Positions 1 to 64,000 of a stretch of 64,000 bases of DNA are shown one piece after another. The notes below the pieces were generated by a model. The model ran no database searches. It was not told the origin of the DNA and saw only the letters and a program-made list of their open reading frames with translations. A program made the translations under genes and the position numbers. Position 1 is the stretch's first letter; every line of letters starts with the position of its first letter. Origin of the DNA: Okamejei kenojei (lineage: Eukaryota); assembly GCA_035221665.1 (NCBI GenBank), contig CM069146.1, forward strand, positions 52,948,001-53,012,000, read 5' to 3'.

Positions 1-393
1 CCATATGTGAAAACAGCTCATCATTACAGCTTGTTCGCAAGCAGGAAAAATGTTTCCGATGTTGGGGGAGTCCACCACCAGCGGAATAGGGGTTGGCCAT
101 TTAGGATTGAGATGAGGAAAAACATTGTGACATTTGCATCAGAGTTTTTTCCATTCCTAATGAGTAACTATCTCGCAAGACTAAAACCTGGGCTTTGTAA
201 CTTTGTCACTTTGTCGGTGCCCTATAGGTGGCGACCCTTTGCATACCTTGTGTATGGTGTGCAAAACAAAGAATCTCACTGCGACATGTCACATGTGATA
301 ATAAAGTATAAACCGACCAATCAATCAATTTATTGATCTGAGGTTCTACTCATTTTATGAGGCACAGTCATAGTCATTTTCTGAGGCACAGTT

Positions 394-678
394 TTTTGTT
401 TTTTTTATTACTAGAAACAATTGTACAAGAATAAAACAATCGGCATACAAAATTATACAGTTATTGTACAGCTTCAATTTTAACTTTTTAACTTGAAAAT
501 AAGGGAAAAGAAAATAGAAAGAACAAGAGAGAGAAAAAGTGAGAGGTGCGAAGATAGGACCCCTAGATTACCAAAGTAGTGTAGCCAAAGAGTGAATATA
601 GATGTAAGAGAGGAGACGAAAAAAGAAAAAGAAAGGATTTTTTTAAAAAGGGAAAAAAGTGGAGATATACCTGCCTTA
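394..678 (-). mobile_element. 5'-truncated poly(A) retroelement 3' end (L1/Tx1-like) with 12-bp TSD
   Basis: T-rich tail with TTTATT (AATAAA plus poly-A on minus) at about 393-410; direct repeat TGAGGCACAGTT at 382-393 and 679-690. Confidence 0.55.
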
Positions 679-799
679 TGAGGCACAGTTAAAGGCATTG
701 TGCTTCTTTTGCACATTATAAATATACGTACGTTAATGCGATCTGTGGATTTACGTCAAGGTTTCTTCTTGTCATCTCCTTCTTTCTTTTGTTTTGAAG

Positions 800-832
800 G
801 TGAAAGCAGCCTCCAAGTATGTGGACGTGCCT
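800..832 (+). CDS. CADPS: CADPS (CAPS1) internal coding exon, 33 nt, VKAASKYVDVP
   Basis: Pyrimidine tract ...TCTTTCTTTTGTTTTGAAG| acceptor and |GTAAGT donor at 833. The phase-0 translation VKAASKYVDVP is the peptide that precedes KPGMD in vertebrate CAPS1 as I recall it. Not in the ORF track. Confidence 0.92.
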
Positions 833-1629
833 GTAAGTGTACCTCTTTCAACTATCAAAGTCTGTATCAACTTTTCTGTTGGCATGCAGGTTACATTTCC
901 GAAATAAGATGAAATAAATTTAGATAAAAAATGGTTGAACACAGAAAGTAAAGATGTTTCCACTTGTGAGGGAGTCCAAAACAGGAGGCCATTAATATAT
1001 GAAAGTCAGCAGGAAATCCATGATGCGATACGAGAGAAACAACTTTATTCAGGGAGCTGTTTAAGTAGGAACTGCAGATGCAGATGCTGAAAAAAATCGA
1101 AAGTAGACAAAAAATGTTGGAGAAACTCAGCGGGTGAGGCAGCATCTATGGAGAAAAGTAGGCGACGTTTCGGGTCGAGACCCAAAAAAACTCCTTTTCT
1201 CCATAAATGCTGCCTCACCCCCTGAGTTTATTCATCGAGCTGATGCATTGTGGAATTTGGTTAAGGAATGGTTGAGATGTAGAAACGAGGAACTTAAGAT
1301 GCTGGTTAATGCACAAAAGGACACAAAGTGCTGGAGTAATTCAGCAGGTCAGGCAGCATCCCTGGAGAACATGGGTAGGTGATGTTTTGGGTTGAGATCC
1401 TTCTTCAGACTGATTGCAGGGAGAGAGAAAAAAGCTGGAAAAGGGGACAAGCGGGACAAAGTGTGACAGTTTAGTTGAGTCTTTCAGGGAACGTAATTCT
1501 TTTTAGAATGATGTGTTGGGTCAGGTCCCAATTTAGTACCTGAGCAAACCTCACACTGGTCAACTATAGACCTTAGCTTATCCACTTCCTAATTCTGTTC
1601 CATGGCCTTATATGTTATGAGAAGAAAAA

Positions 1630-2113
1630 AAGTTCAGTGTGTGTATGCACATGCACACATACTCAATAAATAAACAAATATAGTGCAATAATAATAATAA
1701 TCTGTTGTAGTTCAGAGCTTATTTGTTGACGTGTTTAATAGGCTGATGGCTGTGGGGAAAAAGCTGTTCCTGAACCTGGACGTTACAGTTTTCAGGCTCC
1801 TGTACCTTCTTCCCGATGGCAATGGTGAAATGAGTGTGCGGCCAGGATGGTGTGGGTCTTTGATGATGTTGGCTGCCTTTTTGAGGCAGCGACTTCGATA
1901 GGTCCCTTCGATGGTGGGGCGGTCAGAGCCGGTGATGGACTGGGCAGTGGTCACAACTTTTTGCAGTCTTTTCTGCTCCTGGACGTTCAAGTTGCCGAAC
2001 CAGGCCACGATGCAGCCAGTCAGCATGCTCTCTACCGTGCACCTATAGAAGTTCAGGAGAATCCTCTTTGACATACCGAATCTCTGCAGTCTTCTCAGGA
2101 AGTAGAGGCGCTG
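1630..2113 (-). mobile_element. Rex1/Babar-type LINE, 3' ORF fragment and tail
   Basis: ORF 1712..2074 (-) has FYRCTVESMLTGCIVAWFG, IKDPHHPG, LPSGRRYRS and RFRNSFFPTAISLLN, the post-RT C-terminal region typical of this clade. Confidence 0.8.
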
Positions 2114-2496
2114 TTCTTGGGTTTTAAATTACATGCCGAGATTTTGTTCAGTTTTCTCACCATCAGCCCTGAGCTTAAAAGGAAGTGGATTTCTATGAGG
2201 ATTGTCCCTGCAATTTTGCCCGAAGAGGCAATTAAACTGGCTAACTCTAACTTTCCTCTCTCTGGCCAAGGGATATTGGGACAATTTATAACATCCGTCA
2301 TCCACTATTGAATAATGAATATGTTACAAGAAATGGCTTCATTTCCCATTTTAATTTTCAAGATCAATATTATAATCCCTTTGGAATACAGGTCCAAAAA
2401 TCTGAAGTATTGCATCTTAATGTTAAAACTATCCAGTGCACTACAGTATTCAACAGTTCAGGTTTATTATTGCCACGTGTATCGAGTGTTAGAGCG

Positions 2497-2820
2497 GATG
2501 TGGAGAGAGCGGGAGAGTCTAGGACCAGAGGCCATAGCCTCAGAATAAAAGGATGTACCTTTAGGAAGAGAAGAGGAGGAATTTCTTAGCCAGAGGGTGG
2601 TGAATCTGTGGAATACATTGCCACAGACGGCTGGGGAAGCCAAGTCAATGGATATTTTTAAGGCAGAGATGAATAGATTCTTGTTTAGTAAGGATGTCAG
2701 GGGTTACGGGGAGAAAGCAGGAGAATGGGGTTGAGAGGGAAAGATAGATCAGCCACGATTGAATGGCGGAGTAGACTTGATGGGCCGAATGGAACTTAAT
2801 TCTGCTCCTAGAACTTATGA
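2497..2820 (+). mobile_element. CR1 LINE 3' fragment
   Basis: Encodes ESRTRGHSLRIKG...; RVVNLWN-type region; 3' UTR with GGGCCGAATGG and TTATGA tail. Confidence 0.8.
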
Positions 2821-3685
2821 AATTATGTATCGATGTACAATGAAAAGCTTTGTTTTGCATGTATTCCAATCAAATCAGATACTATACATAAATTAATTCA
2901 AGCCAAACCCAAATACAATGGGTAGAGCAAAGGAAAAGATTCTGAGTACAGAATATAATTCATTTATTGCCAATAGCAGTTTATATTTGCTAGCTTTTAG
3001 AACTAGAGTACCCAATGTTTTTTCATCTAAAATAATCTCCTGTTAGCTAATGAGTAGAATAAGAGAATCAAACTGAAGTTTCTTACTGACCTAATTTGGT
3101 CGAGTATTGAATCCTTCTGATTATTTCCAAGTAACTGTTACCATTTTGCTGCAGTGTATTTATAGTTCTATCATGTACGATGAGTGTTATAAATTGCTTC
3201 AATGCCCCTGGGAAAAGGGGAGGAAATGCCAGCCGCTTGCTCTAGGATTTAATTAGCTCCTCTGGCAAAGTAACAGTGGGTGACTAGGACAATCCTCACT
3301 AAAGTTCACTCATCATTCCTTAAAGAAGTATTCTAAAAGGCCATGTGATTATTACCCAGTGGTAAAATCCTGTGCGTTTTCTACTTGATTAATTGGAGCA
3401 GTCAATGGTGTAAATTCAACTTCAATTTTGCGACAGAGTCATAGAGTCATAGGCTCTTCGGCCCAAATTTTCCATGCTAACCAGGATGCCTCATCTGCTT
3501 TAGTTCCACCTGGGCCTCCTTAGGCCTCATGTTCACCTTCCCTATCCTTTGTGATGAAAGTATTTGAGAAAAAAAAATGGAAGGTTTGTTGAACTTTTCA
3601 ACTGATTAAATGTCGGTTTGAAGAAGGGTCTCGACTCTAAATGTCACCTATCCATGTTCTCCAGGGATATTGCCAGACCAGCTGA

Positions 3686-3975
3686 GTTTAGTTTAGTTCT
3701 GTGTAGAGATACAGCGCGGAAACAGGCCCTTCAGCCCACCGTGTCCACGCTGACAAGCGATCCCCACACACTGACACAATATAATTATACCAAGCCAATT
3801 AACCTACAAACTAGTACGCCTTTGGAGCGTGGGAGGAAACCGGAGCTCCCAGAGAAAGCCACGCACGTCACAGGGCGAAGGTACGATCTCTGTACAGACA
3901 GCATCCGTAGTTAAGATCGAACCCGGGTCTCTGGCGCTGTAGGGCAGCAACTCTACCGCTGCGCCACCGTGCCAC
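3686..3975 (-). mobile_element. tRNA-derived V-SINE (HE1-like)
   Basis: Reverse complement shows A box TGGCGCAGCGG, B box GGTTCGATC, V-domain CTCCGGTTTCCTCCCAC, CR1-like tail GGGCCTGTTTCCGCGCTGTATCTCT and (AAACT)n. Inserted into a Penelope-like arm. Confidence 0.85.
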
Positions 3976-5694
3976 ACCCATGCTGGACTTACTCCAGCAT
4001 TTTACATCGCGCCTCTCAAATGTATTAGGGTGCCAATTTAATTCTAGTTTGTGTACAATTGGTGACACAAGTAATCCTGGTCCCCATACTGATTCGGAGC
4101 ATGTACCACTGGAACTACATGGCTTCATGCACTGTTTGCAAGTTTATTGCTGATTGATTTAAAGTCCAAGAGTCTTACAGCACATCCCTTCCCCCCCCCC
4201 CCCCCCCCCCCCCCCCCCATCTGACTCCATTCAGTTCAGTCTAGTTTATTGTCATGTGTACCAAGTTACATTGAAAAGCCTTTGGCAGCAGAAAGACAAT
4301 ACGTGATTTGCAGTCGAGCCTTTACAATGCATAGATACATGATATGGGAATAACATTTAGCACAAGGTAAAACCGGCAAAGTCTGATCAACGACAGTCCG
4401 ATATTCCACCAGCATTTATAAACAAAGAACTGCATCACTGGTTTATACCAAAGATAGACACAAAGTACTGGAGCAAATCAGCAGGTCAGGCTGCATCTCT
4501 GGAGAACAAGGATGGTGACATTTCGGATCGGGACCGATCTGCAGCCTCTTGAATTGTGTCTTTATTTTTGTTTGAGTATCTGTACAGGGTGTGATGGCAC
4601 AGTAATTGCAGCTAGAATAAACACAAAATGCTGGAGTATCACAGCGGGTCAGTCAGCATCTCTGAAGAAGGGTCCTGACCTGAAACATCACCCTTCCTTT
4701 CTCTCTTTATCCCATTAAACCTTTATGATGAAACCATCTGAGAACAAAATTGAAGATTTATTAAACTTTTCAACTGATTAAATATCAGTCTGAAGAATGG
4801 TCTTGACTCGAAACCATACACATCCATGTTCTCCAGAGATGCTGCCTGACCCGCTGAGTTACTCCAGCACTCTGTGTCCACTGCTGAATTCCTCCAGCAG
4901 TTTGTTTACTCTTTTAGATCCCAACATCGGCAGACTTTTGTGTCTCCTTGCTAAAGGCCACTCATTAGCACCCTGCAAACAAAACTGTAGCGTTAACAAA
5001 CCACAATTTCTGGTGACTGACAATCAAATATTCTGAAGAATGGGTACCCTGTGGTCTTAGATCTATCTTATTAGAAAATCCAATTCACAGCAAAGGCATA
5101 CCAGTGTATTCTTCAGATGTAAACAGTAGGCATGCCAATATCAGCACCTTTAAACAGTCTTGTAGTTCAGCCTAATAATGAGCTTAGATGATTACTTTGT
5201 TTTAAAGTAAAATACTGGTGGCGTCGAAGGTGACATTTTCTGCGTAAGGGGGAAAAAAGGTGAGAGCTGATTTTCTCTTCTTGATAAAGGTGTGTGGTCT
5301 GAACTGTTTATTGTCAGAAGCAAAGGAAAATTAATGTTTCGATTTCAGTCATACCAAATAAAAGTGAATTATAAATACAAAGAATCCTATTAACCTTTAG
5401 AGCCGAGCTCTATTCGGTCTGTGTAATGAGGTGTGGGTTGTACGCCATATAATGTGCACGAGTAGCTCAGATTCCCCCCCCCCACCTCCTCCACCCCTCA
5501 CATGCTTACAGCAGCCCTTTCATTTTAATTGGGTTACTGTAGATGTTGTTATTAAACCCAACTCAATATCAGGTATGTCATGGGCAAACTGATAATTAGC
5601 ATTCACCAACAAACACTAACCATAAAAAAAATATTGCATTGTGGAATGTGCACATCTTGAAGATTTAAATCCCTTTTTAGCTTGTTTTGACTGC

Positions 5695-5993
5695 TTAGTT
5701 TAGAGACACAGCATGCAAAAACAGGCCCTTCAGCCCACCGTGCCCACACCGACCATCGACCGCCCGTCCACGCTAGTTCTATGTTATTCCACACTCCCTA
5801 AACACTAGGGGCAATTACGCAGAGGCCAATTATCCTACAAACCCGCACGTCTTTGGGATGTGGGCAGAAACCCACGCAGTCACATGGCGAACGTGCAAAC
5901 TCCACACGGGCAACACGCAAGGTCAGGATCAAACCCGGGCTTTCGGAGAACTCTGTGAGGCAGCGCCTCTACCGGCTGCGCCACTGTGCTGCC
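5695..5993 (-). mobile_element. V-SINE copy
   Basis: Same head, V-domain and tail organisation as 3686-3975. Confidence 0.8.
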
Positions 5994-6259
5994 CTGGTTT
6001 GCTAACAATTTAATTGTTAATGAAATATCACTCAGATCGGATCTTTTATCTGCCCTGCCCAATGGCCTTCCATTGGCAAGTCCAAAGTTTCTATTACCCA
6101 AAATGTGATGCTAATCAGAGTAATTCAGAAGCTAGCATGATCCACACAAGTAATAAACCACTCCTGATGCTTCACTGATTGCTGTTTCACTGATTGCTGT
6201 GGAAAGAGTTCACATTTCAGCTCCACAGTTCTGTGTTTCACACAAGTGCTGTCTGACCT

Positions 6260-6640
6260 TTAGTTTAGTTTAGAGACACAGTGGGGAAATACGCCCTTCG
6301 GCCCACCAAGTCCGCCCCAACCACACTCGCCGATACACTAGTTCTGTCGTACGCGCTAGGGAAGCTGGAGCGCCCAGCGGAAACCCTCGCAGTCACAGGA
6401 AGAACGTGCGAAAACCGTACAGATAGCACCTGAAGTCGGGATCGAACCTGGGTCTCTGACGCTGTAAGGCAGGAAGTCATCAGGTCATAAGTGATAGGAT
6501 TAGTATTAGGCCGTTCGGCCCATCAAGTCTACTCCGCCATTCAATCATGGCTGATCTATCTCTCCCTCCTAACCTCATTCTCCTGCCTTCCCCCCGTAAC
6601 CTCTGACACCTGTAACTCTACCGCTGCGCCACTGTGCCAG
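6260..6640 (-). mobile_element. V-SINE split by a CR1 3'-tail insertion (about 6476-6610)
   Basis: SINE head ...GCTGTAAGGCAG resumes as AACTCTACCGCTGCGCCAC after a CR1 tail block. Confidence 0.75.
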
Positions 6641-6784
6641 CCTGCTGGGTATTTCCAAAACGTTCTATTCCATTTTATTTCCTGAGCTCACTGACATCTC
6701 GCCAAGCCCCTAAAGCCCAGGCAAAAACAAGCCCTTCGTCCCCAATCTCCACACCTCGGAGTTTATCAGGCATGTGAACAAAGT

Positions 6785-7171
6785 GTGTCGGAAGGAACTG
6801 CAGATGCTGGTTTGCACTGAAGATAGACACAAAATGCTGGAGTAAGTCAGCAAAGGTTACTCCAGCATTTTGTGTCTATCTTCAGTGCAAACCAGCATCT
6901 GCTGGAGAGAGAAGAAAACCTTTGCAGGTTACTCCAGCATTTTGTGTCTATCTTCAGTGCAAACCAGCATCTGCTGGAGAGAGAAGGAATGGGTGACGAT
7001 TTGGGTCGAGACCCTTCTTCAGACTCAGGGGAGATGGGGGGGGGGCATAGAGAAACGGAAGGGTAGGGTGTGAAAACACAGAAGTGTCTCAACACGAAGC
7101 GTCACCCATTCCTTCTCTCCAGAGACGCTGCCTGTCCCGCTGAGTTACTCCAGCATTTTGTGTCTATCTTC
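6785..7171. mobile_element. Penelope-like fold-back element with 11-bp TSD and internal 72-bp tandem rearrangement
   Basis: TSD GTGAACAAAGT at 6774-6784 and 7172-7182; arms GACACAAAATGCTGGAGTAA... / ...TTACTCCAGCATTTTGTGTC. Confidence 0.75.
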
Positions 7172-7737
7172 GTGAACAAAGTCATTTGATTATGCTTCAT
7201 TTTCCCTGACTGTTATCGGACTTCTATCTCAGAAAATGGGACACTACCTGCAGGGAAAGGCCAGGATAATTGGCACCTGTGTAAATGTGTTGTGATCTTG
7301 CAAATAAATGGAGAGAGCTGTTCAGACACATCTTCCTGAAGATGCTACACTTCCTACAGCACCGCAAATATTATTAGAAACCTTCTCCAGCTCAGAATAT
7401 CTTGGGAGTTATTATCTTCATTTCAATCAGTGTCTTTAGTATAAAAATCCCGTCACTTGTCCCGAATCGTGAAACACTGGTTCTCAGCTTTCGTGTTGAT
7501 AGAGGCGCAGCCCTGAGGAACAATCTCCTGTAGAACCTCATCCCTGAACAGACAGATTATCCTCTGAAAGTAGTTCACCATAGAAACAATCAGAACCATT
7601 CAAATAGCCGCCTGTGAGATTTCAGGCAGCAAATGCTTAATAATAACGGCCAAGCTGTTTTACTTTGTAAATATGGCTGTCTGGTATAAAATGAAATATG
7701 AAGACTGGACAATAATATGTTCACCAAAAAGGTTTTT

Positions 7738-8020
7738 TGTTTTAGTTTTAGAGATACTGTGTAGAAACAGGTCTTTACGGCCCACCAAGTCGACACCAAC
7801 CAGCTATCCCCGCACATTAACACTATCCAAAACACACTTAGGACAGTTTGCACTTATACCATGCCAATTAAACTCCAAAACCTGTACGTCTTTGGAGTGC
7901 GGGAGAAAACCTTTGCAGGTCATGGGGAGAATGTATAAACTCCATGCAGACTGCATCCGCAGTCAGGATTGAGCCGGGTCTCTGGCACTTAGGCAGTCGC
8001 TCTACCACCAAGGCCACCAA
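7738..8020 (-). mobile_element. V-SINE copy
   Basis: Tail TTTAGTTTTAGAGATAC..., V-domain TTTGGAGTGCGGGAG, head GTCAGGATTGAGCCGGGTCTCTGGCAC. Confidence 0.8.
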
Positions 8021-8705
8021 GCCACCAAAATATTCTATCAGTCGACTGGAATCCAGACACCTGCCAAATATCACCATGGCAACTGGGAATTTAAATTTGG
8101 TTAATTACATTTATCTACAATAGAAAGAGAGCATTGGAAAAATTGTAATTATGAGTCTACCCGTTCGTTATATACATTTCTCTGGTTCACTAGGTCTTGT
8201 AGAGAAGGTATTCTGCTGTCATTACCTGTTCACGCATTTATACGACACCAGAGTATATAACCCTTATAGGGGAGTAATCCATCCCCACATAGCAAGGCAT
8301 ACTGTTGTATCAAATTGCCATGCCAAATAATTGAATTAGACAAATAACCTGACAGACCTAGAAATCAGATCCACATGTGACAAAGGCATACCCAGCAGAG
8401 TACATTTTGTAAAGACGGACTCAGTCATATTTAGAGCAGAGAGGCAGAATTAGGAGGCCATTCCCTCCACAGTTGCTGCCTGACCGGCTGAGTTCCTCCA
8501 GCACTTTGTGTGTTGCTCAGGAGACCTGACCCATTGGCTAGTCAAGCAACAGCTTCATGTGGTATCTCTTAAATAGCATTTGGTTAAATAGCAAAGTTAT
8601 ACAACATGGAAACTGCCCTTCGGCCCAACTTGCCTATGCTGACCAAGTTGCCCCATCTACACGAATCCCAGCAACCTCTAGCGTTCCAGAGAAGTTATTG
8701 CAGTA

Positions 8706-9129
8706 ATGGATCGACTGGGCTTATATTCACTGGAATTTAGGATTAGAGGGGATCTTATAGAAACATATAAAATTCAATCGATTGGACAAGCTAGAAGCTG
8801 GAAAAATATTCCCCATGTTGGGGGAGTTCAGAACCAGGGGTCACAGTTTAAGAATAAGGGGTACGCCATTTAGGACTGAGATGAGGAAAAACTTCTTCAG
8901 CCAGAGAGTTGTGAATCTGTGGAATTCTCTGCCACAGTAGGCAGTGGAGGCCAATTCACTGGATGTATTCAAGAGAGAGTTAGATATAGCTCTTGGGGCT
9001 AACGGAATCAAGGGATTTGAGGAGAGAGCAGGAACAGGGTACTGATTCTGGATGATCGGCCATGATCATATTGAATGGCGGTGCTGGCTCGAAGGGCCGA
9101 ATGGCCTACCTATTTTCTATGTTTCTATG
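8706..9129 (+). mobile_element. CR1 LINE 3' fragment
   Basis: DRLGLYSLEF...RTRGHSLRIRG...RVVNLWNSLP coding remnants; tail GGCTCGAAGGGCCGAATGGCCTAC and (TTTCTATG)n. Confidence 0.85.
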
Positions 9130-9535
9130 GAGAATGTGAACAAGGGCATTGGGAAAATGGAATTTACTAAAATTCTCACTTTATATTAAAAAGGTACAAA
9201 AATAAAGAGAAACAGGCAGGATAGATATATATTTTTGTACAGTAGAGATTAGCTAGTACGTCAAAATATATATTTTTTGTGATTGAGAAATAATTATAGA
9301 TTCTAATTTCTTTGAGGATAAATAGCTGGATGCAATCTTGTGTCAAATTAAGTAATTATTGTGTTAAAGGGCTTTGCTTTTGCAACATGCCAATCCTTAT
9401 TTGCATTTTGTTAAAACTGTGGACTGTTCAGCTGATGTGGGAACACTTAGAATTCATTGAAGAGTTTTGCGATTTTTTTTTTTAAACAAATGCGCGTCAT
9501 CTCATGCGACTTTACATCTCTCGTTTTCCTTTCAG

Positions 9536-9643
9536 AAACCTGGGATGGATTTGGCAGATGCTTACGTGACCTTTGTGCGCCAGAGTCAGGATATCCTGCG
9601 TGACAAGGTCAATGAGGAGATGTATATAGAAAGATTATTTGAT
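9536..9643 (+). CDS. CADPS: CADPS internal coding exon, 108 nt, [36 protein letters not shown]
   Basis: CTCGTTTTCCTTTCAG| acceptor, |GTAAGT donor at 9644; 36 codons recognised as the CAPS C-terminal region (embedded in ORF 9467..9775). Confidence 0.95.
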
Positions 9644-9919
9644 GTAAGTAAATGCCTTCTCCTCCTTGCTGGTCAGGGAGGAGACCACCCAAAATGTGAC
9701 AATACGAAAGAAAGAGGGATAAGTCACATTTTGAGAGAAATTCAATGGCTGTTCAGATCTTTTCTGTTCCTCTGATTCAGGCACCTCTCTGCCTCTCTCT
9801 GTTCTGACTCTTGTACTGTAATCTACTATATATGTTGCATCAACTCCCGGTCTGTCTGCATGTGACTCCTGTCACAGTGCTTTCTCACAAATGGGTTTTG
9901 TTAGCTCAAGTTTATAGGC

Positions 9920-10204
9920 TTTAGATTTTAGAGAAACAGGCCCTTCGGCCCACCGAGTCCGTGCCGACCAGCGATCCCCCATACACTAGCACCATCTATC
10001 CTACACACCAGGGGTAATTTATAATTTTTTTAAATGCCAAAGCCAATTGATCTACAAACCTGTACGTCTTTGGAGTGTGAGAGGAAACCGCAGCACCCTG
10101 AGAAAACCCACGTGATCACAGGGAGATTGTGCAGACAGCGTCCATAGTCAGGAGCGAACCCAGGTTTCTGGCGCTGTAAGGCAGCTGCGCCACCGTGCCG
10201 CCCC
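9920..10204 (-). mobile_element. V-SINE copy
   Basis: Full tail, V-domain and head on the minus strand, ending GCGCCACCGTGCCGCCCC. Confidence 0.8.
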
Positions 10205-12832
10205 TTTCAGAGCGTCCTTTGCAAGAGATTTTGAACAGTATTCTTCACAGTCCGCACAGGATCTAAAAAATAGTTGCTGCTTTTATTGTCTCTGAAACTA
10301 TTAGGTATCCACAAGGAACACATTTTTGTAGGAAACATATAGAATACCGTAATGGATCCCTAGAATGGAAACTTCTTGTTTGCCATGAACTCTCATGATA
10401 GAAACTTCCATGCAGTAAATGTCAAAAATGTCCTTTTTTTTTAACATTGGGAATATGTAAACTGTGTTTGCTGTGTAATACTTGCAACAGCATTGACAGA
10501 TGTATTTGTGGAATTCTCGGGCGTTGAGTTAGAATAGTTGTGGGATGTTTAGAAGTTCTGTCCGTTGTACTGCTTGCTACAGCAAAGCTTTCTTTTATTT
10601 TGTATTTGCAATGTTTACAATAGATTATTATTTTCTTTTATAACCCTTTTCTATTCGTTTTTAGGGCTGATGTATTTGGTGAGGTTTTAGCAAAGTGTAG
10701 ATTTAAAATAAATCTTTTTGACAAGTGGACTTTCCACCCAAGTATTGTGTTGTATTTTTAAAGTTGTAAACTAAAATGTTTTAATTTATTTCAGTTTCTC
10801 GTGCAAGTGGCATTGTTTTGTAAAAAAAAATATTTAATTGAGGGCTCTGTATTCTGGTAGTGTGTCATTCTGTTAATCTTGCTCATATGCTTTCATAAGA
10901 CTCTGTCAGACGTCTTGTTTCGGTTGACAAAACTCCTTCCTTCCTATCCTTTGTTCTACTCTGATCACTTTCCATCTTTTCCCTTTCATCCAGTTTCTGA
11001 TAATTGAAATGAAACTTATCTCTCGCATCCAGTGTTTTGTCACATTGTATCAAGTGGCACGATTTTCAGTCGAATAATCTTTCTGTGTGCATCTACTATC
11101 GTGGCCCGCATCGACTAGATAGTTTCATACATGCATAAAGCGCGCCAGGAACACTCAATGCTCTATGCATGGATGTCTAACAGGGGACTTAAAAGGTTGT
11201 AAGAAATGGGGGAAAGATCATCCATTTGGTAGACATTGAAGACATGATCAAACCAACCAAATGACTCATATTCTATGACCTTTGGAGTGTGGAAGTTGCC
11301 AGTTTTGGTTGTCGAGCGAAACTGATGGCCAAAGAATTCACTGATGAGTCAATTGTTACGTTGGCTGATTCTGTCTAATGTCTCGATGGTATGTCGTTTT
11401 CCTCAATTGTGTTGCAATAAACTTCCTGATTGCATCTTTACATTTTTTTTAACTTTGTTCTGTCCATTCCCGGCACCCCGTTGAGTCCTTGCCCTTTACC
11501 AGTTGTCGGCCATTAATTCCACCATTGGCACAGCATCTCAGTGTGAAAAGGGTTTAGCTTCTGCGGGGCAGGGCTGATCCGAATCACTTTACCATCCTCC
11601 CTGCTGAGAGGCGATGATGTGTATGAGAACAGGTAAAGACGGGGATAATGACAGGCAAAGACAGGGATAATGGAACAACATTTTTGAGTTCCTTTGAGAG
11701 AAAAATGCTTACACTGCAATTGGGCAAAGTAATAAACTGTTGGAAGAACACAGGACTCTAGCCTCGACACAAAATCTCAACCATCTCTTTGCTTCCACAG
11801 ATGCTGCTGGAGCTGTTGAGTTCTTCCAGCAGTTTATATTTTTTTGCACAAGATTCCAGCATTGCAGTTCCATGTGCCTCCATATTCTCCAACCAAGTTC
11901 AGGAACCTTCTTCAGAGATTTTCAGAGTTTCTGCCTTGCACCTTATAGGTACCACATTCCCATACGATTGGCTTAGACTTCAGAATACCTTAATCCAAGG
12001 GCAATCAGGACAATTGCTACCCTTGTATCTCAGTTCTACAACCAGCAAATAATGCTGAATGGTGGCAAATCTAGATAATCGTTTTTAAGTGGGTCGCACT
12101 AATACTTTGTTGTTCCCAGTCATCTCTTGTGTTTTGGATTACTGCCGAGCTATTGTAAATGTCTAAATAAATTAATTGTGTGCAACATTTTGATGCACTC
12201 TATTTGCTTGCATCCATTTTAATGAAGATGCAGACCTTCATTGCATGAAAATTAAATTAAACAATGGACAGAGCTAAATTATGAGCCATTCTGATGGATT
12301 GAAGGCAAAAAGCTGTATTAACATTTCTTCAAAACATTTCTCTTTGAAGATGGTATCTGTGCAATTGAAAATATCAATTGTAAATCTTTCCAATTGGGAC
12401 CAAAGCTAAAGGAAGTTTTATACTTTTCTTACAGTTCAATATGGATATATGCAAGCAAAATAATAGTATATTCTTTTTAAATAAAAATTTGTGTTAAGTA
12501 GCAACTGATAATGACTTTTTTTTCAGCTTCCATCGTATTGTCAGAATACTGTTTCCTGCACATAGCTCAAGTGTTTAACAAACATCAACTGGTTTCAGGT
12601 TATGATTAAATTGTCCTTGCTTATATTCCAAGTTAAGTGAAATTATGCTAAAACTATACCTACAATTGAAATAAATTGCACAAAATACCAATGTGAATCC
12701 TGACACTTTCTGTCATCTTGAAGCAAGTTTAACAAAGGTAATTGTGGTTTGAGAACAGTGACCCACATAGAGTTCCTTACTGTAATATAAGAGAGTCACT
12801 TAATTTGCGAATGCTACTGATGAAGTTAGTAC

Positions 12833-13050
12833 TAAAGAAGGAACTGCAGATGCTGGAGAATCGAGGGTACACAAAAGGCTGGAGAAACTCAGCGGGTGCA
12901 GCAGCATCTAAGGAGCGAAGGAGATAAGCGACGTTTCGGGTCGAGACCCGGAGTCTGAAGAAGGGTCTCGACCCGAAAACGTCGCCTATCACCTTCGCTC
13001 CTTAGATGCTGCTGCACCCGCTGAGTTTCTCCAGCCTTTTGTGTACCCTC
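12833..13050. mobile_element. Penelope-like fold-back (palindromic) element with hammerhead-like core and 14-bp TSD
   Basis: About 90-bp near-perfect inverted arms 12860-12949 and 12963-13053; TSD GATGAAGTTAGTAC at 12819-12832 and 13051-13064; CTGAAGA-A-GGGTCTCGACCC-GAAAAC-GTC at 12955-12983. Confidence 0.8.
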
Positions 13051-15479
13051 GATGAAGTTAGTACGTTGGATGTTAGTAAGAATTATCAGTCAGAATGCTA
13101 CCGAACTACCTCTAGTTACACTGCTCATTAAACAAACCAGTTAGTACTGTGACCGAGTTCTGGAAACGTTATGTTATTACAGAATCCCAGTTCTTTTTCC
13201 TTCATTATTCTTTCTGTTTTCCATTCCCTGCCACTTTCAGAGTTTACCTTAGTTATTTACTTTATTAATACTCCATGTTTTAAATTGTCAACTACTTAAA
13301 AATGGTTGAGGTAAATCCTTTGAGAACTTTAAATTTTAATTTGGAATTCATAAATTATTTTAATCATGCCACGACTTTTTATATAAACGCACATGAACAG
13401 AAACAATCGCTAAGTATGCAATGTTACGTTATTGGATATAATTTTGCTGCATCGGGCTGTTCAGATATCCGTACTTTCGGGAGATTACGTGGATTCTAAT
13501 ATTACTTTCCATGTTCTTTATTTTAATCTCCTTTGAGAAGGAAATTAGGTGACTAAGTCAACTTTGGAATATTATCGCTTCTCAATTTCTTTCTGTCATT
13601 GTATTTAGAGTGGTAGAAACCACTTATTGATTTCAATTTGCTGTAGAAATAGGACAGTTCTTTTACTGTTTTGGAAAGCAGCAGATAGTATTGAATATAT
13701 TGTTGAAGTGCACCATACATTATGTGTACATATACATTCATTTGAAGCAGTATTTTATACGAACATATAGTATATTAATAGGAGTTTGACTGAATCTATC
13801 AACAGCCTACATCTTTAATTTCCGTTGTATATCCTGCTTGGGGTAACGCGATCTGAAATTGGAGCTGTAAATCCATCCAGCGTTTTGGAAGAATAATTTG
13901 AGTGAATGTTGAATTGCAAGGCATGTAGGAATTTTCAGGCATGCAAATACAGCGAGATAATTTAACCTTTCCTCACAAGTGGTAAACACGCTGGTTTGGG
14001 TTAGCTGTCAATTTTGTATCCCATCTGATTTGACACTGTTAATGTGAGCATTTGAATACTTAAGCAGATAGCTTCCTAATCCAACACCAGTCTGCGGATT
14101 AGAACGTACTTTGGATTGGAATTGAGAGGAAGCTCTGATAAAATCTCTTCAAGCCAAGGAGCATAATACTGCTTCCATCAAGAGCTTGTAGCAAGAAACA
14201 GATACCAAAATAATTTCATTGGATAGTGACATTTCTGTTATTTAGCCTTATGGCGGCATGAGCTCCACTGATGAGCACGGAACCCAAGAACCTCTAATAT
14301 TTAAGCACAAGCAGTGAACTCATTACAAATATTTGCATCAATTGTTTTATTTTAAAGCTGTTCCTAGAATTTGCCACTTCCTTCTTGCGGAATTACTTAA
14401 CCTTGCGACAAACCTGAAGCGTTTATCTGAGATTGCACTTTGAAAGAGCTTCCATTATGCAACAGGTTTGAAACGAAAAGCTGTAAAATACAACTTATTA
14501 TTGTGTTTGACGGGTATTTCCGTTTAGTGTGCAGTTTGTTGGCTGAAAAATAATGTAAGTGGGAAGAGACATGTGGCATAATTACACCCGTGAAGTCCGT
14601 AAGTATGACAACTTTGTTAAATAATTGTTATGGGATCAGATTTGTGCGTAGAGTTTCACTTAAAACTCTCCATATACTAGTTTCTGTTCCAGTTATAGTG
14701 GATTGTGTCCTAAATGTGATTTGCGTTGTACTTGAATTTGGTTTGAATTGCATGAGAAGTACAAAATGATACGGATTTTTTTCCTTCCAAAATCTTAGTG
14801 TTTCTTTACAATTTGTGGCAAAATTCAATTGTCTGAAATTTTAGCTATTGTCACGGAACTAAGACTGTATTAACTTTTCCATTGATGCAGCGATATTGAC
14901 CACACCATTAACCCTTCGAGATCTGACAATGCAATTATTGTTATCATGCCCTTTCACAATCTTTGTTTGTGTGGAAATAATTTATGGATTTAAGGTAAGA
15001 GGGGAAAAGTTTAAAGGAGGTGTGCAGAAAACGTTTTTTTCACACCAAGGGTAGTAAGTGCCTGGAACGCGCTGCCAGGGATGGAGGTGGAGTCAGGTAC
15101 AATAGTGGCATTTAAGAGGCTTTTAGACAGGCAAATGGATATGCAGGGAAGGGAAGGATGTGGATCTCATGCAGGCGAAGGAGTTTAGTTTACCTTGGCA
15201 TCATTTTTGGCACAGACACTGAGGGCCGAAAGGTTTGTTCTTGGTCTGTGGCTGGGGCTTTCTGTGTTCACATTACATATCAAGTAACTGGTAAAATTAG
15301 CAACACATTGCAGTAATTTACCCGGAAATGATTTGTGATGCACTTTATGTTATTGTCACATATATACAGAGGCATCAGAAAGGATCAATATGTAGGAAGC
15401 AATGTCAAATAATGTCTTCCAGAGTTTGTCCAAGTCAACGTTCCATAAAATGTATTTGTCCAATTTACAGAACACTTAG

Positions 15480-16178
15480 ACATTTAGGCTTTAGAGATAT
15501 AGTGTCGAAACAGACCCTACAGCCAGCAAGTCCTCGCAAACCATTGATCACCCCGCACGCTGAACCCCTGTCCCACTTAGGAGCCCTAAACAGCAACCTC
15601 TGGTGACCTTGCCCGCCACCCAAGGTTTCCATGAGTTCACCAGAGGTTTTGGTCACTCTCCCTAATGGTCGGAAATGGTTTCCACGTGGTCGAGGCTTCA
15701 TCTAGGTTGCTGCTATTTTTTAATAATGATTAAAACCGGCCTCGACTAAAAATAGGTTGCCGTTTTAAAAATCGATAATTTTTTAGTCGCAGCTCTAGTC
15801 GAAGCCGGTTTTCTTCATAGTCGAGGAAGGTTTTCAACATATGCGTGGGAGGTGGTAGGAGGTTGCAGGTCAACTCGACCTTGATTTTTTTTTGGGTGGC
15901 GGGCAAGGTCACCAGAGGTTGCCGTTTAGGTCTCCTAAGTGGGACAGGGGCTTAACACTATCATACACACTAGGGGCAATTTATTATTTTTACCGAAGCC
16001 AATTAACCTACAAACCTGTCTTTGGAGTGTGGGAGGAAACCGGAGCACCCGGAGAAAACCCACACAGTCACAGGGAGAACATACAAACTCCGTACAGACA
16101 GCTCTCGTAGTCAGGATTGAACCTGGGTCTCTGGCGCTGTACGGCAGCAACTCTACCACTGCGCCACCATGCCGCCCC
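15480..16178 (-). mobile_element. V-SINE interrupted by a MITE
   Basis: SINE tail 15480-15560 continues at 15953 (TAACACTATC...) through the head GCGCCACCATGCCGCCCC. Confidence 0.8.
15563..15952. mobile_element. PIF/Harbinger-type MITE
   Basis: About 58-bp TIRs CCCCTGTCCCACTTAGGAG.CCTAAAC.GCAACCTCTGGTGACCTTGCCCGCCACCCAA; inserted at the TAA of the host SINE. Confidence 0.75.
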
Positions 16179-16439
16179 TTGACGGATTTTTCCATCCGAA
16201 AATGCTTTATTCATAAATTTACAAACATTATTTGGTATCTTTGCATGCCTTCTACTGTATTGCCTAGAATATTTACATTATATGCCACAATCCCCCCCCC
16301 CCCCCCCCCCCCCCCATTATTTCCCCCCATTATCCCCTGAGATTCTGTACGTAGCAGACAGGCCCTAACTGCTGGACAATGTTTGTGGTGCGTGCAGCAA
16401 GCTTCAATGGTTGCCTGAGTCAGCAAGGATCTCGAGGCT

Positions 16440-17468
16440 TTGGAGCGGGCGCTGTAGAGGTTTACCAGGATGTTGCCTGGATTAGAGGGCATTAGCTACA
16501 AGGAGAGTTTGCACAAACATGGATAGATTCTATGGCGTGTCGGAGGCTGAGGGAAGCCCTGACAGACATATACAAAATTATCAGAGGCATAGATAGAGTT
16601 GAGAGTGAGAACCTTCTCCCCAGGGTGGATATGTTGCAGCCTAGGGGGCCTAGGTTTAAGGTGAGGAGGGACAAAGTGGGATAACATAGAACTATTGAGG
16701 GAGTGCTGCGTAGGTTTACACGGTTAATTCCCGAGATTGCAGGACTGTCATATGCTGAGAGAATGGAGCGGCTGGGATTGTACACTCTGGAGTTTAGAAG
16801 GATGAGAGGGTATCTCATTGAAACATATAAGATTGTTAAGGGCTTGGACATGCTAGAGGCAGGAAACATGTTCCCGATGTTGGGGGAGTCCAGAACCAGG
16901 GGCCACAGCTTAAGAATAAGGAGTAAGCCATTTAGAATGGAGACGCGGAAACACTTTTTCTCACAGGGCGGTGGAGGCCGGTTCTCTGGACCTGCACCTA
17001 TTGTCTATTGTCTATTGTCTAACTAGTGTGAATAGGTGATCGATGGTCGGCGTGGACTCTGTGGGCCGAAGGGCCTGTTTCCATGCTGTGTCTCCATGCC
17101 AAAACTAAACTGACCCACATTACAAATTGTCCATCTAGAATGGACAATTTGTCCAGAACCAGGGGCCACAGCCTTAGAATAAAGGGAAGGTCATTTAAGA
17201 CTGAGGTGAGAAAAAACTTTATTACCCAGAGAGTTGTGAATTTATGGAATTCCCTGCCACAGAGGGCTGTGGAGGCCAAATCACTGCATGGATTTAAGAG
17301 AGAGTTGGACAGAGCTCTAGGGACTAGTGGAGTCAAGGGATGGGGGAGAAGGCAGGCACGGGTTATTGATAGCAGACGAACAGCCATGATCACAATGAAT
17401 GGCGGTGCTGGCTCGAAGGGCCGAATGGCCTCCTCCTGCACCTATTTTCTATGTTTCTATGTTTCTAA
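16440..17468 (+). mobile_element. Cluster of nested CR1 3' fragments plus a SINE tail
   Basis: ORFs 16703..17026 (RRFTRLIPEIAGLSYAERMERLGLY...) and 17083..17526 (RTRGHSLRIKG...RVVNLWNSLPQ); tails (TGTCTAT)n at about 17000-17020 and (TTTCTATG)n at about 17445-17468. Confidence 0.85.
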
Positions 17469-17968
17469 TGCCCTGTCTCTTTTAATGGATCTGGACACAC
17501 AGCCATGTGTCGATTCTTTAACGTAAATCTCCAATTGATTTGGTTAAAATAATCCAACTCCACCAATCACTCTCCACTTCGCCTGGCAAGACATAACATT
17601 TGAGGATTGGAACCGGTCAAGGAAAGAGAATAGTTCTTTGCCCACAACTACCACTCTCCAGATCATCATCTACTGATGCTGCAGCTTCAGCACCTCATAT
17701 TGGAAATTTCACGGTACTTCGCACGGAAGAGGCAACTAATTCTTTCTCACAAGGGTGAGTGACATTTTCTTTTATCTCCCACAAAATGGAAATGTCTATT
17801 GTCTCTGGTCCCTGGTCTGAAGTTAGATAGATAGGTTAAATGGCAGAATTCAGATCCGATGGTGGCATTTAAGAGACCTATGGATAGGTACATGGATATG
17901 AAGGGAGACACAAAGTGATGGAGTAACTCAGTCGGTCAGGCAGCATCTCCAGAAAAAAAGGATAGGTG

Positions 17969-18288
17969 GTTTAGTTTAGTTTAGAGATACAGCGTGGAAA
18001 CAGGCTCTTCGGCCCACTGAGTCCTCGCTGACCAGCGATGCCCGCACACTAACAAAATCTTACACACACCAGGAACAATTTACAATTTTACCAAACCAAA
18101 CAGCCTGTAAAGCAGTATGTCTTTGGAGTGTGGGAAGAAATCGGAGCTCCCGAAGGAAACCCACACAGGTCACGGGGAGAACGTACAAACATACAAACTC
18201 CGTGCAGACAGCAGCCGCAGTCAGGATCGAACCCGGGTCTCTGGCGCTGTAAGACAGCAACTCTACCGCTGCGCCACCGTGCCGCCCT
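17969..18288 (-). mobile_element. V-SINE inserted into a Penelope-like fold-back element (arms at about 17906-17968 and 18300-18390)
   Basis: (TTTAG)n tail, V-domain, head GCTGCGCCACCGTGCCGCCC; flanks carry GACACAAAGTGATGGAGTAACTCAG and CTGAGTTACTGCAACACTTTGTGTC. Confidence 0.8.
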
Positions 18289-18624
18289 CGTTTCTAGTCG
18301 CACGTTTCCGGTGACGTTACAGGTCGGAACTCTTCTCAGACTCCGAGATGCTGCCTGACCCGCTGAGTTACTGCAACACTTTGTGTCCATTTTTATACGA
18401 ATGACTAGAAGGGCCACAAGGTCCTATTTTGAAAGATTCCAATAAATTTCATTAATACCATAGACACCAAAGAGAAATGTTACACTGGCACAAATACTGT
18501 GAATGGGCACGAAACTCTATATTTTCTTCAATCTAAATTGTAAGTTAAATTTATTGGCCAAGTATTCACATACAAGGAATTTGCCTTTGTGCTCCACAAC
18601 GTGCTCAGTTTATTTTAACAGTAA

Positions 18625-19148
18625 AGGGCGTGTTCTGCCAGCATGCGGCTGTATGCGGTGAGCACGACCTACCATGGTGGCTTGAGCCGTACGGCCTCGC
18701 AGGGCCGGTTCCACTTCGAACCGCGGAGGCGTCTGGAGTTGTGCGGGGCTGGTCCCGATATCAAACTCACCAATCAGCTGGCTAGGAGGTGGGCCGAGTG
18801 AATTTGGACGTCGCACGGCGTCTGGCGGTGACGTCATCACGCAACGGCACGCCGGGCGGTGATGTCATCGTGCAACGTCACGCTCTGTGTACGGCAACAT
18901 GACGCTGCCTACGACGTTGGGTCGTTGCGCACGTCCTCAATGCAGCTGCGGGCCTGTCGGCCGTTGCCGTGCGGGATTTTGAACACTCTCAGTTCTCCGG
19001 AGCCCCGCGCGACGTCGGGACCAGCTCCGCACAACTCCATGCGCCTCCGACGATCGAAGTGGGACTGGCCACGCGAGGCCGTATGGCTCCAGCGACCACG
19101 GTAGGTCGCGCTCACTGCATGGAGTTGCAAGCTGGTGGGACAGGCCCT
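18625..19148. mobile_element. GC-rich PIF/Harbinger-type MITE with long degenerate TIRs
   Basis: TAA TSD at 18622-18624 and 19149-19151; right end GCTGGTGGGACAGGCCCT; about 135-bp imperfect inverted repeats; internal tandem GGCGGTGA(C/T)GTCATC. Confidence 0.75.
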
Positions 19149-19949
19149 TAAGTCATCAACCAGAGATACCAATGTTGAATGTATCATTTTCTTTTGTTCC
19201 ATATTTAGATTAAAAGAAACATTCTTGATTTTGGAAATCACACAAAACAATACTCTTGTTAAATGACACATCTTAGGCAGACAATGGATTTTCATTTCAT
19301 AAAGAAGCAAAGGGGAATATTGGAATATATTGTGGTAAAGCTCTACCAAACAGTAATCTGAAATGGGTCAGATCATATTAGAAAGATTTTAAGGTTATCG
19401 AGGTAATACAAAAATTAATTTATTTTTGCCTCATGTAGTCACTAGAACAGCCTGTGTGGAGATAAGGATCTAAACAGCTGGGCTGAACTGAACCTCATCT
19501 GCTTAAATCTAGCAGCCTCCTTGATTACAGATCAAAAGCCATCTCTTTAGCTCTCATCAGATTCGCTGCTATGATCTGCAAGATAGTTTTCTTGCAGGCA
19601 AGGTGCCAGTTTGCAACAGACAGATTCTCAAATTTGACTGGAGATGATACATGGATTAGATAGGTCAATTATTCACTTAATCTGCCTTTGGGGGATTAGA
19701 TGGCCATTGATTTTGTCCCTGCATATGCCTTGACCTGAACCGTTATATTGTAGGTCCCATTGGTTTAGTAAGTATTTAATCACAGGGTGATTAGGCTCAT
19801 TGCCAAAGTGTCAACAACTGAACTAATATCAATATGCATACACGACAGAAATACAATTTTACCTCCATAGACCGCTAATGCATATGAATGAAGTCATTGC
19901 TTTGAATTTTTTAATAGTAGTTTTTAAATGTTATCTTTATATGAATGGT

Positions 19950-20170
19950 CGTCACCTTCCCCTAGCTAACAATGATCTATTCTACCTTTTCCCTGAGCCG
20001 CATCCACATTGATCTCTCATTTTCATACCGTACCCTTCCATATCTCCGTGTAACCCTGTCCCCTTGACCGTCAGTCTGAAGACTGGTCTCGACCCGAATC
20101 GTCACCCATTCCTTCCATCCAGAGATGCGACCAGTTCCGCTGAGTTACTCCAGTATTTCGTATCTATCTC
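19950..20170 (+). mobile_element. Penelope-like element 3' fragment (pyrimidine-rich body plus one arm)
   Basis: CAGTCTGAAGACTGGTCTCGACCCGAATCGTCACCCATTCC...CTGAGTTACTCCAG, preceded by about 120 bp of C/T-rich body like that at 26510-26600 and 43585-43670. Confidence 0.6.
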
Positions 20171-20364
20171 TATTTTTTTTCATACTTCTTAAGGCAATTT
20201 AACCTTGAAACCATCTCCATCAACACCCATGGACCACATTTAGGAGTAAAGCCTCTCGATAAATATCGGAAGACTGTTTGATAATGATGTATGTCATTGT
20301 CAAGCCCAGAGATTCTTTTAGGATTTTTTGATTTTTTTTAAACCAAATTGATAACTCAATTCAC

Positions 20365-21592
20365 AGGAACAGGCCCTTCAGCCCATAATATCCACACCAA
20401 TCATGATGCCAAATTAAACTAATCATCTCTGCCTGTGGGTGATCCACATCCCTCTGTTCTCTGCATATCTGTGTAGCTAAAAGCCTCTTAAGTACCCCTA
20501 TTATATTTCCCTCCCCTGGCAGCCCGTACTACACACCCACCCACTCAGTGTAAAAGAAAATTTGCCCTGTACATCTCCTTTAGAATTTTCCCCACCCACA
20601 TTAAAACTACAGCCTCTGAGATTTCCTCCCTGAGAAAAGGTTCTGATCATTTATCCATATCTATGCCTCTCGTACCTTTTAAGACTTCTATCAGGTCTCC
20701 CCTACCCTCCGACGCTCCAGATATAACAATCCAACTTTGTCTGACCTCTTCTTGTAGTAATACCCTCTAATCCCGGCAGCATTCTGGTAAATCTCTTCTG
20801 CACCCTCTCCAGAACTTCCACGTCTTTCCGAATCTGTTTCAACAAATGTTTCTATTTTTAATTCTGCCAATTTTAATGACATTAAATAACTTTGAGCTGT
20901 TAAATTCCTTGTCAGCATTATAGACAATAGACAATAAACAATAGGTGCAGGAGTAGACCATTCGGCCCTTCGAGCCAGCACCGCCATTCAATGTGATCAT
21001 GGCTGATCATCTCCAATCAGTACCCCGTTCCTTCCTTCTCCCCATATCCCCTGACTCTGCCATCTTTAAGAGCCCTATCTAGCTCTCTCTTGAAAGTATC
21101 CAGAGAACCGGCCTCCACCGCCCTCTGAGGCAGAGAATTCCACAGACTCACAACTCTCTGTAAGAAAAAGTGTTTCCTCGTCTCCGTTCTAAATGGCTTA
21201 TCCCTTATTCTTAAACTGGCCCCTGGCTCTGAACTCCCCCAACATCAGGAACATGTTTCCTGCCTCTAGCGTGTCCAAACCCTTAACAATCTTCTATGTT
21301 TCAATAAGATACCCTCTCATCCTTCTAAACTCCAGAGAGTACAAGCCCAGCCGCTCCATTCTCTCAGCGTATGACAGTCCCGCCATACCGGGAATAAACC
21401 TTGTGAACCTACGCTGCACTCCCTCAATAGCAAGAATGTCCTTCCTCAAATTAGGGGACCAAAACTGCACACAATAGTCCAGGTGTGGTCTCACTAGGGC
21501 CCTGTCCAACTGCAGAAGGACCTCTTTGCTCCTATACTTGACTCCTCTTGTTATAAAGGCCAACATGCCATTCACTTTCTTCACTGCCTGCT
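20365..21592 (-). mobile_element. Two CR1 LINE fragments (older 20365-20810; younger 20918-21592)
   Basis: ORF 21294..21584 (-) KVNGMLAFITRG...LVRPHLDYCVQFWSP; tail (ATAGACA)n at about 20918. Confidence 0.85.
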
Positions 21593-21723
21593 GTCATGCA
21601 CAGTTCTGTCCCAAGCTTTGCCTGAGAGGACCATTCTGTGGGAGGAGGTGGAGAGTGGGGGTGGGGCCTCACCACTACACTGGGTGAGTCTACATGACCA
21701 CCCTACCCTAGGATTAGAGCGTA

Positions 21724-22003
21724 GGAGGCACGGTGGTGCAGCGGTAGAGTTGCTGCCTTGCAGCGCCAGAGACCTGGGATCGATCCTGACCACGGGTTCT
21801 GACAGTACAGAGTTTGTACGTACTCCCCATGATCTGCGTGGGTTTTCACTGGCTGTTCAGGTTTGTAGGTTAATTTGCTTCGGTAAAATTGTAAATTGTC
21901 ACTAGTGTGTGTAGAATAGTGTTAATGTGCGAGGATCACTGGTCGGCACAGACTCGATGGGCCGAAGGGCCTGTTTACCCGCTGTATCTCCAAACTGAAC
22001 TAA
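21724..22003 (+). mobile_element. V-SINE copy
   Basis: GGCACGGTGGTGCAGCGGTAGAGTTGCTGCC head; tail GGGCCGAAGGGCCTGTTT...CTCCAAACTGAACT. Confidence 0.8.
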
Positions 22004-22168
22004 AGTAAGTGAGATCTGCTCTCTCTTCTGCCACCACAAGTGTGTTTACCAGGAAAGTCCAACAAGACCCAACCCATTTTCAAAGCAAGAATAAAAGATA
22101 GAATACATTTTTAAACATTGAAAGAAAAGTTAACATATTACAATAAATGTAAATATTTGCTATTCTTT

Positions 22169-22269
22169 CGGTAGACACAAAATGCTGGAGTAACTCAGCA
22201 GGACAGGCAGCAACTCTGGAGAGAAGAAATGGGTGAAGTTTCGGGTCGAGACCCTTCTTCAGACCTTTG
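22169..22269 (-). mobile_element. Single-arm Penelope-like element with 10-bp TSD
   Basis: TSD GCTATTCTTT at 22159-22168 and 22270-22279; minus strand reads GTCTGAAGAAGGGTCTCGACCCGAAACTTC. Confidence 0.7.
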
Positions 22270-22276
22270 GCTATTC

Positions 22277-22780
22277 TTTAGTTTTGTTTAGAGATACAGC
22301 ATGGAACCCCCTCGGCCCACCGAGTCCAGACCGACCAACATTCACCCATTCACATTAGTCCTATGTTATCCCATTTTCTCATCCACTGCCAACTTGCACA
22401 GGATAACTTGCGGAAGCCCAATTAACCTACAAACCCGCACGTGTTTGGGATGTGGGTGAACAAAGGAGGAAGATGACTGAACTTTATTGCCTTCCATCAC
22501 AGTGAGGAATGTTGATTCCACTGTTGTGGATGTTTATGTTTTATGTGGCTGTGTTTATTGGGGCTTTGCACTTAGTATGGCAACTCAAATTTCACGGTTC
22601 CAAAGTTGGTTGAGTGACAATAAACGCAAACGTGAACTTGAACTTGAAACCAGGGCACCCGGAGGAAACCCACGCGGTCACCGGGAGAAAAATGCAAACT
22701 CCACACAGACAGCACCCAAGTTCAGGATCAAACCCGGGTCTCTGGCACGGTGTGGCAATAGCTCCACCAGCCGCCCTGCC
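22277..22780 (-). mobile_element. V-SINE with an oppositely oriented LINE-tail-like insert (about 22460-22648)
   Basis: SINE V-domain interrupted after GGGATGTGGG and resumes at AAACCAGGGCACCCGGAGG; the insert ends TGACAATAAA...(CTTGAA)n. Confidence 0.65.
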
Positions 22781-23525
22781 GTTCTCTATCCGTTTCACTC
22801 CTCTTTGCCTACTCTGCCCCATACTCATACTTTCTGTTCAACAATCATTTTCTTCACTCCATTCCTTCCATTCTATTTTTAGATGGGAAATATGGTGTGG
22901 AGCGGTGGGTGTTATTTCTCACAGGACATAACTCTCCAACTTTAGCTCCGCACCAAGATTCTAAAATATATCCTGGCTTTCACATTCAAAGAGGATAAAT
23001 TTGTATTCATCACCAACAATTAACACAACTCATGGCACACCCTGTATGATTTCACCCCATATGTCTTTCTTCCTTCACCTCCATTGCAAAGGGAACTCAG
23101 AGGGAGTTTCTTTTATAACCAAACTTTAACTTTCCCCTTGCTTCAAGAATCTAACTCAATAGAACTTGGTTCAAATATCTGTATTTCAGCAGTTAAATCC
23201 TGTGATCCTTTATTAATAAATCACATTTCTTTAGCAAAGATCATATGGCTTTCCGAGTCGACGATCGAACGCCCGTTCGTACTAGTTCTACTTTATCCCA
23301 CTTTTGCATGCACTCGCTACACACTAGGGACAACTTTATAGAGGGCAATTAACCGACAAACCTGCATGTCTTTGAGATTTGGGAAGCAACACATGCACGC
23401 ACATGCACATAAGAACGCAATAACTATTTATGAAAGCAAAATACAAGTAAAACACAGAAAAACTATGAATAAAGTAACAGTACAAAATAACAGGCCTCAC
23501 GCCCCTCTGCGTATTCGAGTCTCCA

Positions 23526-23671
23526 NNNNNNNNNNNNNNNNNNNNNNNNNNNNNNNNNNNNNNNNNNNNNNNNNNNNNNNNNNNNNNNNNNNNNNNNNNN
23601 NNNNNNNNNNNNNNNNNNNNNNNNNNNNNNNNNNNNNNNNNNNNNNNNNNNNNNNNNNNNNNNNNNNNNNN
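23526..23671. other. Assembly gap (N run) inside a V-SINE
   Basis: 146 N. Confidence 0.99.
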
Positions 23672-24413
23672 ACTCCACACATTCAGCATCAGAGGTCAGG
23701 ATCGAACCCGGGTCTTTGGCGCTTTTGAGGCAGCGGCTCCACCTCTGTGCTGCCCTATACTTGATCGTGGGAATGGAAAGGCCGACCTTCAAGGGAATCA
23801 AGAGTGTTTAAGCATCGTAGGTACCGACAGCAGAACAATGAAATTCGTACTTGCAGCGGAATAACTGGTGTGTAAATGCAAAACATACAGATAATATGTA
23901 ATAAATTAAAGAAATTCAATCAATTAATGACCCCAATACTAGTGCAATAAAACTCAAAAGGCATTAGTTCAACTAAAATACATGGAATATGGGAAAATAT
24001 TGGAGGGACATGGGCCACACCCGTGTAGTTGGGACGAGTGTAGATGGGGCATCTTGGTCAGCATGAGCAGGTTGGGTTGATGGACCTGTTTCCATGCTGT
24101 GTAACTCTATAACCCGGACCCTGGGGACCCTCTGACTATCTTTAAACAGACTTTACCTTGCACTGAATATTATTCCCTTTAGCATGTATTTGTACACCAT
24201 CATGGCTTGATTGGAATTATGTATAGTCTTCCCGCCGACTGGATAGCACACTAGAAAGCTTTCCACTGTTCCTCAGCACACAATACAAAACTTAAAGACA
24301 ACCCTAAGATGTTCATAGTCTAGGTTAGTACAGTGGTGTTCAAGTGCCTGATGGGTGGTTTGAAGAAGCTATTCTTGAACCTGGTGGCCATGGGTTTCAG
24401 GCTTCTGAAGGTA

Positions 24414-25448
24414 GGGGTGGCATGGTGGAGCAGCAGTAGAGTTGCTGCCTTATGGGCCTGTCCCACTTAGGCGACATTTTAGGTGCGTGCAGGAGACCAT
24501 GTGCGGGTGGTTGCTGGGGAGTCGCCGTTATGGTCGTGAGGAGTTCCCGCATTCTGGGGACTAGTCACGGCCTCATTATGGTCGCCGCAAATTTTTCAGC
24601 ACGTTGAAAGATTAGCGGCGACCCGAAAATGAAGAGTAGCGAGTATTCTCGTGCCGTAGGTGCAGTGGTGGTGGATCACCAGGAGGTCGAAGGTTGGCGT
24701 AGGTTCTCATTGGTTGTAGCCGGTGCTGACCGGTGAATTTCATTGGCTCATTGGGGAAAAAAACGTAAGCAGTAGTTTTCAGAACCAGGGATAACCGACC
24801 GGTGATGTTAATGTCCGCCGCGCTTCACAGCCGTGTATCTCTGGCTTCTTAAAAGTTGTCTCCACTCCTTCTCTCCCCACCCCCCCTTTTAAAGGACTTG
24901 CGTGAACTGTCCAGTACACTGTGCTTTCATCATCTTAATTACAGCGCCAACCTTCCTGTTCATCGCGTCTGTATCACATTGGCTTTGCACCGTGTGAGTT
25001 TCACTCGGACAGCGCTCCCCCCGTTTGCCCTGCCCCCCGCCTGCATAACGGGCTGGCGAAGGAAGCGACGTGTGTGTGAGCGTGTTCCACTCTGACAGTC
25101 GCCGTTCCAGTCGTAGGTGTTTCTGGCGACTGCCTGAAAAATCTTCACCTGAAAAATCGCCTCAGTGGGGCAGACCCATTACAGCGCCAGGGGCCCGGGT
25201 TCCATCCGGTCTACAGGTGCTGTCTGTATGGAGTTTGCACGTTCTCCCCGTGTCCTGAGTGGATTTTCTCCGGATGCTCCGGTTTCCACCCACACTCCAG
25301 AAACATGCAAGTTTAAAGGTTAATTGGCTTGGTTTAATTGTAAACTGTTCCTGGTGTGTGGAGGATAGTGTTAGTGTGCGGGGATCGCTGGGTGTTGTGG
25401 ACTCGGTGAGCCGAAGGGCCTGTTTGCGCGATGTATACCTAAACTAGA
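24414..25448 (+). mobile_element. V-SINE interrupted by a MITE
   Basis: Head GTTGCTGCC-TTA resumes after 25181 as CAGCGCCAGG...; V-domain and tail to about 25448. Confidence 0.8.
24453..25178. mobile_element. PIF/Harbinger-type non-autonomous DNA transposon, 726 bp
   Basis: TTA TSD at 24450-24452 and 25179-25181; TIRs TGGGCCTGTCCCACTTAGGCGA / TCGCCTCAGTGGGGCAGACCCA; removing the element restores the SINE consensus. Confidence 0.8.
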
Positions 25449-26929
25449 CTCGGAGTGATGGAAGTGGCTCTCTATGCCCACTGGAGCTCAGACAATGTAA
25501 TCAGATGGCAGTGCGAGGGGATATATAGTCCAGAACCAGCCCTGCCTCACGACCCCACAGAAAACACTGGACAGATGATAAAGCCTCACCACATTCTTTA
25601 CCATCTGTCCATTTTTTTTAAAAATGCTTCCAAACTTATTGAAAATAAGTTAACATTGATTAAAAATTAGATAATATATAAACTAAAAACACTTGCGAAA
25701 CTAGGAACTGGGAGTATAAGCATCTTACCTTCTCTCCATTCCCCCAGCCCTCCAATTCCCATTTAAATGAATGGGCTCGTGGATCTCAGCCCACTTCTAA
25801 CCTGGCAGATTCTGCAATGCAAATCCTGGAAAATATCAGCCAGTTCGTTCAGGGTTCGGCACTCAAGTAGGAGTCCGGAAACTTGCCAGGACTTGTGTTG
25901 AGTGAAGCTGGCAGGTGCGTATGGAAGCAAATGGCAAATCTCAGCAAAGTCTGAACCAACAATTTTGCTTGCAGACGTCAAACTTTTAGCAGAGACACAA
26001 CAGACTGCAGATGCTGGAAACTTGAGCAAAAAACAAAGTGCTGGGGGATCTCATCGATCGCCCCTGTTCTATATTATCCCACTTTTGCATCCATTCCCTA
26101 CACACTCACGGGGTGACTCACGGAGGATGATCAACCTACAAAACCCACTGTTCTTTTTCCAATGGGACGTGGAAGGAAACCGTAGCACCTGGAGGAAACC
26201 CACGTGGTTATAGGGAAAACGTGCAAACTCCACACATACAACGCCCAAATTGCAACACACTGACCACATTGATGGGGAAACCTACAGACTTGCACAGTGG
26301 TACCTGTGTTTAATGTAGATCATGTAGTTAGAGGCAGCTTAAGAGTCTTGAGTTTGTCTACAAAAGCAGCACGGGTTTAATGAAGTGTAACACTAAAAAG
26401 CTTCACTGATCATTTACGTATGTGAAATTGTGTAATTATCTGAAATTGTTAAACTCAATGTTGAAGATGAAAGCCAATTATAAGTACTAGGAATATTTGC
26501 CCACCTCCACCCCCACCTTTAACCACCTATCACTTGTCTCTGTCCAAGCCAACCTCCCTTTTCCAGCTTTCTCCCCCTCCCACTACAATTAGTCCCATCG
26601 AAGGGTCCCGATCCACAACTCCAGCGCATCAGGGGTCCCTGCACACCCTTGATTGGAAGTGAACAGGGATGATTCACTTCTTAAACACCTGGAAGTATGG
26701 CAACTCTCATCGCCACAGATGCTGGCTGACCCACTAACTGTGCCAGGAAGAGAGAGAAAGTCCTGCAGATGCTGGAACCCTGAGCAATACGCAAACTGCT
26801 GGAGGACACCTGTCCATTCCCTCCACAGATGCTGCCTGACCCACTGTATTCCTCCGGCACATTGTATCTTTTTCTTTCGTAAACCAGCGTCTGCAGTTCC
26901 TTGTGCCTACAATATTACACCTGTTCGCA

Positions 26930-27180
26930 GTTTAGTTTATTATTGTCATGCGTACCGAGATACAGTGAAAAGCTGTTTGTTGCGTGCTATCTAGTCAGCG
27001 AAAAGACTAGACTTGATTATAATCAATCCTTGCACAGTGTTCAGATACAGGATAAAGGGATCCATGTTTAGCGCAAGATAAGGTCCGATTAAAGATACTT
27101 TGAAGATCTCCAATGAGATAGATGGGAGGTCAGGAATGCTCTCTAGTTGGTGAGAGGATGGTTCAGTTGCTTGATAGCAG
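26930..27180 (-). mobile_element. Rex/Babar-type LINE 3' tail (family also at about 4232-4400, 35573-35635, 37943-38250, 42442-42555, 58634-58935; + copy at about 24130-24295)
   Basis: Recurrent TTTATTGTCA(C/T)G(T/C)GTACCGAG(G/A)TACAGTGAAAAGCT...; longer copies reach GGTTCAGTTGCCTGATAACAGCTGG.AAGAAACTG, which on the minus strand encodes SFFPAVIRQLN, the same ORF end as at 1712. Confidence 0.7.
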
Positions 27181-29049
27181 GAACAAATATTCCTCCCAAA
27201 TCTCTATCTATAAATTTCCAGTTCGTACCTTTGCATCTGCAGTCACTTGATCTACAATATTTTACCAGTTAGGGACAAACATCCTCATAGGTCTCCATCG
27301 ATCAATTTCCCAGTGTATATACCCCAGGTTGGAATAAAATCCCTGCCAGGATTGTGGATTTATAAAATTGGCTGTTATATTTCTATCAAGTCAACAACAG
27401 ACACCTAATTTGAGCATTCAGCAGCATACATTAACATGAACACTGGAAGCAGGTTCCAACTGAGAAAGCAGACACAATTGAGTGTGTCGTGTGGCATTTC
27501 TTAAAATATCATTCCCACTACACACGTTGTCTTCGTGCAGTTTTTATTAATAGAAAGAGGTACAAAAACACTCTGGTGTAGTCACTGTGGGAAAAAAACA
27601 CAGCATTTGAATGCTCATTTTCAACTGTTACGACAGGCAGCTTCCTCATGGAGTCAGGCATGTATAAATTGTGCAGTCAAATTGTAAGATTTGTTCTTGC
27701 AAAATGAGGGATACCGACACCCAACATTACTGGTGAAACTCAGAAAAAATCCCATGCCCCTCTGACTTGTAAATCAGAAATATCAAATGTATCTTTGTCC
27801 TCGAAACCTTCTGTGGTTGTGCCTTGCAATAAGATTGTGTGAAGATAAAATATTCTACTCTCAACAGCAGCCAGCCTACTTCAGCTTGACTCTGACCCAG
27901 TGCCAGTGATCTGTGATTCACCGCTTGTTCCCTCTGCCAAGTCAATAAAGGCCCTCTTGAATGAGCGGAGCTCTTGTAAGCTGCAAATGTTGTAAATGGT
28001 GCGGAGTTGAATGCCACTGCGCCAAGGAACAGGTTTTATTCTCCTCCCTTTATAAGGCAGAGATAGATAGATTCCTGATTAGTACAGGTGTCAGGGGTTA
28101 TGGGGAGAAGGCAGGAGAATGGGGTTCGGAGGGCGCGTTAGATCGGCCATGATTGAATGGCGGAGTAATTGATGGGCCAAATGGTCTCATTCTGCTCCTA
28201 GCGCTCAGGATTTTATGAGCCCTGCTCGTTCTCCGTTCATGGGCATTTCAGTAGGAAGGGCTTTTTTTTCCATGAACGGCTGGAAATTGAATCATCAAGA
28301 ATGCTAACTGGGTGGAACAGTGATACAGCCGTTGCCTCAGAGCGCCAGAGACCCCGGTTCGATCCTAACCTCGGGTGCTGTGGAGTTTATTTTAGAGGTC
28401 TAGAATGGAAACGGACCCTTTGGTCCACCAAAGATAGACACAAAATACTGGAGTAACTCATCTGGTCAGGGCAGCATCTCTGGAGTGGAGAAAAGGAATA
28501 GACGACGTTTCGATTGAGACTCTTCTTCAGAATACCCTTCAGTCTGGCCTTTACTACACCTTTGGTCCACCAAGTCCACCCCGACCATCGATCACCCGTT
28601 TGCATTAGTTCTATGTTATTCCACTTTCTCATCCACTCTCTACATAAATTAGGGATAATTTTTACAGCGGCCAATTTGGAGTTTGCAAGTTGTTCACGTG
28701 ATCACGTGGGCTTCCTCCGGGTGCTCCTGCTTCCTCGCACATCCCAACCATGCACGTTTGCAGGTTATTTGGCCTCTGTAAAATTGTGCCTGGTGTGTAG
28801 GGAATGGATGAGAAAGTAGGATAACACAGAACTAGTACGAACGGGTAATCGAGTGATGGTCAGCATGGACTCGATGGGCCGAAGGGCCAGTTTCCATTCT
28901 GTTTCTCTAAAACTTAAAAATTAAACTCAAACAAAAATTAAATCCCTTCCTTCCAATATACAAAACAAATTGATTGCTGACAAGCTGCTTTTACACAATT
29001 GCAGGCAGTAGTGCGGCATTTCTTAAATGCCACACTATAAGATATAAGT

Positions 29050-30552
29050 TCATAGATATATAACAATTACAGCACGGAAACAGGCCCTCTCGGCCCTTCC
29101 AGTCCGTGCCGACCATTTGTTTTCCCCTAGTCCCATCTACCTGCTCCATTCCCTCCATACCCCTCCATTCCCTTCACGTCCATATACCTATCCACTTTAC
29201 TTTTAAATGTTAAAATCGATCCTGCCTCCACCACTTCTGCTGGAAGCTCATTCCACACAGCCACCACCCTCTGAGTAAAGAAGTTACCCCTCACGTTACC
29301 CCTAAACTTCTGTCCCTTAATTCTCATGTCATGCCCTCTTGTTTGAATCTTCCCTACCCTCAATGGGAAAAACGTATCCACGTCAACTCTGTCTATCCCT
29401 TTCATCATTTTAAAGACCTCAATCAAGTTCCCCCTTAACCTTCTGCGCTCCAAAGAATAAAGACCTAACTTGTTCAACCTTTCTCTGTAACATAGTTGCT
29501 GGAACCCTGGCAACATTCTAGTAAATCTCCTCTGTACTCTCTCTATTTTGTTGACATCCTTCCTATAACTAGGCGACCAAAATTGTACACCATACTCCAG
29601 AATTGGTCTTACCAATGCCTTGTACAATTTTAACATTACTTCCCTACTCCTATATTCAATGCTCTGATTTATAAAGGCCAGCACACCAAAGGCTTTCTTT
29701 ACCACCCTATCTACACGCGATTCCACCTTCAGGGAACTATGCACAGTTATTCCTAGATCCCTCTGTTCCACAGCATTCCTCAATTCCCTACCATTTACCA
29801 TGTACGTCCTATTTTGATTTGTCCTGCCAAGATGTAGCACTTCACACTTAACAGCATTAAATTCCATCTGCCATCTTTCAGCCCACTTTTCCAAATGGCC
29901 CAAATCTATCTGTAGACTTTGAAAATCTACTTCATTATCCACAACACCACCTATCTTAGTATCATCTGCATACTTACTTATCCAATTTTCCACCCCATCA
30001 TCCAGATCATTGATGTACATGACAAACAACAGTGGACCCAACACAGATCCCTGAGGCACCCCACTGGTCACCATCTTCCAACCTGACAAACAGCCATCCA
30101 CCATTACTCTCTGACATCTCCCATTCAGCCACTGTTGAATCCATCTTGCTACTCCGCCGTTAACACCCAAAGATTGAACCTTCTTAACCAACCTTCCATG
30201 GGGAACCTTGTCAAAGGCCTTACTGAAATCCATATAGACAACATCCACTGCTTTACCCTCATCAATTTCCCTAGTTACCGCTTCAAAAAATTCAAGAAGG
30301 TTTGTCAAACATGACCTTCCAGGCACAAATCCATGTTGACTGTTCCTGATCAGACCCTGTTTATCCAGATGCTTATATATATTATCTCTAAGTATCCTTT
30401 CCATTAATTTGCCCACCACTGACGTCAAACTAATAGGTCTATAATTGCTAGGTTTATTCTTTGAACCCTTTTTAAACAATGGAACAACATGCACAGTACG
30501 CCAATCCTCCGGCACTATTCCCGTTTCTAATGACATTTGAAATATTTCTGTC
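29050..30552 (-). mobile_element. 5'-truncated CR1 LINE with uninterrupted ORF2 reverse-transcriptase frame (about 475 aa)
   Basis: ORF 29127..30596 (-): NYRPISLTS, QHGF, DFSKAFDKVPH, SGVPQGSVLGP, SKYADDTK, TRGH, RVVAVWNELP. The first about 14 aa come from flanking DNA; the 3' UTR ends GGGCCTGTTTCCGTGCTGTAATTG. Confidence 0.93.
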
Positions 30553-30612
30553 TTCTGTAAGGTATCACTTCTTGGCCAAAACGAACATTTTATCAATTTC
30601 CCAGATTGTTAA

Positions 30613-30943
30613 AGCTCCTGTCCCATTGTACGAGGTAATTCACGAGTTCTCCCGGGTTTTCCCCTGATTCACTCGGAGAATCGCTAGGATTCGCTAGGAG
30701 TTCGTGGATGTCTCGTAGCGGCTCGTAATGCTCACGGTAGGTACTCGGGACATCCAGTAAACTCGTGACGTTTTTTTCATCCCTGCAAAAATGACCATGA
30801 GTAAAAAAATAGTCGTGATGAAATAAATTGTAACTTTTTACTCGTACAAGCCACTACGAGACATCCAAGAACTCCTACGGACATTCTCTGAGTTCGAATC
30901 AGGGGAGAACTCGTGAATTACCTCGTACAGTGGGACAGGGGCC
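30613..30943. mobile_element. PIF/Harbinger-type MITE
   Basis: About 40-bp TIRs CCTGTCCCA(T/C)TGTACGAGGTAATTCACGAGTTCTCCC; internal sequence related to 50675-50977; TSD imperfect. Confidence 0.72.
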
Positions 30944-31135
30944 TATTGCAGATGGACTTTTTTTAGTACTAGTTTATTGTCACATGTACTTGGAAACAGA
31001 GAAATTATAAGCACAACCGTACATTAGTGAAAGAGAGCAACGACTGCAGTGTTAAAACAAAAGTAGGTTTCTTCTGAGGTAGTACACCAAGAGTCACCAT
31101 GTTTCCAGCGCCATCTTGGAGCATTCAAGTATCAA

Positions 31136-32697
31136 GTTTAGTTTAGACTTACAGCACAGAAACTGGCCCTTCGGCCCACAGAGTCCACGCCGACCAGTGA
31201 TCCCCGCACCCCAACACTATCCTACACACACTAGAGACAATTTACATTTATACCAAGCCATTTAACCTACAACCCTGTGCGTCTTTGGAGTGTGCGGGGA
31301 AACCAAAGATCTCGGAGAGAACCCACGGGGATGATAGACCATGGGTGCAGGAGTAGGCCTACTCCACTGATCATCCACAATCAGTACCCCGTTCCTGCCT
31401 TCTCCCCATATCCCTTGACTCTGCTATCTTTAAGAGGCTCTGTCTAGACTCACAACTCTCTGTGTGAAAAAGTTTTTCCTCATCTCCATTCTAAATGGCT
31501 TAACCCTTATTCTTAAATGGTGGCCCCTGGTTCTGGACTCCCCCAACATAGGGAACATGTTTCCTGCTTCTAGCGTGTCCAAACCCTTAATAATCTTATA
31601 TGTTTCAATAAGATCCCCTCTCATCCTTCTAAATTCCAGAGTACACTAGCACAGCTGCTCCATGCTATCAATATATGACAGTCCCGCCATCCTGGGAATT
31701 AACCTTGTGAACCTACGCTGCACTCCCTCAATAGCAAGAATGTCCTTCCCCAAATTGTGAGACCAAAACTGCGCACAATACTCCAGATGTGGTCTCACTA
31801 GGACCCTGTACCACTGCAGAAGGACCTCTTTGCTCCTATACTCAACTCCTCTTGTTATGATGGCCAACGTGCCATTTGCTTTCTTGATTGTCTGCTGTAC
31901 CTGCATGCTTACTTTTATTGAAGGATGAACAAGGACCCCCCAGATCCCGTGTACTTCCTCTTTTCCCAAATTGACTCCATTTAGATAATAATCTGCCTTC
32001 CTGTTCTTGCACCAAAGTGGGTAACCTCACATTTATCCACATTAAACAGCATCTGCCATGCATCTGCCCACTCACCCAACCTGTCCAAGTCACTCTGCGT
32101 CCTCATAGCATCCTCTTCTTCACAGTTCACACTGTCACCCAGCTTTGTGTCATCTGCAAATTTGCTAATGTTACTTTTAATCCCCTCATCTAAATCATTA
32201 ATGTATATTGTAAATTCCAGAGTATATAAGCGCAGCCGCTCCATTCTATCCATATGACAGCACCCAGCACCGAGCCTTGCGGTACCCCATTAGTCACTGC
32301 CTGCCATTCTGAAAGGGACCTGTTAATCCCCACTCTTTGTTTCCTGTCTGCCAACCAATTTCTATCCATGTCAGCACCCTACCCCCAATACCACGTGCTC
32401 TAATTTTGCCCACTAATCTCCTATGTGGGATCTTATCAAATGTTTTCTGAAAGTCCAGGTACACTACATCTACTGGTTCTCCCTTGTCCATTTTCCTGGT
32501 TACATCCTCAAAAAATTCCTGCATGATTTCCCCTTCGTAAATCCATGCTGACTCGGACCGATCCTGTTACTGCTATCCAAATGTGCGGCTATTTCATCTT
32601 TTATAATTGACTCCAGCATCTTCCCCGACACCGATGTCAGGATCGAACCCGGGTCTCTGGCGCTGTCAGGCAGCAACTCTACCGCTGCGCCACCATG
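31136..32697 (-). mobile_element. V-SINE split by a decayed CR1 LINE (about 31333-32636)
   Basis: SINE tail and V-domain 31136-31330, head resumes 32636-32697; CR1 ORF pieces with LDFQKTFDKIPH, SKFADDTK and RPHLEYC in several frames. Confidence 0.85.
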
Positions 32698-32969
32698 CCA
32701 AAAGTTGTTAAAAATATATTCTTATCTTGGTCTTAACAGACCTGTTGCCCTGGCAACCCACTGGATCAGTGAGGCGATGGTTGGCCCAACAATGCTGTCA
32801 GTTACTCCCACTGACCTAGGGGTTCCACAAACTCATTGTAAAAGGTGGGTTGATGCTTGGAAGTCACTTTGTCAGCTGGGGCATTGCAGGATGAGGATGA
32901 GGGAGACGAGGGAGAACATGCCAGCTATTTAGGACCGAGATAAGGTGGACCTTTATTTATTTGGAAGGG

Positions 32970-33400
32970 AACACAAAGTCCGAGATGCACCAGTGGGTCA
33001 GGCTTCTGTGGAGGGAATGGAAGGCAATATTTTGGGTCAGGTATTCGAGTCTGAAGAAGGTTCCTGACCCGAAATGTCACCTATCCATTCCCACCCCAGG
33101 CGCTGCCTGACCTGCTGAGTTCCTCCAGTACTTCGCAATTTTCTCAACTTCCAGCATCTGCAGTTCCTTGTGTCTTCCTTTGGAGGTCTTCCGACAACTA
33201 TAGACATGACAGAGTTTGATAGGTTTTAGGTTACAGAGAAAATGAAGCAACATGAGATTGTGACAGGAGATTAACTCAAGTTCCAACCCGGAACGTCACC
33301 TATCCATGTTCTCCAGAGATGCTGCCTGACCCGTTGAGTTAGTCCAGCATTTTGTGTCTTTTTTTTAAAAATAAACCAGCATCTGCAGTTCCTCACGTCT
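32970..33400. mobile_element. Penelope-like arm cluster
   Basis: AGTCTGAAGAAGGTTCCTGACCCGAAATGTC at about 33048; second arm 33285-33395 ending CCAGCATCTGCAGTTCCT. Confidence 0.65.
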
Positions 33401-33599
33401 CTAAAGAACTCGAGAACTCGGGATCACCATAATCCTACTGAAGAACAAAGTGGGCTAAAGGAAGCATATGACTAACTCCTGTTATTTTTTTATGTTCTCA
33501 AATGAAAATTGATCCAGGTCCAATAATATAAATAGGGTGAGAGCTTTCAAAATGTGTCCGCGACACTCTAACCAAGCGCATTCTGTTGTGATACACCTA

Positions 33600-34270
33600 T
33601 TTAATAAAGGATTTCGCTTTGTGCAGAACTAAGTTCCCTTTTAATTCGCAAATCTTTTGCCAGGTAGCCGACAAACCTCAATTTGGAATTGGAGTAGATT
33701 GAAGAGCGTGCACAATGAGTTCCATTGTTTCTTTCTCAAATAAATCAGCTAATGTCAGTAAGCATGGCTATCTTCATCACCAAACAGTCTGGCGCGGGGA
33801 AATTAGTCCAAGGAGACACAGTCTTTAAAATTCAACTATCATATTGAATGTGTTTGTTTCATAATACCTGCTGGAAAGAAGAAAAGATTCATCTGACAGC
33901 GATTTATTTTAAGAAACAAGGGCTCCGCTCAGCAATGGACTGCTCTGTGCGTACAGTGTGTATCCCCATAGTGTGTGTGTGGAGGGTTTTTTTCCCCTCG
34001 TACAAAGCAGGATATGGTGGCATTTGTTTGATTAACTTGCTCGACAAAAGTGACAGCTGCTCCTGGTGCATGTAGATGAGCTGCGCAGTGCGGTTCCGCC
34101 TTTGTGCATCTGTCAGTATAAAGGGAAAAATAAAGAGTGAAAAGAGACAAATTGGTCCCAAAAGGCAAGCTATTCAACTTAGGAGGTTTTTTCTATTAAG
34201 ATGCACAGTGTGAATCTTGAGTGCTTGGTCCCCTTATTTAATTTCATTTGCTGTGGAGACTGACACTACA
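33600..34270. promoter_or_regulatory. Candidate conserved non-coding enhancer block
   Basis: Non-repetitive, no useful ORF; inverted SOX pair ACAATG-n5-CATTGT at 33712-33728, forkhead-like TGTTTGTTT, E-boxes CAGCTG and CATCTG. Conservation is inferred, not shown. Confidence 0.45.
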
Positions 34271-34964
34271 CATGCTTCATTGAAGTTCTGCCCCTCGACC
34301 AAGTTTTTGGGGAAAGTTTTACTTTTGTCTTAAACCTTAATACAAAACTATATCCATTTCTGTCTGTTTTCTTGCTACTGGTTTTAGACGCCTCCTTACA
34401 TTGCAATGCTTCAACAATACTTATAATGTTTAGAATATCTGTTTGCTGGGATTTATTCCTGATTTTTAACCAAGTATACAGCCGGAAAAATATTTCCAAT
34501 TATAAATACGATAAGTTGCAAAAGGGGGAAACATTAGGATGATGTAGGTGAACAATGTCAGACCTCATGCAATGATCGCATTTTTTATTTGTGAGGAATA
34601 TGCACACCTCTCGTTTATTTTTAGGTGAGGCAAATTGAATTTTATCGAGTTTGATTTCAAATGTTACTACGGGAACCTGGCTTTGGGCTGTACCATCAGA
34701 AAGCCCAGTTAACAATCCAGGGTGTTTTAAGCCTGTTGTTTTGGTTGCGTTTATTGCAATATTGCATGGAATTATAATACAAAATGTGACTTTGGAGACA
34801 TCGCGAGCTGGCACACTGCTGAAATCAGTGTAGAAAGTCTTTTACATTTAAAATGTAATTGGAAATTTCTGAGTAGTTAATATGTTTAGAGTACTAGCTG
34901 GTAATTTTTTTTATTGTGCATTTGATGCAGATGAAATAAGAGAGATTGCCCTCCCCTTCCTCTC

Positions 34965-35115
34965 NNNNNNNNNNNNNNNNNNNNNNNNNNNNNNNNNNNN
35001 NNNNNNNNNNNNNNNNNNNNNNNNNNNNNNNNNNNNNNNNNNNNNNNNNNNNNNNNNNNNNNNNNNNNNNNNNNNNNNNNNNNNNNNNNNNNNNNNNNNN
35101 NNNNNNNNNNNNNNN
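34965..35115. other. Assembly gap within a C/T-rich low-complexity tract
   Basis: 151 N flanked by (CCT/CCCT)-rich sequence. Confidence 0.99.
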
Positions 35116-35739
35116 TTCCTCTCCCCCCATCCCTTCCTCTCCCCTCCCTCTCCCTCTCCCCTCCCTCCCTCTCCCCCCTCCCTCCTCTCTCCCCCCTCCC
35201 CACTTTACCAGTCACTTTATATTTGCACATTGAGTTTCTGCAGAAACTATTTTAAAAATGTATTTGCCTCGTGTGCAGTAAATCACCTTTCACAATGGCA
35301 CTTCAGAGAGCCTGATTGGCACCATATCGCTGTGTGTGAAAACACTGAAAATAGCAGCATTTTCACAAAAATTACCACGAGCAAATGCAGAGATAAAAGC
35401 AGTTTTTAAACCCACAAAAAAAGTGTTTCAAAAGAAACATCTTCACCTATTGAGTCACTGTAACAATTAAATTAATCACTGAGAATTCCCAAAAGGCCCC
35501 AATTCATATCCAGCACATTTTGCCCTTCTCATCCGTCTGGAAACGCAAAACTGCACTTCTGAATGAGTCAATTCAGTTTAGTTTAGCTTATTGTCACGTG
35601 TAGCGAGGTACAGTGAAAAGCTTTTGTTGCGTGCTCCCTTTTTCACGAAGGTAGACACAAATTGCTGGAACGGGTGACGTTTCGGGTCCAGACCATTCTT
35701 CAGTCCCTTTTGCACCATCCTTTGTAAAACTTCGTACAT

Positions 35740-37450
35740 ATGTGGCAAATAACCCCAGTAGATGGATGCATGATGTGCTTTATTTATCTTAGGGCTAGGT
35801 ATTGTGTATACAATGCTGCCTTGTTGAAATACTTCAGCAAAATCTCTCGCTTTGATATCGCAGACGAAGCAGCCCGCTTCAGCCTGAGCCAGCCATCAAA
35901 CGGTTCCCAGTTTAGAATGTTTGCATTATGCTGTCTTTCGAACAATTTTTTATTTGTAACCCCCTTATTCTGCTGTAAAGCTGCTTGCACTTTGTCAATG
36001 AGGCAATTACAGGGGGTTTGAATCCTTCACCATTTCTCCGACACCTTGGGTCTGGAGATTATCTCAAGATGCCCCATTCAACTATCCAATGCAAATCTCT
36101 GCGCTGAGTGAGAAGAAATTAGACCGGCCCTGGCCTTTGCTGGTGCATTATTTATCACGGTTTTAAGTAGATTTGAACTGCTCGGATTGCCTTCAGCTGG
36201 ATAAGAAAGTTCTGAAACCAAGGGTCACTGGTGTGGGTTTCTATGGTAATTGAGCAGTATTGCCAATAGTTTTCCTCTGATGAGCAAAAAAGCATGTAAT
36301 AATAGACAAACAACAGTGGTTAAAGCAAGCAGGTAGGATTACTATGTTCTTTTGTCGGAAGTATATAATGTGATGTAGTCAGATTTAAAGACTTCTCAAC
36401 CCCCGAAATCTTCTCCACAGGCACCTGCTGTGTCATTTTCTAAGCCTAATCTCCATCCGTTAACTACAGGCCTCTTGCTAATTTGAGGCAAACGGCCAGG
36501 TTTGCTGCTGAATAGTGCAATGAAAAGCCTCAACTCATGAAAACCCTCCGAGAGAGAGAAAGGCAGAGAGAGAGAGAGAGAGGGGAGGACAAAAAGTGAG
36601 CCACATATAGCCCTCGCAATGATAAATCCATGTGATCAACTAACACAGGATACCATTGACGAGACCGCATTTCTTTACCCTCACTTTTTAAATAGTTTTG
36701 CAAAAAAAAAGCAGTAGCTCCACACTGGAGCATCTCCCCCCACCCCCACCCCCCCACCCCCCCCCCCCCCCCCCCACACAAAACTTGTCACTTCACATTG
36801 CTGTCAGCCACCACAATAACAATCATTTCATGCCTCCTGCTAATTGCAAGCACAGCTGGGGCCCAGCGGGGTGCTCTAGTACAGTCCCAAGCCTTTATAC
36901 CAGCCCCAATCTGTTCTGTAGCATGCACACACACACACAATCACTTGCAAAAGGCAGAAAGAGGCAGAGTCACAGGTTGCTTGTAATCCCCTCACTTCCC
37001 CTCTAAGAATTCAGCTCGGGTACAATTCTCGCTTTTTATTCCCCTTCTTTGAGACTGTGTAAAAAAAGCCGCGGTGACCTAGAGTCACCGGCATCGTACG
37101 TTGTGAATAAGAAGCAGAACTCCTTCAGGTGCATTAAGCTGTGCCGCTGCATCTGGCTCGATGCATTATGTTTGCAGCACCCCTGGAGTGAGTTGCGGCT
37201 TCCTGTAACATGTAAAATATGAGTGTGAACTCAAGGTTGATGGCAGGGAACAGGCACGGCTGAATCAGGAGGTCAGGCAGCCTTTCGAGTCTGGCTGCAG
37301 AACAAGGTTGCAGATGTTGCTGTGTAAGTGTAATAACACCAGTTCCCCGAGAACACAGGAACCCAGTGCTTCCTTCTCCTCATTTTCACAAACGAATGCC
37401 ATAATCAGTATGCTGCTTGCAGATTTATTCAAATCGACTTTTATTTTACA
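35740..37450. promoter_or_regulatory. Candidate conserved non-coding enhancer cluster
   Basis: About 1.7 kb with no recognisable TE; TCF/LEF CTTTGAT 35850-35856, octamer-type TTTGCAT 35920-35926 and ATGCAAAT 36089-36096, several TAAT cores. Confidence 0.45.
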
Positions 37451-37533
37451 TATTCAGAGATCAGAATGAGGTAGATGATAGCTCAGGACCTATGATGTTT
37501 TAGATAAACCATTTTTCACTCTTTACTGAAGAT

Positions 37534-37568
<35 letters not shown>

Positions 37569-37619
37569 TATTATATATATATATGTATGTGTGTGTATAC
37601 ATATATATATATATATATA
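37534..37619. repeat. (TA)n/(TG)n microsatellite
   Basis: Read directly from sequence. Confidence 0.95.
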
Positions 37620-38764
37620 GGATACTTGTTAGATTTTGTTTTACTGTATATTAGAATGGTAGTGCAAGGAAAATATTTCAATATAAATTAACTTTTAAGT
37701 CAATAACTCTATTCTTCATTGCATTGGTCAGTTGCATCCTTTATGGGACAACGTTACAGAAACCAGTTGACTATTTTTTTGAGCTGCTAATAATTTCTTC
37801 ACAGTTTCAGGTAATCACAAACCAGCCTTTCACAATAAAAAAATAACTTGACCACATTGCCTGATAGGTGATTAAAATCACCGTGGATTGTTTACTACTG
37901 TGTTCGTCCCAACCATTTTGATTGTTTGGGCTCGTTTTGTTAGTTTAGTTTCATTTATTGCCAGGTGAACCATGGTATACTGAAAAGCATTTTTGTTGCG
38001 TGCGATCCAGCCAGCAGAATGACTTGATTACATTCATGCTGTTAACAGTGTAGAGACACAGGATAAAGGGAATAACATTTAGTGGAAGATGAAATAAAGT
38101 CAGATTAAAGATAGTCCAAAGGTCTCCAATGAGGTAGGTGGTAGGTCAGGACCGCTCTCTAGTTGGTGATAGGATGGTTCAGTTGCCTGATAACAGCTGG
38201 CAAGAAACTGCCCTTGAATCTGGAGGTGTGCGCCTTCACACTCCTCTACCTTGTACAGTGTTTTTGGAGACCTAAACTGTGTCTGAGAAACATATTAACA
38301 TAAAGTCCCTAATTCAACTGTGACACAAAGTCATAGCAGTCCTGCCCATGAAATCAAATTGGATAGGTTAGTCAGGGTCAGTGCAGGTGTCTATAATGTG
38401 GAATGTTGTTATATTATTTCATTTCCCTTTTAACAGGGAACTCTATGCCAGCTAACTTAGTCATGTGATGCAAGTGCCTTGGTTGGTGCTGCTAAGATTG
38501 CCAGGAGTATTTCCTGTTTCCCCACTGCGGGTTTCTGTATTGTTTCCTTACACTGAGTAAACACGCTTTACTTATCAAAGGTGCAATTAATGGCAGTTTG
38601 AGGCGAATGGAAGGTGGATTGGTGCAGGAGTGGCAGTTGCAGTATCTTTAACACAATTTGATGGAATGGATTCTCTGCTTTGGATTTTGTAGCGTGTAGA
38701 CTCGTGATAAATGAGTGCGTGGCATGTACAGCGTGAACATGAACAGTCGTAAAACCTACCGAAC

Positions 38765-39335
38765 AATGAAAGGCCTGGATGGAGGGGATGTGGAAAGGAT
38801 GTCTCCAGAAGTGGATGAGTCTAGGACTCAGAATAAAAGGTCGTAACTTTAGAATGGAGACGAGGAGGAATTTATTTGGCAAGAGGATGGTGAATCTGTG
38901 CAATTGATTGCCACAGATGGCTATGGAGAGCAAATCAATGGATATTTTTTAAGCGGATAGTGATAGGTTTTTGATTAGTTAGGGCTCCAAAGATTACGGA
39001 GAGAAGACAGGAGAATGGGGTTGAGAGGGGAAAATAGATCAGCCACGATTGAAAGGCAGAGCAGACTTGATGGGCCAAATGTCTGAATTCTGCCATGTCT
39101 TCTGAACATGATAAACATGCGATATGGCTTCACTGTTCAACGCTGGCATTTATATACCACATGAGCCTCCTATCAGAGAAACATAGAAAATAGGTGCAGG
39201 AGTAGGCCATTCGGCCCTTCGAGCCTGCACCGCCATTCAATATGATCGTGGCTGATCATCCAAATTCCTGCTTTCTCCCCATATCCCTTGATTCGGTTAT
39301 ACCTAAGAGCTAAATCTAACTCTCTCTTGAAAACT
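38765..39335. mobile_element. Two CR1 3' fragments in opposite orientation (38765-39110 +, 39176-39335 -)
   Basis: GGTGAATCTGTG...TGCCACAGA and GGGCCAAATG tail; AGAAACATAGAAAATAGGTGCAGGAGTAGGCC tail on minus. Confidence 0.75.
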
Positions 39336-40726
39336 ATCATCCCAGTTCATTTCTCCACACCATGGTGTAGCTGCCTGTCCCGCTGAGTTACTCCAGCATT
39401 TTGTGTCTTTCTCTCCATCATTGTATTCTCCAATTCTTTTCACCCTCTTAGAGTTTAGACACAAGGTGCAACATTTAGGATCCCTCTACCCCATCTGTCA
39501 ACATTCCCCTGCTACTTCCCTCACCCTTCCTTGTCCCACTCCTTGTTTCTGCTGTGCCTTCTCCAAGGAACCACTGGAAAGAAGTGTCTATCCAGACATG
39601 GATAATTGCCAGACAGCACATGACTAATGGTCGGAGTAGGATGGGACTGATGGGACAAGATGAAGAGACGGGTGGTCAGTCCAAAACACACCTGACCCGA
39701 CTTTGGGAAGAAGTCCCAGAACAGGCTTTTAATCCTATTTTTGCATTTGAGTTCTGGATGTCAACTGTCTCATTTACATTTATAATGCTGTGACTAAATG
39801 TTCCTAAACTTTTGATAAATCTAGTAAAATACGGCACTTCAAATCATACTGTTGACAGTGTATGCAAGGATATTTGATATTTGCCCAATTTTACAAGGCT
39901 TCAAGAACAGAATGATTCAGGGATGAATGAACATTAACAGAAAGTAAAACGTAATGTGGGCTTGTTGAACTTTGAGAGCCTAATTTTGGCACCTTCAGTC
40001 CATTTCAACGGGGATAAGGGAACTGCGAAAATATTCCCGATAAATGTCTGGCTTCATTTGGAGACCAGTTAATGTTGTAGATATCTTTGTTAACTCAAGG
40101 CAAATTAAATTATGAGCTTCACTAATGCGGTAAAAAATTGTTATTTTATTCAAAGAATGGCAAGCTTGATTTTGAATTTTTCCTAATCCGAAACCAGTTG
40201 ACTGCATCAATCGTTCCTCTGACTGTGACTCAATAATATTGTACATGGTGAAATCGTGGTTTTATAAAATTGAAAAGTGTTTGTTTCAGATATCAGTCGT
40301 GTTTTTAAGCACTGAGTGAATGTCAATTACTTGTCTGTAAATTGAAAGAGAAGTGAATATGAGGAACAACCGGGGGGGGGGGGGGGGGGGGGGGGGGAGA
40401 AATGTAAGCAGATCACTGCATTGGACCATTTTGATTTCCTAAACCTCTATTTTAGTTGACCTGTTGTGTTGCTTCTAACTGCACCAGAGTGCTTTTCCTC
40501 ATTTTGAAACCACAAGCTGCATAGTAGTGGGAGCTGAACTTAGAAGATGCACAGTTGAACTAGTTTCTGATTGCAGAGGTTCCACAGATTCCGGCAACAT
40601 TCCCAGCATTGGATGGAGAAGGCAAGGGAAAGGATAATGAGGGCCACTGCCGAAACTCCCACCACTTGCTCAGCTGAGATCGCTCGTCTTCACACAAAAG
40701 CAGGCATTAAACATAGAATCTTCTTG

Positions 40727-41027
40727 TTTAGTTTTGTTTAGAGATAGAGCATGGAAACAGGACCTTCGGCCCATCGAGTCCGCGCCAACTACCGATCCCC
40801 GTACACTAACACTATCCGACACTCCATTTACGGTTTCACCAAAACCAATTAACCTACAAACCTGTACATTTCAGGAGTGTGGGAGGAAATCGGAGCATCC
40901 AAAGAAAACCCAAGTGGTCACAGGGAGAATGTACAAAGTCCGTACAGACGGGATCCGTAGTCAGGATTGAACCTGGGTCTCTAGCGCCGTAAGGCAACAA
41001 CTCTACCATTGCCCCACCGTGCCACCC
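40727..41027 (-). mobile_element. V-SINE copy
   Basis: Tail, V-domain GAGTGTGGGAGGAAATCGGAGCA, head CCACCGTGCCACCCC. Confidence 0.8.
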
Positions 41028-41696
41028 CTAACCTGTGATGAGAGAAGCGGTAAAATAATGCAAGGGACCTTCTTGCATAAATGTGGGATAACAAGCAACG
41101 AAGGACACAGCAGAATGAATAACATGTGGGTGGAAATGGGCATTTTGTCGACATTTTGGGACAGGTAGATGTGGAGACATCTGACACCTGTCTCCATCAT
41201 CAAGACTTGAGGAGACATAGACAAAAGCAAAGCGAACTGGAGGGGATAAGATAGGGCAAGAAGTGGCAAATGGTTGATGGACCCAGGTGAGAAGGTGTTG
41301 GTTGGCAGATGGAGACAGATGGGGCAAAGGGGGCAAAAGATGGGGCAAAGGGGGCAAAAGAGAGACTGAAAGGGTGGAAAGGGAGGTGAAACGTTGTGGA
41401 GGCAAAGATCTACAAAAAATGGAACCAGAGAGGAAGAGACAGTAAAGCGTGCAACCAAATAAAGGAGTAGGTGGAATACAAATGTTCATTACAATCTCTG
41501 TATGAACACTCTGATTGTGAAGGAATTATTTTTCTCCCCTATTTTAATTGAGATTTGCGGGTAAATAACTGGTTTGAACTGAGGCAGGACAATTGGAATG
41601 AGTAATACTTGTAGTTATCTCTCTACATCAACTACATCACTTTAAATTGAAATTCATTGATCATTTTATTATTGTTGTTTGTGGGGACTATTAATA

Positions 41697-41857
41697 NNNN
41701 NNNNNNNNNNNNNNNNNNNNNNNNNNNNNNNNNNNNNNNNNNNNNNNNNNNNNNNNNNNNNNNNNNNNNNNNNNNNNNNNNNNNNNNNNNNNNNNNNNNN
41801 NNNNNNNNNNNNNNNNNNNNNNNNNNNTAGTATGTATATATAAATGTGTATGAGTGA

Positions 41858-41893
<36 letters not shown>

Positions 41894-41940
41894 TATATAT
41901 ATATGTGTGTGTGTGAAAAAAATATATATATACACATACA
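41697..41940. repeat. Assembly gap (41697-41827) followed by (TA)n microsatellite
   Basis: 131 N, then TATATA/TGTG repeats. Confidence 0.95.
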
Positions 41941-42327
41941 CATTTTAATGGCTTTTATATGTCCCTTTTATATTATAACCATGATTGCATCCTAAAAGTG
42001 CTTAATGATTGTGGAAAAACTGAGATGTCATGAGGTTACAGACTAACACAAGTTCTTTCTTTCAAAGTAGCACTGGAATTGTTTGTGTGTTTGGAGCAGC
42101 TGAATCTCCCTTTGGGCAACAATAATGCATAAATTATACAGTGGTCCGTGCCAAAGCTCGGTTACAACTCAAGTTCTGTCATTTGATGGATTGGTGGGTG
42201 ATAATGCCAAGTCTGGATGGCATCTCTTTGCCACTGCCCACCGCATAATCCTAACACTGAACATTTGTCTCAACGCTATCTCGCCCACTGTAATTCTGAT
42301 GCTGGAGAATGTTGCCTTTTTTTCCAG

Positions 42328-42432
42328 CAATGGTACACGAGTTCCATGAACATTGTCTGCACCTGGCTGACAGATCGCATGGACCTGCAACTCCACATCT
42401 ACCAGCTGAAAATCCTCATCCGGCTCGTCAAG
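42328..42432 (+). CDS. CADPS: CADPS penultimate coding exon, 105 nt, [35 protein letters not shown]
   Basis: CCTTTTTTTCCAG| acceptor, AAG|GTACTG donor; 35 codons continue in frame from ...RLFD across a 32,684-bp intron. [11 protein letters not shown] is CAPS1-like. Confidence 0.95.
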
Positions 42433-43584
42433 GTACTGAACTGTCACGTGTACCGAGGTACAGCGAAAAGCTTTTTGTTGCATGCTAGCCAGTCAGTGAA
42501 AGGCAATGCATGATTACAATCGAGCCATTTACAGTGTGTAGATACATAATAAGGAAATGGAGATTTAAGAGTGTGGGGCGATTGTAATGTGTGACTGTAG
42601 ATCTGCTTCTGTGGCTAACACGCAAATAGTCACCTGGGTTGGGCGTCATCTTGGAAGCAAGCTTGGTAGGAAAATGTCCTTTTGGTCAATGTAGCAAGAA
42701 TCTGACCTTTGCAATCAGAGAACCACCATTTCAATAACCTGGGAAACTAGCAAAGATAGACATCTAGGTCAACACAGACAAGTTGTGCCAAGAGGCCTTT
42801 CCCATGAAATGCAAATCTATTTGTGCACAAACTGGCTGCCATAATCCTACAACAACTGCACCACAGTGGTCCTTAATTTGAATAAAAGTGCATGGGAGTG
42901 TTCGAAGTTGTGAAATGTGTTATATCTCTAACTTTCCAAATGTGAAAAATTTTTCCACCTCCTTTTCATTTGATTTCGCTCTCCTCCTATTTCTCTCATA
43001 TCCACATAATATTTCACCTCCCTCACACGTGTAGAAATTCATTTGATACAGATTAAGATCAAACCACACTCATTTTTAAAAAATGCCTTCATATGAAATT
43101 CCTCTGGGGCTTTTTGGGGGGTAGAGTCTCATGACGAAGTTAAAATATTTACAACTAAGTGGGGGAGAAACGTTTGTGTTTAGCGATTATAAATCTGTAG
43201 ATTATCTCTCTCTCAGAGAGCTCACAAGATCATAAATGAAAGGTGCTGAATTAGGCCATTCAGCCCATCAAGTCTACTACTAGTCTAGTTTATTTTGTAT
43301 AGCACTATGAAATGCTGCTTGTACGAATGGTGCTATATAAATAAATTTGCTTTGCCTTACACCATTCGATCATCTATCTTTCCCTCTCAACCCCATTCTC
43401 CTGCTTTCTCCCCATTACCTCGGACACCCGTACTAATCGGGAACTGTAATGTATAGCCGGTGAGATGGGTGGATTTGGAATCCATAGGCAATCAATGGAG
43501 AATTAGGTGGTAAAGTGCACATTTTTCAGCCACAATCTTATTCAGTGGTGGAGCAGATTCAAGGTCCTCACTCCTGTCACCTGA

Positions 43585-44230
43585 GATCATCAGTTACCCG
43601 CCCTGACTTGTTCTGGCCTGTTCTCGCCTCCATTTTAATTTACCCCCTCCCCCACTTCTACTTTCAGTCTGAAGAAGATGTCCCAACCCAAAACATTGCC
43701 CATCCCTTTTCTCCAGAGATGCTGCCTGATCCACAGAGTTGCTCCTGCATTTTGTGTCTATCTTCAGTATAAACCAGCACCTGCAGTTCCTTCCTACACA
43801 TAGAACAGCAGAGTACAGGACCAGGGCCTTCAGCCCACAGTGTCCGTGCCAACGTGATGTCACATTAAACTAATCTCCTCTGCCTGCACATGACCCATAT
43901 CCCTCCATTCTCTGCACATTCATGTGCCTATCTGAAAGCACAATGGATAAAATATCCTGGTTTGTTTCGTATAGAGATACAGCCAAACAGGACCTTTGGC
44001 CCACCGAGTCCGCACCGACCAGCAATCACAGCACACTAACACTACCCTACACACACTAGGGACAATTTCACATTTATACCAAGCCAATTAACCTACAAAC
44101 CTGCACGTCTTTGGAGTTGGGGAGGAAACCGAAGAACTTGGGGGAAAAAACCACGCAGAATGTACAAACTCCATACAGACAGCACACGTGATCAGGATGG
44201 AACTCGGGCCTCTGGCAGTGAGTGCCACCG
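43585..44230. mobile_element. Penelope-like 3' fragment (43585-43800, +), CR1 tail and V-SINE (43960-44230, -)
   Basis: CAGTCTGAAGAAGATGTCCCAACCCAAAAC...CTGCAGTTCCTTCCTACAC; SINE V-domain TTTGGAGTTGGGGAGGAAACCG. Confidence 0.65.
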
Positions 44231-44521
44231 TTGGGAGCAGAGAAACTCCTTCAATCATCCCTGGTCCCACAAACACTTGAGTTTGCATTCAATTTGTATT
44301 GAAGCAGAGACAGTACTTAATACTCAACTTTAGTCACAATCCAGACATCTACAGTTAACATACCGACATGTTTTCCACCCAGTGAAAAATATGAAACACC
44401 ATGCAAATATTGGCAAACAAATTGATTGCTTCTTTTTAACATTTTTTTCTGATGCGTATTAACTTAAATATTAAACTGCGACGTTACCTTAAAAAATTGC
44501 TGTGAAGTGTCCAAAATCATA

Positions 44522-47500
44522 AAATAGACAATAGACAGTAGGTGCAGGAGTAGGCCATTTGGCCCTTCGAGCCAGCACCGCCATTCAATGTGATCATGGC
44601 TGATCATCCACAATCAGTACCCCGTTCCTGCCTTCTCTCCATTTCTCCTGACTCTGCTATCTTTAAGAGCCCTATCTAGCTCTCTCTTGAAAGTATCCAG
44701 AGAACCGGCCTCCACCGCCCTCTGAGGCAGAGAATTCCACAGACTCACAACTATCTGTGAGAAAAAGTATTTCCTCGTCTCCGTTCTAAATGGCTTACCC
44801 TTTATTCTTAAACTGTGGCCCCTGGTTCTGGATTCCCTCAACATCGGGAACATGTTTCCTGCCTCTAGCATGCCCAAACCCTTAACAATCTTATATGTTT
44901 CAATAAGATACCCTCTCATCCTTCTAAACTCCGTAGTGTACAAGCCCAGCCGCTCCATTCTCTCAGCATATGACAGTCCTGCCATCCCGGGAATTAACCT
45001 TGTAAACCTATGCTGCACTCCCTCAATAGCAAGAATGTCCTTCCTCAAATTAGGGGACCAAAACTGCACACAATACTCCAGGTGTGGTCTCACTAGGGCC
45101 CTGTACAATTGCAGAAGGACCTCTTTGCTCCTATACTCAACTCTTGTTATAAAGGCCAACATGCCATTCGCTTTCTTCACTGCCTGCTGTACAAGGACCC
45201 CCAGATCCCGTTGTACTCCCATTTAGATAGTAATCTGTCTTCCTGTTTTTGATACCAAAGTGGATAACCTCACATTTATCCACATTAAACTTAATCTGCC
45301 ATGCATCTGCCCACTCCCCCAACCTATCCAAGTCACCCTGCATTCTCATAACATCCTCCTCACAGTTCACACTGCCACCCAGCTTTGTGTCATCTGCAAA
45401 TTTGCTAATGTTACTTTGAATCCCTTCATCCAAATCATTGATGTATATTGTAAACAGCTGCGGTCCCAGCACCAAGCCTTGCGGTACCCCACTAGTCACT
45501 GCCTGCCATTCTGAAAGGGACCCGTAAATCCCTACTCTTTCTTTCCTGTCTGCCAACCAATTTTCTATCCATGTCAGTACTCTACCCACAATACCATGTG
45601 CCCTAATTTTGCCCACTAATCTCCTATGTGGGACCTTATCAAATGCTTTCTGAAAGTCCAGGTACATTATATCCACAGTCTCTCCCTTGTCCATTTTCCT
45701 AGTTCCATCCTCAAAAAATTCCAGAAGATTAGTCAAGCATGATTTTTCCTTCGTAAATCCATGCTGACTCGGACCGATCCTGTTACTGCTATCCAAACGT
45801 GCGGCAATTTCATCTTTTATAATTGTCTCCAGCATCTTCCCCACCATCAGTGTCTATAATTCCCTGTTTTCTCTCTCCCGCCTTTCTTAAAATGTGGGAT
45901 AACATTAGCTACCCTCCAATCCATGGGAACTGATCCTGAGTCTATAGAACATTGGAAATTTATCACCAATGCATCCACGATTTCTAGAGCCACTTCCTTA
46001 AGTACCCCGGGATGCAGACCATCAGGCCCTGGGATTTATCAGCATTCAGTCCCATCAGTCTACCCAACACCATTTCCTGTCTAATGTGGATTTCCTTCAG
46101 TTCCTCCATCACCCCAGATCCTCTGGACACTACTATATTAGGAATCATAGAATTATAGAAAATAGGTGCAGGAGTAGGCCATTCGGCCCTTCGAGCCTGC
46201 ACCGCCATTCAATATGATCATGGCTGATCATCCAACTCAGTATCCTGTACCTGCCTTCTCTCCATACCCCCTGATCCCTTTAGCCACAAGGGCCACATCT
46301 AACTCCCTCTTAAATATAGCCAATTAACTGGCCTCAACTACCTTCTGTAGCAGAGAATTCCACAGACTCACCACTCTCGTGTGAAAAAAGATCTTCTCAT
46401 CTCGGTCCTGAAAGACTTCCCCCTTATTCTTAAACTGTGATCCCTTGTTCTGGAGTTCTCCAACATCGGGAACAATCTTCCTGCATCTAGCCTGTCCAAC
46501 CTCTTAAGAATTTTGTAAGTCTCTAAAAGATCCCCCAGGAATCAGTCTGGTGAACCTTCTCTGTACTCCCTCTATGGAAAGAATGTCTTTCCTCGATACT
46601 GAGTTGGATGATCAGCCATGATCATATTGAATGGCGGTGCAGGCTCGAAGGGCTGAATGGCCTACTCCTGCACCTAATTTCTATGTTTCTATGTTTCTAC
46701 TACCCAATCCTCTTGCTTCTCGCTCATCTTTGCTATGTTGTACTTCTCTTTTATTTTTATACTGTCCCTGACGTCCCTTGTCAGCCACGGTCACCCCTTA
46801 CTCCCCTTGGAATTTTTCTTCCTCCTAGGAATGTACTGATCCTGCACCTTCTGCATTTTTCCTAGAAATACCTGCCATTGTTGTTCCACTGTCATCCCTG
46901 CTAGTGTATCTTTCCAGTCAACTTTGGCCAGCTCCTCTCTCATGGCACCATTGTCCCCTTTATTCAATTGTAACACTGACACCTCCGATCTACCCTTCCC
47001 CCTCTCCAATTGTAGATTAAACCTGACCATATTATGGTCACTACCTCCTAATGGCTCATTAACCTCAAGTTCCTTTATCAAATCCGGTTCATTACATAAC
47101 ACTAAATCCAGAATTGCCTTCTCCCTGGTAGGCTCCAGTACAAGCTGCTCTAAGAATCCATCACGAAGGCACTCCACAAACTCCCTTTCTTGGGGTTCAG
47201 TACCAATCTGATTTTCCCAGTCTACCTGCATGTTGAAACCTCTCATAACAACCACAGCATTACCTTTCTACATGCCAATTTTAACTCCTGATTCAACCTG
47301 CACCCTATGTCCAGGCTACTGTTTGGGGGCCTGTAGATAAGTCCCATTAGGGTATTTTTACCCTTACAATTCCTTAGTTCTATCCATACTAACTCCACAT
47401 CTCCTGTTTCAATGTCACCCCTTGCAAGGGGCTGAATTTCATTCCACACCAACAGAGCTACCCCACCCCCTCTGCCCACCTGTCTGTCTTTTCGATATGA

Positions 47501-47785
47501 GGTATATATACCCATGGATATTCAGTTCCCAGCCCTGGCCCTCTTGCAGCCATGTCTCTGTAATTCCCACAACATCATACTTGTCAATTTCTAACTGAGC
47601 CTCAAGCTCGTCCACTTTATTTCCTATACTTCGCGCATTCATATACAACACTTTGACCTCCGTATTCGCGTCCCCCCCTCGCACCGCTCGCAATTGGCCC
47701 TGACCTTACTCTTCTATCCCTACTCGAACTTTCCTTCCCATTAATTCGAGAATCTTTTGTAATTTTTCCTGTAGTCACCTCTCGA
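44522..47785 (-). mobile_element. Long decayed CR1 LINE ORF2 (AP endonuclease plus RT) with internal deletions and a nested insertion
   Basis: KVLYMNARSIGNK...VGITETWL, YRPPNS and LDLVLCNEP (endonuclease); LDFQKAFDKVPH, GVPQG, SKFADDTK and RPHLEYCVQFWSP (RT region), split by frameshifts; tail (ATAGACA)n at 44522. Confidence 0.92.
46146..46698. mobile_element. Nested CR1 insertion bounded by two outward-facing 3' tails
   Basis: Minus-strand 3' fragment 46146-46594 joined to a plus-strand 3' tail 46595-46698 ending (TTTCTATG)n. Confidence 0.75.
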
Positions 47786-47932
47786 TAAATATTTGGAATC
47801 TTTCCAAACAGTTAATGTTGAATCATTTTTAAGCAGTATTTTGCGACTGTTACCATATTGTGCTATTTATAATACTGCATATCCATCGAGTTGAGTTGAA
47901 TTGAATTGGACCATATTTTTGGACACTTGTAG

Positions 47933-48112
47933 AAGGCGTATCGAGACTTCCGGCTGCAGGGTGTCCTCGATTCAACCTTGAACAGCAAGACGTACGAAAC
48001 AGTTCGGAACAGGCTGACAGTGGAAGAAGCCACGGCGTCTGTGTCTGAAGGCGGTGGTCTTCAAGGAATTACAATGAAGGACAGCGATGAGGAGGACGAG
48101 GAGGAAGATTAG
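47933..48112 (+). CDS. CADPS: CADPS terminal coding exon, [59 protein letters not shown]
   Basis: TTGTAG| acceptor; 59 codons plus TAG at 48110-48112. [17 protein letters not shown] and the acidic tail DEEDEEED match CAPS1 rather than CAPS2 as I recall them. Not in the ORF track (no ATG start). Confidence 0.95.
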
Positions 48113-49040
48113 ATCACAGTTTAGATTTAGAGGCTGAATTTTGACAAGGCCTGGTAACAAATGCATGTACCACACTGTTATCCACTTAGCCACAATAGGA
48201 TCTTATTTTTCAACTACTCATAACGGATATGGGGGGAAAATATCCTTACCAACAAGGTTGAAAGTTTAGCTGTGTGAAAAAAAAATCTAGCACTTATTTG
48301 AACCATTGATTTCTAAATTAATTTCTATATGTTCATGAGCAATATGGCGTAACCATTGTTTGATAACGTTACGTGAGATATGTAGGAATATTGCTAAGTG
48401 TGTCCCTGTTAAATGCAGAAACTATTTGGCGCTTCATCAATGTAATGTATATATATATATCTTGATGGTAAGATGTTGTGAAGATGAGTGAGTATGGTAA
48501 TTTTATTTATTTATTTATATTTCTTTACTGGCTGCCAACTGCTTTAAAAAAACGAAAATGCCCCTTGTATTTGTGCAATCTAAAGGTTTTATTAATAACC
48601 CTAATTGCATTTTTGTTTAATTTCCTCTTTTCATTCTCGTGCATTTCCTTCTTAATTTCTTCTTTCTTGAATGCTTTCAATGTATGCAGAAAAGAACGTT
48701 ATGACAAATTTCTTTTGATATTTATTAATTGAGATATGTTTCTTTTGGGATGTTATGGAAGTGGTATATTTATGCCCAAATTAAAAGCACTCGGTTTTAT
48801 TTAATGGAAGATCATATTCTGTGATGTATATTCAAATAATCCTAATGAATCGTGCCCAAAATATACTCCACTTATTCATCTGCCTTTTTTATTTTAAGCC
48901 ATGGCGGAATTTATACACTCCCCACTTAAAACATTTTATTTTCAAATGATTAATTTGATATTTTCCACAAAGTTTCACCATTTATTTCACAAGTTATGTT
49001 TCACAGTTGGTTTCTTGTAAATATAAAGCTGTATAATGCA
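48113..49040 (+). other. CADPS 3' UTR (3' end uncertain)
   Basis: TE-free AU-rich stretch after the stop codon; ATTTA cluster 48501-48520; candidate poly(A) signals ATTAAA 48780-48785 and TATAAA near 49022; first SINE resumes at about 49365. Confidence 0.65.
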
Positions 49041-49364
49041 TTCGGAAAAGTAGCTGCATGATAAAGGCATCACTTTTTCCTCCCAAAGCTCTTAGTCTCT
49101 GTGTGAAGTAGCTGGTGATGGAAACACCATCTTGCTTTGGCCTTAAGCCCACAGCTGTACCATGGAAAACTGTGGATTCTTAGTAAATTGTACAAACGTA
49201 AGTCACCCGTGCTTTTTAAATCATGTTATAAATATGCTATTCTGTACCATCACAATGTCCGAACACATTCTTTTTCTTTCTCGAATGCACAATTTTGGAA
49301 TGAAATTTGCTATCCGAAAAGTGGGTATCGGGCAGTTGAATTTAATAACATAGGAAACTGTCAG

Positions 49365-49623
49365 GGTCAACACAGTAGCAGCCAGTAGAGCTGTTGCCTC
49401 ACAGCACGAGAGACCCGGGTTTGATCCTGACCTCGGATGCTGTCCATGCGGAGTTTGCACGTTCTCCCCGTGACTGCTTGGGTTCCCCCCCCCCCTCCCC
49501 CGTTTCATCCCTCGTCCCAAAGACGTGCGGGTTAATTGGCCTTCTGTAAATTTCCCCTGCGTAGGGAGTGGAGTCGGTGGACCGAAGGGCCTGCGTCCGT
49601 GTGGTATCTCAAAACTAAACTAA
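49365..49623 (+). mobile_element. V-SINE copy
   Basis: GAGACCCGGGTTTGATCC B box, GGAGTTTGCACGTTCTCCCCGTG V-domain, (AAACT)n tail. Confidence 0.78.
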
Positions 49624-50674
49624 TTTCAAAATGGCAGGAAGCAGAAGAAAGAATTAATTTTCATCAGAATTAAACCAGCTCACTGCTATCATGTGTAAAA
49701 GGATCCATGACAAACAGCCTCCTGATTCTTACTTTAGAAATAACATCAGGTAGAAGTGAAAGGTCTGTGCGGACACTGCCTAAAGCTGGTGAATTACATT
49801 ATGTTGGAGCGTCGCAGTGTATTTGCACCCAAGACCAACTAAACCAACATGACAATCACTTGTCCTGTTTCACTCAATATTAAAACAGCCCAAAATTCCA
49901 CGGGAAGAAATCAATAGACTGTATACTTTGCAAAGTGGAAGCCAATGCACAGTATACTCGGCGATATCACAGTGTTGGAACATTTCTACCTACAAATATG
50001 TGCAATATCGACAAAGGTTAATGCGCTGACAACACTAGTTTATTGCAGCTAGTAATAAATATTATAGATTCTGATGATGGCAAGGCTGTCAATGCTCTAT
50101 AGAACCATCTATGAATTGCAACATGTGTGACTGATAACTCTAAAGTGAGATTAAAGAATCTTGTTGGTGTATACTTGTTAAAACCTGCAGTTGTTTTGGG
50201 TTTCAATGTAGTGAAGATTATTGGGATTATTATTTTTCTGCGCCACTTACCAACACAATGCGGGCAGAAATGGTGCACACACACACACACCTCCGAAAAA
50301 AAGTGGTGAAGACCTTGGTTGTATCTAGGTTCCTGTGATCCCTTCACCGGAGTGATCAAGTGAGGAATCTAGCATGCAAATTCACCCTTACATCCACAGT
50401 GTTAAGTGCCATTCAGAAAAAAAGCACACACATTTTGTCACACTTCTGTTGTACGCACACAATCAAGTTGTTCCTTACATTTAGTTACAATTACACAACC
50501 ACTAATTTCAATTTTTTTCCTCTTCTTGGTACGAGCGGGGGAACTGTGGAGCAAAGAATGACCAAAGCCTTGGGCATGTAGAGAAGGGTCTCAACCCGAA
50601 ACGTCAACCATTCCTTCGCTCCAGAGATGCTGCCTGTCCCGCTGAGTTACTGCAGCATTTTGTATCTAGCTTTA

Positions 50675-50977
50675 AGGGCGCCTGTCCCACTTTCCCGAGT
50701 TACTCACGAATTCTCGCGAGTTTCCCCCTTGATTCAAACTCGGAGAATGTCCATGGTGAGTCCGTAGGAGTCCGTAGATATATATCGTAGCGGCTCGTTA
50801 TGCCAGCCGTAGGTACTCGGGGCATCAGGTAAGTCGGGACGTTTTTTCCAGCATGACAAAATATGTCCACGAGTATTGATAGTCGTGAGGAGGAGTTCGC
50901 AGATCACAAAAATCTTGATTTTTTTTGTTAAGGTCCTTTCAACTCGGCATAGGACTCGGGAAAGTGGGACAGGCCCT
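50675..50977. mobile_element. PIF/Harbinger-type MITE
   Basis: TTA TSD at 50672-50674 and 50978-50980; TIR AGGGC..CTGTCCCACTTTCCCGAGT / ACTCGGGAAAGTGGGACAGGCCCT. Confidence 0.8.
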
Positions 50978-51798
50978 TTAGAAAGAAAAATAGCTTTAGA
51001 AAGAAAAATAGCTTCTGGTCGTTAAGTGGAAAAGTTCTGCAGTTGTGAATAGTAAAACAAAAGATTAAAATCTGAAATTGGGATGTTAAAATATCCATGT
51101 TTTCATGAACTACATAATCTCTAATGATTATCCAAGACGTTAAATTTTCCTACTGATCAGGAAGTTGTTGAGCACAATATTTGCATCCCGTGACACAGTA
51201 ACTATCAGCTAGCTACTTCCAAGAGTAGCCCTTTATAGTTAACATGTTTTCCATATCATCACAGAGTCTACGCTATGTGAGATTGCCAACAGAATGAACC
51301 ATTAATAGCAATTAATTCTCAATAAAATAGAAAAGAATGCTGATCTTTGGAATTCGTTGCCATAGATGGCTGTGGAGGCCAAGTCAATGGGTATGTTAAG
51401 GCGCAGTTTGACAGATTCTCAATTGGTAAGGGTGTCAAGGGTTATGGAGAGAAGGCACGAGAATGGGGTAGAGAGGGAACAAAAGATCCGCCATGATGGC
51501 CTGAATGGCCTCATTTTGCTCCGATAACTTATGAACGTATCTGTTGGAGATCTCTGAGATCATAGAAGACTGTTTGACAAGGTAGACGAGGATGTTGTGG
51601 GAAATCATAAAAATATTGAACACAAAATAGTATAGCACGTGAACAGGCCCTTCAGCCCACAATGTTTGTGCTGGTTGTGCTGCTAAGATCCTTGTCTGAC
51701 AACACATGAGCCATATCCATGTGTGTATCTGTATGATGGCTAACAAATCTGGGAGGGAATTATGGAGGACAACTGTACCTGGACTATAAATTATGGAA

Positions 51799-52006
51799 GA
51801 TAATGGAAGACGCAATGTGTTGGAGTAACTCAACAGGACAGGCGGCATCTTTGGAGGGAAGGAATGGGTGACATTTTGGATCGAGACCCTTCTTCTGACC
51901 TAAAATGCCCCCCATTCCTTCTCTCCAGAGATGCTGCCTGTCCCTCTGAGTTACTCCAGCATTTTGTGTCTATCTTCGGTGTAACCAGCAGTTCCTTCCT
52001 ACACAG
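51799..52006. mobile_element. Penelope-like fold-back element with 12-bp TSD
   Basis: TSD TAAATTATGGAA at 51787-51798 and 52007-52018; inverted arms; long tail CAGTTCCTTCCTACAC on the right. Confidence 0.75.
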
Positions 52007-52124
52007 TAAATTATGGAACTTGATGTTGCAACGAAAAGGGAAGAAAATGTACAATGTTTTCAAAAAGAAGTCAGGTAGTAACTCCTGCACTTTGTATGGG
52101 TACGCTGTACCTTTTAGCATATAT

Positions 52125-52437
52125 CCCACTGATGTCATGGGTTTACAATGATTCCTCGACATGGTCAACTACCTGGGTAAATTTATTCCTAACCTCAGCG
52201 AGTTATCGGCTCCCGTGCACGAGCTGGCACACAAAGACACAGCATGGTCCTGGTACCCGCAGCACCAAAGGGCGTTTGACACCCTCAAGCTACAACTGCC
52301 CAGCGAGCCAGCACTTTCATATTTTGATCTAAAGTTACCGGTTACGATCACCTGCGATGCGTCCCAGTACAGGCTAGGCACGCCATGCCTACAGACCACT
52401 ACCGATGGCGGCATCAAACCCGTCTCATACGCTTCCC
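52125..52437 (+). mobile_element. Gypsy/Ty3-type LTR-retrotransposon pol fragment (RT C-terminus to RNase H start)
   Basis: PTDVMGLQ*FLDMVNYLGKFIPNLSELSAPVHEL...W...AFDTLK...LSYFD...TCDASQY.LG...PVSYAS, with one in-frame stop. Confidence 0.85.
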
Positions 52438-52619
52438 ACTTCTGACACCATGTTACTACGAGACTCAAACACACGTAAAGATTCTTTAATACATCTTTAT
52501 TAAACACTTACAGCATTGGATCTGCAGTACGTTACATCTCCGAGCTGCTGCATCTACTGCCTGACGTAGGCGAGTTCTTAATATTATAAAGCATGTACTC
52601 GGCGGGGCTACTACTAACA
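52434..52619 (-). mobile_element. LTR (52451-52619) with adjacent tRNA-Leu primer-binding site (52434-52450)
   Basis: TGTTA...TAACA termini; AATAAA on minus at about 52496-52501; minus-strand TGGTGTCAGAAGTGGGA is complementary to the tRNA-Leu 3' end ...TCCCACTTCTGACACCA. Confidence 0.75.
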
Positions 52620-53261
52620 AGCATTATGATGGGCTAGAAATGCAATAGGCGATCTACAATTTCTGTGCAACAGATGTCGGTGCTATTGTTGAGACCATTT
52701 TTAATGTAGAGATTTTCAGACTACAGACAACTTTGTTCAAGCAAGTTTTTTCCCCATAGCTTGTATATGAAACTGAGACTCAGAGTGCATAAATGTATTT
52801 TATGTTAGGTTAATAGAAACAACAGATAATGAGACTTTCCCCAACAGACTGAACTAGATGTAAAGCATAATTACAAAGATGAAAAGTTATTGTAAATTCA
52901 GAACCTGGACTTCATACCATGCAATTGTTGATCTGGTGGCACCACAACATTTAAAGAAAGAGGTTATATGGGCTTCTCTTAAACATAATAAGGGTACAGC
53001 TATAAGATGTGCACAATACTAGAAACCACAAGGCTTTGAGAACTATAAATAAGGTTTAGGTTTATTACTGACACGTGTTTGGAGGTATACTGAAAAGCTT
53101 TATTTTGCATGCAATCCAGTCAAATCCAATAATGCCATACAAAAACACAATCGAGCCAAACTCAAGTGCAATAGCTCGAGCAAAGGGGAAGATACCGAGT
53201 GCAGAATTTTCTTTAAGTAGGAATTGCTCAAATCCAAAGAAAGGAACACATTTCAGTTCAT

Positions 53262-53565
53262 GGGCGGCATGGTGGCGCAGCGGTAGAGTTGCTGCCTTGC
53301 AGCGCCAGAGACCCAGGTTCAATCCAGACTACAGGTGCTGTCTGTACGGAGTTTGTACGTTCTCCCGTGACCTGCGTGGGTTTTCTCCGAGATGTTCGGT
53401 TTCCTCCCACACTCCAAAGACATACAGGTTAGTAGGTTAATTGGCTTGGTATGTGTAAATTGACCCTGTGTGTAGGAAAGTGTTAATGTGCGGGGATCGC
53501 TGGTTGGTGTGGGCTCGGAGGGCTGAAGGGCCTGTTTCGACGCTGTATCTCTAAACTAAACTAAA
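53262..53565 (+). mobile_element. Full-length V-SINE (best reference copy)
   Basis: A box TGGCGCAGCGG, B box GGTTCAATCC, V-domain GGAGTTTGTACGTTCTCCCGTG...CGGTTTCCTCCCACACTCCAAAGAC, tail GAAGGGCCTGTTTCG...TGTATCTC(TAAAC)n. Confidence 0.88.
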
Positions 53566-53981
53566 TATAAATTATAGGAACAGAATTAAGCCCATCAAGT
53601 CTACTCCGCCATTCAATCATGGGTGATCCATCGTTCCCTCTCAACCCCATTCTCCTGCCACCTCCCCATTACCCCTGACACCCGTACTGATCAATAATTT
53701 GTCAATCTCCACCTTCCATTGACTTGGCCTCCACGGCTATCTGACAATGGATTCCACAGATTCACCACCAGTTAAGAGGAAGGAACTGAGAGACAAAAAG
53801 TATAAATTGGATATCTTTTCCGGTTACGATCTTATACATCACAGCAATTAAAATGACAACTGCTGTGGCTATAAACTTAATTTAATTATATTCCACCCTA
53901 TGTGTCCACGGGGTCCTGTGCCTAGCTCGGCTTGTTTTTGTATGCACTGAATTCACCACAAAACAATATCACATTACAGTA

Positions 53982-54194
53982 GGAAAGAACAGCAGATGCT
54001 GGTTTAAATCGAATGTAGACACAAAAATGCTAGAGTAAGTCAGCGGGTCAGACAGCATCTCTGGAGAGAAGGAATGGGTGACGTTTCGGGTCGAGGCCCT
54101 TCTCCACAAGAAAGGCCTCGACCCGAAACGTCACCCATTCCTTCTCTCCAGAGACGCTGTCTGACCCACTGAGTTACTCCAGCATTTTGTGTCC
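53982..54194. mobile_element. Penelope-like fold-back element with 14-bp TSD
   Basis: TSD ATCACATTACAGTA at 53968-53981 and 54195-54208; about 85-bp inverted arms around a short spacer near 54104-54110. Confidence 0.8.
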
Positions 54195-54244
54195 ATCACA
54201 TTACAGTAATTATGACGGGAATACACCACAACAATCTATTCTTA

Positions 54245-55180
54245 GGGATAGCGGAGTTAAGGGATATGGGGAGAAGGCAGGAACGGGGTACTGATTGTGG
54301 ATGATCAGCCATGATCACATTGAATGGTGGTGCTGGCTCGAAGGGCTGAATGGCCTACTCCTGCACCCATTGTCTATTCTAATGTTCTAACAGTCCATGA
54401 ATCAAGTTGCAAAAGGAAATACAGCACAAGATACGGCATTTCCTCTAATAAAACAAAAATGATTATACACTAAAGATTCAGCACTAGTAATAGTCCCTGA
54501 GATAGCATCATAGAAACAGGCCCTTCAGCCCAACTTGCCCACGTCGACCAAGATGCCCTATCTGCACCAGTCTCACATGCCGGCGTTTGCCCCATATCCT
54601 TCTAATCCATGTACCTGTCAAATGCCTTTTAAATGTTGTGATAGTACCTGCCTCAACTACCTCCTCAGGCAGCTCATTCCATACATCCACCACCCTGTGT
54701 ATGACAAACCTTTCCCTCGGGTTCCTTTTAAATCTTTCTCCTCTCACCTTAAAACTATGTGCTCTAATTCCCTACTCTGGGTAAAAGACTGTGTGCATTC
54801 AGGCTACCTAATCCCTCATGGAGGTTTGCTGGTTGGAAACATACATACTGACCCAGAGCTACAAAACACGGCATTAGAGACATTAATGTTCTTCAAACAA
54901 TAAACAAAGCATCATAAGGTCATGTTACATGAGAAGAATTAGGCCATTTGGCTCATCAAGTCGACTCTAGCATTCAATCATGGCTGATCTATCTTTCCCT
55001 CTCACTCCCATTCTCCTGCCTTCTCCCCATAACTCTTAACACCCAAGTAAGAATGTCATTGTCTTATCTGGGACACATGACAATAAAACTCTCTTGACTC
55101 TTGACTAATCAAGAATCTATCGATCTCTGCCTTAAAAAATATCCATTGACTTGGCCTCCACAGCCTTCTGTGGCAATGAT
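54245..55180. mobile_element. Cluster of CR1 3' fragments
   Basis: Plus tail 54245-54385; ORF 54508..54747 (-) RVVDVWNELPEEVVEAG; minus tail 54915-55180. Confidence 0.75.
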
Positions 55181-55476
55181 TCCCATGTAATACTGGAGAG
55201 TCAACAAACCTTGTAATTGTTGAAGAAAACCCATTTAAAAAGATGATCATTTTGCCTGTTGACTGAAGCTCCCAAGCTTCTTATGTAACCTGCAACGTCT
55301 GACCCACATGCCTGCTGCAAGAATCAAGAACAGTGGATTAGCAAGACTCCAGTCTGTAATCTGTGTGATGTTGCACCTCCCAGGGATTCTTCGAGTACCA
55401 GCTTCATGCAGAACAGAAACACTTGCTGAACAAATACCATTGCTCTACAAGTTGACTTGCATGACAAACAAGCAAA

Positions 55477-55783
55477 GGGGCAGCACGATGGCGCAACTGG
55501 TAGATCCGCTGCCTCACAGCACCAGAGACCCGGTTCAATCCTGACCTCGGGTGCTGTGTGCGTGGAGTTTGCACATTCTCCCTGTAACGCCATCGGATTC
55601 CTCCCACGTCCTAAAGATGCGCAGGTTCGTAGATCAACTGGTATTCGTAAATTGCCCCTAGTGTGTCGGGAGTGATGAGGAAGTGGGGTAACATCAGATT
55701 AGTGAGCACAGGTGATTGATGGCCATCATGGACTTGGTGAGCCGAAGGGCCAGTTTCCATGCTGCATCTTTCAATCAATCAAT
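55477..55783 (+). mobile_element. V-SINE copy with (TCAA)n tail
   Basis: GGGGCAGCACGATGGCGCA head, CGGTTCAATCC B box, GCCGAAGGGCCAGTTTCCATGCTG tail. Confidence 0.78.
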
Positions 55784-55889
55784 TAAAGGCTATGCTTCTT
55801 GCATAGAACGTCTAAAACTGTTTTCATCGAACACAGATCCTATCATTTGTGTCTCACAACCATTTACCCAGAACATTCGCCTCCATACT

Positions 55890-56382
55890 CACAGGGAGTA
55901 CAGAGAAGGTTCACCAGACTGATTCCTGGGATGGCAGGACTTTCATATGAAGAAAGACTGGATAGACTCGGCTTGTACTCGCTAGAATTTAGAAGATTGA
56001 GGGGGGATCTTATAGAAACTTTAAAAATTCTTAAGGGGTTGGACAGGCTAGATGCAGGAAGATTGTTCCCGTTGTTGGGGAAGTCCAGAACAAGGGGTCA
56101 CAGTTTAAAGATAAGGGGGAAGGGAACAAGATGAGAAAAACATTTTTCACACAGAGTGATGAATCTGTGGAATTCTCTGCCACAGAAGGTAGTTGAGGCC
56201 AGTTCATTGGCTATATTTAAGTGGGAGTTAGATGTGACCCTTGTGGCTAAAGGGATCAGGGGGTGTGGAGAGAAGGCAGGTACAGGATACTGAGTTGGTT
56301 GATCAGCCATGATCATATTGAATGGCGGTGCAGGCTCGAATGGCCGAATAGCCTACTCCTGCACCTATTTTCTATGTTTCTA
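55890..56382 (+). mobile_element. CR1 LINE 3' fragment
   Basis: ORF 55799..56134 GVQRRFTRLIPGMAGLSYEERLDRLGLYSLEFRRLRGDLIE...RTRGHSL; (TTTCTATG)n tail. Confidence 0.88.
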
Positions 56383-56623
56383 TACCTCACTGAAGCTCAA
56401 ACACGACAGCCTGGGTTAACTCAAAGTACAAAGCACTGTCTTTGCCAAGGACATTGTGGGTTTTATATCCAGGCGGCAAGCTTGCAAAGGCTGGCGGATA
56501 AGGCACATTGGTACGTGCAACTGGGACAGGCATGTTACAGTTATAAAGGAATAGGTGCCGTTCTGGGTCAAGACCCTTCCTTAGTCTGCCGACCCGATCT
56601 TCAGGTGCTGGAAAAATTGAAGG

Positions 56624-56713
56624 TGGACAAAAATGCTAGAGAAACTCAGTGGGTGAGGCAGCATCTCTGGAGAGAAGGAATGGGTGACGTTTCGGGTCAG
56701 GACCCTTCTTCAG
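56624..56713 (-). mobile_element. Penelope-like arm with intact minimal hammerhead core (56686-56713)
   Basis: Minus strand: CTGAAGA-A-GGGTCCTGACCC-GAAAC-GTC-ACCCATTCC. Confidence 0.65.
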
Positions 56714-57845
56714 CCGAAGCTGTATTAATCTATGACTATGCACGGTGGAATCTTGGCTAAGGCTGGATTCTCAGCAGCCTGCACCTGAAGTCTCTGTTCA
56801 CTAAGTGCCACGTAAGCAGATACTCTTTCATCAGCCAAATAGAAACCCAATCTGAATTTCTCAATCATTTTGCTTGGAGACCCAAGCATAGCAACGGAAA
56901 AACTTAACAATAGGTGTAGGCTAATCATCCGTTTTAAGCAATTCCCTAATTTAGATTGATCAGATATAATTCATATTGCAACTCAGTTTTCCTGCCACTG
57001 ATCCACTTCATACCCTTACCTAATAAAAATGTTTTATATGTCAGTCATAAAAATTCATGTCACAGCAAACCCTCGTCATAACAGACCATAGATGTGGTGA
57101 GGGATGGTGTCCACTATTGCCGATTGTCCACAGTAGCCAAGTAAAGTATTATTGTATAAGTAGCAGAAACAAACCACTGCCGTTGTTGGTAAATACACAA
57201 AAGGACAGAGAGTGCTGGAGTAACTCAGCGGGTCAGGCAGCATCTCTGGAGAACATGGATAGGTGACGTTTTGGGTCGGGACCCGTCTTCAGCCTCTCGG
57301 TCTGGAACTGGGCCTGGGATCCAGGTGAATTGACGGCTCCCGACCTGCTGGCAGCTGGTGAGCAGGTGAGGATCGGAGGAGTCAATGGTCGCGGCCCATG
57401 GACGTGGGTCAGAGGAGGCGGTGGCAGGCACGGCCTGGAAGTGGCCTGGAAGCTGTGTAGGCTCCAGCATTTCTAGGGGGCTTCTGAGGGGGCTCTTGTA
57501 ATTTTGTCCAGATTAAAGGAAGTGCCGGACCATCAGTTGCTAGAAAATCGTGGTGGACTTGTGGATTTGTCATCTGTCAAATACTCTGAAGTGGTGAAAA
57601 GTCGTCTCCTCCTCCTGTAGTGAATCAACCCTGAGATTAAAACCAACATTCACTGCCCTTTTGGATTTGTTTTTAAATAAATGTCCAAGTTTTGTGTGAA
57701 TTGTATACTTGGGCATCCAAGTCCCTCTACTCTGCTCAAGTACCTTTTCCATCAGTTAGACGAGATTCTAAATTGTATTTCTTCTCTGCAGTGCAGTTAC
57801 CTACTTTCCCATTGAACATTTGCCGCAGTTTTCAAACATAGAACT

Positions 57846-58053
57846 GTATAGACAGAAAGTGGTGGAGTCATTAAGTGGGTCAGACAGCAGCCCTGGAGGA
57901 AGTAGATTGGTGGGGACCCTTTCTCAGACTGAAGAATGGTCCCAAACCAAAATGTCACCTATCCACATTCTCCAGAGGTGCTGCCTGACCCACTGAGTTA
58001 CTCCAGCACTTTGTGTTCTTTTTCTTAACTAGCACCTGCAGTTCTTTGTTTCT
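57846..58053. mobile_element. Older Penelope-like fold-back element with 10-bp TSD
   Basis: TSD ACATAGAACT at 57836-57845 and 58054-58063; diverged inverted arms. Confidence 0.65.
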
Positions 58054-58964
58054 ACATAGAACTTCGGCTCATAGTGCCCATGCCGAACATGATGCTAAGT
58101 TAAACTAATCTTCTCTTCATATCAACATTAGAAAATGGAAAAACATTATTTTTTTAATCAATTGACCATCCAAAACTCAAGTCTCATATTTTTTCTCAAC
58201 ATTCCCAAACAAAACATGGATATAAACAATATTTTAAAAAATCTGATTTGACACTTTCAACAAAAACTTTATAATCTTCTCAGTTCAATCATGTTTAAAA
58301 GCCTGACTTTACCTCTCTTGTGGTTGTGGTTAAAGCTTTAGCATTTCACAAACTCTTGTCTCCAATTCAACATGTTGTCCAGGTCTGAAGGCCGTTCTGA
58401 GCATGTGCAAACCCACTACTTCCCATCATGCATGGGGATCATTTCAATCCATGGAGCAATAATTCATTTGCATTTCAAAATCAAATAAGGAAATGTTATG
58501 GGATAAATAGTGAATCAGCATTCAGGAAAATTGTAAATTGGATAGAATTGTCAGCAATATGTGTGAATGTAAGTGTGTGAGTGAGAGAGAGAGAACATAT
58601 TGGGAAACAACTTCATGGCTCAGATATCAATTCAGTTTAGTTTAATTTATTGTCGTGTGTACTGAGGTACAGTGAAAAGCTTTTGTTGCGTGCTATCCAG
58701 TCAGCGGAAAGACAATATACGATTACAATTGAGCCGTTTACTGTGTACAGATATATGATAAGGGAATAACGTTTAGTGCAAGGTAAAGCCAGCAAAGACC
58801 GAACAAGGTCTGAGGGTCACTAATGAGGTAGATAGCAGTTCAAGACTGCTCTCTGGTTGTGGTAGGACAATTCAGTTGCCTGATAACAGCTGGGAAGAAA
58901 CTGTCCCTGAATCTGGAGGTATGCGTTTTCACAAATGGCATTTTTTAATTTTAAAACTATCGAG

Positions 58965-59731
58965 TCACAGAGTCACACAGCATGGAAACAGGCCCTTTGA
59001 CTCAACCTGGCCATGCTTTGCAAGATGTCCCTCCTGCCCATGTTTGGCCCATATCCCTCGGAGTCTCTTCCATATATCTGCCCAAATATCTTTTAAATGT
59101 TGTTATAGTACCTACCTCAACGACTTCCTCTGCCGGCTCCTTCCATATACCCACCACCCTCTGTGTGAAAATGTTGCCCCTGAGAATGCTATTAAATCTT
59201 TCCGCTCTCACAGTTAAAGTATAAGGGGTAAGCCATTTAGAACGGAGATGAGGAAACACTTTTTCACACAGAGAGTTGAGAGTCTGGAATTCACTGCCTC
59301 AGAGCGCGGTGGAGGCCGGTTCTCTGGATACTTTCAAGAGAGAGCTAGATAGGGCTCTTAAAGATAGCGGAGTCAGGGGATATGGGGAGAAGGCTGGAAC
59401 AGGGTACAGATTATGGATGATCAGCCACGATCGCATTGAATGACGGTGCTGGCTCGAAGGGCCGAATGGCCTACTCCTGCACCTATTGTCAATTGTCTAT
59501 TGTCACCCTAAACCTATGTCCTCTGGTTCTTGATTCTTCTACTCTGGGTAAAAGACTCCGTGCCTTCACCCGATCTATCCCCCTCATGATGTTATACACC
59601 TCTATAAGATTACCCCTCAGCCCCCGGTGTTCCAAGGAGTAAAGTCCTTGCCTGTCCAGCCTCTCCCTATAGTTAAGGCCCTCAAGTCCTGGCAACATCC
59701 TCGTAAGTCTTCTCTGCGCCCTTTCCAGCTT
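58965..59731. mobile_element. Minus-strand CR1 fragment split by a plus-strand CR1 tail (about 59210-59505)
   Basis: ORFs 59002..59259 and 59489..59755 (-) are contiguous CR1 protein once the insert ending (TGTCTAT)n is removed. Confidence 0.78.
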
Positions 59732-60247
59732 AGTCTGCGTGACAAAGGAAACCATAGTGCAAATGGACTTGCTTTAAAAAGAAAAATAAGCAAATTTTAA
59801 TTACCAAGATTAATATTTTATTGTTAGAAGTAAATATTCTAATTATTGATAAATGTAAGCTGGGTAGAGAGATGCAATGAGACAGAGCGCAAAGTAAAAG
59901 TGAGAATAATTGGCAGAACAATTTTCTTTCTCATTTGATTTCTTTACTAAGAGTGAATGAATTAATTTTAAAATCAAGCAAAGCTACTATTTATCACCAG
60001 ATTGTCACCTGTATTTAGCCATTATAATTATTGCCATCTGAGAGACAAGGAGAAACACAGAGAGGCACATTGACAAAAATAGAATTTGCATTAACATAAA
60101 AACTCTTCCAAGAACCACAAGTGCCAAATGTAATCATTGTAGATATTTTTAAGATATGTGTCAGAATTTAAGAACACCTATCTCCACACTTTCTCAATTT
60201 CTTGTCCTAGATACTGGGAATTCACTGGAACTAAACCTCACGATTTG

Positions 60248-60872
60248 GGCGGCAGAGTTGCACAACTCTGGAGTTGCTGCCTCACAGGGCCAGAGACCCT
60301 GGCTCGATCCTGACCACAGAGTTTGTACATTCTCCCTATCGCACTGATTTTCTCTGGGTGATCCGATTTCAATAGATAATAGGTGCAGGAGTAGGCCATT
60401 TGGCCCTTCAAGCCAGCACCGCCATTCAATGTGATCGTGGCTGATCTTCCCCAATCAGTACCCCGTTCCTGCCTTCTCCCCATATCCCCTGACTCCGCTA
60501 TTTTTAAGAGCCCTATCTAGCTCTCTCTTGAAAGCATCCAGAGAACTTGCCTCCACTGCCCTCTGAGGCAGAGAATTCCACACTCACCACTCTCTGTGAG
60601 AAAAAGTGTTTCCTTTTCTCTGTTCTAAATGGCTTACTCCTTATTTTTAAACTGTGGCCCCTGGTTCTGGACTCCCCCAACATCGGGAACATGTTTCCTG
60701 CCTCTAGCGTGTCCAAGCCCTTAACAATCTTCCTCCCACACCCCAAAGACCTGCAGGTTTATAGGTTCATTGGCTTCTGTAAATTGTCCCTAGTGTGTAG
60801 ATAGTGTGTACAGGTTAGCGTGTATTTGGTGGCCTGAAGGGCATGTTTCCATGTTGAATCTCTAAACTAAAC
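60248..60872. mobile_element. Plus-strand V-SINE split by a minus-strand CR1 3' fragment (about 60370-60731)
   Basis: SINE head 60248-60365 resumes at TTCCTCCCACACCCCAAAGAC (about 60730). Confidence 0.75.
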
Positions 60873-60883
60873 CAGATACTTAG

Positions 60884-62998
60884 CATAGAATCATAGACAA
60901 TAGGTGCAGGAGTAGGCCATTCAGCCCTTCGAGCCTGCACCGCCATTCAATATTATCATGGCTGATCATCCAACTCTGTTGGATCCTTTACCTGCCTTCT
61001 CTCCATACCCCCTGATCCCTTTAGCCACAAGGGCCACATCTAACTCCCTCTTAAATATAGCCAATGAACTGGCCTCAACTACCTTCTGTGGCAGAGAATT
61101 CCACAGATTCACCACTCTCTGTTTAAAAAATGATTTTCTCATCTCGGTCCTAAAAGACATCCCCCTTATCCTTAAACTGTGACCCCTTGTTCTGGAGTTC
61201 TCCAACATCGGGAACAATCTTCCTGCATCTAGCCTGTCCAACCCCTTAAGAATTTTGTAAGTATCTAAAAGATCCCCCAGGAATCAGTATGGTGAACCTT
61301 CTCTGTACTCCCTCTATGGCAAGAATGTCTTTCCTCAGATTAGGAGACCAAAACTGTACGCAATACTCCAGATGTGGCCTCACCAAGACCCTGTACAACT
61401 GCAGTAGAACCTCCCTGCTCTTGTACACAAATCCTTTTGCAATGAATGCTAACATACCATTCGCTTTCTTCACAGACTGCTGCACCTGCATGCCTACTTT
61501 CAATGACTGGTGTACCATGACACCTACGTCTCGTTGCATCTCCCCTTTTCCTAATCGGCCACCGTTCAGATAATAGTCTACCCTCCTGTTTTTGCCACCA
61601 AAGTGGATAACCTCACATTTACCCACATTATACAGCATCTGCCATGCATTTGCCCACTCACCCAACCTATCCAAGTCACCTTGCAGTCTCCTAGCATCCT
61701 CCTCACAGCTAACACTGCCCCCCAGCTTAGTGTCATCTGCAAACTTGGAGATATTGCATTCAAATCCCTCATCCAGATCATTAATATATATTGTAAATAG
61801 CTGGGGTCCCAGCACTGAGCCTTGCGGTACCCCACTAGTCACTGCCTGCCATTCTGAAAAGGACCCGTTTACTCCTACTCTTTGCTTCCTGTCTGCCAGC
61901 CAGTTCTCTATCCACATCAATACTGAATCCCCAATACCATGTGCTTTAAGTTTGTATACTAATCTCTTATGTGGGACCTTGTCAAAAGCCTTCTGAAAGT
62001 CCAGATATAACACATCCACAGGTTCTCCCTTATCTACTCTACGAGACTTCCTCGAAAAATTCTATAAGATTCGTCAGACATGATTTACCTTTCATAAATC
62101 CATGCTGACTTTGTCCAATGATTTCACCACTTTCCAAATGTGCTGCTATCCCATCTTTAATAACTGACTCTAGCATTTTCCCCACTACCGATGTTAGACT
62201 AACTGGTCTGTAATTCCCCGTTTTCTCTCTCCCTCCCTTTTTAAAAAGTGGGGTTATATTAGCTACCCTCCAATCCTCAGGAACTACTCCAGAATCTAAA
62301 GAGTTTTGAAAAATTATCACTAATGCATCCACTATTTCTGGGGCTACTTCCTTAAGTACTCTGGGATGCAGCCTGTCTGGCCCTGGGGACTTATCGGCCT
62401 TTAATCCATTCAATTTACCTAACACCACTTCCCGGCTAACCTGGATTTCACTCAGTTCTTCATTTGACCCCCGGTCCCCTGCTATTTCCGGCAGATTATT
62501 TATGTCTTCCTTAGTGAAGACAGAACCAAACTAGTTATTTAATTGGTTTGCTATGTCCTTGTTCCCCATGATCAATTCACCAGTTTCTGACTGCAAGGGA
62601 CCTACATTTGTTTTAACTAACCTTTTTCTCCTCGCATATTTATAAAAACCTTTGCAGTCCATTTTTATGTTCCCTGCCAGTTTTCTTTCATACTCTATTT
62701 TCCCTTTCCTAATTAAGCACTTTGTCCTCCTCTGCTGGACTCTGAATTTTGCCCAGTCCTCTGGTAGGCTGCTTTGTCTGGCTAATTTGTATGCTTCATC
62801 TTTAGTTTTGATACTAACCCCGATTTCCCTTGCTATCCATGGATGCACTACCTTCCCTGATTTATTCTTTTGCCAAACTGGGATGAACAATTGTTGTAGT
62901 TCATCCATGCATCTTTAAATGCCTTCCATTGCATATCCACCGTCAACCCTTTAAGAATCACTTGCCAGTCTATCTTGGCCAATTCACATCTCATACCC
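60884..62998 (-). mobile_element. Decayed CR1 LINE ORF2 (RT region), 5'-truncated
   Basis: ORFs 62531..62908, 62039..62428 (KSPGPD, NYRPVSLTS), 61246..62019 (FADDTK) and 60966..61241 in successive frames; tail CATAGAATCATAGACAATAGGTGCAGG. Confidence 0.92.
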
Positions 62999-63065
62999 TG
63001 TCATCTGTCATACCTGCTAAAATCTTTGACTCCGAATGTCTCTGGTCCTAGAGTCATTGACGAAT

Positions 63066-63360
63066 AGAGTCATACTGTGTGGAAACAGGCCCTTCGGCCC
63101 ATCTTGCTCATACCGACCAAGATGCCCCACCTATACTAGTCCCATCTGCCCGTATTTGGCCCATACACCTCTAAACCTTTCCTATCCATGTACCTGTCCA
63201 AGTGTCTTTTAAATACTGTACCTGCCTCAACTACCTCCACTGGCAACTCATTCAACATACCCACCACCCTCTGTGCGAAGAAATTACCCCTCGAGTTCGT
63301 ATTAAATCTTTCCTCTCTTACCTTAAACCTCTGTCCTACGGTTCTTAATTCCCCTACTCT
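63066..63360 (-). mobile_element. CR1 3' fragment
   Basis: ORF 63136..63402 (-) RGNFFAQRVVGMLNELPVEVVEAG...GRWD plus 3' UTR. Confidence 0.8.
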
Positions 63361-64000
63361 TCGGGTATCGAGAAAAGTTAAAAATCCAATCAAAATAATC
63401 AAATATCAATACCGGTACATCAATAATAAAAATGAAAGCATCAAAACATTTATATAAACCAAATTAATTAAAATGAAGTGTATATTCCCAGTCATGCATA
63501 GCTGTTCCTTTCTCTTGAAACAAAGGGACTTCTGAAAAGAGGTCCTGACCCAAAACGCCACCTAAAGAGTTTTTCTTAGATTTCATGCTCACAAAAATAA
63601 ATAGAAAATATGAAAACACAATAAGACAAAGGCCATAATTCCTATGAGGTCCATTTATTTGGTCGATGCAAAGAGGTGCAGATGCTGGAATATTGGAGTC
63701 TGAAGAAAGGTCCCGAGCCGACATGTTGTCTGTCCATTTCCTCCACAGATGCTGCCTGATCCTTTGAGTTCCGCAAACTTACTATTTGGCTCCATTTATT
63801 TTATCGTTGGCTGAAAATGTACACTTTTGGACTGCATGTGGCTTCCAAATTCTCGACCCATAATAACTTCCACAAAAAACAAACAACTGTAAAAAAAAAA
63901 GGCCTGTTATTGAGAGAGTTCTTTGTTTCCTGGATTCATTGCAAAACAGCAGAGACACTTCAGATTTATATCGGTGAATAATCATCGAAAATGGAAACAC

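What the first reader, a model, noticed from the sequence alone, without database searches (positions are those of the whole stretch)
12819..13064. High-copy family of short fold-back retroelements carrying a minimal hammerhead-ribozyme core
Seen: about 20 copies or fragments in 64 kb (e.g. 1064-1412, 4420-4945, 6785-7171, 12833-13050, 19950-20170, 22169-22269, 28430-28545, 32970-33400, 35645-35703, 43585-43800, 50580-50670, 51799-52006, 53982-54194, 56624-56713, 57195-57292, 57846-58053, 63675-63770). They share the consensus AGT-CTGAAGA-A-GGGT(CTCG/CCTG/CCCG/CTGG)ACCC-GAAAC-GTC-ACC. That is the CUGANGA / stem II / GAAA / GUC layout of a type I hammerhead, with a variable loop but largely conserved stem II, and helix III reduced to the palindrome ACGU. 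Established: Penelope-like elements carry such minimal, dimer-dependent hammerheads in their pseudo-LTRs, often insert as inverted pseudo-LTRs with one arm bearing a 30-40 nt tail, and make variable-length TSDs. All three traits are present here (TSDs of 10-14 bp; tail CCAGCATCTGCAGTTCC on one arm). Inference: a non-coding, retrozyme-like Penelope derivative has amplified massively in this lineage. Caveats: local stem I is only about 2 bp (GT/AC), most copies have core mutations (this copy has an extra A, GAAAAC), and no Penelope ORF is in the window.
Basis: partly seen in the sequence, partly recalled or inferred. Interest (0 to 1): 0.8.

Follow-up and report, generated by a model that had tools for sequence, protein, structure and literature searches.

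The report
Truncated Penelope retrotransposon ends, vestigial hammerhead
These abundant little hairpin repeats in a fish-gene intron look like the clipped-off ends of a known kind of jumping gene (Penelope-like), each carrying a mostly broken self-cutting RNA motif, rather than a new self-cleaving element.

Summary
The family is real: 45 arms in 25 loci, 6.7% of the window; all 17 listed loci confirmed. The core has the published layout of Penelope-like-element (PLE) minimal hammerheads. PLE insertion signs are present: two 3' ends about 34 nt apart (tail), head-to-head inversions (10 vs 1), and 10-15 bp target duplications (7 of 25 loci vs 4 of 392 random sites). One unnamed database peptide reads this repeat about 200 nt downstream of DNA whose shifted frame fits a Neptune-type GIY-YIG end; this is indirect, single-record evidence for the parent. 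Named hits are little-skate gene models.

The 'retrozyme' reading is not supported. There are no tandem arrays, all 10 fold-back junctions differ, only 2 of 34 arms start at the cleavage site, and no neighbouring pair has two intact cores. Helix I is 2 bp, so the consensus fails the published descriptor, and the focal hairpin buries the core.

Best reading: dead-on-arrival, 5'-truncated pLTR insertions made by a PLE protein priming from both nicked strands. One lead remains: 15 arms start within 5 nt of the core, often after a G, which hints at a capped RNA start there. Known kind, apparently undescribed family.

The parts
12819..12832 (.). Left target-site duplication (14 bp) of the focal insertion
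   Evidence: exact repeat at 13051-13064
12833..12862 (-). 30-nt 'tail', present only on the left (antisense) arm
   Evidence: sequence; tail about 34 nt family-wide
12863..12949 (-). Left arm body; stops at stem II (profile column 134), so it lacks CUGANGA
12950..12951 (+). GG at the junction; not found in the copies that continue upstream
12952..13050 (+). Right (sense) arm, tail-less, starting 3 nt before the core
12955..12983 (+). Hammerhead-like core: CUGAAGA 12955-61, bulged A 12962, stem II 12963-74, GAAA plus an extra A 12975-79, CGUC 12980-83; helix I only 2 bp
13051..13064 (.). Right target-site duplication
1057..1419 (.). Fold-back (1057-1228, junction at the stem II palindrome) plus a separate tailed minus arm (1279-1419)
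3599..3688 (+). Single arm; shares about 72 nt of atypical upstream sequence with the arm at 4771
4415..4948 (.). Complex cluster of five arms
6785..7171 (.). Fold-back with internal duplication, 11-bp TSD, about 60 nt of upstream pyrimidine-rich sequence on one arm
19952..20176 (+). Longest arm: about 125 nt of pyrimidine-rich upstream sequence (presumed 3' UTR), core and tail-less end
22169..22269 (-). Single arm between 10-bp TSDs; the only window match to the full published min-HHR descriptor
26750..26916 (.). Old head-to-head pair, both arms tailed (possibly two insertions)
28432..28558 (-). Single arm between 15-bp TSDs
32958..33404 (.). Fold-back plus a second sense arm
35643..35703 (-). 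Internally deleted single arm with an 8-bp flanking repeat
43603..43808 (+). Tailed single arm with upstream pyrimidine-rich extension
50582..50675 (+). Single tail-less arm
51799..52006 (.). Fold-back, 12-bp TSD, tail on the right arm
53982..54194 (.). Fold-back, 14-bp TSD, tail on the left arm
56545..56715 (-). Two same-strand arms: one with an intact core but no helix I, one decayed
57164..57315 (-). Single arm
57846..58053 (.). Fold-back, 10-bp TSD, palindromic junction just 5' of the core, tail on the right arm
63531..63772 (+). Two decayed same-strand arms
8458..8523 (+). Short fragment; other fragments at 11761-11883, 17896-17968, 18343-18397, 25984-26055 and 39353-39414

Best explanation
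The arms are the 3' ends (pseudo-LTRs) of an endonuclease-bearing Penelope-like retrotransposon, probably Neptune-type, in a skate-like genome. Each locus is a separate, heavily 5'-truncated insertion. Mechanism: (1, inferred) the element's RT/GIY-YIG protein nicks both target strands about 8-15 bp apart, giving the variable duplication. (2, inferred from the PAc in vitro work; two-end pattern shown here) reverse transcription starts inside the RNA at one of two sites about 68 and 102 nt 3' of the hammerhead cut site, giving tail-less and tailed ends. (3, shown) most cDNAs stop at or just 5' of the hammerhead, through the uncut GUC site. (4, inferred) when both nicks prime, two cDNAs meet head-to-head and join, often through the palindromes at stem II or just before the core, giving a fold-back with one tail. 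The hammerhead is inherited cargo. It is non-functional in nearly all genomic copies and, in the master element, either vestigial or dependent on protein or dimer help.
For: 3' ends are bimodal: 17 arms at columns 212-232, 17 at 250-268, 3 between and 8 earlier, of 45; tail about 34 nt. Adjacent opposite-strand arms are head-to-head in 10 cases and tail-to-tail in 1, with exactly one tail in 7 of 10; 6 vs 1 among 35 database peptides. Exact duplications of 10 bp or more at 7 of 25 loci vs 4 of 392 random sites, 66% AT vs 57% for the window. Sister arms share subfamily alleles (0.74 vs 0.49 permuted; 9 of 10 pairs, 1 dropped for too few columns) while the junctions all differ. At 12833 and 51799 the tail is on the arm with the shorter 5' reach, so it cannot have been copied from its sister cDNA; this favours two primings over cDNA self-priming. 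The same anatomy is described for PLEs (PMC8557442; PMC3846280; PMC11167929). Peptide P0037 matches the arm (E 2e-13). Upstream of that match, its -1 frame admits four ordered GIY-YIG blocks in one frame at Neptune-like spacing (aa 13, 36, 67, 96; 24 of 5,000 shuffles, motifs read from Fig. S2), ending about 200 nt before the core. CpG decay: G12 is A in 12 of 31 arms; 57 of 71 changes at CpG sites are G>A or C>T.
Against: No PLE ORF lies in the window: 0 GIY-YIG hits among 394 ORFs of 55 aa or more. The parent link rests on one unnamed record, read by back-translation, with motifs chosen after seeing it. A first motif chain failed, the C-terminal block alone occurs in 704 of 5,000 shuffles, and 1 of 52 other peptides also gave an any-frame chain. 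The search around it found only itself. P0037's spacer did not match the window's upstream extensions above shuffles. 18 of 25 loci show no exact duplication of 10 bp or more. Only 6 of 34 arms extend upstream, which is more extreme truncation than a plain LINE-like model predicts. Non-CpG core positions are more conserved than the rest of the arm (6.9% vs 16.8% mismatch, P=0.016), which argues against a fully dead motif in the masters.
Confidence: 0.8

Rival explanations
1. The arms are PLE-derived, but most were copied from short pLTR-only RNAs that start at an initiator-like site 3 nt before the hammerhead core (from solo pLTRs, or the 5' pLTR of a tandem element) and were mobilised in trans: a SINE-like non-autonomous derivative. 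This refines the best explanation rather than excluding it.
For: 15 of 34 arms start at columns 121-127, within 5 nt of C3. Among truncated arms with AG at -3/-2, the next base 5' is G in 5 of 6 (5 of 8 with the palindromic pair; P=0.002 / 0.014), against C in 4 of 5 arms that continue upstream. This resembles a cap-templated extra G (recalled concept). A start there would cap helix I at 3 bp or fewer. pLTRs hold promoters (PMC2377424 passages) and can act in trans (PMC3846280 passages). Arms 3599 and 4771 share a different 72-nt 5' module (E 2e-15).
Against: Small numbers, noticed after the fact. 11 other arms start at columns 128-146 and 6 run upstream. RT stalling or template switching at the structured, palindromic core explains the clustering equally well. 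There are no RNA data.
Confidence: 0.35
2. One reading: an active non-LTR retrozyme, in which dimer-dependent self-cleavage gives circular RNAs that are reverse-transcribed and re-inserted.
For: The consensus core fits PLE min-HHRs (bulged A, G10.1-C11.1, palindromic C-G; PMC4209133). The core is more conserved than the flank. Retrozymes derive from pLTRs and were found in the one chondrichthyan sampled (bioRxiv 10.64898/2026.07.22.740005).
Against: No tandem array of the unit among 19 TRF rows. All 3 same-strand core pairs have at least one broken core. Only 2 of 34 arms start at the cut site. Helix I is 2 bp, and 1 site in the window meets the published descriptor. No covariation above shuffles. 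The hammerhead fold costs +34.9 kcal/mol in the focal RNA.
Confidence: 0.07
3. A DNA-transposon MITE whose long inverted arms happen to include a hammerhead-like string.
For: The fold-backs are about 210-220 nt with long inverted arms and flanking duplications.
Against: Duplication lengths of 8-15 bp, not fixed. The ends are asymmetric (one tail in 7 of 10). Single arms sit between their own duplications at 22169, 28432 and 35643. Every junction differs. The motif is far above chance (4 descriptor cores without helix I vs a mean of 0.05 in 100 Markov sequences).
Confidence: 0.03

Closest known systems
Pseudo-LTRs of EN+ Penelope-like elements (Neptune; Penelope/Poseidon)
   Same: 5' truncation to a shared 3' end, optional 30-40 nt tail, inverted 5'-truncated copies meeting head-to-head at palindromes, variable 8-15 bp duplications, hammerhead in the pLTR (PMC8557442, PMC3846280 and PMC8969392 passages).
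   Different: No ORF-bearing or partial-tandem copy in the window. Extreme density (1 locus per 2.6 kb) and extreme truncation. No insertion preference for microsatellites was seen in the 8 duplication-bounded sites.
PLE minimal hammerheads (Cervera & de la Pena 2014, PMC4209133)
   Same: CUGAAGA + bulged A + stem II opening G-C + GAAA + CGUC; mostly single motifs or opposite-strand pairs. The same C-G-U-C helix III occurs in the Takifugu, Petromyzon and Xenopus examples (Fig. S3).
   Different: Helix I is 2 bp (one G-C, one U-A), below the descriptor's 3 bp; the five 2-bp cases in Fig. S3 text (Culex, three Drosophila species, Oikopleura) have two G-C pairs. Stem II is only 4 bp. No cartilaginous fish appears among the 56 examples.
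PAc (Poseidon of Anolis; Frangieh et al. 2024, PMC11167929)
   Same: Two RT start sites bracketing the tail, both strands cut and extended, AT-rich targets, uncleaved RNA as the insertion substrate.
   Different: PAc's ORF starts in stem II; no long ORF start was found in these arms. The upstream endonuclease remnant in P0037 looks Neptune-like.
Metazoan non-LTR retrozymes (PMC7229834; bioRxiv 10.64898/2026.07.22.740005)
   Same: Non-coding, pLTR-related, type I hammerhead, long duplications.
   Different: Retrozymes are head-to-tail tandem repeats with a complete hammerhead in each unit and circular RNAs. Here the copies are solo or head-to-head, mostly with broken cores.

Membership tests
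EN+ Penelope-like element | Single ORF with RT and C-terminal GIY-YIG upstream of the pLTR | tested here: inconclusive
   Absent from the window (0 of 394 ORFs); a GIY-YIG-compatible shifted frame lies about 200 nt upstream in one database peptide; RT not seen
EN+ Penelope-like element | 5'-truncated copies sharing the 3' end | tested here: met
   34 of 45 arms end in two narrow clusters; 5' starts vary
EN+ Penelope-like element | Optional 30-40 nt tail, often on one end only | tested here: met
   About 34 nt; one tail in 7 of 10 fold-backs
EN+ Penelope-like element | Inverted 5'-truncated copy, head-to-head | tested here: met
   10 vs 1 in the window; 6 vs 1 of 35 database peptides
EN+ Penelope-like element | Variable-length target duplication | tested here: met
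   10, 10, 11, 12, 14, 14, 15 bp at 7 of 25 loci vs 4 of 392 random sites
EN+ Penelope-like element | Partial-tandem full-length copies | not testable with these tools
   No eukaryotic genome collection was available
PLE minimal hammerhead (2014 descriptor) | CUGANGA, stem II 3-7 bp, GAAANNUH, bulge, palindromic 15.2/16.2 | tested here: met
   Consensus fits; column counts
PLE minimal hammerhead (2014 descriptor) | Helix I of at least 3 bp | tested here: not met
   Consensus 2 bp; 1 window site reaches 3 bp
PLE minimal hammerhead (2014 descriptor) | Compensatory changes in the helices | tested here: not met
   81.5% of cells paired but 460 of 500 shuffles as high; 1 pair with a two-sided change, 19 copies
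PLE minimal hammerhead (2014 descriptor) | Self-cleavage as a dimer or with protein | not testable with these tools
   Needs an in vitro assay
Rfam hammerhead families | Covariance-model match | tested here: not met
   None among 19 matches at E<=10
Non-LTR retrozyme | Head-to-tail tandem units, each with a complete hammerhead | tested here: not met
Non-LTR retrozyme | Unit ends set by the cleavage site | tested here: not met
   2 of 34 arms start at columns 147-156
Non-LTR retrozyme | Circular RNA in tissues | not testable with these tools
   No RNA data
MITE (DNA transposon) | Symmetric terminal inverted repeats and fixed duplication length | tested here: not met
MITE (DNA transposon) | Copies share one internal sequence | tested here: not met
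   10 of 10 junctions differ

The most novel reading that the evidence does not exclude
In skates a Neptune-type pLTR has become a very high-copy, SINE-like parasite. Its capped RNA starts 3 nt before a hammerhead core, which would explain the 2-bp helix I. The PLE protein copies it in trans from both nicked strands, leaving on the order of 10^5-10^6 solo and fold-back copies (about 860,000 if this window's density held over a 2.2-Gb assembly; extrapolation only). The core would be kept by the masters as a protein-assisted decapping switch or RNP-binding signal rather than as a free ribozyme. The copies would then be a huge natural record of how PLE integration works in vivo.
Probability: 0.25. 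Interest if true: 0.55.

Novelty: new member of a known kind. Interest (0 to 1): 0.3.

Why it matters
As a kind it is known: PLE ends with minimal hammerheads are reported in their thousands in fish, frog and coelacanth genomes. The value is practical and mechanistic. This family covers 6.7% of the window, gets pulled into little-skate gene models (3 named hits), and was not found described in my literature searches. Its many short, independent insertions allow a direct in vivo test of two-site, two-strand priming versus self-priming in PLE integration, and of whether hammerhead cleavage matters for insertion; here the uncut template is what was inserted. It is not evidence of a large population of active ribozymes.

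Tried and rejected
- Rfam scan: only sub-threshold miRNA-hairpin and similar matches, no hammerhead.
- Pfam on all 394 stop-to-stop ORFs of 55 aa or more: no GIY-YIG; 5 RVT_1, 1 AP-endonuclease-type and 1 RT-RNase H hit belong to other retroelements. Shorter or frameshifted remnants would be missed. A short-motif scan of all six frames gave 1 irrelevant hit.
- Idea that a PLE ORF starts inside the arm, as in PAc: two alignments of arm translations searched against longer proteins gave 9 and 17 hits and an HMMER search gave 35. All are chance translations, and none has a PLE domain (Pfam run on the 35; precomputed domains for the 17). P0036 is an arm sitting in a LINE endonuclease frame.
- Search for relatives of P0037's upstream part: only itself. 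The ESM Atlas gave only chance-level scores (0.75-0.76).
- DNA-level match of P0037's spacer to the window's upstream extensions: not above shuffles for 3 of 3.
- Covariation: none (one search had helix I mis-registered and is superseded).
- Isolated 56-nt cores: stem II predicted in 2 of 8, no full hammerhead fold, z from -1.65 to +1.47.
- A covariance model built from window copies found 36 matches, but this is circular.
- Orientation bias against the host transcript: none (24+/21- arms; 10+/11- core-spanning).
- tRNA head: none by ARAGORN.
- PDB search for the host exon: no match.
- Lunse et al. 2017 was not held; I saw it only as cited in a review.
- The bacterial genome scan, structure prediction and complex prediction were not used, as they do not bear on the question.
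Full report
OBSERVATION. The repeat family is real. An iterated nhmmer profile seeded from window copies found 45 arms (4,259 bp, 6.7% of the window) and none on the reversed sequence. The focal locus is a 218-nt insert between exact 14-bp duplications (12819-12832, 13051-13064). It has an antisense arm with a 30-nt tail (12833-12949), GG, and a sense arm (12952-13050) carrying CUGAAGA-A-stem II-GAAAA-CGUC. The arms agree at 78 of 80 columns and share 10 non-consensus bases. The RNA folds as one hairpin of -180.4 kcal/mol. In profile columns, C3 is 126 and the cut site follows 153.

SETTING. Two spliced exons with MUN-domain hits lie on the + strand at about 9536-9643 and 42328-42432; the name CAPS/CADPS is recalled, not from a call. 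Twelve loci lie between them, 5 before and 8 after. Translations of the repeat hit three NCBI gene models of the little skate Leucoraja erinacea, so the family is present in skates; the window's own species was not established. The RT ORFs in the window are of other retroelements (the 'CR1-type' label is recalled), and none of 394 ORFs of 55 aa or more has a GIY-YIG hit.

ANATOMY OF THE INSERTIONS. 3' ends fall in two clusters, 17 arms at columns 212-232 and 17 at 250-268, with 3 between and 8 earlier; these are about 68 and 102 nt past the cut site, a tail of about 34 nt. Adjacent opposite-strand arms are head-to-head in 10 cases and tail-to-tail in 1, and 7 of the 10 carry exactly one tail. 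Among 35 database peptides that translate the repeat by chance, 6 are head-to-head and 1 tail-to-tail. Exact flanking repeats of 10-15 bp occur at 7 of 25 loci against 4 of 392 random sites; three single arms sit between their own duplications (one of them 8 bp). Thirteen of 25 loci are single arms. Sister arms share subfamily alleles (0.74 vs 0.49 in 20,000 permutations; 9 pairs, 1 dropped), yet all 10 junctions differ, and 7 of 10 overlap by shared or palindromic bases. So the fold-back is made at each insertion; it is not the amplified unit. This is the anatomy described for Penelope-like elements: a 5'-truncated inverted copy and a 30-40 bp tail (PMC8557442, passages); head-to-head repeats with palindromic junctions, 8-10 bp duplications and solo pLTRs (PMC3846280, passages); and two RT start sites bracketing the tail, both strands cut and extended, uncleaved RNA inserted (PMC11167929, parts 1-2 of 4).

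LINK TO A PARENT. Peptide P0037 (unnamed ENA record) matches the arm from residue 184 (E 2e-13). Upstream, its -1 frame admits, in order and in one frame, the V/I-Y block, the T-K-R-x-L block, H-F and the E-x3-I-x2-L-x4-P-x-G block at residues 13, 36, 67 and 96; 24 of 5,000 shuffles do so. The P-x-G ending is seen in the Neptune rows but not the Penelope/Poseidon rows of PMC8557442 Fig. S2 (supplement parts 54-55). The block ends about 200 nt before the core, where a pLTR hammerhead is expected. Limits: it is one record, read by back-translation, with motifs chosen after seeing it. An earlier chain failed, the last block alone occurs in 704 of 5,000 shuffles, and 1 of 52 other peptides gave an any-frame chain. 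No relatives were found, and the spacer did not match the window's upstream extensions.

IS IT A RIBOZYME? By descent, very likely. The core without helix I occurs 4 times against a mean of 0.05 in 100 Markov sequences. It has the bulged base, G10.1-C11.1 and palindromic 15.2/16.2 of PLE min-HHRs, and C-G-U-C is common in the published set (PMC4209133, parts 1-2 of 4 and its supplementary PDF). Non-CpG core positions are more conserved than the rest (6.9% vs 16.8%; P=0.016), while loop II varies. By function in these copies, hardly. 21 of 45 arms span the core and 4 pass a lenient rule; G12 is A in 12 of 31 through CpG decay. The consensus helix I is 2 bp, so it fails the published descriptor, which 1 window site meets. 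There is no covariation and no Rfam hit. The dimer helix III would be a 4-bp duplex (-1.7 kcal/mol). All 3 same-strand core pairs include a broken core, and the hammerhead fold costs +34.9 kcal/mol in the focal RNA. Of 34 arms reaching the core region, 32 begin 5' of the cut site: the templates were uncut. There is no orientation bias against the host transcript.

MECHANISM. Most likely (0.8) a PLE protein nicks both strands with a stagger, primes internally at either of two sites, and stops at or near the hammerhead. One priming gives a solo arm and two give a fold-back. The self-priming model proposed in PMC3846280 (on an antisense template) is not excluded. Simple cDNA fold-back is disfavoured at 12833 and 51799, where the tail is on the arm with the shorter 5' reach; 32958 fits either. 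Unexplained: 15 of 34 arms start within 5 nt of C3, and a G precedes the start in 5 of 6 informative cases (5 of 8 with the palindromic pair). RT stalling at the core is the alternative.

COMPARISON AND NOVELTY. It works like a PLE pLTR and meets four PLE features tested; the ORF link is inconclusive. It is not a non-LTR retrozyme as defined (tandem units with complete hammerheads; PMC7229834 passages; bioRxiv 10.64898/2026.07.22.740005, parts 1-3 of 5): there are no arrays. That preprint reports retrozymes in one chondrichthyan, and its supplements were closed, so overlap with this family is unchecked. It is not a MITE. Searches for a description in cartilaginous fish found none. The skate genome paper (passages; 0 uses of 'Penelope' in the listing) reports a 2.2-Gb assembly dominated by LINEs, a class under which PLEs are often filed (PMC8969392 passages). 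Passages of PMC6765202, PMC2377424, PMC12602865 and bioRxiv 2025.06.08.657570 were also read. Dfam and Repbase could not be checked.

VERDICT. Observation confirmed; interpretation partly supported. A new, very abundant member of a known kind; interest 0.3.

Noticed in passing
window 9536-9643 and 42328-42432 (+): Two consecutive spliced exons with MUN-domain hits (CAPS/CADPS-like, name recalled) flanking a 32.7-kb intron that holds the focal element.
   Followed up: partly
window 3528-3688 and 4700-4881: Two arms share about 72 nt of upstream sequence (82% identical) unlike the pyrimidine-rich upstream of the other copies; possibly a composite non-autonomous subfamily or a local duplication.
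   Followed up: partly
arms at 4415, 12946, 33044, 57164, 63691: A G precedes the element's start where the copies that continue upstream mostly have C; possible cap-derived G at an initiator-like site.
   Followed up: partly
P0045, P0046, P0051 (little skate NCBI models): The repeat is translated inside predicted FIGLA, TNFRSF6B-like and UFL1 proteins: exonisation or annotation artefacts.
   Followed up: no
window 29130-30608, 44617-47521, 61249-62914 (-): LINE RT/endonuclease remnants (CR1-type by recall), one with a 493-aa open frame; many shorter 3' fragments elsewhere.
   Followed up: no
window 52152-52442 (+): RT/RNase H-like fragment of an LTR retrotransposon (Pfam RT_RNaseH_2, E 2e-14).
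   Followed up: no
window 1715-2128 (-): 138-aa frame with a Pfam ALKBH8_N hit, probably the 3' end of another LINE clade (recalled).
   Followed up: no
window 15565-15950, 18624-19149, 30614-30942: A second, unrelated set of inverted-repeat elements with similar ends and 250-270 nt spacers; these look like true MITEs.
   Followed up: no
window 28588-28852 and 46142-46697: Other inverted pairs, apparently from oppositely oriented SINE/LINE copies.
   Followed up: no
window 6785-7171: Internal 49-nt direct duplication (6856-6904 / 6928-6976) within a TSD-bounded fold-back, suggesting repeated template switching.
   Followed up: partly
window 13048-13053, 54195-54197, 58054-58056: The first 3 bases of the duplication match the element's expected continuation, hinting at short priming microhomology; seen by eye, not tested.
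   Followed up: no
window 25584-25630 (+): Weak extra match (E 0.046) to the covariance model, not in the nhmmer set.
   Followed up: no
window 23526-23671, 34965-35115, 41697-41827: Three assembly gaps (N runs).
   Followed up: no
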